From: Stegostoma tigrinum
Lineage: Eukaryota
Direction: 5' to 3'
Assembly (NCBI RefSeq): GCF_030684315.1
Contig: NC_081377.1
Coordinates: 32,922,001-32,986,000, forward strand
Length of the DNA stretch: 64,000 bases
Position numbers and translations under genes: made by a program
Shown: positions 1 to 64,000 of the stretch, piece after piece
Layout: every line of letters begins with the position of its first letter
Numbering within the stretch: the first letter of the stretch is position 1
Notes under the pieces: model-generated
Told to the model about the DNA's origin: nothing
The model's input: only the letters and a program-made list of their open reading frames with translations
The model's database searches: none

Positions 1-3000
1 AAATGCTTGGTTTGTCGACGTGCGTTGTGTACTCGCTGGTAGTTCTGGATTCTTTCTCCATGATACCTGCAGAGTGTCACATATTTACAGAACAATGTTA
101 GTAAGGACAATGCAGATACATCACAACCGTCGTGACGCACGTCTCCTCCCACCGCCAGTAGTGGGCGACAGATCTATGGTAGCATCCCAGACAGTACACC
201 AACGCCCCCGTATGGACCGCCGGCGCGGCCCCACAGGCAGCCCCCGCATTGGACAACACACACATAACACACACACACAGTACCAAAGATTAGTATTCGA
301 CACATTCAGGTACATTAGGTACTACAAACTTGAGAACTAGAAAATATTTTTCTTAATTGCTGTTCTCCAGTTTGACAGGAACAAGGTTTTGAGGAACACA
401 CAGTTCCCAGTTTCAATATTTCATGCAGTAATTGAAAAATTCTCAATAGTTCAACACTGCTTCTCCTATAAGCAGAGCATCACTAGTGACAGCCTGTTAC
501 CAGTTGAACTTATGTGCAGTAAAAACATTCACATGTGGAAAATTCTCAGTCACTAACAAACTAAGAAGAAATTTGAATCACTTACCCAAATCCTCGTTTA
601 CACTTAGGGTTTTGTCCATCATTGTCCAGAGCATCAGCCAGACCGGAACGACTGGATCCAAGGCCTTGCCCATCTCTCCATCCCTGCTTTTCCATCACCT
701 TCCTGCCAATTCCCTAGGTAAGAATCAGAAAGTTCATAATGATCAACATTAGAATGACATCACGGACATCACAGACACTGTGGACTGAAGGAGCTGTTCC
801 TGTGCTGTACTGTTCTATGTTCAATTATACAAAAACAGCTCAGAATTATTCAGGGAGTACCACACTGTTGGGAAGTATAGTCAATAAAGCCTCTGAATAT
901 TTGTTTAGGGGACACAAAATCTTAGATAATTTTTCCCAAAGAAAAACAAGGCGTTGTATTGCAGCCAACATTTGTCTTTCAACCAACATCAATGCAACAT
1001 GCAAAACAGTCTGATCATTTAAGTTCCTGCCATGGATGATGCGTGCAATTGGCTTGTTTACTACAGAAGTAATTTAATTGTTATGAGAATTAAAAGATTG
1101 GAGAAGCTAAATAGTTCACTCTTGTTTCTAGAAGGCACGGTGGTTAATCCCACGGATGCAAAAGTTGCACATGTTTCCTATATAATTGCAGTAGCAATGA
1201 TTTGCAGTAAATCTACACACAGCATAAAGAGAAAATGCGGAAAATACTCTGCTGGTCTGATTGCATCTATGGAGTGAGAAACAGAATTAACATCTTAGAA
1301 CTGGAACCTTTCATCAGAACAATTTTGAAATGTTTTTATTTCAGATTTCAAGCATTCCCAGCATTTTCCTTTTGTGCAAGTCTATACACTTTGTCAGTTT
1401 GAAAAGCATTTAAAATGGTTACAACAAGATGCATTTTTAATAGTTGCTGATTCTCTGTTTCATATGAAGAGCAATAGAAACCAGATTATTACTAAAGTTT
1501 GCTGGAAGGCTCTGAATCAAGCAGACAGTCTAAACACACACATTTAGCAGAATCATCAGTTTATAATTATGAACTATTTGGAATAAGCAAAACAAAGAAA
1601 CATGCTTACCTTAGTATATCGTTCAAAACCTCCAATACGTGGGGACTGCACCGAGACATTCTCCTCACCCTCTCTCTGCCGTTGTTCTAGCCTCATCTGC
1701 ACATAATCCCGTGAATCTTTATCTCCTCCATCTGTGCAAAATTTGAAAAGTAACATTTTCCACGCTCTGCATTATAACAAAAACTCATTGTGGGCAAAGC
1801 TTTCTAACAGTCACTACTCAGGCAAAACAAGCAACTTGCATTCATGAGGGTCCACCATAATATTTCACCATTTTGTTGCATTTCCAAAGGATAATGAGGA
1901 ATCAAATTCCAAAGGCACATCAAATAGTAAAAAATCATAAAGAACCCATTCATCCAAACTGACCTTTATGATAATATACACTCATATCGACGTCCCAGTC
2001 ATCTGCCGTCTCCTCGTCAAAATCTGGAAGAAAGCAACAGAAATCAACCATTGACACCAGCCATTACCTGCCCATCAACCGAGCAACTACTGGACCAACC
2101 GTTTCATGTTTATTCCAATTCTAAAAATCCCCATATTACAACCTACCTCCTTTCTCCTCCTGCCAATATTGAGCATCTGTATAAAACACAAGTCCAGATC
2201 CTCCTTTTTCCCACTTGAGTTCAATCTCTTCCTCATAGAGTCGTTCCTTCGTCCTCTCCTGAGTCGTAACATCCTCGTAGAGCGCTTCATGCCTCTCCCA
2301 TTCCTCACATGTATCATTGTCCTGGGAAAAACACAAAGCTTGGTGACCAGCCACAAACACTACTTGCATTTATACAGTGTAACACAACAAAACTGTTCAT
2401 ACTGCACAACCCAAGAACCAGCCCCTTGAGCCATCTTTGACTATCTATCGATCCTAATTCAGGCTCAAGTTCCAATCCTTGCAGCACCCATCTCACCATG
2501 ATGCCAAAGGAGAATGCGTCTGGTGATGGGGCCACTTCAAAAATATCCATGACCTTTCCCCACACCAAAGCATGAAAATGTTACTTACTTCGTCAGAACA
2601 CGACTCCTCTCCCTCCACCTTATCCCCTCGCTTCAAAGACTTCCTGTGTCCTGTCCCTTGTTGCTTCTTTCCTGTCTGCAGCACAGGAGCACATACATCT
2701 CTCTGTGGGATTTCTCCTTCTACAGCTGTATACACTGCCTCTGTACACAAAGAGGAAGCAGTGTTCGGGTACTGAAAAGGAACATTACCATAACGCCTGT
2801 TGGAGGTTGTCTTGGGAAATTTCAGATCAAGCTTGGTGATGATGCGGGGAGGCAAACGGCATGTTTGGATCAATTCTAGGAAGACTCTCAGCGGCGTACC
2901 CACATTCCCATTGGGCATCAGCGTTGGGGGATTTAACTCTGGTAATCTGGACAAGTCCTCAGGTGTGAAAGTCTCACTTAGAGCTCTCCGACTCCGAAGT

Positions 3001-5597
3001 TCCTTTCTGGTTTTGTACGAGAACAGCTGAGAATCTGTTGAAGAAAACCAATAATGAATATAGATCTCTTCCCATACAGAATAACAAAATCCAAAAATGT
3101 GTACACACTAAAATCTCCAGACACATGGTCTAGGTGGGTTGCTGTTCAGAGGGTAGGTACAGACATGAGGGGCTGAATGCACTACAGGCATCTATGAAAC
3201 TGCCAAATGGTACTTGCAATAGAATTGGACAGGTCCTCCTTCCAACCTACAAATTGCTTCCCAGATTCATGATACTTTATAGTGGCACTGATCTGCTCAT
3301 ATAGGTCTGAAGGTGGAAAGTTCAGCCAGCCAAGCTATAAGATTTCATTACTTGAAATAGATAGCATATTTTAAACAACAAAACTTCATAGGAGAGTTAT
3401 CTAGTTTTGGATCAGTAGTGGGGAAACTATTGGAAAAATTCTGAAATTTTCAAAGATTGGATTTCTGCTTAGAGAAGCATTAATCAATCAAGATGGGCAG
3501 ATTAGAGATTTTGTCTAACAAGTTTGATTCAATTTTTCCCAGTGACCATGTGTACATGAGGGTAGTGGAGTTGATGTTGTCTGCATGGACTTAGAGTCAT
3601 AGAGGTACACAGCACAGGAACAGACTGTAGAGTCCAATTCATCCATGCCGACCAGATATCCTACATAAATCTAGTCCCATTTGCCAGCATTTGGCATGTA
3701 TCCCTCTAAATCCTTCCTATTCTTACACCTATCCAGATGCCTTTTAAATGTAATCATACAAGCTTCCACTACGTTCTTTGGCAACTCATTCCATACTTCA
3801 GTAAGGTTTTTGACAAGGTTTCACATGGCAACTACTCAGAAGCCTGTGGATTTTGGGGAAAATTGGAAATTCAAAATAGGCTTAGCAACAGGAAGCAGTC
3901 CATGTCCAAGATTTGACGCTGCATCCTTTGCTGTTTGTAGACTACATTAATGATTTAGACATAAATGTAGGAAGAATGATCAGTAAGTTAACAGATAACA
4001 AAAACTGATGGTATTATAAATAGCAAGGAGGAGAGCCTTAGACGACAGGACAATATAGACAGCCTGGTCAGTTAGGCTGAACAATGCAAATGGAATTTAA
4101 TACAGCAAATTGTGAGGAGATACATTTTGGGAGGACTAACAGAGCATATTCTACTAGCTCTGCTAAACTTCTCTACCATTCTGTGTTTGTTTCAGATTAC
4201 GAGCATCCACTATACTTTGCTTTTCATGTGCAGTTTTAAGATGAGGAGCAGAAAGTTTAAGGGGCTTTGAGGAATTTGCTGGCTGAAAGGGTGGCAGGGA
4301 TACTTAGGACAGGAATTGTTTGTTGGCTTGCCAAACTGACTGGATTTCGTGCAAATGTTTTGTCTCCCTTCTAGGCGAGATTGTCAGTGCTGTGCTGTGT
4401 AGCCTCTGTTAAAGCTCTGTTGTTCTGTCCCACTCTGAATTTATATGGTCCAGTCTGTCACGGTGGGCAGACTTGTAATATAGTGGTATGTAGACAGGTC
4501 TATTTCAACATGTTTGTTAATTGCATCGATGGTGGAAAATCAGACCTCCAGGAATTCTTGCACTTGTCTTTGTTGCGCTTGTCTTAGTACTGTAACTTTG
4601 TCCCTGTCAAATTGATGTCCTTCTGTGTTGGAGTATATTGAACCGAGGAGGAATTGGTCGTGCTGTTTTGCTGCGAGTTGGTGTTCATCTATCCTGGTGA
4701 TGAGTTTCCTGCCCATCTGGCCTATGTAGTGTTTCTCACAGTTGCTGCATGGTATTTTATATACCACATTTGTTCTGCTCATTGTGGGTATGGGGACTTT
4801 CGTCTTTGAGAGCAACTAGCAAAGTGTGGCTGTTAGTTTGTGTGCAATCCTTATTCCAAGAGGTTGTAGTTAGTTCTGATGAGTTTTTAACATAGGGTAG
4901 GGTGGCCAGTGTGTTGGGGTGTCTTCTTGGTATTGGTTGTTGACCAGGCATTGGCGGACGAAGCTGTGAGGATAACCATTGTTTGCAAAGACTCTGTTTG
5001 GTGTTTCTCTTTATTTTGCGCAGCTCTGGATGTGACATGAGTCAAACAGAGTTTAAACATGAATTTAAACAGAGTCCTGACACAGTTCTGTTTGTGAACA
5101 TTGGGATGGTTACTGTTGTAATTCAAGATTTGGTCTGTGTGTGTAATCTTTCTGTATACGCTGGTAAAGAATTCGCCGTTGTTCTTTCATTACGTCTTTC
5201 ATTACGCCATTACATCAACACCAACTCGTAGCAACTGCCCCCTCCCCCAACCCTGACCTGCAATCTCTGCCGCTCGGACGATACGGATAAAGCAGCGACT
5301 CTGCAAACTGTCTCCGACCCTATCCAGCCACTGACAGCCATCGTACATCAGCTGAAAGCTGGAGGCTCGCTCAGCTGGCAGCCGAACCACACAGCAACAG
5401 GTCGGGCTGCGGCCTGGCTCCGGTGCTGTGTCCTGCGTCGAAGAAAGCGGCCTCCTCCTTTCGGGCCGGTGCCGATAATGAAAACAGCTGAAGCCACCGC
5501 TCTCAGTGAACTGTGAGAACTGATGGCGAAGATCAGCAGAACGAAGACTGCGCGGAATATTCCCGACAACAGCATAAACGTAATCCTGTGCCGCCAT
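1..5597 (-). CDS. GPATCH3: G-patch domain-containing protein 3; 7 coding exons, last exon runs off the left edge
   Basis: Exons with phase-consistent GT-AG junctions: 5597-5258 (MAAQDYVYAVVGNIPRSLRSADLR..FHYRHRPE), 3034-2589 (LPELNPPTLMPNGNVGTPLRVFLELI..RRYGNVPFQY), 2321-2147 (EEWERHEALYEDV..KWEKGGSGLVFYTDAQYW), 2023-1964 (DFDEETADDWDVDMSVYY), 1731-1610 (DGGDKDSRDYVQMRLE..GGFERYTK), 713-586 (G-patch GIGRKVMEKQGWRDGQGLG), 66-1 (YHGERIQ...). Motifs match recalled vertebrate GPATCH3; syntenic with NR0B2/NUDC/KDF1. Confidence 0.95.
3385..4145. mobile_element. Old CR1 LINE fragments with a nested CR1 3' end (3592-3797, minus)
   Basis: Decayed RT-like stretches (VCMDL..FDKVSHG; CEEIHFGRTN) and a CR1 3' UTR resembling the copies at 14617 and 62122. 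Confidence 0.6.
4310..5200 (-). mobile_element. Degenerate Penelope-like element (Poseidon-type GIY-YIG endonuclease end) in GPATCH3 intron 1
   Basis: ORF 4540-4815 NVVYKIPCSNCEKHYIGQMGRKLITRIDEH (GIY-YIG); upstream fragments NYNSNHPNVHKQNCVRTLF and TLPYVK; several frameshifts; decayed hammerhead-like motif at ~4356-4387. Confidence 0.8.
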
Positions 5598-5633
5598 CTT
5601 TCAGATTGGCAGAGTTCGATTACGCCTGCGCAC
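5591..5633 (-). promoter_or_regulatory. GPATCH3 proximal promoter/start-site motifs
   Basis: YY1-type AAGATGGCGG overlapping the ATG (5591-5600), CCAAT box (ATTGG ~5605-5609), NRF1-like TGCGCAGGCGTA (~5621-5632); locally CpG-rich. Confidence 0.55.
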
Positions 5634-5811
5634 TGGACATTTAGCACTATCCTGGCGACGAATATTGCTGTCTGTTCAGATACTATACACTGCATGCTCG
5701 GTGACAATCTTCAACTTCTACGTTGGGATATAATAATTTTTGTCAAGGTATTGCAATGATTTGCCTTTGCTTGCTGACCAGGACTTTTTCCCTGTGCTTG
5801 CGTGCCTTTAG

Positions 5812-8166
5812 ATTAGAACATAGAAAAGTACAGCACAGTACAGGCCCTTCGGCCCACGATGTTGTGCTGTGGAATAATCCTAATCCAAAAATAAAATAAC
5901 CTAACCTACATTCCCCTCAATTCACTGCTGTCCATGTGCATGTCCAGCAGTCACTTAAATGACACTAATGACTCTGCTTCCACGACTACCACTGGTAAAC
6001 TATTCCATGCGCTCACAACTCTCTGGGTGAAGAACCTCCCTCTGACATCTCCTTTATACCTTCCTCCTAACACCTTAAAACTATGACCCCTCGTGGCAGT
6101 CAATCCTGCCCTGGGGAAAAGTCTCTGGCTATCAACTCTATCCATGCCTCTCATTACCTTGTACACCTTGATCAGGTCACCTCTCTTCCTCCTTCACTCC
6201 AGAGGGAAAAGTCCGAGCTCAGTCAACCTCTCCTCGTATGACAAGCCCTCCAGTCCAGGCAGCATCCTGGTAAACCTCCTTTGCACCCTCTCCAAAGCCT
6301 CCACATCTTTCCTATAATAGTGCGACCAGAACTGGACACAATATTCCAAGTGTGGTCTCACCAGGGTTTTGTAGAGCTGCAGCATAACCTTGCGGCACTT
6401 AAACTCGATCCCCCTGTTAATGAAAGCCAAAACACCATATGCTTTCTTAACAACCTTATCCACCTGGGTGGCAACTTTGAGGGAGCTAAGCACTTGAACA
6501 CCAAGATCCTGCTGTTCCTCCACACTGCCGAGAATCCTGCCTTTAATCCTATATTCAGCATTTAAGTTCGACCTTCCAAAATGCATCACTTCGCATTTAT
6601 CCAGGTTGAAATCCATCTGCCATTTCTCAGCCCAGCTCTGCATTCTGTCAATGACTCGCTGAAGCGTGCAATAGCCCTCGATACTATCAACGGCACCTCC
6701 AACCTTTGTGTCATCAGCAAACATACTAACCCTCCCCTCAACCTCCTCATGCAAGTCATTTATAAAAACTACAAAGAGCAGAGGCCCAAGAACAGAGCCC
6801 TGCGGGACACCACTCAGCACTGACTTCCTGGCAGAATACTTACCATCTACAACCACTCTCTGCCTCCTGTCAGCCAACCAATTCTGAATCCAGACAGCCA
6901 CATCACCCTGCATCCCATACCTCCTGACTTTATGAATGAGCCTGCCATGAGGAACCTTATCAAAGGTGAAGTCCATGTACACCACCTCCACTGCTCGACC
7001 CTCGTCAACCTGTCTCGTGACTTCCTCAAAGAACTTAATATGATTTGTAAGACATGACCTGCCCCTCACAAAGCCATGCTGACTCCCTTTAATCACGCTA
7101 TGCTTTTCCAAATAGTCATAAATACTATCCCTCAGAATTCTTTCCAAAACCTTGCTGACCACAGACGTAAGACTGACTGGTCTGTAATTTCCAGGGATTT
7201 CCCTATTCCCTTTCTTGAAAAGAGGAACAACATTTGCCTCCCTCCAATCTTCCGGTACGACTCCCGTGGAGAGTGAGGAAGCAAAGATCTTCGCCAGCAG
7301 CTTAGCAACCTCCTTTCTCGCTTCCCGGAGCAACCTAGGATAAATCTGGTCTGGCCCTGGGGACTTATCAATCTTAATGTTTGTCAAAATTTCCAGCACA
7401 TCAACTTCCTCAATCTTGATCCGTTCAAGCCTGTTTTCCTGCTCCTCAAAGTTCTCATTCACAACAAGGTCCCTTTCCTAAGTGAAAACCGAAGCAAAAA
7501 ACTCATTTAGAGCTTCCCCTATCTGCTCAGACTCCACGCACAAGTTCCCCACGCTTTCCCTGATCAGCCCTACCTTCTCCCTGATCATTCTCATTCCTCA
7601 CGTATGAGTAAAATGCCTTCGGGTTCTCCCTAATCCTTCCTGCCAAGCCTTTTTCGTGCCCCCTCCTGGCCCTCCTCAGTCCACTTTTGAGCTCCTTCCC
7701 AGCAAGCCTGTATCCTCTAAAGCTGTGCTAGACCCTTGCTTCCTCTACCTTACGTACGCTGCCTTTTTCTTTTTGACAAGAAGCACCTCTGTACCCGTCA
7801 TCCAAGACTCCTTAATCTTACCTCTTCTTACCTGTCTCAGAGGAACAAATTTATACATCACTCGCAACAACTGCTCCTTAAACAGCCTCCACATATCTGC
7901 TGTGCCCTTTCTGTGGAACAATTGCTCCCAATCTGTACTTCCCAACTCCTGTCTGATAGCATCATAGTTACCTTTACCCCAGTTAAATATCTTCCTCTGG
8001 TAACTGCTCCTTTCCCTTTCCATGGCTATGGTAAATGTGAGGCTGTTGTGGTCACTGTCGCCAAAGTGTTCTCCCACCACGAGATCTGACACCTGTCCTG
8101 GCTCATTGCCGAGCACCAAATCCAAAATGGCCTCCCCCCTCGTCGGCCTGTCCACGTACTGAGTAA
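5812..8166 (-). mobile_element. Young 5'-truncated CR1 LINE (ORF2: endonuclease end, RT, C-terminus, 3' UTR)
   Basis: ORFs 7745-8155 (PTRGEAILDLVLGN..SDHN), 6194-7462 (KSPGPD, NYRPVSLTS, GVPQGSVLGPLLF, FADDTK), 5951-6166; few stops; 3' tail CTGTACTTTTCTATGTTCTAA at ~5812-5832. Confidence 0.95.
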
Positions 8167-8274
8167 GGATTGTTTGTGGAGCATTTATAAATTGGTGCTA
8201 AACTTCTTTGGCCATAATATAATAATGCACCGTTTTTGGTCAAGTCCTGGAGCGTTACATGGACCCAGAGTTTC

Positions 8275-8420
8275 TGGCTGTCAGATAAGATGTTTAACCA
8301 AGGGCCTGGATGCCTGCATAGGTCAATATTAAAAATCCCATATGGCACTATTCCAAAAAAGAGGAGGGGATAATGTCCCTCGCGGCCTGGACCAATATTT
8401 ATCCTTCAGTCAATATCACT
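8275..8420 (+). mobile_element. Deu-domain SINE fragment (SacSINE1/AmnSINE1-like)
   Basis: AAAAATCCCATATGGCACTATT...CCTGGACCAATATTTATCCTTCAGTCAATATCAC resembles the recalled Deu-domain consensus; related pieces at ~29140-29330 (-). Confidence 0.6.
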
Positions 8421-9067
8421 AGTTATCAACCCATCACACTGAAACATTAGCTTTATTTCTTCTCTTCTCATGCTGCCTAACCACTGAGTATTCGGGTTCA
8501 GTTTTCCAGCATCCAAAGTATTCTGTTTATGTCCTTAAAGTTGCCTTATCTCTGTCTTTAACTGTTACTGGTGTTCCCTGAGCAGCAATTCAGCTTCAAA
8601 GATCTAATTTTCATCAACAGGATAGAGCAGCAGATATTGGTGACCGAGACTTTATACAGAGCTGTAGGATGTGCTTTGCTGGCGTATTAGGAGAAAGGAG
8701 TGATACATAAGAGAGAAAAAAAGTCAGCAAGTCCTGAGAATGGAAGCCCAGAGTCATTAATAAGATGAATGATTGAGCTTTAAGGCTTGTTTGTCTCTTT
8801 AAACTAGAGCAATAATTTTAAATGGTTTTGGGGAGAAATAAGTACAATATTAAATCTATTGTTCAACTATTTAAACTTCATAATATGACTATGGACAATA
8901 ATTGAGTCATATTTCTAAACATGAAGCTTAAAGAGACAGAGCAGTTCAGGGAACAAGTCACATTAGCAGAGATAATGGGAACTGCAGATGCTGGAGATTC
9001 CAAGATAATAAAATGTGAGGCTGGATGAACACAGCAGGCCAAGCAGCATCTCAGGAGCACAAAAGCT

Positions 9068-9095
9068 GACGTTTCGGGCCTAGACCCTTCATCAG
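9068..9095 (-). ncRNA. Minimal type I hammerhead ribozyme motif (inverted arm copy)
   Basis: Exact reverse complement of 10757-10784. Confidence 0.7.
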
Positions 9096-10399
9096 AGAGG
9101 GGGATGGGGGGAGGGAACTGGAATAAATAGGGAGAGAGGGGGAGGCGGACCGAAGATGGAGAGTAAAGAAGATAGGTGGAGAAGGTGTGGGTGGGGAGGT
9201 AGGGAGGGGATAGGTCATTCCAGGGAAGACGGACAGGTCAAGCAGGTGGGATGAGGTTAGTAGGTAGCTGGGGGTGCGGCTTGGGGTGGGAGGAAGGGAT
9301 GGGTGAGAGGAAGAACCGGTTAGGGAGGCAGAGACAGGTTGGACTGGTTTTGGGATGCAGTGGGTGGGGGGGAAGAGCTGGGCTGGTTGTGTGGTGCAGT
9401 GGGGGGAGGGGATGAACTGGGCTGGTTTAGGGATGCAGTGGGGGAAGGGGAGATTTTGAAACTGGTGAAGTCCACATTGATACCATATGGCTGCAGGGTT
9501 CCCAGGCGGAATATGAGTTGCTGTTCCTGCAACCTTCGGGTGGCATCATTGTGGCAGTGCAGGAGGCCCATGATGGACATGTCATCAAGAGAATGGGAGG
9601 GGGAGTGGAAATGGTTTGCGACTGGGAGGTGCAGTAGGATATTCCACTCCCGCACATCCCAGATGTCCAAGTTCTTTAAGGACCGCAACTTCCCCCCCAC
9701 GGTGATTGAGAACGCCCTTGACCGCGTCTCCCGCATTTCCCGCGACACATCCCTCACACCCCGCCCCCGCCACAACCGCCCCAAGAGGATCCCCCTCGTT
9801 CTCACACACCACCCTACCAACCTCCGGATACAACGCATTATCCTCCGACACTTCCGCCATTTACAATCCGACCCCACCACCCAAGACATTTTTCCATCCC
9901 CACCCCTGTCTGCTTTCCGGAGAGACCACTCTCTCCGTGACTCCCTTGTTCGCTCCACACTGCCCTCCAACCCCACCACACCCGGCACCTTCCCCTGCAA
10001 CCGCAGGAAATGCTACACTTGTCCCCACACCTCCTCCCTCACCCCCATCCCAGGCCCCAAGATGACATTCCACATTAAGCAGAGGTTCACCTGCACATCT
10101 GCCAATGTGGTATACTGCATCCACTGTACCCGGTGCGGCTTTCTCTACATTGGGGAAACCAAGCGGAGGCTTGGGGACCGCTTTGCAGAACACCTCCGCT
10201 CAGTTCGCAACAAACAACTGCACCTCCCAGTCGCAAACCATTTCCACTCCCCCTCCCATTCTCTTGATGACATGTCCATCATGGGCCTCCTGCACTGCCA
10301 CAATGATGCCACCCGAAGGTTGCAGGAACAGCAACTCATATTCCGCCTGGGAACCCTGCAGCCATATGGTATCAATGTGGACTTCACCAGTTTCAAAAT

Positions 10400-10516
10400 C
10401 TCCCCTTCCCCCACTGCATCCCTAAACCAGCCCAGTTCATCCCCTCCCCCCACTGCACCACACAACCAGCCCAGCTCTTCCCCCCCACCCACTGCATCCC
10501 AAAACCAGTCCAACCT
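10400..10516 (+). repeat. 39-bp tandem repeat x3 in the Penelope ORF tail (mirrored at ~9336-9452)
   Basis: Translates as SPSPTASLNQPSS / SPPPTAPHNQPSS / SPPPTASQNQSNL. Confidence 0.8.
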
Positions 10517-10756
10517 GTCTCTGCCTCCCTAACCGGTTCTTCCTCTCACCCATCCCTTCCTCCCACCCCAAGCCGCACCCCCAGCTACCTACTAACCTCA
10601 TCCCACCTGCTTGACCTGTCCGTCTTCCCTGGACTGACCTATCCCCTCCCTACCTCCCCACCCACACCTTCTCCACCTATCTTCTTTACTCTCCATCTTC
10701 GGTCCGCCTCCCCCTCTCTCCCTATTTATTCCAGTTCCCTCCCCCCATCCCCCTCT

Positions 10757-10784
10757 CTGATGAAGGGTCTAGGCCCGAAACGTC
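10757..10784 (+). ncRNA. Minimal type I hammerhead ribozyme motif in the Penelope pLTR
   Basis: CTGATGA-A-GGGT(CTAG)GCCC-GAAA-CGTC: intact core, helix II, palindromic ACGT helix III, GUC cleavage triplet; helix I only ~2 bp (CT/AG). Confidence 0.7.
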
Positions 10785-11841
10785 AGCTTTTGTGCTCCTG
10801 AGATGCTGCTTGGCCTGCTGTGTTCATCCAGCCTCACATTTTATTAAGTCACATTAGCAGTTGGTTTTAGTTTGTGAAACTTCCAAATCAGAAAACTTTG
10901 GCTGGAAATCTGCAGGTTATTAGAACCGAGAAAGTTTAAGTTCTCAGATTTGAGAGAAGCTCATGTCACCAGCAATGTTTCCACTTAAGCTATGTAATTG
11001 CAACAGCTATTCTGAGTGTCCATGCATGCAGATTAGCAGACCAACTCATTTACTCTCAGTTTCTCAGCTGTTGCTGTGCAAGGACTTTGGAATTCTGCAC
11101 AGCAGGCGGAGAAGTTGGAGGAAATGTAGATCAACAGGCTTGGTAAAGATTGATTAAATTTTATCCACAGTCCATGCAAAGCAACTATAAGAAGTCAGTT
11201 AAGTAAAACCTCAGAGAGTTTAGGTTGGTGTGTATTTTCTCTGATGTTGAGTTCCTATAATGGACAGTGTTGAGAAATGGATTCAAACTTTGTCCTGCTG
11301 TATGTTTTAGATCTTGATATTATTACAATCCATTTAGGAAATTATTTTGATTCTCAAATACCACCACTACTGTAAAAGTTAATGGTTTGGTTTAATCAAA
11401 GTACACAAAGTCCCCAATGGAATCAATTTTCAGAAAGTGCTGACGAGGTGTTCATAATTATCAAGAATTCTGAACAGTACGTTCTAACCATTGGTAAGTA
11501 AAACTGTGAAATACCAATATAAAACTCAAGTAATCCCTTTTGATCTCCTATACGCGCATATAGACAGACACACACAATAAAGAAAAACACAGGTATTATG
11601 GGTAGATGGAAAAAAATGGGGTGAATACAGTTCAATAGCACAAGTCCACACAGTTTGATGAGTTACTCCTGTTGCTTCCTGAGATTTCCTGTTCTTTGAA
11701 ATCCTTCCTCCAGCTCATTTCACTTCTTCACAGAAGTCACAGGGCTATGCTACATTAATTACAAAGTCTCTTGGTCACTGGTCAAATACAACAACTTACA
11801 TCAACCAGTGGGAGAAAAAAAATGACTTTCTTCAACTTCAG

Positions 11842-12736
11842 CAAGTTTGCAGACGACACAAAGGTCGGAGGTGTCGTTGACAGTGTAGAGGGCTGTTGTA
11901 GGCTGCAGCGGGACATTGACAGGATGCAGAGATGGGCTGAGAGGTGGCAGATGGAGTTCAACCTGGATAAATGCGAGGTGATGCATTTTGGAAGGTCGAA
12001 TTTGAAAGCTGAGTACAGGATTAAGGATAGGATTCTTGGCAGCGTGGAGGAACAGAGGGATCTTGGTGTGCAGATACATAGATCCCTTAAAATGGCCACC
12101 CAAGTGGACAGGGTTGTTAAGAAAGCATATGGTGTTTTGGCTTTCATTAACAGGGGGATTGAGTTTAAGAGTCGTGAGATCTTGTTGCAGCTCTATAAAA
12201 CTTTGGTTAGACCGCACTTGGAATACTGCGTCCAGTTCTGGGCGCCCTATTATAGGAAAGATGTGGATGCTTTGGAGAGGGTTCAGAGGAGGTTTACCAG
12301 GATGCTGCCTGGACTGGAGGGCTTATCTTATGAAGAGAGGTTGACTGAGCTCGGTCTCTTTTCATTGGAGAAAAGGAGGAGGAGAGGGGACCTAATTGAG
12401 GTATACAAGATAATGAGAGGCATAGATAGAGTTGATAGCCAGAGACTATTTCCCAGGGCAGAAATGGCTAGCACGAGGGGTCATAGTTTTAAGCTGGTTG
12501 GTGGAAAGTATAGAGGGGATGTCAGAGGCAGGTTCTTTACGCAGAGAGTTGTGAGAGCATGGAATGCGTTGCCAGCAGCAGTTGTGGAAGCAAGGTCATT
12601 GGGGTCATTTAAGAGACTGCTGGACATGTATATGGTCACAGAAATTTGAGGGTGCATACATGAGGATCAATGGTCGGCATAACATTGTGGGCTGAAGGAC
12701 CTGTTCTGTGCTGTACTGTTCTATGTTCTATGTTCT
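11842..12736 (+). mobile_element. Young 5'-truncated CR1 LINE with 8-bp TSD
   Basis: Open frame from KFADDTKVGG to the ORF2 stop at 12649; (TGTTCTA)n tail; TSD AACTTCAG at 11834-11841 and 12737-12744. Confidence 0.95.
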
Positions 12737-13660
12737 AACTTCAGATACATTTAGTGCTGAGAAATACAGACACAGCAGTCCAGAGGGTTCTCCCACACTG
12801 TAAACGTCTGTCACTATATCATATCCTGAAGTTGCTAATCAGAGGGTTATCATCAGACAGATGACATTTGGCATCCACAACCAGTCACATTTGTACAGAT
12901 CATCAGTTATCTGTTACCAGCTGAATCACTCTCTGCACACACATATCACAGTAATGTGGCCAGTTATCTCACCTCCTCTACTGCTAACAAAGTAACAGTG
13001 TCAACAAAACTCATAATAATTCCAGTAACTTGTTTTCAAAAGTGCAACAATTCCGTCCCTAGTCCTTGGTTTGAAAAATAGTCTTTCTCTAAACAGTAAA
13101 AAGATGTCGTCTTTACATGCCTCCATCCTTATGAAATATGAAATGCGATTTCAAAACTGCACTTCATCACAAGAAAGGTGTCACACATACAAAGAAAGAT
13201 GAGACTTACAGCTATGTATCCTTCTTTTCCCCCTTTATTGAACCTTATATAACCTTCGGCATTTCTTAAACCTTTAACTTATTCCATCATTTTACACTCA
13301 GAACAATGCATTTGCAACCACATTACGCTTCTCAGCAATGAGAATAATCTTTATATTAAATAGTTGCAAAAACAAACTAAATAGTCTTGCAGAGATAGTA
13401 GAAACTGCCGATGCTGGAGAATCTGAGATATCGCGGTGTGAAGCTGGATGAACACGGCAGACCAAGCAGCTTTAGAGGAGTCTCGCATCTGGATTTTAAC
13501 ATTTTCAATGAATGCCAACTTATTATCATCAGTATAGATGAATGTTTCTCTGTTGCTGTGTCAGTCATAGACTTGAAGTGCCAATAATAATCCAAAAGCC
13601 TCTTTTTCAATGATTGAGTATTTTCTCTGATACTGATTTAGTTTCTCAGCAACATACCTC

Positions 13661-13733
13661 ATGGTCGGCACAACATTGTGGGCTGAAGGGCCTGTTCTGT
13701 GCTGTACTGTTCTATGTTCTATGTTCTATGTTC
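13661..13733 (+). mobile_element. Very short CR1 3' end with (TGTTCTA)n tail
   Basis: Near-identical to 12670-12736; similar stub at ~765-823. Confidence 0.85.
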
Positions 13734-14616
13734 ATCCTATAACAGGGATGCACCTACCCCCAGGTAACTTACGTCAATTGCCATTTTAAGAGATCTGGAA
13801 AAACTAGAGACAGCCAGCACTAGTTCTTGTATTAGGAGTGCCTTCATCTTCTCAAAGGCTGCCTAGAATTCTACTAACCATGCCACTTGTGTTTGTTTTG
13901 TTTTCTTAAATTCATTACGGGTACAATTATTGTGTTGAATTTAAACACAAACATCTGGTAAAATCCACATTCCAAGAAATCAAATGATTTCTCATTTAGT
14001 TTTAGGAACAAAGAATTATGTCAGAGTCTTCACTTTCAATGTTCTTGGCAACGCTTCCCTTTGTCCAATGATATATCATAGCTAAGTCAATTTTGCTTTC
14101 ACAAATTTGCTTTTGGTTAAATTTATCATGAAGCCATCCATATGTAATTAGTTAAACATGTCTTACCTTACATACTGTTCTTATACATTAATTACTATGC
14201 ACCATAAAATTGTCTAAAGAAAACTACACCATTACATATTTCAGCTACAACTTGATTCATAAGTCTTTGGAATGTAAAAGGGGCATTCTTGAACACAAAT
14301 TATATAATTTGAGATTGTCATCCCAAATAGGTTATACCAGAAGTGTCTTTATAACCCCTGATGTTAATAGCACTTGCCAATACACCTCAGTAGATCCATC
14401 TTAGAACAGAACACTGCCAACCCTATTAATACTATCAAAAAAGCCAATGAACTGCAGATACTGGAAATTGAAACAAAAATAGAAATTGCTGGTCTCAGCA
14501 GGTCTGGCAGCATCTGTGGAGAGAAGACAGAGTTAACGTTTCACGTTATTTCTTCAGAATGGATTGTAGCTAGGAAGAGGTGGTATATATGTTGGAGATG
14601 GTATTGGGGGTATTAT

Positions 14617-15875
14617 AGAGAGTCATAGGGTTATACAACATGGAAACAGACACTTCAGTCCAACACATCCCTGTCGACCAGATATCCTAAACTGATCCAG
14701 TTCCATTTGCCAGCATTTACCCCTACTAAGCCTTCCTATTCATGCACCCTACCAGATGCCTTTTAAATGTAATAGTACCCACCTCCACCACTTCTTCTGG
14801 CAGCAACAAAGTTCCATACATGCACCACTCTCTGCATGAAAAAGTCTTCCCTCAGGTCGCTTTTACATCTTTCCCCACTCACCTTAAACCTATGCCCTCT
14901 AGTTTTGGATACCCCTAACCTAGGAAAAAGAACTTGGCTATTCACCCTACCATGATTTTATAAACATCTAGCCCTTAGCCTCCGACACTCCAAGGAAAAT
15001 AGCCCCAGCCTAATCAGCTTCTCCCTTTAGTTCAGACCCTCTAGTCCTGGCAACATCTTGTAAATCTTTTCTGAAACCTTTCAAGTTTAACAACATCTTT
15101 CCTATTTCAGGGACACAAAAACTGAATGCAGTATTCTAAAAGTGGCCTCAACAATGTCCTGTACAGCCGCAACATAACGTCCCAACTCCTATACTCAATG
15201 TGCTGGCCAATGAAGGCTAAACACCTTCTTCACCACCCTGTCTACCTGTAACTCCACTTTCAAGGAACTACGCACCTGCACCTTAGGCTGTAGTTGTCAA
15301 CACTCCCCAAGATCCTACCGTTAACTGTGTAAGTCCTGCCCTGACCAAAATGCATTTGTCTAAATTAAACTTCATCTGCCACTCCTCTGCCCATTGGCCC
15401 ATCTAATCAAGGTGCTGTTGTACTCAGAAATAATCTTCTTCACTGGCCACTACACCACCAATTTTGGTGTCATCTGCAAACTAATCAGACCTCCTATATT
15501 AACATTCAAATCATTCATCTAAATGACAAAAAGCAATGGACTCAGCATTGATCCTTGAGGCATACCACTGGTTCCAGGCCTCCAACCGGATAAATAACCC
15601 TCTACTATGACTTCTATTTCCTACTTTCATGCCAATTTTACATCCAATTGGCTAGCTCACCCTGCATTCCATGTAATCTAATTAGTTACCATGTGGAACC
15701 TTATCAAACACTTGCTAAAGTCCATATAGACAATATCTACCTCTCCGCCTTTACCAATGTTTTTAATCACTTCTTCAAAAAACTCAATCAAGTTAGTGAG
15801 AGAAGATTTCCCATGCACAGAGCTATGTTGACTATGCCTAATCAGTCTTTGCCTTTCAAAACACACGTAAATCCT
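14617..15875 (-). mobile_element. Degenerate CR1 LINE 3' portion
   Basis: HGKSSLTNLIEFFEEV..VDIVYMDFSK and LFPRLGVSKTRGHRFKV fragments; CR1 3' UTR. Confidence 0.85.
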
Positions 15876-16236
15876 GTCCAGCTAATGTATTCTATCCAGG
15901 TGTATCTCTGCAGATTACTTTATACTTCCCAAGTAATCTCACAAGATTCTCCCTTTGTCCTTTCTCAAAATACAAGAATAGCATCTAATTGTACCAGTGT
16001 TTCTGTTTTGGCTAATCAAATTGTAGGAGGTTTACTTTGAGAACTATCTACCTCTTCTTCTACTTCACTTTTATTGATTTAGTCATCCTCCACTATTCTT
16101 ACCACGAGATCCTTCTTATCCTCTTCCCTCTGATGATACTGTTTAAACATTTTTATGTGACATAACCGATTTTTCTTCCTGCAATGAGAAGTATCCCAGG
16201 CAATGACCATCTCCAACAAGAGACAATCTAACCTTA

Positions 16237-16544
16237 GGGTGGCACAGTGGCTCTGTAGTTAGCACTGCTGTCTCTCAGTGCCAGGGACCTGGGTTCAATT
16301 CCACCGTCAGGCAACTGTCTGTGTGGAGTTTGCACATTCTCCCTGTGTCTGCATGTGTTTCCTCCGGGCGCTCTGGTTTTCTCTCACAACCCAAAAATGT
16401 GTGGTCTAGGTGGATTGGCCATGCTAAATTGCCCATAGTGTTCAAATTAGGTGGGTTACAGGAGGATGGGTCTGGGTGAGATGCTCTGAGGGTCAACGTG
16501 GGCTTGTTGGGCCAAAGGGCCTGTTTCCACACTGTAGGGATTCT
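16237..16544 (+). mobile_element. HE1-type V-SINE (tRNA-derived head, V domain, CR1-derived tail)
   Basis: A box (GGCACAGTGG..GTTAGCACTGCTG), B box GGGTTCAATTCC, V domain TGTGTGGAGTTTGCACATTCTCC, tail GGGCCTGTTTCCACACTGTAGGGATTCT. Confidence 0.85.
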
Positions 16545-18180
16545 TTAGCATTATCGCTTGACATTCAATGGTGTTCTCATCACTGAATCCCCCAGAATCA
16601 ACATCCCTGAGGGTTACTATTAACCAGAAACTGAATTAGACTTATCATATAAATAAAATGGCTACTCGATCAGGTCAAAATCCTGAAATTCCTTACCTGA
16701 CAGCATTGTAGGTCTACCTACAACCACCTGCACCTACCTACCTGGACTACAGCAGAGCAAGAAAGCAACTCACCACCATGTTTTCCAGGGCATTAAGGGA
16801 TGTTTGATAAATGCTGGCCCAGCCAAGATACGCACATCCCATGTGTGAATAAAAAATTCAGATAAGCTACTTTATTACGCCTCCTATGTATTTGTATCAA
16901 CCACTAAATTTTACTCTAAAAGGTTCACCTTGCAAAGGCAACATTACCAATACTTCATTTCCCACTTGAAACATTATAGTTGAAGAATGTTTATTCTTTC
17001 ATTTTTGCTTGTGAAACTTTTCAATGGTCTTGTGATATCTTACATGATCTTGTGAGTCTTTCTAGACAGATGGAAACGTGATCCAAAACTAAGGATTTGT
17101 CTTTTTGTCTTAAGAAATTCTTCTCAATCAATTTTGATGGATTTCTAATCTCAGAGCCGTAAATCAGTTTAAATGGGCTAAACCTAGGTGGAATCATTGA
17201 GAAATTTCTCGTAGAAAATACGAAGAAATCAATTCCTTGCCCCAAACCTGAGTTTCCGTGCTTTAATCATGGTTTTGAGAATTTGATGTTACATCTCCAA
17301 AGCTCCCTGTATTTGCAGATGACACACCATTGACTCTGATTGTGTTGTACCCAGCGTGCTGACGATGTCTGAAAACTTCACACAAAAAAGTAGAATCCTG
17401 ATTAAATTGTAGCTCATTTGGTCATTCAGAACAAATAAAAGACTGTGTTAACTTTTCCACTATCATTCTAGTTGTAATTGTCCTTAAAAGAATAACTTCT
17501 TGACTTAGGGTTGTTATAACCATAACTGTAGGGATAAACTGATGTCCTGCTTTCATTTTTAGCAATGGTCCCTCACAATCTACACAAAGTCAACTGAATG
17601 ATTCTTCAAAAGCTGCTATAAGAATCTAATGAAGAATCTGATGAAAGGTCTAGGCCCAAAACGTCAGCTTTTGTGCTTCTAAGATGCTGCTTGGCCTGCT
17701 GTGTTTATCCAGTTCCACACTTTGTTATAAGAATCAAAGGTTCTGGTTTAATTATTTGTTGAAGTTTACCTAGTACTGATATGTTTTACAGAACTGCACT
17801 ATGTTGTTATGAATTCGCGGCCATGTAAAATATCTGTTTATAAATGCTTGCATTGTCTGTATTCCCACATGACCCACCATAGGAATTTCATAAGCTACTC
17901 ACAATATCTAGCTGGTACACTACTTTATGAGCACTGCACATTCTTAGCACACAAGTCTGTAAAAGTGACCCCAATTCTTCATCAGAACTTAATTTTCAGT
18001 AATAATGATGTGGAGGTGCCGGTGTTGGACTGGGGTGATAGCTACTTCAAAGGAATTTGGGGATATACATATTCATATTAATCAGTTAAAACCTTCTAAT
18101 TGATTAAAGATTTAACAGCACCTTATGTCTGTTCAGAACATTCTCATCAGGGGTATGACCCTTTGATCTTTTACTTATCT

Positions 18181-18492
18181 CATAGAATCCCTACAGTGTG
18201 GAAACAGGCCCTTTGGCCCAATGAGTCCACACAGGCCCTCAGAGCAACTCACCCAGACAGAACTCTATAACCCACCTAATCTGCACATCCCTGAATACTA
18301 TGGGCAATTTAGCATGGCCAATCCACCTAACCTACACATCTTTGGACTGTGGTAGGAAACCGGAGCTCCTGGAGGAAACCCACGCAGACACTGGGAGAAC
18401 ATGCAAACTCAACACAGCCCAAGAGTGGAATTGAATCCAGGTCCGTGTCGCTGTGAGGCAGCAGTGCTAACCACTGAGCTACTGTGCCACCC
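18181..18492 (-). mobile_element. HE1-type V-SINE
   Basis: Reverse complement of the 16237 family; inserted into a Penelope-like terminal fragment (~18005-18600). Confidence 0.85.
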
Positions 18493-18759
18493 TGTGTCTG
18501 TTAATACCTCTCTCTCTAACACGTGAAGATGGAGAAAAACTCCAAAAGCTGTGTTTTCAAATAAACCTGCTGGACTATAAGCTGGTGTGATTTCTGACCT
18601 TCACTAATAATAGCACTGTGGAACTCTGCAGCTCAGCTTAAGTGTCAGCTGTCTTTGCTAATTTGTATAACTGCAGACTTGCTTCCTGAGCCTCAAGTAG
18701 TGAAGATATGCCAAATACTTCCTTTGAATTATCCTCATTCTTAATGGAGTTTTAGCCAA

Positions 18760-19125
18760 CCTCCCTCCACCACTGATGCTCAGTGTATACTGTCTACAAG
18801 GTGCACTGCAGAAATTCACCAAAGATCCTCAGACAGCACCTTCCAGAGTGTGACTACTTCCATCTAGAAGGACAAGGGCATCAGACATATGGGAACACCA
18901 TCACCTCCAAGTCACTCACCATCCTGACTTGGAAACATATCACCGTTCCTGCACTGTCACTGGGTCAAAATCCTGGAATTCCCACCCTAATAGCATTGTG
19001 GGTCCATACACAGCAGGAGGACTGCAGTGGTTCAAGAAGACAGCTCACCACCACCTTCTCAAGGGCAACTAGGGATGGACAAGAAACGCTGGCCAGTCAG
19101 CGACGCCCACATCCGATGAATAAAT
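18760..19125 (+). mobile_element. 3' end of a CR1/L2-group non-LTR family (also ~16200-16855, 30115-31100 minus, 56200-56790)
   Basis: Shared CACCACCTTCTCAAGGGCAACTAGGGATGG...GCTGGCCAG...CCCACATCC terminus at several sites; exact clade uncertain. Confidence 0.6.
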
Positions 19126-19509
19126 AGAAAAACAATCTTCTGCTTGTGTAATAGTGACCACAGGTGCTCAGGCCAGTACACACAATGGGAAAAATTCCTG
19201 CAATTTTCCATGCACTATGCAATCTCCATTTCAATTTGTGCAGTTAAGAGCTTTTTGTAAATGAATCAACCTATCCACCGAGGGATGTTACGACACATCT
19301 CTGGAGTAAGTGGAACTCAAACATAGTACTATCACTGCACTGTAAAGCCCTAACTCATAGATAGGAAATGACACCTTTAATTTCCTGACGCCTGAATAGT
19401 ATCAATGGGCTGACCAACTGTATTCCACTAAACAGTCACATTAGTCTTGAAACATTAAATGTATTTCTCTCCACAAATGCTGCCAGCTCACTGAGTTTCT
19501 CTAGCATGC

Positions 19510-20400
19510 AGGTGAAAAGGGATACAAACAGTTTATACAGAGATATTGATAGGTTAAGTAAGTGGACAAAAAGTTGGCAAATTAACTTTCATATGGAAAA
19601 ATGCAAAGTGGTTCATTTTGAGGGAACAAAAGAACAGAATATTATTTAAATGGAAAAAATCTGCAGAAAGCTGGAGCACAAAGCAACTTAGGGATACTTG
19701 TGCATAAATGACATAAAGATAGCACACAGATGCAGCAAGTAATCAGAAAGGTCCTCTTTTTTGGAATGTGGGCCTTTATTTCAAAGGGATTGGAGTATAA
19801 GAATAGGGAAGTTTTAATGCAACTGTACAAGGTGCAGGTGAGACCACATCTGGAGCACAGAGAGCAGCTTTGGTCCCCTTATTTAAGGAATTATATCATT
19901 TCATGGGCAGCAGTTCAGAGGAAGCTCACTAGGATGTCCCCTAATATAGAGGGATTGTCTTATGAGCAAACATTAAACACATTGGGACTCAATTCACTCG
20001 GGTTTGGAAGAATGAGAGGTGATCCTATTGAAACATATAGGCTTCTTAAGGGGCTTGATAGCATAACTGCTGACAGGATGTTTCCCCTCATGAGAGAATC
20101 TAAGACCAGACAGAATAGTCTTAGAATAAAGGGCATCTGTTTAAGATTGAGATGAGAAGGAATATCTTCTGTCAGAGGATTGTGTGTCTTTGGAACTCCT
20201 TGCTGCAAAGACCTGTGGAGGGCTGAGTCCGAAAGTATATTAAAGACTGAGGTAGATTTTCAATCAGAAGGGGAATCGAGGGTCATGGAGAAAGGGCAGG
20301 AAAGTGGATGTGAGAAATGTGTGATCAGCCATGATTCTATTGAATGGCATGGCAGGCTCAAGGATTGAATGGCCTACTCTAGGTCATATTTCTTCTGGTC
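19510..20400 (+). mobile_element. Degenerate CR1 LINE 3' portion
   Basis: FISKGLEYKNREVLMQLYK..VRPHLE..RMRGDPIETY. Confidence 0.85.
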
Positions 20401-20900
20401 ACTTCCTGTTTTATTTCAAGATTTCCAGTAACAGCAGTATTTTGCATTAATGTGACTGAGTAGCCTATTCTTACTCCTGAGCATGAAATGACCCACACAC
20501 AAATGGACGAATTTCCAAAATGATTAGATATGTGCCAGTTGGCCCCAGATGGTACAAGATGGAAATCAATTAGCAATGGTTGCCACTGATATTAAACTGA
20601 ATTAAATGCCTATTTTTAAAACTTGAGGATTTCTTTCAATTGGAAACAAGAGTCTTGTCACAGTAAAACTGTCTCTAATAAAATGTCCAGTCTTCCAAAA
20701 TAAGCAAACCAATTTTATTCAGGATAAAACTAAATTAATACAAAACAATATAGAGAAAGTTCATCCTGCTCCACACTTTGTTATCAATGGAGAAAGAGGA
20801 GCCTGGTATGGATAACCAGCGAATGGCAAGTGATGTGGCTGGGCGCTAAGTGAGTGAGTGGCTGAGGTGAGGTGCAGTCAGACCCTATGAACCCATTTCC

Positions 20901-22857
20901 TCACTGGGAATATAACATTTCGAACAGTAGTTCCTTCATGTTTGCTGTCCCGATCACTGGCCTGAAGAACAGCTCGATGATGAGTCCGGTGCTGACAGTT
21001 TTCAGGGCGGGCACGGCGAGTAAAATACAGGCGAAATGGCTACTGCCCTTGGCCGACACCACGATCTCATACAGTGCGCGCTGCGCTTCCCGCTGAAGGC
21101 TCTCAATGTAGCCAGCAAGCTCGGAGTCCAGGCAGGTCTGCAAAAGTCGAGAGCACAAATGAGATCAGAGCGAAAGGAAACGGAAGCTCGGCACGTCCAT
21201 TAGCCGCTGGAATCAAAAGTTTAATGTTTCGGGTGGGAGCCTGCTTCCTGACTCAAACATTGGCTGCGGATTTGTTTCACGTTTCCAGCGTGCTCAGTGT
21301 TTAAAGCCATCTCGCTGTCTGATCCGATCCATAACCAAGGCCCGCCTCCCCCACGCTGAACAGGGCAATCTGATGAGATCTAGGGGTACAGCTTCATAGG
21401 TCCCTTGAAAGTGGAGTCACAGGTAGACAGGGTGGTGAAGGCGGCTTTCGGCAGGCTTGCTTTCATGGATCGGTGCATTGAGTAAAGGAGTTCGGATGTC
21501 TGTTTGCAGCTGTACAAGACGTTTACTGCCTGGGGTTTTATTGCCCTACTATAGAAAGGATAATATTAAACTAGAAAGAGTGCAGAAAAGATTTACTGGG
21601 ATGCTACCTGGACTGGAAGGTTTGAGTTATAAGGCCTTTGTTTCCATTGAGTGTAGTAGACTGAGGGAGTGATCTTATGGAGGTCTATAAATTCATGAAA
21701 GGCATAGATAAGGTAGATAGCCAACAGCTTTTCCCCATGATAGGGGAATTTAAAACTAGAGCGCATTGGTTTCACGTGAGATAGTAGAGATCAAAAAAAT
21801 CCACAGGGGTTTTTTTTTGGAGAGTGGCGAGTGTCTGGAATGGGCTGCCAGAGGTAGTGGTGGAGGCAAGTACAATGTTGTTATTTAAGAAATATTTAGA
21901 CAAGTACATGGATGGGATAAGGAAAGGAGGGATATGGACCAAACATGGGCAAACTAGATTAATTGTGAAAACTGGGCGGCGTGAGCAAGTTGGGTCAAAG
22001 GGCCTGTTTCTATGCAGTAAACCTCTATGACTCAATGAGTACTGGAAATCTTAAAAGCTTAGCAGAAGAGTATGTTGTGGGTGTGGAGGGGTTTACCTAT
22101 GGATGATTCTGAAGTGAGGAAATAATCACATTAGTTATTTATCCAGGAAGTACAGAGATCCCCTGATTCCTGACCCTTGTCTGGTCCTAACCCCTTACTA
22201 CGATGTGGTAGAATTATTGCTGGATTCAAGGGGGTGGGGGCAAATTTGAGACTTTTTTTTATAAAGCACTTCAGCATTACAATTTCTGTGGTTCATTACA
22301 CATACTGGAATAAAGACAAAGGCTGTTATAATTACCAGGGTTGAAAAGGATAGCTCCTTTCAAGTACGCATACTCCTTAGGACTAAGATCCAGGCCCCGG
22401 AATTTGTTCAGACACATTTTTATTCTGTGTACACCAGCAAGCATTGGCTGCCGACTCCCTTCTTCTTCTGTCCTGAGCAGATTTGGTCCATTCAGCAAGA
22501 TTCTCCTCAGCATGCTGTGACCTGGGGTCTCTATCACCTCAAAGCTCACTCTATCTTGAGCCAATCCTAACAGAAACAAGGACAGCCGGCAGCTCTCCAG
22601 CAGCAGCAGCTGGTCTGATCTGGGAAGATGATGGAATGACGGGAGGTTCCTCATAAAAGCGACTGTCTTTGCCAATACATCGGATACTGCCTGACAGGTA
22701 ACACGGGGAGTCTTCAAGCAAACCTGACTTCATAGAAGCAGTTGTGATGTGAGAACTTGCAGTCTCCACGTTGGCTCAGGATGGTGTACAAGATTGCATT
22801 CTGTCTCTTCCCAGAATCACACTGGCATTTATCAGATAGAACACTGACACAAGCCAT
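20901..22857 (-). pseudogene. NR0B2: Nuclear receptor NR0B2 (small heterodimer partner, SHP), two exons, disrupted reading frame
   Basis: Exon 1 22857-22336 (MACVSVLSDKCQC..NAILYTILSQ..; LKTPRVTCQAVSDVLAKTVAFMRNLPSF..LSPKEYAYLKGAILFNP) and exon 2 21137-20901 (DLPGLRA..; YIESLQREAQ..ELFFRPVIG). The ATG frame hits TGA at 22716-22714, and the spliced exon 2 frame hits TGA at 21105-21103; in both cases the conserved sequence continues in a shifted frame. Gene identity is very secure; pseudogene status needs raw-read confirmation. Confidence 0.85.
21370..22035 (+). mobile_element. Degenerate CR1 3' portion in the NR0B2 intron
   Basis: PYYRKDNIKLERVQKRFTGMLPGLEGLSY; VWNGLPEVVVEA. Confidence 0.85.
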
Positions 22858-23108
22858 AACTGCCTCACTGCCAAACCAGGATCACTCGGAATTTAGCTCT
22901 CTGTAATGGTGTTAACAAATTAAATGTAGTTTGAAGTGTTAATTTTAACTGGAAACCAAAATCCTCAAATTCTCTAATGCTTCAAACAACTAGTTTTAGA
23001 GCTCTGCTGAACAAGAGTTGGCTGAGAAAAGATCAGGTAGGCTCGGCTACAGCTCCCAATGTAGCACAAGCTTCCACAGGCAGCGAATGAGCTGCTTATA
23101 CCTGAGAC

Positions 23109-23450
23109 TATTTATATTGTTTCATTTAGAGACTATAAGTGACCTTGGCCAGAAAGAACAAGCAGCTTTCATTGAAAAAAAAGCTCACAGTAACTAATTG
23201 GCCCAGGGATGTATCTCTTTGGTGCCGGCCAGCAGCAGATAAGATTTTTTTCAATGAAACAGCAGGTCAGACAGATGGAAGTGGCTTATTTCGATTACCT
23301 GATGTTGTGTACACAGACTTGAAACCCACATTGTACCAGTGCACCAAGGACTGCAAGAGGCCAATAACAGAACACCAATCAGGTAAACACAGTTACAGAA
23401 AGTGATATCAGGGTAATTAGATAAGGAATATTTGCTGAATGTAGCCTTGA
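23109..23450 (-). promoter_or_regulatory. NR0B2 promoter: TATA box and NR5A (LRH-1/SF-1) sites
   Basis: Minus-strand TATAAATA at 23109-23116, CCAAGGTCA at 23140-23148, TCAAGGCTA at 23442-23450; LRH-1 is an established activator of vertebrate SHP. Confidence 0.6.
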
Positions 23451-24675
23451 AGCAAATGAACATGTAAACAATTCTATCTGATGTCAGATTACTGTATTAT
23501 TAATAAAGCAACCACACCCTCACCAAGTGTTCCAAACTGCTATGTTTCAATCAAGCTCATAAGTAGACACGAGTAAATGCACAGCCAGAGAAAGTTCACA
23601 GTGTGCAATGTTCTGATTCAAGTTGACTCTATGTTGTTTGCTAATCTTCAATCCAGCAACAGAACTGCTATGATTGACTTCACAGTTGTTGCACCAGAGA
23701 GAAGGCAAACTGGATTTTCAGTTCTGATATTTTCAAATAGGTTCATAGTTTTTTTAGTTAGGCTAGTGTATCAAGGCATAAGAAGCAAAGGTAAGAAAAA
23801 TGAGTCGAGAAACAGATCAACTATGAATTAACAGGATGACAAAACAGATTTGAGGAATTGAGAGACCTCCTTCTGTTCTTATGTTTTCAGTCTCTATTAG
23901 AAAATGCCTATGCATAAATATTTTTTCAGAAAGCATTAAGTGACCTCAAATGTATGGAGAAATTTATCTTATCCCAATGAGAACATCGCTTTTAAAATGC
24001 AACAGTGCAGGTGAAGCAATCTATGTAAGACAATAGGTGACCACTAGGTATTTCATTGTCTGCAAAACTCTGGAACACATGAAAAAAAAGCCATTTATTA
24101 GTAATTGTACAATGCACAACCTCAGGATATACCAAAGTATTTCACCATTGCATTGTAGGAAACAAAGCATCCAAACAGCAGTTTGATAAAGACTGGATAA
24201 TTTGATTTGAGGTTAAAACCTATGTCGTTCACTGATGCCATTTAGAAAGGAAGCCTACTGCCTTCACCCAGTCTGACCTACAGTTCCAGATCCACATCAT
24301 TATGATTGACTCTTAACTACTCTCAAGGATTTTTAAAAATTTATTCACTCATGGAATGTGAGCATCTGTGGCTAGGCCAGCATTTATTGCCTATCCCTAA
24401 TTGCCCAGTTAAAATTTAACCAAATTGCTGTGGGTGTGGAGTCACATGTAGGGCAGATCAAGTAAGGATAACAGATTTTCTTCCCTAAAGAATATTAGTG
24501 AATCAGATGGGTTTTCCAACAATCAGCAATTTTTTTTGGTATTAGTGGACCCTTATTCTATATTCATTACTGAATTCAAATTCCACCATCTCCCTTGAAC
24601 ATTAGCTAAATTTATGGATTAATAGTCCAATAATACCACCCCAAAGGTGAGGCATGAACAACAAATGATGCTTTG

Positions 24676-26925
24676 CTAATTTAACAAGGTGTAGAGCTGG
24701 ATGAACACGGCAGGCCAGGCAGCATTAGAGGAGCAGGGAAGCGAACATTTCAGGTCTGGACCCTTCTTCAGAAATGGGGGAGGGGAAGGGGGCTCTGAAA
24801 TAAATAGAGAGGGGGGAAGGCGATGATAGAAGGTGAATAGTGGAGCAGATAGGTGGAGAGAAGACAGACAGGTCAAGGAAGCGGGGATGAAGCCAGTACA
24901 GGACGGCATAGGTAGGGAATTGGGATGGTGGTTGGTCAGTGAGGAGCGGATAAGTGGGAGGGAAGACAGACAGGTCAAGGAGGTGGGGATGAGGGAGGGG
25001 CTGGTCTTAGGGGTTGGTCGGGAGTGGGGAGATTTTGAAGCTTGCAAAGTGCACATTGAGATGTTTGGGCTGCAGGATTCACAGGTGGAATATGAGGTGG
25101 TGTTCCTCCAGTAGCATCATAATGGCACTGGAGGAGGCCCAGGATGGACAAGTTGTTCAAGGAGCGGGAGAGGGAGTTGAAGTGATTCGCAACTGAGAGG
25201 TGTTGTCATTCGTCACGAACCGAGTGTAGGTGCTGCACAAAGCAGTCTCCAAGCCTCCGCTTGGTTCCCCTGCTATAGAGGAGGCCACATTGGAAACAAT
25301 ATACCAAATTAATGGACGTGCAGGAGAACATTTGTTAAATATGGAAGGTTTTCTTGGGGCCTGGGATGGAGGTGAGGCGGGAGGTGATGGGGCAGGTACA
25401 GCATCTCCTACAGCTGCAGTTGAATGTGCTAGGGGTGGTGGGAATAGTGGAGAGTGTGAAGCGGATGACGGATTCGCAGAGAGAGCAGTCCTTCCAGAAG
25501 GAAGATAAGGGTGGGGAGGGAAATATATCCTTGGTAGTGAGGCCAGATTGCAGGTGGCGGAAGTAATGGAGAATGATGCTTTGAATCTGGAGGATGATGG
25601 GGTGATAAGTGAGGATATGGGGAATTCTGTCTTTGTTGTTATTGTGGGGAGGGGGTGTGAGGGCTGAGGTGCAGGAAATGCAAGAGATGTGGTCGAGGGC
25701 ATTTTCGACCACTATGGAGGGGAAATTGCAGCCCTTGAAAAATGAGGACATCTGGGATGACCAGGAGCAGAACACCTCATCTTGGGAGCAGATGCAGCAG
25801 AGGTGAAGGAATTGGGAACAGGGGATAGCATTCTTGCAGGAAGGTGGGTGAGGGGAGGTGTACTCTAGGTAGCTGTGGGAGTCGGTGGGCTTGAACTAGA
25901 TATCAGTTTCCAGGTGGTTACCAGAGATGGAAACAGAGAGGTCCAGGAAGGAGAGAGAAGTATCAGAGATGGTCCAGGTGAACCTAAACTTGGGGTGGAA
26001 GGTAGTAGTAAAGTGGATGAACTGTTCGAGTTCCTCATGGTAGTACGAGGCAGCGCTGATACAGTCATCGATGTAATGGATGAAGAGGTTGGGGATGCTG
26101 CCAGTGTAGCCACAGAAGAGGAACTGTTTCATGTATCCTACAAAGAGGCAGGCATAGCTTGGGCTCCTGAGGGTACCCATGGCCTTTCGTCTGTAGGAAG
26201 TGGAAGGAGTTGAAGGTGAACTTGTGAAGTGTAAGGAGAGTTCAATTAGGCAGATAAGGATGTCAGTGGAGGGGGACTGGTCGGGCCTGCGGGAGAGGAA
26301 GAAGCAGAGGGCTTTTAGGCCATCTGCATGGGAATGCAAGCATATAGGAATGGATGTCCACGATAAAGATGGTGTTGAGGACAGGGAATCGGAAGTTTTG
26401 GAGGAGGTAGAGGGCACAGGCGGTGTCAGGATGTAGGTGGGGAGTTCCTGGACCATGGGTGAGAAAAAGGAATCGAGATAAGTGGAGATAAGTTCAGTGG
26501 GGCAGGAACAGGCAGATACAATGGGTTGACCTGGGCAGTTGTGCTTATTGATTTTGGGTAGGAGATAGATATGGACAGTGTGGGGTTGGGGAACAATGAG
26601 GTTGGAGGCTGTGGGTGGGAGGTCACTTGAGGTGATGACGTTTTGGTGGTCAGGGGTAGGGTCATGATCAAGGGGGCGGTAGGAGGAGGTGTCAGAGGGT
26701 TGGTGCCTGGTCTCGGCGATGTAGAGGTCAGTGTGCCACGCGGCAACTGTGCCTCCCTTGTCCGCGGGTTTTGTAGTGAGGTTAGGGTTGGAGCAGAGGG
26801 CTGCACGTTCTGTGGGGGAGAAGTTGAGGCGATTGATGTCACGATGGCAGTTGGAGACAAAGAGGTTGAGGGAGGGTAGGAGGCCTTGAGGTGGTGTCCA
26901 AGAGGATAGGGTGTGTTGGAGGCCT
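24676..26925 (-). mobile_element. Older degenerate Penelope-like element (RT plus GIY-YIG), same family as 8970-10845
   Basis: AMGT..SPSYACLFVGY, FIHYIDDCI (RT active site), SFLDLSVSI, SQMSSFFKGCNFP..VENALD; many frameshifts; pLTR with a hammerhead variant at ~24744-24771. Confidence 0.9.
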
Positions 26926-27329
26926 TTCTAATGATGTCTACACCCTATCCATGAAAAAGAAATCATAACTGCTCCCATTATTTGGACAAATGAATTTATC
27001 CAGAGAATTTATTCAGAATTCCCAAGTGTTATTAGTGATTACATTTATATCCCCTAATTCTGGCCTCAGCTGCATGTGCTGTATTCCACCTTTCCATAAT
27101 CTTAAAAGTCATTCTTCAGTCAAAGATTCTCAAACTCTCCTCACACAAGTGAGAGTTACTGACTTACTGCAGTATTAATTACTTTAGAACTCCCACCCTT
27201 TGACCTGCTCTGGTTCCTGAGTTATGCCTTTCACAAGCTTCTATATCCTTTTCCTGGCTACTCCCCATTAAAAACAACGTAAAATAGGCGGTACAGTTCT
27301 GAAGGGGACGAAGGAGCCGAGTGGCCTGA

Positions 27330-27810
27330 GTCTATATGTTAAGAAAGCATACTGTGATCTTGTCATTATTAATAAATACATAAAGTTACAGGAGCAGGGA
27401 GATGATGTTGCAATTAGACAACAGACTTGTTAGGCCTCAGCTGGAATATTGTGTACAATTGTGGATACAATATTATAGGAAAGATGCGAATGTATTAGAG
27501 ATAGTGCAGAAGCAATTGACAGGAATGGTTCCAGGAATGATAAGCTTGTGTTGAGAGGATAGATTTAGGTTAAGACTGTTCTCTTCGAAGAAGACGGAGA
27601 GGACATCTGATAGAGGCTTTCAAAATCATGAACGGGTTGAATGTAGTAGATAGAGAGAAGTTGTTCCTTCTTACAAAAGAAAGCAATAATAAGAGGTCAT
27701 AAATTTAAAGTGATGTGCAAAAGATGCAAGGGGTGGGAAAAAAACTTAGTCAGTAGTTAAGACATGGGATGTACTGCCAAGAAATGTGGTTGAGGCATTG
27801 GATAATTACT
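27330..27810 (+). mobile_element. Old CR1 fragment
   Basis: LVRPQLEYCVQLW..YYRKD..; HLIEAFKIMNG. Confidence 0.7.
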
Positions 27811-28149
27811 TAGAGACAAGTAACGCGCAGTGTCACAGGCAGAAGGCCTGCCCTAGGGAATAAAATCGAATCAGACACCACGAACTCCTGCGCTGTTACA
27901 CTTCTGTGAAGAGGCATTTTAACTAACCCCTAGCCAGTTTCGAGCCACACAATCGAGTACGGTGCTTTTATCTAACCAGTTCCGAGATGTTGTTACACAC
28001 CTCCAGAGCAGACGTTGCCTAACTCAGAGGTAACGAGATTTCTCCTGCACCACAAAGGTCCGCGCCACTGAGGCTTTTGTTGAGGCACGGGTTGCTAGGG
28101 CCCTATTCTTGAATGTTCCATAGTGACCGCGCCCCCCCATGCCACACAA

Positions 28150-28260
28150 ACCTTCAATCTATTGGTTTGACGTCACACGTCGTGATTCGACGCGTCTGAT
28201 GATTGGCTGAAAAACATGTCCATCAACACTTGACCTCGGCGGCACGACTTCCGGGTGAGT
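28150..28260 (+). promoter_or_regulatory. NUDC CpG-island promoter
   Basis: Inverted CCAAT boxes 28161-28165 and 28202-28206, full CRE TGACGTCA 28168-28175, ETS/GABP ACTTCCGG 28247-28254; CpG-rich; 70-170 bp upstream of the ATG. Confidence 0.75.
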
Positions 28261-28327
28261 GATTCGGGGCCTGTAACGCGTGGTTGATCCGTCAGCCTGA
28301 GGGGAGCAGCGCTGATTCCGAGAAAGG

Positions 28328-41461
<13,134 letters not shown>

Positions 41462-42377
41462 AAAATGCATCTTCCCCAGAGCTGCAGGGGCTACCCAAAC
41501 TTGTGGAAGATTTTCTCCAGGAAGGACGCCCTTTTTGAGCATCACTTAAAGCCTTGAAACCTGGTTTCTGAGCTTGTAAATCATTCGGGTTATTCATTGT
41601 GTGGAGAGCAGTTGTGAACCTGGCAGTTGCAGTGCAGTCACTATGCTGGCATCTACTGGCTGCCCATTAACAATGTCATTTTCTGGCTGATCTTACATAA
41701 CTACCTAAGCACCTTCTGGTGATGCCAGTTCGCAGGCTTGTTGTAAACTTAATTACTTTTTCAAATTACCTTTGATTGTTGCTGCTGATAACTGAGGGAG
41801 ATGCATCCTTTTTCAGTGAGTTTGAGCAACATCCTGCTAAACACATTGTAAACAGGTGTTACCCAGAACTTGCTCAATGGTTTGTTATTTCTCCCTGTTC
41901 AAGAAGTTCAAATAGGCATTCCATGTAGCAGTAGCTCATTTTGATCAACGTTTTGCAAATGAACATATGTAGAAGCTTTCCATTTCATTGAGACTTTCCA
42001 TGAGCACTATGCAAAACCTGTCCCCCTGCTAATATTTGAAGCAGGGTGAGCTTGCGTTCAGATATTTTTTTGCTGATTACTTAACATATGCTGTAGCCCA
42101 GTTGTGTCTATATTGCCACATATGCTTCCAGGGGCTACCTTGTGTTAAGTTTTGAAGTCATCCGGTTGATTGAACTGCTACGCAATGCCAGGTGAAGGTC
42201 AAAGTGTTGTAAATATCAGGGTCATTGCTCTCCATTTCCTTGTCTGTGTTTCCAGGTCAGTAACAGGGTGGCGAGATAAATTGTTGAGTGCAGTGCTGGT
42301 CCTCGTGGGTGTGTTTTATGTTTATTTTAATTTGTTTGCATTGATGCACTTGGACGCGATGCTGGAACTCATTTCTC

Positions 42378-42383
42378 AATAAA
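42378..42383 (+). terminator. Probable NUDC polyadenylation signal
   Basis: AATAAA ~920 nt after the stop, followed by a GT-rich element (TGTTGTCTTGCTGTGTT). Confidence 0.65.
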
Positions 42384-45300
42384 GTCAAGCCACTAGCTGT
42401 TGTCTTGCTGTGTTCATTGTCCTTGTAATAAGCTACATTAACTTTAACTTTATTTATTCAGTGGCAGTACACTAAGTTGAGGCTGTATAAGTGGCACAGG
42501 CACAGTATAATAAAGGTCTGACAGTAAAGATTCTATTTCTAGAGCTAGAAGAAAGTGTCACATTGAAATGGCACCATTTTACTTCCATAACTTCTGAAGG
42601 TCTGTCTGGATTTTAGGGGGTTCTTGTATTGTAGTGGAACCAGGCTACATCAGAGTTCTCAAACTGGGAATAAAGAAGTTCATGTAAATGGGGTGACAGG
42701 GAAGAATGGGTTGAAAAGGGACCAAGGCCCTAATTCTAGCATCTCCCTTCAATCCATTGTGTGCCCTGTGATCCACAATCTGCCTTAATACAGGTGCAAA
42801 CTGTTCTACCTGGCATAATTATCAACACAGAGCTCAAGTTTAGATATTGTGTTAACAATCGTTATGGATTAAGTATTTTTTTGAGACCGAACCAAACTGA
42901 TAACCCGTATGAATCCAACACAAGTTTCTGATCCAAACTGTTTTTGTTACCAAGAGCACATATGCTACCTCTGCAATATCACCTAGCTGCCTGTTCTCCA
43001 CCTACTGCTGAAAGTCAAATTCCTTGTTAGTATTAAACTAGACTATTGCAATGCGTGCCCAATCAGCATCCCCTTTTCCATCTTCCACAGTTCTCGTGCC
43101 TTTATCTTAACTTGCACCAGGTCACATTTACTTATTGCCCCTCTGTTCAGTAATTTACACCAGCTCCCAGTCCACTAACCCCCTAATTTTGAGGATTCGC
43201 ATCCTTGTTTTCAAGTCCCTTTACAATCTTTGTTCTGTGGCCACCTTCAATTCCATAACCCTCTATGGCGACTGCTCCTATTCTGACTGTGCACTCAGGT
43301 TAATTGTTCTATCATTCAGAGCCAAGATTTCATTGCCTAGACCTTTAATGTTTTCCATCAAAATCTCACTCTTCCTTTAGAAATATTCTTAAAACCTTTA
43401 GTCAAAGCAGTAAATTTTCTTGACATGCATATTGTGAATTACTTTAGGAAATTTTACTGTTAAACCTGCAAAATAAATTTGAGTTGTTGAAATATGTGAG
43501 CTGTGTATCCTGTTAGTTGTCTCTGATAAACACTGAATATTTCTTGCACCTTTTTGATTAAATATTAAGCAAAAAGAATAAACTGAAATCAGTTGTTTCA
43601 GGATAAGTTTTGGTTAGTGGAGCAGAGTTCAGAAACTCAGCCAGAGCTGCTGGATCCAAGTCCACTGTTCACATACAACGATTGCTGTTCTTTCTACTGT
43701 GACCTGTCGGGGCCCTGGCTGTGTACACAGCCAGAAATTCATTTTCAGATACTGAATCATCTTATCTTGTTTTTTCATCTTAACTAAACTGGGAACATAC
43801 CACCACAAGAAACCTCAAATATTCTATCAGCTGCTACATTCCTTACCCTAACATTGCTGCTCTTCCAGCAATGGCTGTGAGATCTGGATGTTTACTGGCG
43901 AGGGGGAGGACAGCAGGTCAACTGAAAAAATTGACTGAGCAATGTAGAGATTAAAGCAGTGGGATTATTTTGAGAAATAAGGTAATGGGAGATATAGTTT
44001 GGGAATAATATGGGGCTATGTATGAGGAGAGGGTGGTTTACTACAGTTAGTTTGGAATCTATTATGGAGCTATAGGAAAAGGGTATGACTCAGATCAGTT
44101 TACAGGGCTGCCTGGAAGGACCTACAGCAAAGACATATACATAAGGTTGACTGTTACGGGTACACGCTGCTGGAGTGAATAATAGATCTTGAGCAGCAGT
44201 TAACAGATACACCTTATAGATCTGAAAATGGGATATGGAAAAATAAAGAAATTACTTGGATGACACTGCCAAACCTATGAAATGCCAATGGAAGAATCCA
44301 CTTACCACTCTCCAATTCCAGTGCTATGAAACTGGTTTGCAACTGCATGAAACAGATCACTGGAAGTTAACCATGTTTCTCCGCCATCCAATCTGGAAAG
44401 GAAATGGACTGAGAACTAGCTCACTTGTGACACTCCATCCAACTACAGTAATCACAATTAGAAATTTAAACATGCAGCATAATCGTAATACTCTAGCTTT
44501 GGTCACAATTGCACAGATTATGGCTTAATGCTAGAAATCCTGGGTCTGCAACACGTACCACATGAAGTGAAAATTACTTGTTAGCACTTGGGAAAAATCA
44601 ATGTTTATTAATAAAACTTTCCAGACAAGATCCCATTTATTTGAGAACCTGAAGACATGGACAAGTGAGGGCAACTTAAAAGCAACATCTTAATTGCACT
44701 CTTATTTCTAATGGATTGTTGGTGTCTGAGTTCCCAACTAAAGTGGGAACCTTGAATACATTCATATAAAATGTTGGAGTTTCACTCCAATAATGTCTTG
44801 TCTAGTGAGTGTTCTTTACTGGAGGCTATTTTTATACTCTCCAGCTCTGTGCCCACGATGGTGACCTATTTCTAACCAGTGTTAATAGTTCCACTGTATT
44901 ACTGTGGCCTTCGGTTAATTTGTCACCCATATCCCATGAACCTCAAACAATGGGAGATGAAAAAGTGATTACTTTCTTCGGTAATTATTAAACAAATGCT
45001 GCTGCTTCTCAGCAAATAATTGTTTGTAATAACCCATTGACAATTGTTGGAAGGAAAAAGCAACCTCTTGCCCAGGAGCAACTCCTGCTTTAAACACGAT
45101 TGCACACTGTGTTCCACCACTACCGGAAATCACTTTACTTCTACCAAAATGATGCCTTCCTTCTAACCTCTTACCTTAATTTGAACCTCCATCTATGTTC
45201 ACAGGGAAGTGGAGAGGTGACTTCAGCACCCCAACTGCAGGCAGGACACAGCCATAGTGTCCTCTCCTGCTGCTTCAATTATGCTATGTAATCAGCGATC

Positions 45301-47356
45301 AACAGCTGACAGAATTGTGTGAACTGGGAACAAAATAATTCAATGAGAATGTAGTCCTGGACTCGTAGCTGCAGAAAATCTTCACTGACTGGAACAGAGA
45401 GCACAGTGAGAACATTGGGAAATTTGGGACAAATAATAACAGTGGACAGTTTCTGTAGTTGTTTATGTAGTCAGCTGGCAGGGAGAATAATATAAAACTT
45501 TCGAGAAGATTGAGCTACAGAGATTTACATGTGACATTAAATGCAATGCTACTAGGTAATATCCAAAATACTGTTAAAATGAGTAAAAACTGAATTTTAT
45601 AAAAGAGGAAATCTTTAAAATAATGCATAACCACTATTATATATATATTTTTAAAAGTCTTACATTTGCACCCACTTCGTCAACCTTACAATAAATTCCT
45701 CAGTCCGTTTTCATGAAAATTGTCAATGTGAATGGTCATACTGTAATCACACCTTCCTACGAGAGGTGGTGCTGTCAAGCTTCCCTTTAACTTTTTTAAA
45801 CGCCTGACCTTGTCACTGTCTGCAAACTTATCCAGACTGGTTTCTGCTACACGCCGTAGAACTGAAGCCAGCTTGTTACGAGGTTTTCAGTGGAAATCAC
45901 AAACACGACCACGACACAGACAAAAATTACAAGCTGGTGAAAAAAACCCTACAAATATTGACAGAATGAATAGTGAAATAATGGTGAAAGTGGAAATTTG
46001 TAGAAGTGTCCCACAGCACAGATAGGTTAATAGAGCAAAAGGCTTTATTAGGTTAACATACCCGAGGAAAGGGACTTCAATGGGTGAACATATAAAATGG
46101 AATGACTGTAATTTGTTAATGCACCAGCGGGCAGGACTTTGATGGTCACAGTGACCTCACTACAGGTTTACAGCACCACCTGTAGGCCGATAGAGGCAGC
46201 ACAGGATTTTCAATTTCAGAAATACACTGCACCACAGGATTCCTCTACTCAATCTCCATACTTACTGTGCCTCCTCACAGCTTCCTGCAAAGCTGAACCT
46301 TTCCAGTCACCCTCCAGTGTTTCATCCCAGTGGTCAGCTCACATAAGTCTACACAGTGAGGACAGTGGGCAATGTAGGACATCACAATTCAGTCTGATCC
46401 TCCCCTCAATCATATTATAGAAGGCAACAGGTTGGATGACAGGAAAGTGACTTGAAGCCAGTGTTGTCCCTTCCAGGGTGGGAATAACAGCTTCAGCTCA
46501 GATCGAACCTCAATCCTTTCTCCAATCTGTGGGGTTCAGCGAGTTTCTAAATTTGGCCAGTCTGGGTGCCCACTCAGATCGGCAAAGATGACGGCCACAT
46601 TGGAGCTGCAGGCACCCAATATTTGCTGAAAGTCCAAGGTTAGGTCTGTATAGGAAAACTTGACCTGTGAGATCCACATCAAGTTACATTACATAAACCC
46701 TGTCCTGAATGGAGACTAGATGCAGGATCAAAAAACGTGATTGAGATGAACAGAATTGGGGATTGAGGCATTTTTCAAATTGCAGGCAAGGTTCCAACTG
46801 TTGCTTTAAAAAGCAACTTATTAAAATCAATATTCCTCACCATGATTCACTGTCTTATCCAGTGATGCAAAACAATGTACAAAATATGCAAAGTAACTGT
46901 CCAACCACCACCCCTGTACACCATTCACCTTCCCCAGCATGAACATAATCGACTGACCAGTTCCGTATTTACATCAGATTTGATCTTGCTGGCACCCAAT
47001 GAATTGTGATTTACCCCACTTTCACCCAATGCCACCTCTTCTGCCTCGCTCCTGCTTGCCGGCCTTTGGCACTGAGCCTGGGCTCCTCTTTTGCATTGGG
47101 CAGGGGGTAGTGGGCTGTGTGCAAGCAAGAGGAAGAATGGCCTCCTCCAGGTTAACATCATCAGACTCAAGTATTGGACACTGGGCTCCAAACCAGAGCA
47201 GATCTCTGGTAGTGAGTCGGGGGAAATCAGCTTCACAGCGAACAAGAGCCGAGTCAATTCCACACTTTCCACTGGCCTCAAGAGTCTCCGGCCACTCAGT
47301 GTCATATACACCCAAAATCCAAGTCCAGTTAATGTGGAAGGTCCTACACTCAAACC

Positions 47357-49532
47357 CTAGATATAGACTTTAAGTAGCGGGGCTCCTGATGAATCTGTCT
47401 CTGTATCCTGAAGAGAATCATCTTTACGCAAACCTGGAAAGAGAGAGGGGGGAGAAACTGTGAGTGTTGGGATCTCAATTGGATTCTGCACTATGGACTG
47501 GGGTTCGGGTCATGTTCACAGTGGGATGGGGAATGGTCACATCGAGTCTGAATCGACAGCTCAGGACAGCGACAGGATAATGATCAGTACACAAACTGCA
47601 GGGAGGGGAGTGGAATGAGAGTCACATAAATTGGGCGATTGGGTGTGGGACACACAGTCAGAGGGGTATGAGGTGGTGGACTAAGACAAACGGAAAGAAG
47701 ATGGGGTGAGGTCAGAGATTGAGGGAGAGGGAAGAGAGAGAAGATGGGGTGAGGTGAGAGAAGGTGGGAGCGAAGATGGGGCAAGGTCAGGCCAGGTTGG
47801 GAGAGAGAGGGAAAAAGTACAGGGGAGGTCACAGAGGAGAGAGTAAAATAGAATGAGATGGGGCAAAGTTAGAGAGAGAGTCAGAGAGGAAGACAAGGAT
47901 GTTGGTGTACAGAGAGACAGGGATAGACACACAGAAAGGGAGGGATGAGGTTCGGGCAGGGGATTTGGGGCAGAGACACAGAGAAAAAAGGGTAAGAGGT
48001 AATTTGGAAATTACCAGGTGAACACAGCCGCTGAATTTGTCTTGCTCTCTCATCAAGCGAGTCCACCACTGAAATCTCCAGGTTAAGGTCTTAACAAAAG
48101 AGGAAGATCAGAAATCACAGCACTGCAATCACAACATCTTCCAGCCAAATCTCTCACAAAAACACATCTCTGCCCACCAGCAGATAAATAGAGCCCTCCA
48201 CAAGTGTCCCAGGTGCAAAGATAGCCAGCATAGCCCAAGCCCAGTACAACCCCACATAAGCACCCTCGCATTCTATTCCACCCAAGTGGAGCTCCAATGC
48301 ATTTCTGGCCCCTCCCCAAATTCAGTTTCAGTGCATCCATGCCTCCCCCCAATCTGGGTGCATTTCCTGTGCAATACCCTCCCTCTCAAGGCAGCTCCAG
48401 TGCATTCCTCTCCCTCCACACAGTGCAACTCCAATGCAGCTGCTGCCTCACCTTCACTGGGCAAAATAGTCTCAGTTTGAGGTCTGGGGTCAGCAGGAGT
48501 CGGAGAGATCAATCTTTCCTCAGTTGGCTCTTCTGGTCCCCTTTTCTTACTTTTCTTGGGTTTCCGGGTGCTGATCCGAACGATCCCGGTCACTATCCGG
48601 CATTCCGCATCCTTCTCATTGATCTTATAGCCTTTGGTGATGCTATCAATGAGCTCAGTGATTTCACTGCTTTTGCTGATGAATGTGGTATCGGAGGTAC
48701 ACTGGGCCAACATGTCGATCTGGTGAATGCTGAACAGCTCCAATAGCTTCTTGTTGATGTACTCGTCCAGCTCTGCACTCGACATAGACACGTTTAGCTC
48801 GTTGTTCTCCAAATCTTCCTCCAGGAAGGAGGGGAATTCATCGGAAATTCGTTTGTGAGAGATTGGTGAGATGCTGCTGGGGCTCTCTGATGGCTGAGAG
48901 TTGTGGTGGGTGTCCTTGTGGCATGAGTCTGTGGACAGAGTATGACTGTTATTTTTCCAGATTACCTGCTGTCCTCCCAACTTGACATCATAATAATTAA
49001 AACTGTTGCCCGCAAGATTAGCCTTCTTCGTGGGCCTGGATTTAGAGTTCGGGGGAGTCACTGGGTTTTCAATATACCGCAAAGTGTTACTGTCAATGTC
49101 TTTAGCATGTGTCGGTGGCTCTGTGGTCCTGGTACATGGATTATAAACCCCAGTGTCAGCCTTATAAATTCCACAGGTCACCACACAGCAGAAAACTGCT
49201 TTAACCGTCTGCCAGGTAACACAGTTTCCTAGCCCACATGACTCGCACACACTTGCCTCCTCTGTGGTTTCAACTGACCCTGGGATGAACCCAATGTTTT
49301 CCGAGTTATTCCCATTTGAATCTCTTGGATCGGCTTTACACCTGTGACTTTTTGCCAGTGATTTCCTTTCCTTCCTTTCAGCTCGTCTACTTTCTGGCGT
49401 TGAGCCTTCATAAACCTCCAGGTTCAGCGAGTCCACAGAGGCTGGCAGCAGAACTGGAGAGGCCAGAAGGCTAGGTTTGGCCACAGGCTTGTCAGCCTGC
49501 TGTGGAGCAGCTCTCCGTCCAGTTCCTTGCAT
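47357..49532 (-). CDS. KDF1: Keratinocyte differentiation factor 1, 3 coding exons, 410 aa
   Basis: Exons 49532-48452 (acceptor upstream at 49549; ENIGFIPGS, GNSFNYYDVKL, SMSSAELDEYINKKLLELFSIHQIDMLAQCTSDT..DAECRIVTGIVRISTRK), 48089-48015 (DLNLEISVVDSLDERARQI), 47433-47357 (DDSLQDTETDSSGAPLLKVYI*). The C-terminus matches recalled human DTDSSGAPLLQVYC; syntenic with NUDC. Confidence 0.95.
47690..48000. repeat. Purine-rich low-complexity tract in the last KDF1 intron
   Basis: GA-rich with repeated AAGATGGGG(T/C)..GGT units. Confidence 0.6.
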
Positions 49533-49915
49533 GACTTAGATTGAAGGACCTGTGGAATAGAGAGGACAAGCATCACACAACACACATGGCTACTGGACCA
49601 ACACATTACCACCAAAAGAAGATGACAAAATGTGTAGAGTAAACCCAAGGATATCTAGAAGAGCCCCAGGAATGTTGAGAGGGCACCATAATAACCTGCA
49701 AGCACAGTGAACCGCAGGATACAATCTGAAGGTGTTTTATCCCCTTCTCTGAATGTGACATGCAGAACCCAGGCAGGAACTGTATGGTGTCAGCCAGTCA
49801 AACTAGCGACACCTTTAGAAAGCAGTTTGAACTGACTGACCAGCTACAAAAATGTGAAAAAGAAATTCAAGAGTAGTCAGCACAGATTTCAAAAGTGAAG
49901 GATTGCAGGACAGAA

Positions 49916-50238
49916 GGGCATCATGGTGGCTCGGTGGTTAGCACTGCTGCCTCAAAATGTTCGGGTCCCAGGTTTGATTCCACCCTTGGATGACTGTCTG
50001 TGTGGAGTCTGCATGTTGTCCTCATGTTTGTGTGTGTTTCCTCCCACAGTGCAAAGATGTGTAGGTTAGGTGGATTAGCCATGCCAAATTGTCCATATTC
50101 TCCAGGGATGTGCAGGCTAAATGGATTAGCTGTGGGAATTACAGGGTAGTAGGTGGGGGTGGGATGCTCTTCAGAGGTTCAGTATGGACTTGATGAGCTA
50201 AATAGCCTGTTTGCACATTGTAGGGGATTCCATGATTC
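49916..50238 (+). mobile_element. HE1-type V-SINE inserted in an old CR1 (CR1 continues ~50240-51210)
   Basis: GGTGGCTCGGTGGTTAGCACTGCTGCC head, V domain, TAGGGGATTC tail; flanking CR1 motif MDVIYLDFQK. Confidence 0.8.
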
Positions 50239-51602
50239 TTTGAAGACCAGTCTTACTGATTTCTTTGATATAACAAAGTAGACATGGGTAATGTGATGGA
50301 TGTAATATATTTGGATTTCCAAAAGAACTCTGACAACCTACAGCACAAGAAACTCGTGACTAAGATCAAAATATGTGGAGTAAGGGGTCAGTAACAGAAT
50401 GTAAGGGAGGCTGGGTACAAAACAGAAATCAGAGATATGGGTTAAAAGTAGTTAATCACACTGACAAAACAGAGCAAGTGATATTTTACAGGGATTGATA
50501 GTGAGGTCACTCTTATTCACTACTCACATAAATGATTTCAGAATTGAAATTCAATTTGAAATTTCACAAATGACAGCACGTTGGGGTGCTATTAATATAA
50601 AGGACTGTGACAAATTAAGTGAAGACATTAATAAACTAGGAATATGATATTATCAGCAAATAAGCTTCAGTATTTTTAATCCTGAGGATGTCACATTTCA
50701 CCAGGAATAAGGAAATCACATGCTTCTTGCTAAACAATTATCTAAGCTGGGGACAAAAACAACAGAATCTGGAATTCAGATGCACAAATCATTAAAAGTA
50801 GTGGCAAATTATAACAAAGCCATAAAATGGGATGCAATACACTGGTTCATTTCCACTGGGACATATACAGAACCTTAGGTCACACATATGGCACACGATG
50901 CACAATTCTGGCCCCCACAGGGGCTCTTTTCTCTGGAAATGAGAAGACTAAAGGGCCATGTGATAAAGGTCTTTAAGATAACATACGGGCTTTATAGATT
51001 AAATGTTAAGAAAATGTTTCCACATGTGAACAAAACTAGCGTTATACGTTTTATAACGTATAGGGGATTCCATGATTCTTTGAAGACCAGTCTTACTGAT
51101 TTCTTTGATATAACAAAGTAGACATGGGTAATGTGATGGATGTAATTTCTGACAATTTATTAGTGATAACAAGAAACCTCTTTACTCAGTGTGCAGTTAG
51201 AATGTAGAACTGACTACCAAGAAGAGAAGTCAAAGGAGAACAAAATTGATACACTGACTAAACTTGACAGAGGAAAGAATAAAGAAATATGGTGATAATT
51301 AGAGGTGAAGTAGACTGGAAAGCTATTGTGGAAAATAAACACTGGCTTGAGCCAATTATTAAGTGGTTTGACAGGCGAGGGATGATGTTGGACTGACATA
51401 CCTATTTTAGTACCAAACAGGGATTGACATTGATAAGAGGCAGAGGAAGAGATTAAGTGTTGCTTGGAGGAGTTGTAAGGACAGAACAAAGGGCAAGGTC
51501 TATGATAGAATGGGAAACACAGCAGTGATTAAATGGCAAAGGTATTATGTTGCAATAGAGCAAAATGGGACAGTCATGGAACAAATGTGAAGAAAAACAG
51601 AG

Positions 51603-51710
51603 GTAATGAGAACTGCAGATGCTGGAGAATCCAAGATAACGGTGTGGGGCTGGATGTGCTCCTGAGATGCTGCTTGGCCTGCTGTGTTCATCCAGCCCCA
51701 CACTTTGTTC
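51603..51710. mobile_element. Miniature fold-back Penelope insertion with 15-bp TSD
   Basis: TSD TGAAGAAAAACAGAG at 51588-51602 and 51711-51725; inverted GTGTGGGGCTGGATG / CATCCAGCCCCACAC. Confidence 0.8.
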
Positions 51711-52039
51711 TGAAGAAAAACAGAGTTCGATCCTGGTGAGCTGTAAATGCCAAAGTAAAAACATTAACAACAACAGTTGCAATGAAGATGGAAGCAAGGC
51801 TATTCTCTGAAGCTGTGAAACTCAAGCTGGAGACCGTAAGGTTGCAAACTGACTAATCAACAGATCATGAGTTTGTACTGAATTCTATTAAATCAGTACT
51901 GAAGGGTGAAGTCAGAGTGGGTCATGATTGCTTTGCAGTGGAGAAATGATTGCAATTGGTACTATGATTGTGGAACAAATTGGAGTGTACAGTAAAGCAT
52001 TATTCCAATTTGCAGTTGTCTTCTCAAGTACAGGAGACT

Positions 52040-53985
52040 GTGTCATGAAGGCCACCCCAGTGTGGAGGACACTACAGTATGAATGCACCTCCCCTGAAAA
52101 CCATGGATGAGCAGAGAGATTCACTCCCAACTGAAGTCCAAGTTGGAGGCATACAAGTTGGGCAATGCCGACCTGTACAGAAAATCCAGGATGACCTTCA
52201 CAACATCGTCAGAGATGCCAAGAGGCGATACCAAACCAAACTTGAGACCCAGACCAACCACTCGGACACCCATTATTTGTGGCAAGGTTTACAATGGTAT
52301 AACAGGCTACAAAGCGAAGTCAAAGAGAATCACGGGCAACAGTACAACCCTATCTGGTGAATGCAATGCATTCTGCACTCACTTTGAACAGAAGATCAGT
52401 GAAACAATATCATCTATCCCAAAGCCTGGGATACACTTGTGCCCACAGTCACCACTGCATATGTTAGATCTGCCTTCTTGAGAGTGAAGTTGCGGAAAGT
52501 GACTGGCTCAGATAGAGTCCCCAACCAGACACTCAGATCCTGTGTGGACCAGCTGGCAGGAGTAAGAATTACACAGACCATCGACCTGGCATCCCAATCT
52601 GACCTAGTCAGCATTTGGCCAATGTCCCTCTAAACATTTCCTAATCATTTACCCACCTAGATGTCTTTTGAATGTTATTATTGTTTAACCTCTTCTTACT
52701 ATGATCTGAAGTCCCACCTGCTTTGAGAAGACAACCATCATCCTGGTGCCATAGAAAAATCATGCAGCGTGTCTCACAGACTAATGCCCAGTGGCGCTGA
52801 CCTCCATCATTACGTGGTGCTTTTAGAGGTTAGTCACAGCTCACATCAACTCCAACCTACCAAACTGCCTTGATCCTTTGCAATCCACCTACTAGAGCAA
52901 CAGGTCCACAGCAGACACCATCTCCCCGGCCCTACACTCATTCCCAGGAACGTCAGGCTCCTACTTATTAATAACACCACAATTCCAAATAAACTCATCT
53001 CTAAACTCCAAGACATAGGTCCCTGCCTGACTGGATCCTCAACGTCCTGTCCCGTAGACTACAATCAGTAAGAATAGGAGACAACACCTCCTCCACCATA
53101 ATCCTCAACACAGCCGCATCAAAAGGCTATATCCTCAGCCCCCATATTCCTTTTACAAAAGTGTGTGGCCAAATTCTGTCCCAACTCCCTCTACTGGTTT
53201 GCCGACGACACCACCATTGAAGTTGAATCTCAAACAATGATGAGACAGAGTTACAGGAAAGAGATGGAGTGCTTAGCAGCAAGGTGTAAAGACAATAATC
53301 ACTCCATCAACGGCAACATAACAAAGGAGCTGGTCATTGACTTCAGGAAGCGGAGTGGAAGCTATGCCTCTGTCTGTCTCAGTCATCAAGGTCCAGAGAG
53401 TGATGATCACTAACAATCTGTCCTCGTCCATCCACGTTGACGCAACAGTGTAGAAAGCACAATGCCTCTACTTCTCAGGGGGCTAAAGAAATTTGACATG
53501 TCCATTAAAAAAAACTTACAATTTTTTATAAAAGTACCATAGGAAGCATCTCATCTAGATGCATCGCAACGTGGTATGGCAACTGACCTTCCCACGCCCT
53601 TAACAAACTACAGAGAGTCGTGAACACAGCCAAATCCATCATGAAAAACAGCCTTCCATCTATCTATATTTCCTGTTGCCTCGGGAAAGCACCAATGCAT
53701 CAAAGACCCCTCCCACCCCAGTAATACTCTTTTCCACCCTCTTCCATTGGATATAGAAGTTTGAATATAAGTATGAGTAGATTCAAGAACAGCTTCTTCC
53801 CTGCTGTTTTCAGGCTTTCGAACAAACCTCGCAAATATTAATGTTGATCTTGCTCTGCACCTTCTCTCCAGCTGTACCACTGTATTCTTCACTCTGTTCT
53901 GCTATCCTGATGCAGGTATGGTATGATCTGCCTACATAGCATGCCAAACAACACTTTTCACTGTATCTCAGCACATGTGACAAGT
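52040..53985 (+). mobile_element. Degenerate Rex1/Babar-type non-LTR retrotransposon
   Basis: KPWM, LWQGLQ, PVALTSII..CF.RLV, CLDPLQS, FADDTT, TKELVIDFRK motifs with frameshifts; nested CR1 stub at ~52570-52700. Confidence 0.75.
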
Positions 53986-54619
53986 CAGATAGGAATGTCT
54001 GGTTAGCATGGACGATTTGGACCAAAGGGTCTGTTTCCTTGCTGTGTGACTCGATGAGTCAATGATAAGGCCATGGAAGAATTTGTTAACATGGTTGGTC
54101 ATTTTAAAATCCAAAATACATCAGTGAGAACAGGGGTCATGGGTGAATGGGACTTGTGCAAGTTAACACACAACAGTATTTCTCCATTCACACTCAAACT
54201 GTGATAAACGTCTAGTGCAGACATTAATGATGTTGCAAACTGAAACCAAATAACTGCATCTACATTTAAAATCAATCTTAAGATCACAACACCTAACACA
54301 TACTAGCAGAATAGGCCAATCAGCGCAGTGAGTCTGCTCTGCCATTCAAAGAGATCATAGCCGATCTGACAAACTCTATTTTCCTGCCTTTTCTCCATAA
54401 CCCTGAAACCCCTTACTGATTGATAATCTCTCTCTCTCAGTCTTGGATATATTTAATGACCCAATCTCAACTGCTGTTAGTAGTAAAGCATTCTACAGAT
54501 TCACAACCCTTGAAGAAGAAATTCTGCCTCATCTCTTTCTTAAATGGGTAATCCCTTATTCTGACGTTATGTCCTCTCATCCTGGACTCTCCATCAAAGC
54601 AGGGACAACCTTTCCTTTC

Positions 54620-55530
54620 CACATCAGGGTAGGGTGGACAGTCAAGGTCTTTTCTCTAGGGTAGGGGAGTCTAAAACTAGAAAGTACAGGTTAAGGAGAG
54701 GGGAAAGATTTCTAAGGGGAAATGTTTTCTTGCAGAGAATGGTGCATGTATGGAATGAGCTGCCACAGGAGGTGGTGGAGACTGGTACAATTACAACATT
54801 TAAAAGGGATCTGAACCAAAATTGGAGGTGTAGTGGACACTGAAGAAGTACAATGGGATCTTGATCCAATGGACCAATGGGTTGAGGAGTGGCAGATGGA
54901 GTTTAATTTAAATAAATGCGACATGTTGCATTTTGGAAAGGCAAGTCAGGGCAGACCTATACACTTAATGGTAAGGTCCTGGAGAGTGGTGTTGAACAAA
55001 GAGACTTTGGAGTGCAAGTTCACTGTTCCTTGAAAGTGGAGTCGTATCTAGATAGGATAGTGAAAGCGGCTTTTGGTATGTTTGCCTTTAATGATAAGAG
55101 CATAGAGTATAGGAGTTGGGAGGTCACGTTGTGACTGTACAGAACATTGATTGGCCAATTCTGGAATACTTTTTGCAATTCTGGTTTCCCTGGTATAGGA
55201 AGGATGTTGTGAAACTTAAAAGGATTCAGAAAACTTTTACAGCAATGTTGCCAGAGTTTGAGGGTTTGTGTTTGAAGGAGAGGCTGAAGAGGCTGGGGCT
55301 ATTTTCCCTGGAGCATCAGATGCTGAGGGGTGATCTTATAGAGGTTTATAAAATCATGAGGGGGTATGGTTAGGGTAAATAGACAAGATCATGTCCCTGG
55401 GGTGAGTGAGTCCAAAACTAGAGGGCACAGTTTAAGGTGAGAGGAGAAAGATTTAAAAGGGACTTAAAAGGGGCAACTTTTTCATGTAGAGGGTGGTGCG
55501 TGTATGGAATGAGTTGCCACAGGAAGTGCT
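54620..55530 (+). mobile_element. Degenerate CR1 fragments
   Basis: WQMEFNLNKCDMLHFG, LEYFLQFWFPWYRKDV, LRGDLIEVYKIMRG. Confidence 0.85.
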
Positions 55531-55738
55531 GGAAATCTGAAACGAAAACAGAAATTGCTGGGGAAACTCAGCAGGTCTGGCAGCATCTGCAGACAGAAAG
55601 CAGAATTAACTTTTTGAGTCCAGTGACCTTTCTTCAGAACTGTGTCTGGAGAAGCGTCACTGGATTTGAAACATTACTCTGTTTTCTTTCCACAGATGTT
55701 GCCAAACCTGCTGAGTTTCTCCGGCAATTTCTGTTTTT
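55530..55738. mobile_element. Fold-back (palindromic) Penelope-pLTR-derived element, second family; similar element at 31303-31460
   Basis: AAAACAGAAATTGCTGGGGAAACTCAGCAGGTCTGGCAGCATCTG versus CAGATGTTGCCAAACCTGCTGAGTTTCTCCGGCAATTTCTGTTTT, with decayed CTGxAGA..GAAAC cores on both strands near the centre. Confidence 0.7.
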
Positions 55739-57077
55739 GCTCATTGCCTACCTTGAGTTATACTGTCTTCCCACAGCCATACTAATTTGTGGAGTAGCCT
55801 AACTGCTTCAAATCCCCAGCATCCCAGGTGCTTGCTCACTGAACAGTAAAATACTCAGATAGCCCATTTTGCATTTGTCCTTTCACTGATGTTTGAAGAC
55901 GGCAGCTAAATTATAAGGCAGTTGAGAAATCATACAAGATTTGTAAACTGAAGTTGAAAATGCACAAACGTGCTAAAATTACTGGCCAGGGCTTTACACG
56001 GATTATTTCACAACTCTAGACACCCATACTTCAGCAAAATGAAAAACTGGTGCAGGAGGTGGGCATTCATCTGGCTGATGGTCTATTTAAAATGCCAAAT
56101 TTCACGTCTCTCTCTCTCTCTCGCTCTCTCCATACCGCCTAACATCTTTGCTCTCTAGGAATCTCTCGGAATATATTTCTTGCTTAAATATATTCACTAG
56201 CCATGTAAATATATTGGTTACAAGAGCAGGTCAGAGGCTAGGAATACTGTAATAATTAACTCACCTTCTGACTCCCCAAAGCTTGTCTGCCAACTACCAG
56301 GCATAAGGCAACAGCATGATGGAATACTCCCCACTTGCCTGGATGGGTGCAACTTCAACGTCATTCGAGAGGCTTGACACCATCTAGGACAAAACAGTCC
56401 ATTTGAATGGCATCACATTCACAAATATCACTTCCTCAACCACCACCACTCAGTAACAGCAGTGAGTACCATTTACACGACACTCTGCAGAAATTGTGCA
56501 GATGTTGTTTTGACAGCACCTTTCAAGCCCACAATCACTTCCATCTAGAAGGACAAGGGCAGCAGATACATAGGAACACCACCTGCATGTTCCCCTCCAA
56601 GACATTCACCATCATGACTTAGAAAGATATCGCTGTTCCCTTAGTATGACTGGGTCAAAATCCTGGAACACCCTCCCTAACAGCATTGTGGATCTACTGA
56701 TAGCATGTTCAAGAAGGCAGTTTACCACCACCTTCTCAAGGGCAACTGGGGATGGGTAATAAACAAGGTCAGCGATGCTCACATCCCATGAAATTTTTTT
56801 TTTTTAAATCAATGACTTTGCCTCCAACAGCCTTTGACAGCAAAGATTTCCACAGGTTGACCACTCTCTGAGCAAAGGGATGTCTCCTCATCTCGATCTG
56901 AAATGGCCCATGTGCATCACAAGACTATGACACCTCGTTCTGGAAGCCCCCAGTCAAGTAGAAAAGAGATTCACCAGGATGATATCAATGTTGAGGGACT
57001 TTATGTGTAGTGATTGAACAAAATGGTATTCTTCCCTTTAAAGCAAAGAACGACAAGGGGAAATCATCATCATGATC

Positions 57078-57393
57078 AAATTCCTACAGTGTGGAAACAG
57101 GCACTTCGGCCCAACTAGTCTCCATTGACCCTTGGAGCATCCCACCCAGACCCATCCCCCTATAACCCACCTGATCTACATAGCCTTGAATACTACGGGC
57201 AATTTAGCATGGCCAATTCACCTAGCCTGCACATCTCTGGACTGTGGGAGGAAATCAGAGCACCCGGAGGAAACCCACGCAGAAACAGGGAGAATGTGCA
57301 AACTACACACAGACAGTCACCCAAGGGTGGAATCTAACCTGGGTCCCTAGTGCTGTGAGGCAGCAGTGTTAACCACTGAACCACCGTGCTGCC
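57078..57393 (-). mobile_element. HE1-type V-SINE
   Basis: Same family as 18181-18492. Confidence 0.85.
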
Positions 57394-60300
57394 TATAGAT
57401 CTACAGAAGAATTCAAAATGTGGAGTGGTTTTGGTAGAGAAAGAGGGGTGAATAATTTCCTTTGGTAAGTCAGTGACCAGAATTGTCAGATTAAGAATAA
57501 TTGGCATACTGCTAGACAGGAAACATGAAACTAAGAAAACAGAAGCGATAGCAGGTCATTCAGCCCTTCAAGCCTGCTCCGCCATTCAAGATTATCAAGG
57601 CTAATCATTTAATTCATTGCCATCTTCCCATTTGTCCCCGATACCCTTTGATCCCTTTAGCCCCAAGAGCTATATGTAACTATGAGGAGAAGAAATTAAG
57701 AAAAATGTTTTCACACAGAGGTTCGATGTTATCTGGACTTAAGGGTAGTAGAAGCAACTTCCACAGGAGATTGCAATAGGCAATTGTATGTAAAGTTAAA
57801 GATGACTAACTTGTAGGGTAATGGGGTAAACAAAAGAGAGGCATGGATCCGAAATGGACAGATCATTCAAAGAGCTGGCACAGACATTATTGTGGACTGA
57901 ACGATTTCCTCTTGTACCGTATAATTGTATGATTCTAACCTGTGGGCATTTGTTACTAAACCGGTTTCTGATGACTAATATACATACAGACTGTTCAAAA
58001 TTCTAATCCATGCCCCGGGCAATCAAGGCTGTTACTCACTGTTGTTTTAATAACACAAAGATTCGAAAACACAAAGGAAAACTACAGCAAATCAGCTTCC
58101 CACTCAACAGCTATTTACATTTCAATAGCACTGTTAATGTGTTAAAAAAAACTGCATGAACCCTACAGACAAAATGTGGACACCAAATCAAAGAAAGATT
58201 TTGGGAATGGCAAATGTATAGGTTTTAAGGAGGGGATGAAAAGTTAAAAGGCAGAGACAATAGTGGAGCATGGGGCAATGGGAGAAGTGCAGATCTGAGG
58301 GGTTGGAGGAAGTTATAGAGACAGGGACCAATGAGGCCAGGGAGGGATTTGAAGGCAATGATGAGAATTTTAATCAAGACTTTGCTCAAACAATAGGCAC
58401 TGTAGGTCAGTAAGCACAGGAATACTGAGAGAATAAGACTTTTGTGAGTTAGGATATGAAAGTTGCCAGATGGTAAAAGAAGATTTTGCTGAGGGGTAAC
58501 AGGCAGATGACTGGCCAAGTATAGATCCTTGAGGTCCCTTCAGTCATAATTGACAGTTTGATCAGACTTGTAAAAATGAATCCATTGGACTGGACAATGG
58601 AAAGGGAAATAAGGAGGGACACAATCACATAGGATGTCATCTGCGACTCTGTTTGAGGCCAGGAGCTCGTTGACAGGGGAAATGGCTTGAATGTCCCAAG
58701 GCATTTAGATCTACAGCCAGGGGGAAAAAGAATTGAACTTAAGGAGCTGTCATTCGAATTGGAGGCAGTTTAGATCAGAGAAGATTCACTAAGTTGCTTC
58801 CTGGAATGAAGGGGTTTCTTATGATGCAAGGTTGTGCAGGTTAAGCCTGTAGTTATTGGAATTTAGAAGACTGAGAGGTGATCCTGTTGAAAGACAAAAG
58901 AATCTGAGAGGACATAACAGGATAGATGCTGAGATGGTATTTCCCCTTGTGGGGGAACCTAGAACCTCAGGTTGAAGTGTGGGGCTGGAGAAAGTGGTGA
59001 TTAGAAGTAAGAAATTTACAAATAGTTGTTTGGTAGTACAGATCTTGAGCATTATTAATAAAATGCATATTTTGTCCAAGCTTTTCATCTTGCACTCATC
59101 GGGATAATTTGTAAGAAATTGTCAATTTGTAAGTAAGTAAGGACAAATGCAACATTTCTATTGCATGAGAGGAGTGTGTTGATCGGTTAGCAAGTGTACT
59201 CTGATTTGAAAAGGTATTGCTGGAGATAATGCATGATTAATGCTTATTGAGAGTTAACCAGCAGCCTTTGTTTAAAACGTTGACCCTGATTGTTCAGGGT
59301 ATTACCCTAAGAAATGAATAAGGGAATCAATGGGCAGACAGAAAAATGGAGTCAAGGCTACATCAGATCAGCCGTGATCTTATTTACTGGCAGAGTAGGC
59401 TCAAGGGTCCAAATGGCCTACTCCTGAGCTTATTTATGATCTTATGAGCAAGGCAGAGATTAGAAGGTTTGAGATCAAGTGACTTTGCAATAAAATGTAT
59501 ATTAAGCTCTTGGACTTTGGGATACAGGGCTCAATTTTGAATTGACAGGGGATGCAAACATTGGAACTGCAGCAAATAGTGAGGACAATAATAAACTGAC
59601 AGGTAGGTGTAACAGATGGACATGCGTTAGATGAAATTCATGCACAGGGGATTTGTGATACATCTTAGGAGATTAAAAAAGAATAGACAATGTATGATAA
59701 ATGGCACATTTTTGAAAGAACAGGCAAACGGGCAGGGTTTTCATACAAATCTTTGAAGCTGACATACAGTGTAAGAGCCCAGGAGTTATATTAAACTTGC
59801 AAAACAGTAGTTTGCAACCCCCCAGACTCCTGTGTCCAACGTTACGTTCCATACTTTCACACAGACATGGGAGCTCTGGAGATTTACTACAGTGGCTCTG
59901 GGAAAGAGGAATTACAGTTACATGGACAGAGTAGAGAAGATAGGATTGCTCCTCGTAGAACAAACTCAGAGGAGGTTTGATGTGTGTATTTAAAAATCAT
60001 GAAAAATTTAGCTGGTGTAGATAAGAGACTATTTCCAAAGACTGAAGGAATGGAAATTCAGATTATAGATTCAAAGTGATTGGCAATAGGGTCAGAAGCA
60101 ACGAGAAAAAAGGTAGAATTTTGAAGGCATTGCCTGACAGTGTGGAAGACATATAACTACTTTCAATGGAAATTGAATAAATACTTGAAAGAGGAAAATA
60201 CATTAGGGATAAGGGGAATAGACCTACCTGGAATGCTCAAGAGCTGAAGCAATCCCAATGACAGTGAGATAGTTTACATCTACTGAAGAGGGATGTTGTA

Positions 60301-62121
60301 GTCTCAGTTCATGTTTCACCTTAAAGGCACCACTTTTAACACAATGCAATGCTACATCCATACTACACTGTTGTGTCAACCTTGATTACGCACTCTAATC
60401 TATGGATTTATACGTGAATCCAGAACCTACTGACTCGAAGACTACCCACCGAGTCTCAGCCTGCGTCAGTTACCCCATTTCTGTACTTTCTGTTTACTGG
60501 CAATGGATATGGGCTGAGTGAAATGAGGAGCTGGGGACTATCAAACACTTCTGGTGTAATTTCTGATCCTGTGTTTCAAAAGACAAACTATTCTGCACCC
60601 TTCCATCTCCCAGTGCATCAGATATACTCATCAGGTTAAGGGTTATATTTACCATTCCATCCTACCCCAAGAGGCCATTATTAATCTTTCAAAAATTCAT
60701 CCTTGTTTCAGTTAGTCACAGTCAACATCAAGACCCCATCTCCATCAGGGGAACAAATGATATTGCTCTGCCATGCAAGTGCCCATCATTTACTGATCAG
60801 TAGAATAGAGATGTCGACTAGGTTTTCTTATGAGGATCCATGAAAGGTCATCAACCTGAACATTAGCTGTATTTCTCTCTCACCTACTACACTGCCTGAC
60901 CTGCTGAGTGTTTCTAGCATTGTCTACTGTTATTTCAGACTTTATCATTCATGGTACTTGTCTCCTATTAAAATATTTACAGATATTCATAATCCAATTA
61001 AAGAGACAGAAAAACTTACATTAGATAGCTTATACAGCATTTTTCACAATCTCAGTATATCCAAAAGGTCTTAACAGCCAATGACCAAGTTACAACGTGT
61101 AGTTCCCAGTCTCTTCCAAAATAGAGCAGCACCAACAGCATGGATCAATACTATATATATTTCAAAGCTTTAGTAGTCTCACCCTCTTGTGTAAGGTGAT
61201 GTGATTCAATTTAAACATGCAGGACACTTCAGGAGCTGAGTATTTTTGTCCATCTCTTAGAATGATTCTCTCATCAAATTCCACAATATTTCAGCTGGTT
61301 CAACACTTGTAACAATAATAGCAGTAAGTTATATTTATGTAACGCCGTCAACAAACAGGTGCCTTTAGAAAATTATTTCAAATATCAGATCAAATTGACA
61401 GGCTAGTTTCAGAAACCAGACATGGAAATCAAAGCAGAGTGCGGTAAAAGAACAGATGGGGTTAAGATAACAGGTATTCAAATTTCAACATTTCAAATGG
61501 ATAGACAGGCAGATGGAAACATTATGAGATGTCATAGTCACTCAGGTACTGGTCCCTGGGGCTCCGAAGTCTAGACCCTGTCACAGATATCCAGTTCTGC
61601 CACAGATCCCAGCCATAGGCTACTGTCATTACCAAACTGGGAAAGGCACAAAAAATGAATTCATTTGGATGATAATCTTGTCTGAAAAGTTACACAACAA
61701 AGAAAGATTGTACAGCCTGTGCTTTTTTTAATATAGAAAAGAGAAACTTGAGAGTTAACCTGATAGAAGTCTTCAGGATTTTGAAAAGGTTTAATCAGGT
61801 AGATGCAAAGAAGTTGTGTCCAATTGTGGGTATGACCAGCATTAGAGGTCACGAATATACCAAAAGCAAAATACTGCAGATGCTGGACATCTGAAATTAA
61901 AACAAAACAAAAAGATCAAAGTAATCTGCAGATCAAGCAACATCTGCGGAGAAATACAGAGATTCAGGTCATGATGATCGTTCATGATAAAAAGAGTCTG
62001 ATGACATGAAATGTTACCTCTGTTTTTCAATCTCCACACAATTTCTTGAATTTTGTGTTTTATTTGGGGAAATTCACAAAAAAAGCTTGTTTATTCAGAG
62101 TGGTTTGAAAGCGGGCCTTAG

Positions 62122-62625
62122 TTATAGAGTCATCCAGCACAGAAACAGACCCTTTGGTCCAACTCGTACACGTCGAACAGATATCCTAGATAAATCTAGT
62201 CCCATTTGCCAGCATTTGGCCAAATCCCTCTGAACCCTTGCTATTCATATACCCATCCTGGTTCCTTTCAAATGTTGTAATTGTACCAGCCTCCACCACC
62301 TCTTCTGGCAGCTCATTCTCCCACACACACCAACCTCTGCATAAAAAAAGTTGTCCTTTAGGTCCCTTTTACATCTTTCCCTTCTCACCTTAAATCTATG
62401 ATCACCCCTGGGAAAAAGACCTTGCCTATTTACCCAATCTATGCCCCTTGTGAATTTATAAATCTCAATAAGATCAGCCTCAGCCTCCGACACTCCAGGG
62501 AAAACAGCCCCAGCCCAATAGCTCAAACCCTCCAACCCTCGCAACTTCCTCATTAATCTTTTCTGGACCCTTTCTAGTTTCACAACATCATTCCTGTTGC
62601 AGGAGGGCCAGAATTGCACGCAAAC
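62122..62625 (-). mobile_element. Degenerate CR1 3' portion (further CR1 pieces at ~58780-58965, 59560-60240, 63360-63980)
   Basis: CVQFWPSCNRNDVVKLERVQKRL..DLIEIYK. Confidence 0.8.
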
Positions 62626-62899
62626 TGGAAGTAGTTGAGGCAAATGACTTAGATACAATCAAGTGGAACGAGGTAAACAGGAGCCAGAATCGAGTTAGAT
62701 GAAGAAGTCTTGTTTGAAGTGTAATGTTCAGTATAAATCTATGGATTGAATGACCTATTTATATGCTGTACAAAGGAGACACTACCTGGCCTTAGAATTC
62801 TGACTGAAAGTGCATATAGCCACATTGAGTCAAAAGACAGAAGACTGGATTCAGAGTTTTTGTCTGCCTCCAGTTGTAAACATCATCAATAAATTCCCA

Positions 62900-63123
62900 G
62901 AGATAGACTCCAGCGACAGCAGTTCGTGCTAAGATAACACAGCGTGGAGCTGGAGCAACATAGCAGGCCAGGCAGCTTCAGAAGAACAGGAAAGCTAATG
63001 TTTCAGGTCAGAACCCTTCAGAAGAAGGGTCTTTTTGAAGAAAGGTCGCGACCTGAAACATCAGCTTTCCTGCTGCTCTGATGCTGCCTGGCCTGCTGTG
63101 TTCCTCCAGCTCCACACTGTATT
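62900..63123. mobile_element. Fold-back Penelope mini-insertion with 15-bp TSD and opposed hammerhead remnants
   Basis: TSD ATCAATAAATTCCCA at 62885-62899 and 63124-63138; inverted arms around ~63025; TTGAAGA-A-AGGTC(GC)GACCT-GAAAC at ~63035-63059. Confidence 0.8.
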
Positions 63124-64000
63124 ATCAATAAATTCCCAAACTTGTTGTGCACCAGCTTCCCCTCTCTAAAGTAACCAGACAGTTTCTCCCAAACTGGCAA
63201 AAATAGCTCTAAATGTATAATTCACTTGTACACACCAACTCATCAAAATCTCTCTGAGCACCAGCAAATGAATAAGCTTCCCTTGGTAAGCTGGATATAA
63301 AATCCCTGCCTATGATTTGTAAAGGAAGTGCTCCTGTTATTTTCAAAATGGTGACAGGCTAAAACTTGTGGGATTCAAAGGCTGGAATCACTGAAAGTAA
63401 GCACATAAGTGTCAAAAATAATTAGAAAATGATACTGGAAAGAGTGCAGTATAGATTTGTCAGAACATTGGTCTTTTCTACAAGGAGGATGGAATATAAA
63501 ATTGGGAAATTCAGCTAAAACTGTACAGGACATTGGTGAGACTAGTTCAGAAAATGGGATGAGGCCTTTTGCTTATGAGGAAAGGTTAGACACTGGAGTT
63601 TACAAAACCTAGAAGTGATCTTATTGAAATTTGTAACATTCTGAAGGAGTTTAACAGGATAGATGCTGGCAGAATATGTCCTCTCTGGTAAGGAGGGAAG
63701 GGGATGGTCTAAAGTTGGAAGTTACAATTTAAAATTAAGTCATTTAAGACCAAAATGAAGAGGAATTGCTTGTCTTAGAGGGTTATTAGTCCTAAAATTC
63801 TGTATCCCCAGACAGTGCAGTGATGTACACATTCACAGTTGGGATGGAATTTTGATTTACAAGGGAGTCAAGGCGAACAGACAAGAGTTCAGACCACAAG
63901 CAGTTCACCTGATTTAGGGAGGAAGGGTTGGCAGGAGGCTCGAGGAGCCGAGTGGCCTGGCCCATTTACTTATTTGTGATCTTCACACCCTCTTTCCCCT

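Follow-up and report, generated by a model that had tools for sequence, protein, structure and literature searches.

Genomic setting and layout of the inverted unit

A Pfam scan covering 150 of the 157 long open frames in the window, the whole 64,000-nt stretch of Stegostoma tigrinum DNA analysed here, identified RT fragments in two places, 6197-7477 and 11759-12646. Its other matches were a nuclear-receptor ligand-binding domain (22280-22729), NuDC and CS domains (32 and 36.6 kb) and DUF4656 (48.3-49.5 kb). We take the neighbouring genes to be GPATCH3, NR0B2, NUDC and KDF1, and their order across 2496-49535 (GPATCH3-like, NR0B2-like, NUDC, KDF1-like) is presumably that of human. The Pfam domains support NR0B2-like, NUDC and KDF1-like; GPATCH3 is a tentative name, because an Atlas search with exon 2496-3107 returned no usable match. 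A minus-strand coding exon starts near 5597, in a CpG-rich patch, and the last coding exon of the nuclear-receptor gene ends near 20904. The inverted unit studied here (8955-10860) lies between them, ~3.4 kb upstream of the start codon in the former and 10 kb beyond the stop in the latter, and the insertion appears to be intergenic as judged from coding exons, a method to which untranslated exons or an upstream NUDC start are invisible. Two LINE RT pieces, 5814-6722 and 11845-12730, which are 82% alike and inverted relative to each other, flank the insertion. Elsewhere in the window, an 86-nt perfect direct repeat was observed at 50221-50306 and 51061-51146, 840 bp apart.

The layout of the unit was recomputed from the window, which contains no N. 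The two arms, 9006-9635 and 10217-10846, are reverse complements that match at 629 of 630 bp, and the lone mismatch, 9218 against 10634, is exactly the one given in the original prediction. They are separated by a 581-bp spacer (9636-10216). The predicted one-sided tail of 36 nt was likewise recovered at 8970-9005, on the left arm only and unpartnered on the right, and so was the 15-bp TSD around the unit: the 15-mer at 8955-8969 is repeated at 10846-10860 and is absent from both strands elsewhere in the window. By chance, a 15-nt match was obtained in 0 of 3000 random 37-nt window pairs (14 nt, 1; 10 nt, 2). Base 10846 is common to the right TSD copy and the right arm, and the last three bases of the left TSD copy, 8967-8969, are also the element's own continuation past the tail; because of these overlaps the unit boundaries are ambiguous by 1 and 3 nt. 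The features of the unit, in order, are as follows.

8955..8969, plus strand: left TSD copy, 15 bp; family tail ends reach 8967 in contig joints and in the 32.5-kb copy
8970..9005, minus strand: 36-nt tail, a 3' extension past the tail-less end site, on the shorter arm
9006..9635, minus strand (sense on minus): left arm, a 5'-truncated copy with the endonuclease end, the 39-nt tandem and the 3' region/pLTR
9068..9095, minus strand: minimal hammerhead motif of the left arm, core plus 4-bp helix II (putative)
9636..9641, plus strand: inversion junction
9636..10216, plus strand: spacer, 581 bp, additional 5' sequence by which the right copy is longer
9642..10532, plus strand: open 3' part of the PLE ORF, with the post-RT region, the C-x4-C-x2-C linker and GIY-YIG with CCHH
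10217..10846, plus strand: right arm, the 3' 630 nt of the longer copy, ending at the tail-less site
10401..10517, plus strand: three diverged 39-nt tandem units at the ORF end, mirrored in the left arm
10757..10784, plus strand: minimal hammerhead motif of the right arm (putative)
10846..10860, plus strand: right TSD copy, 15 bp, its first base common to the arm

Read from the inversion junction outwards, the plus strand 9636-10846 is one longer 5'-truncated copy and the minus strand from 9635 to 8970 is a second, shorter and tailed 5'-truncated copy, so that the two meet at their 5' ends. No palindrome was found at the inversion junction, 9636-9641; its first 5-6 bases may be a small gap relative to the family or inserted bases, as judged by comparison with one older copy, 72% identical.

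Identity of the element

The frame 9642-10532 is open, and its translation gave a Pfam GIY-YIG match with an E value of 7e-4 and a score of 20.2 bits, below the curated cut-off of 22.6. A homologue search among longer proteins found 25, of which 22 carry the RT domain PF00078, and the best of them, a Chiloscyllium punctatum protein, is 62% identical over 35% of the query. In an alignment of eight relatives, seven with PF00078, the CCHH residues of GIY-YIG (two Cys inside the core and two His) align with those of the RT-bearing relatives, and the linker C-x4-C-x2-C of the spacer ORF is kept in seven, the eighth stopping before the linker. The element is a Penelope-like element (PLE), in agreement with the original prediction. 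That prediction had also placed the linker and the start of GIY-YIG in the spacer; both are there, and the spacer covers in addition the post-RT region and the GIY-YIG core. Three features of an endonuclease-bearing PLE were found side by side: GIY-YIG with CCHH, a hammerhead motif in the pLTR, and a truncated inverted copy with a one-sided tail and a TSD. A DNA transposon or MITE with terminal inverted repeats was also considered, and was rejected on the asymmetric tail, the retroelement ORF and ends that lie on RT start sites.

According to the available text of Craig et al. (2021, PMC8557442), a CX2-5CxxC linker occurs in Neptune and Nematis, and Penelope/Poseidon elements are without it; the C-terminal GIY-YIG with CCHH plus this linker is the same in Neptune/Nematis and in the focal element, whereas the focal target, unlike that in this comparison, is not a microsatellite. 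Because a zinc-finger-like linker is present, where Penelope/Poseidon elements have none, the linker motif suggests a Neptune/Nematis-type PLE rather than a Penelope/Poseidon one. The designation 'Penelope' therefore stands in the sense of Penelope-like, and does not extend to the Penelope/Poseidon clade. The RT would lie upstream in the same ORF and is known here from the homologues; its core has been truncated from the focal copy, so that the clade is not fixed by phylogeny and the copy itself is not autonomous.

One minimal hammerhead motif was identified in each arm, a feature that had not been predicted. Each putative ribozyme has the core, an extra base before helix II, a G-C closing pair and palindromic 15.2-16.2 positions, features that match those given in the available text of PMC4209133 (for minimal hammerheads see also PMC6155905); as a monomer it would have a helix I of just 2 bp and a helix II of 4 bp. 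An Rfam scan returned five chance-level matches and did not report a hammerhead, and the hammerhead-tail region folded no better than its shuffles (z 0.33, 0.45 and -0.92). In public contigs covering 9090-9098, many loose ends coincide at 9096 (363 and 361 contigs), a position immediately upstream of the hammerhead core and not at the cut site. The contigs also contain head-to-tail units 123-132 nt long. The window copies at 17.7, 32.5 and 39.3 kb begin at the equivalents of 9096, 9097 and 9100.

Related copies, age and local consequences

Ten clusters of the family were examined in the window. Three are head-to-head units with a one-sided tail-like extension and a 15-bp TSD, namely the focal unit and two miniature ones at 51588-51725 and 62885-63138; two are single-arm copies with 10-bp direct repeats, and five are without a clear TSD. 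The 51.6-kb unit carries its tail on the shorter arm, as the focal unit does, and the tail of the 63-kb unit is diverged. The centres differ among all three head-to-head units. The focal tail is also found on the copies at 13.4, 29.5, 32.5 and 51.6 kb. The family is very abundant in public contigs: two runs of the same species contained 343,797 and 323,130 matching contigs, which by depth lie nearly all on the element and do not represent copy number, and two relatives contained 3,340 and 4,795. Most of the matching contigs are 90-99% alike.

The same layout has been described before. The available text of PMC8557442 reports that PLE insertions often have an inverted 5'-truncated copy adjoining the 5' end and a tail of 30-40 bp that is often one-ended, and that of Arkhipova et al. 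(2013, PMC3846280) gives an inverted pLTR, an optional 31-bp tail and a 9-bp TSD as the typical Penelope structure. As described in these sources (Pen2a_Av in the latter), the typical endonuclease-bearing PLE unit shares with the focal unit truncated and inverted copies, a one-ended 30-40 bp tail, an enclosing TSD and a hammerhead in the pLTR. The focal unit, by contrast, is without a full ORF, a direct pLTR pair or a junction palindrome; its inverted arm is 630 bp long and reaches into the endonuclease, compared with about 180-210 bp in the rotifer examples, and its TSD is 15 bp rather than 8-10 bp. We consider it very probable that the focal unit is an ordinary head-to-head PLE insertion made in a single event. 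Its layout is not unusual; the arrangement is published as a typical PLE insertion (in the portions of PMC8557442 and PMC3846280 used here) and recurs twice in the window. As a structure the unit matters little, being a clean example of a standard PLE insertion.

Other family sequences were noted. Joints between opposite strands, at 8967-9004 (45 and 51 contigs) and at 8971-9003 (32 and 30), connect a tailed end to a tail-less end; they are apparently tail-to-tail, and may reflect insertion into the element's own end site or an end-to-end joining of units. An older, longer PLE copy with RT lies on the minus strand at 24682-26921; its identity is 72% with the focal copy and, over 516 aa, 58% with the Chiloscyllium protein, and a TSD was looked for around it and not found. 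At 29342-29695, a tail fragment is followed by an apparent 5' continuation and then by a second tailed 3' end, forming a partial tandem.

The insertion is young by divergence, because the arms have one difference between them and the TSD copies none, the frame is uninterrupted and the CpG observed/expected ratio is higher than in the older copy (0.64 vs 0.36). With the rate measured in the epaulette shark, 7e-10 per base per generation, given with a wide interval in the available text of PMC10587355, one mismatch corresponds to about 1.1 million generations (95% range 0.03 to 6.3 million) and zero mismatches would still allow 4.2 million, on the assumptions that this rate applies here and that the mismatch post-dates the insertion; an RT error would make the unit younger. 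The prediction of a very young insertion thus holds on the scale of divergence, whereas in time it is not established, since the rate permits about a million generations.

There is no sign of a host function. In a read-through RNA from either strand 629 of the 630 arm bases would pair, which is trivial, and formation of dsRNA would need such read-through, yet the site is apparently intergenic. The 581-bp spacer would count against cruciform extrusion. A 630-bp near-perfect inverted repeat some 3.4 kb ahead of a host gene's start codon could, hypothetically, matter locally if it were transcribed or unstable.

Origin of the inverted arms

Two priming events at a staggered cut, as originally proposed, best account for the focal unit, and we assign this reading a probability of roughly 0.65. 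The insertion would have been made in trans by a Neptune/Nematis-type PLE, giving a non-autonomous product. The GIY-YIG endonuclease would cut the two strands ~15 nt apart, a distance that we infer from the TSD, and leave two 3' overhangs, each of whose 3'-OH would prime reverse transcription near the RNA 3' region, the first at the end of the tail and the second 36 nt inwards from there. The cDNAs would stop after about 666 and 1211 nt, their far ends would be joined by end-joining repair, and fill-in would make the TSD. The template could be a pair of RNAs bound to a protein dimer, a single RNA that was copied twice, or two units within one tandem RNA.

The outer ends of the unit bear directly on this reading. 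In contig joints the 3' ends of the family cluster at 8967/8968/8971 and at 9003/9004, both focal outer ends fall there, and so do the 3' ends of other copies in the window. Both outer ends are therefore 3' ends of the element, as had been claimed, and two-ended priming is favoured because they occupy the family's two preferred 3' end sites, at which priming would have begun; the tail on the shorter arm and the single TSD point the same way. In addition, the arms agree at all 14 variable sites listed for the arm, with the focal allele being the minority one at 9, and these shared minority alleles indicate that both copies came from one donor sequence.

Near-identical arms with common minority alleles would also be explained by self-priming or template switching, in which one primed cDNA or an antisense template would fold back to produce the mirror arm, either ahead of integration or in the course of it. 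The available text of PMC3846280 attributes head-to-head PLE copies to self-priming, with an antisense strand as template, and proposes it for repeats with junction palindromes. Such a palindrome is absent at the focal junction, and the position of the tail on the shorter arm would defeat a simple snap-back, in which the longer cDNA is without the tail and the tailed cDNA without the spacer, unless an extra deletion or switch took place; we regard self-priming as unlikely here. Somewhat less likely again is a pre-formed donor, an inverted structure that already existed at the donor locus and was transcribed and inserted whole. That one TSD encloses the whole unit would agree with it, as would the ability of PLEs to mobilise complex pLTR-flanked units described in part of PMC3846280, but the different centres of the three window head-to-head units argue against it, and the focal junction does not figure in the 15 best-supported contig joints listed (791 further).

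The possibility of an assembly or library artefact, such as a fold-back chimera, was assessed with public contigs from two samples of the same species, one of which may be the assembly's own source, and from two relatives, aligned to 8000-10216 (left flank, tail, left arm and spacer). One contig per sample of the species, 8140-8989 with 0 differences and 8111-8989 with 1 difference, runs from the left flank into the tail, entering it by 20 nt where the bridging rule is 31 nt, so that the left junction is weakly supported by reads. No contig across the inversion junction or the right junction was present among the 32 pieces listed (231,177 further), which leaves some room for an artefact, and the focal inversion joint was likewise missing from the 15 best-supported joints. 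Ordinary copies run from 10216 straight into the arm, as the joint 9635-10216 indicates (18 contigs in each of two runs). The mismatch site 9218/10634 was not among the 40 differences listed (183 further), and contigs of the two relatives left the left flank uncovered at 90% likeness and so yielded no ancestral empty site. No empty-site loose end was present among the 24 listed (3,102 further), so that the TSD is deduced from the filled allele. The structure itself makes an artefact unlikely: the TSD, an asymmetric tail on a family end site and one arm mismatch are unlike a fold-back read, and the same layout is seen in older, diverged window copies. With the left-junction contigs also taken into account, we consider this explanation very improbable.

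Two successive independent insertions at one site, with the arms later homogenised, are the least probable explanation. The great abundance of the family, and the tail-to-tail and head-to-tail joints between its copies, would fit them, but the unit has one TSD and no inner one, and its arms are 99.84% alike, compared with 90-99% for most family contigs, with 9 minority alleles common to both.

Two-ended priming also has a partial precedent in PAc, the Poseidon element of Anolis carolinensis (Frangieh et al., 2024, PMC11167929). In the available text of that study, the protein cleaves and extends both strands in vitro, initiation takes place inside the RNA, at two neighbouring sites with the tail between them, and a dimer was modelled. 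The focal tail is likewise bounded by two adjacent 3' end sites, and in both elements these sites lie downstream of the hammerhead. Counting against the parallel, the anole element belongs to a different clade from the focal one, Penelope/Poseidon, which is without the linker zinc finger; the RNA start sites are reported as non-homologous to the cut DNA, and no finished head-to-head product appears in the portion of the study drawn on here. The origin of PLE inverted arms and tails is called undefined in the available text of PMC8557442, and a two-ended priming model for PLEs was not found in the literature searched, which lacks most subscription journals and older Penelope reviews.

The original prediction had set the two priming events against L1-style twin priming. 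As described in the parts of PMC2912911 and PMC11702581 used here, L1 twin priming resembles the focal unit in that both target 3' ends prime, with outer microhomology, and the cDNAs are joined mid-unit, and it keeps a TSD of 12-18 bp, as the focal unit keeps its own. The second L1 primer lands upstream, beside the end of the first cDNA, whereas the focal starts are within 36 nt of each other. L1 inversion breakpoints are deletions (22 of 32) or duplications (10 of 32) of 1-10 bp in the available text of PMC11702581, whereas the focal unit duplicates 630 bp and has no poly(A), and thus differs from an L1 twin-priming product. The contrast therefore holds for the 630-bp duplication and not for the priming geometry, which is the same; in part it is a matter of words, since the two differ only in where the second primer lands.

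Microhomology was scored by eye at the 3' junctions of the family. The eight TSD-defined window junctions have 1, 3, 0, 5, 3, 2, 3 and 2 nt, a sum of 19 nt where about 5-9 would be expected (P 1e-4 to 1e-2 across the match rates assumed), in a test that allows ambiguity on both sides and draws on a small sample with two uncertain 10-bp TSDs and one diverged tail; for the six junctions with 15-bp TSDs alone, P is 9e-4 to 3e-2. These 0-5 nt differ from the non-homologous initiation reported for PAc in PMC11167929. A symmetric form of two-ended priming is worth raising, tentatively and at somewhat less than even odds: both overhangs of the 15-nt staggered cut would form a few base pairs with the element RNA at its two fixed start sites, and each would prime a separate cDNA, perhaps on a dimeric protein that carries two RNAs. 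If true, symmetric priming would explain the inverted repeats and the one-sided tail of PLEs together, and the many copies in the genome would make it directly countable. The focal unit is useful as a data point, because its long asymmetric arms, the shorter of them tailed, separate fold-back from two-ended priming better than short palindromic stumps do.

Follow-up and report, generated by a model that had tools for sequence, protein, structure and literature searches.

Unitary pseudogenes, of which GULO and UOX are examples, are a known kind of event, and lineage-specific gene loss is common in general. Cartilaginous fishes are said to possess extra NR0B genes, reportedly described by Fonseca et al. 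in Gen Comp Endocrinol in 2020, and the Shp-null mouse is viable. According to PMC3346990, this mouse has more bile-acid synthesis, and mammals possess an LRH-1/SHP loop. No report of a loss of NR0B2 (SHP) in zebra shark was found in the literature consulted (10.1101/2022.10.17.512540, PMC13100897, PMC3042382, PMC13012086 and PMC3346990, in the portions accessible). NR0B2 in this shark is a unitary pseudogene. We consider it probable that the only NR0B2 of the zebra shark, broken by a 7-bp deletion and a 1-bp insertion, is likely fixed in this state and that its loss is likely tolerated via three NR0B paralogues.

The locus lies in the window, i.e. the whole stretch of 64,000 nucleotides of Stegostoma tigrinum DNA that was analysed, in which the following features were recognised:

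585..5597, minus strand: GPATCH3 exons, synteny marker (G-patch PF01585 at 585-713; open exons; continues left of the window)
20901..21137, minus strand: NR0B2 exon 2 coding part, to the ancestral stop
21103..21105, minus strand: premature TGA, met in the exon-1 LBD frame after canonical splicing
21117..21117, minus strand: lesion 2, 1-bp insertion (absent from run X12 of a relative; in runs X1 and X2)
21138..22335, minus strand: NR0B2 intron, GT-AG, phase 1 (high-copy repeat fragment at about 21340-22040, read depth 10^4-10^5)
22336..22857, minus strand: NR0B2 exon 1 coding part, from ATG 22857 to the phase-1 donor (Pfam PF00104)
22714..22716, minus strand: premature TGA, codon 48
22722..22723, minus strand: lesion 1, 7-bp deletion (whale-shark Q46-T47 codons gone; run X12 alignment)
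28328..39184, plus strand: NUDC exons, synteny marker (Pfam Nudc_N, NuDC and CS; head to head with NR0B2)
48276..49535, minus strand: KDF1 large exon, synteny marker (DUF4656, E 5.8e-82)

GPATCH3-NR0B2-NUDC-KDF1 is also the gene order in human. The first-pass annotation had described the neighbouring genes as in frame; this stands for the sampled exons of GPATCH3, NUDC and KDF1, all open, at the level of exons rather than of reconstructed whole genes. The locus encodes a ligand-binding domain (LBD) without DNA-binding domain, in two exons with a phase-1 intron, and the closest database protein is the whale-shark NR0B2 (95% identical). The length expected for an intact product, about 255 aa, agrees with this intact orthologue and is refined to its 254 aa. 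In an NR0B tree of 48 rows, where the window is represented by the exon-1 part of the LBD (129 columns, filling 48% of the kept columns), it falls inside the NR0B2 clade (100/100) as sister to whale shark (95/84). Four clades are supported, corresponding to NR0B1, NR0B2 and two further classes, named C4 and C18 after their zebra shark members. By tree and synteny, the locus is the true NR0B2 orthologue.

A search of the zebra shark genome for paralogues, as had been recommended, gave four NR0B loci among 18 candidates (NR0B2, C4, C14 and C18); the three paralogues are intact and NR0B2 is single. No second NR0B2 copy or retrocopy was present among the 18 and 19 best-scoring genome candidates, and the reading of the locus as a retrocopy or duplicate was thereby ruled out. 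Elsewhere, the genome has two PPAR-type DNA-binding exons with an identical peptide (C4:93838458 and C13:24928577), the former apparently joined directly to its preceding exon, as in a processed copy. S. tigrinum is missing from the four-member orectolobiform NR0B2 cluster (whale shark, two bamboo sharks and epaulette shark) and present in both paralogue clusters. This absence would be expected if the locus had been annotated with no protein, and the annotation may already flag it.

From ATG 22857, the minus-strand frame runs for 47 codons before TGA 22716-22714, and the conserved VCLKTP...LFNP segment is read in another frame from 22723 up to the GT donor after 22336. Behind the AG acceptor that precedes 21137, the spliced frame reads DLPGLRACWLH and stops at TGA 21105-21103, the AGYIESLQ...SQ* segment lying one base off. 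Translation and alignment to whale shark thus bear out the frameshifts announced in both exons. In exon 1, seven bases (the codons for Q-T and one base) are gone between 22723 and 22722, flanked by GG dinucleotides that form a 2-nt microhomology; this lesion is a 7-bp deletion and not a 1-base slip. In exon 2, the lesion is T to TT at 21117, and this extra T is the single base by which the YIESLQ frame had been said to be too long. As the earlier reading had also noted, neither lesion sits in a long homopolymer. We considered whether the two frameshifts compensate each other (-7 and +1, sum -6); this was ruled out because a stop occurs two codons after lesion 1.

The reality of both indels was checked with four public sequencing runs aligned to window positions 20800-23100: X1 and X2, from the same organism as the window (samples S1 and S2 of one study), X12, from a relative, and X21, a bisulphite run from a separate study of which about 1% was read and whose coverage excludes both lesion sites. 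X1 and X2 each provided one contig over 20800-21429 and one over 21986-23100, none of which differs from the window by any letter or gap, and both lesions are spanned at a depth of 11-25. The lesions are therefore present in 2/2 same-organism runs covering the sites, although X1 and X2 are possibly the assembly's own source, with a platform that is not on record. In X12, seven letters are inserted behind 22722 and the base at 21117 is missing, which gives an intact frame, and its codon differences match whale-shark residues. The check on sequencing data called for by the first-pass annotation thus makes it very unlikely that the indels are assembly artefacts. Insertions such as T to TT are frequent among long-read errors, and it could be argued, given the unrecorded platform, that assembly or consensus errors disfigure an intact NR0B2; we hold this to be very unlikely, with hardly any weight left to it, since contigs independently assembled from two runs carry both lesions and a 7-bp deletion with microhomology flanks is atypical of consensus errors. 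Both frameshifts are real.

Splicing does not repair them. All GT/GC-AG pairs were enumerated in silico. With one intron, 98 open products result, none longer than 124 aa; with two introns there are 459, the longest of which has 214 of 254 aa. The 214-aa product needs poor acceptors and misses about 40 LBD residues, and so the alternative splicing that had been named as a possible escape restores the ligand-binding domain by no choice of sites. The donor CAG|GTTTGC, formed where the deletion joins its flanks, was ruled out as a rescue, no product exceeding 124 or 214 aa, and re-initiation at Met 22654 was ruled out as well, its frame still running into lesion 2. Any NR0B2 transcript would yield a 47-aa peptide with the first LXXLL-like box and no ligand-binding domain. 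A stop far upstream of an exon junction makes a transcript a decay target; because the stop is so placed here, the canonical transcript would be a target of nonsense-mediated decay.

Outside the lesions, sequence decay is limited. Over 245 columns, 10 amino-acid changes fall on the zebra-shark branch and 2 on the whale-shark branch, 1 being ambiguous (binomial p 0.039). Three of them hit columns that are invariant in 17/17 orthologues (W to R, R to H and S to P), and one change on the same branch lies at a column kept in 16/17. Compared with the intact C4 paralogue (4 vs 2), the branch excess is not significant (Fisher p 0.57 and 0.10). Against whale shark, dS is 0.096, dN 0.027 and dN/dS 0.28 (12 N and 13 S; 200 codons, 40 differences listed, with codons 1-51, and perhaps some more, lying outside), and the branch dN/dS is estimated at 0.2-0.44. 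The pairwise value is within the published range of chromosome medians for this pair of species, which, in PMC13100897, are 0.061-0.111 for dS and 0.173-0.326 for dN/dS, with a split at about 50 Myr. As a dN/dS of 0.28 is ordinary, decay is limited and the loss is probably recent. A mixed-branch estimate of its age gives 0-19 Myr, varying with the split of synonymous changes, which points to a loss late on the branch, poorly dated. Seven of the 11 zebra-shark-branch changes, assigned or likely, in window 20901-22857 are A/T to G/C, which hints at GC-biased gene conversion, the numbers being small.

The ordinary dN/dS, together with a lesion coverage consisting of contigs, which drop minor alleles, from two samples of one study, leaves some room for a real null haplotype that is polymorphic or confined to the sequenced family, intact alleles persisting in the species. 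We regard this as quite improbable, because two frameshifts and three invariant-residue changes need unselected time in a slowly evolving lineage. Moreover, at the derived codons 22398, 22453 and 22506, the few reads of X21 (2-4), from the other study, carry the window letters and 0 carry the relative's letter. The lesions are likely fixed in zebra shark, on the contigs of two samples from one study.

The whole carpet-shark lineage shows faster change in this gene, with 30-35 unique changes vs 8-10 in Carcharodon or Heterodontus, compared with 17-18 vs 7-8 in the paralogues. It also carries two in-frame deletions and a W to Q replacement where W is found in 13/17 orthologues. Per column, lineage changes are more numerous in NR0B2 (30-33 in 254) than in C4 (17 in 271; Fisher p 0.01-0.03), and they do not clearly exceed those in C18 (p 0.07). 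The loss may be placed approximately in the final third of the branch of about 50 Myr, at a time when constraint would already have loosened within the carpet-shark lineage.

The sister lineage has an intact gene (whale shark and the frame of X12). Taken with the lesions in X1 and X2, the orthology tree and the branch changes, this upholds the lineage-specific pseudogenisation that had been proposed from the sequence. Orthologues exist in at least 16 named chondrichthyans (search of 82-263 aa, best 120 of 204 matches), that of Scyliorhinus canicula being a low-quality model. Among these best 120 of 204 matches, no NR0B2 is listed for seven species that have the C4 paralogue: zebra shark, Heptranchias perlo, Hypanus sabinus, Hemitrygon akajei, Mobula birostris, Mobula hypostoma and Narcine bancroftii. 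The six further species are possible losses, and length limits or annotation could explain them. A wider reading would be that SHP was repeatedly lost in elasmobranchs because four NR0B corepressors are interchangeable, the FXR-SHP bile brake being a bony-vertebrate specialisation. With myliobatiform rays, an electric ray and the sharpnose sevengill shark as candidates and zebra shark as the demonstrated case, we find this conceivable and rather doubtful.

The three remaining NR0B genes are the following:

C4:36903991-36909345: NR0B paralogue C4, intact
C18:67850770-67866861: NR0B paralogue C18, intact
C14:56258860-56272508: NR0B paralogue C14 (NR0B1/DAX1), intact

Each has an open frame split over two exons by a phase-1 intron like that of NR0B2, to which the three are 44-50% identical, and the translations of C4 and C18 equal named Stegostoma tigrinum proteins with 0 differences, which identifies the genome as that of the zebra shark. 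In the tree, the C4 class is common to coelacanth, amphibians, reptiles and birds, and the C18 class to sturgeon and paddlefish. Databases name these genes inconsistently, the C. milii orthologue of C4 being called 'NR0B1' and members of the C18 class 'member 1-like' or '2-like'. The N-terminal ILYxIL box is conserved in C4 as well as in C18, and so is the C-terminal LLxEML helix; C4 in addition retains the middle LLRKILL box, and thus all three LXXLL-like/AF-2 boxes.

The pathway associated with SHP is not visibly decayed. CYP8B1 has a full open frame of 506 aa, and the other checks, which are exon samples and not whole genes, found three open exons in each of two CYP7 genes on C5 (one best matching CYP7A1) as well as two FXR-type and three NR5A-type DNA-binding exons in open frame, a PDB match giving the name of one of each. 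The genome also has a degraded, stop-containing copy resembling CYP8B1 (C2:138932954-138933487) and, 2.4 kb upstream of the intact gene, a short second copy of the CYP8B1 5' end (C2:150367510-150367629).

Two consequences of the loss had been put forward, rewired bile-alcohol feedback and compensation by an NR0B paralogue. The anatomical half of the second holds, with three intact paralogues; the buffering itself we infer. Given these paralogues, the open CYP8B1 and the open CYP7A1, FXR and NR5A2 exons, paralogue buffering appears more likely than rewired feedback: the three genes would supply overlapping corepressor function. Nevertheless, the low identity of the paralogues to NR0B2 (44-50%) and the retention of all four NR0B genes for more than 400 Myr argue for distinct roles and against buffering.

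Two putative promoter elements were located upstream of NR0B2:

23111..23116, minus strand: TATA-like box, 31 nt downstream of the CAAGGT core
23140..23148, minus strand: putative NR5A (LRH-1/SF-1)-type site CCAAGGTCA, proximal promoter

CAAGGT precedes TATAAA by a similar distance in C4 (32 nt) and by 22 nt in C18, a spacing pattern that was noticed post hoc against a background of 0.3-1.1 per kb. By analogy, this common layout suggests a shared NR5A-NR0B loop like the mammalian one. With its three boxes and the kept promoter spacing, C4 would be the best candidate to take over NR5A repression. Between the NR0B2 promoter and NUDC, a decayed reverse transcriptase (RT) element (24679-26927) lies 1.8 kb upstream of the NR0B2 ATG and could have displaced distal enhancers. 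It is similar to an element with a weak GIY-YIG match (402-aa frame), flanked by inverted 39-nt tandem arrays (9340-9451 and 10401-10512), in a young-looking Penelope-like cluster of retroelements at 6197-12646, which also holds a 427-aa RT frame (minus strand) and a second RT piece. RNase H and integrase zinc-finger fragments at 13564-13862 and 17773-17898 represent an old LTR retrotransposon.

With up to 1 mismatch allowed, no IR1 element was found in the 5443 nt upstream of NR0B2 or in its intron, and at 2 mismatches, 2 were seen vs 2.05 expected by chance. The promoters of NR0B2 and its paralogues are likewise at chance level, bar one C14 site and one site with 1 mismatch in the C4 intron. 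The former is a perfect FXR-type IR1 (GGGTCA-C-TGACCC) that precedes the NR0B1 ATG by about 5.1 kb, possibly in a repeat, where 0.1 is expected at one mismatch or fewer. According to PMC3042382, skate FXR is insensitive to bile salts and to scymnol sulphate, a bile alcohol, and that receptor may be FXR-beta. Because of this insensitivity and of the lack of such an IR1, rewired bile-alcohol feedback may rest on a false premise. The same facts speak for a fixed loss needing no stand-in, the FXR-SHP loop being weak or absent in elasmobranchs or feedback running through SHP-independent routes such as FGF19 or JNK; the faster change along the carpet-shark lineage points the same way, as do the SHP-independent JNK and FGF15 routes known in mammals (PMC3346990). 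We nonetheless judge it unlikely, since the IR1 evidence at this locus comes from matching a consensus to the sequence of a single, dead gene, and since NR0B2 is intact in 15 named chondrichthyans, with a low-quality model in the 16th, and hence under selection. A dispensable loop is compatible with the pseudogene call and differs from paralogue buffering, which we prefer, only in the reason for the loss.

In the zebra shark, a metabolic corepressor that has otherwise persisted from chimaeras to mammals is thus naturally knocked out, and intact relatives, some of them in laboratories (among whale shark, bamboo sharks and epaulette shark), can serve as controls. This opens the questions of whether the FXR-SHP-CYP7A1 loop exists in animals with C27 bile alcohols and whether two little-studied NR0B paralogues, missing in mammals, can replace SHP.

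Compared with NR0B2/SHP of jawed vertebrates (whale shark XP_020369760.1; mouse structure 4NUF), the locus shares the phase-1 intron after LFNP, the LXXLL-like boxes, the gene neighbourhood and an NR5A-type promoter site, whereas its frame is broken twice, an invariant W, R and S are replaced and no IR1 is recognisable. Like other unitary pseudogenes, it is a single locus with several lesions, an intact sister and no functional duplicate; unlike losses of the GULO/UOX type, it leaves three paralogues from whole-genome duplication and appears recent. Of the four-member NR0B family of cartilaginous fishes, three members still work in zebra shark, and the one lost is that of mammals' bile-acid feedback. 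Finally, SHP is absent from the whole body as in the Shp-null mouse, but DAX1 is the sole paralogue in that mouse, while the zebra shark has three, and C27 bile alcohols.
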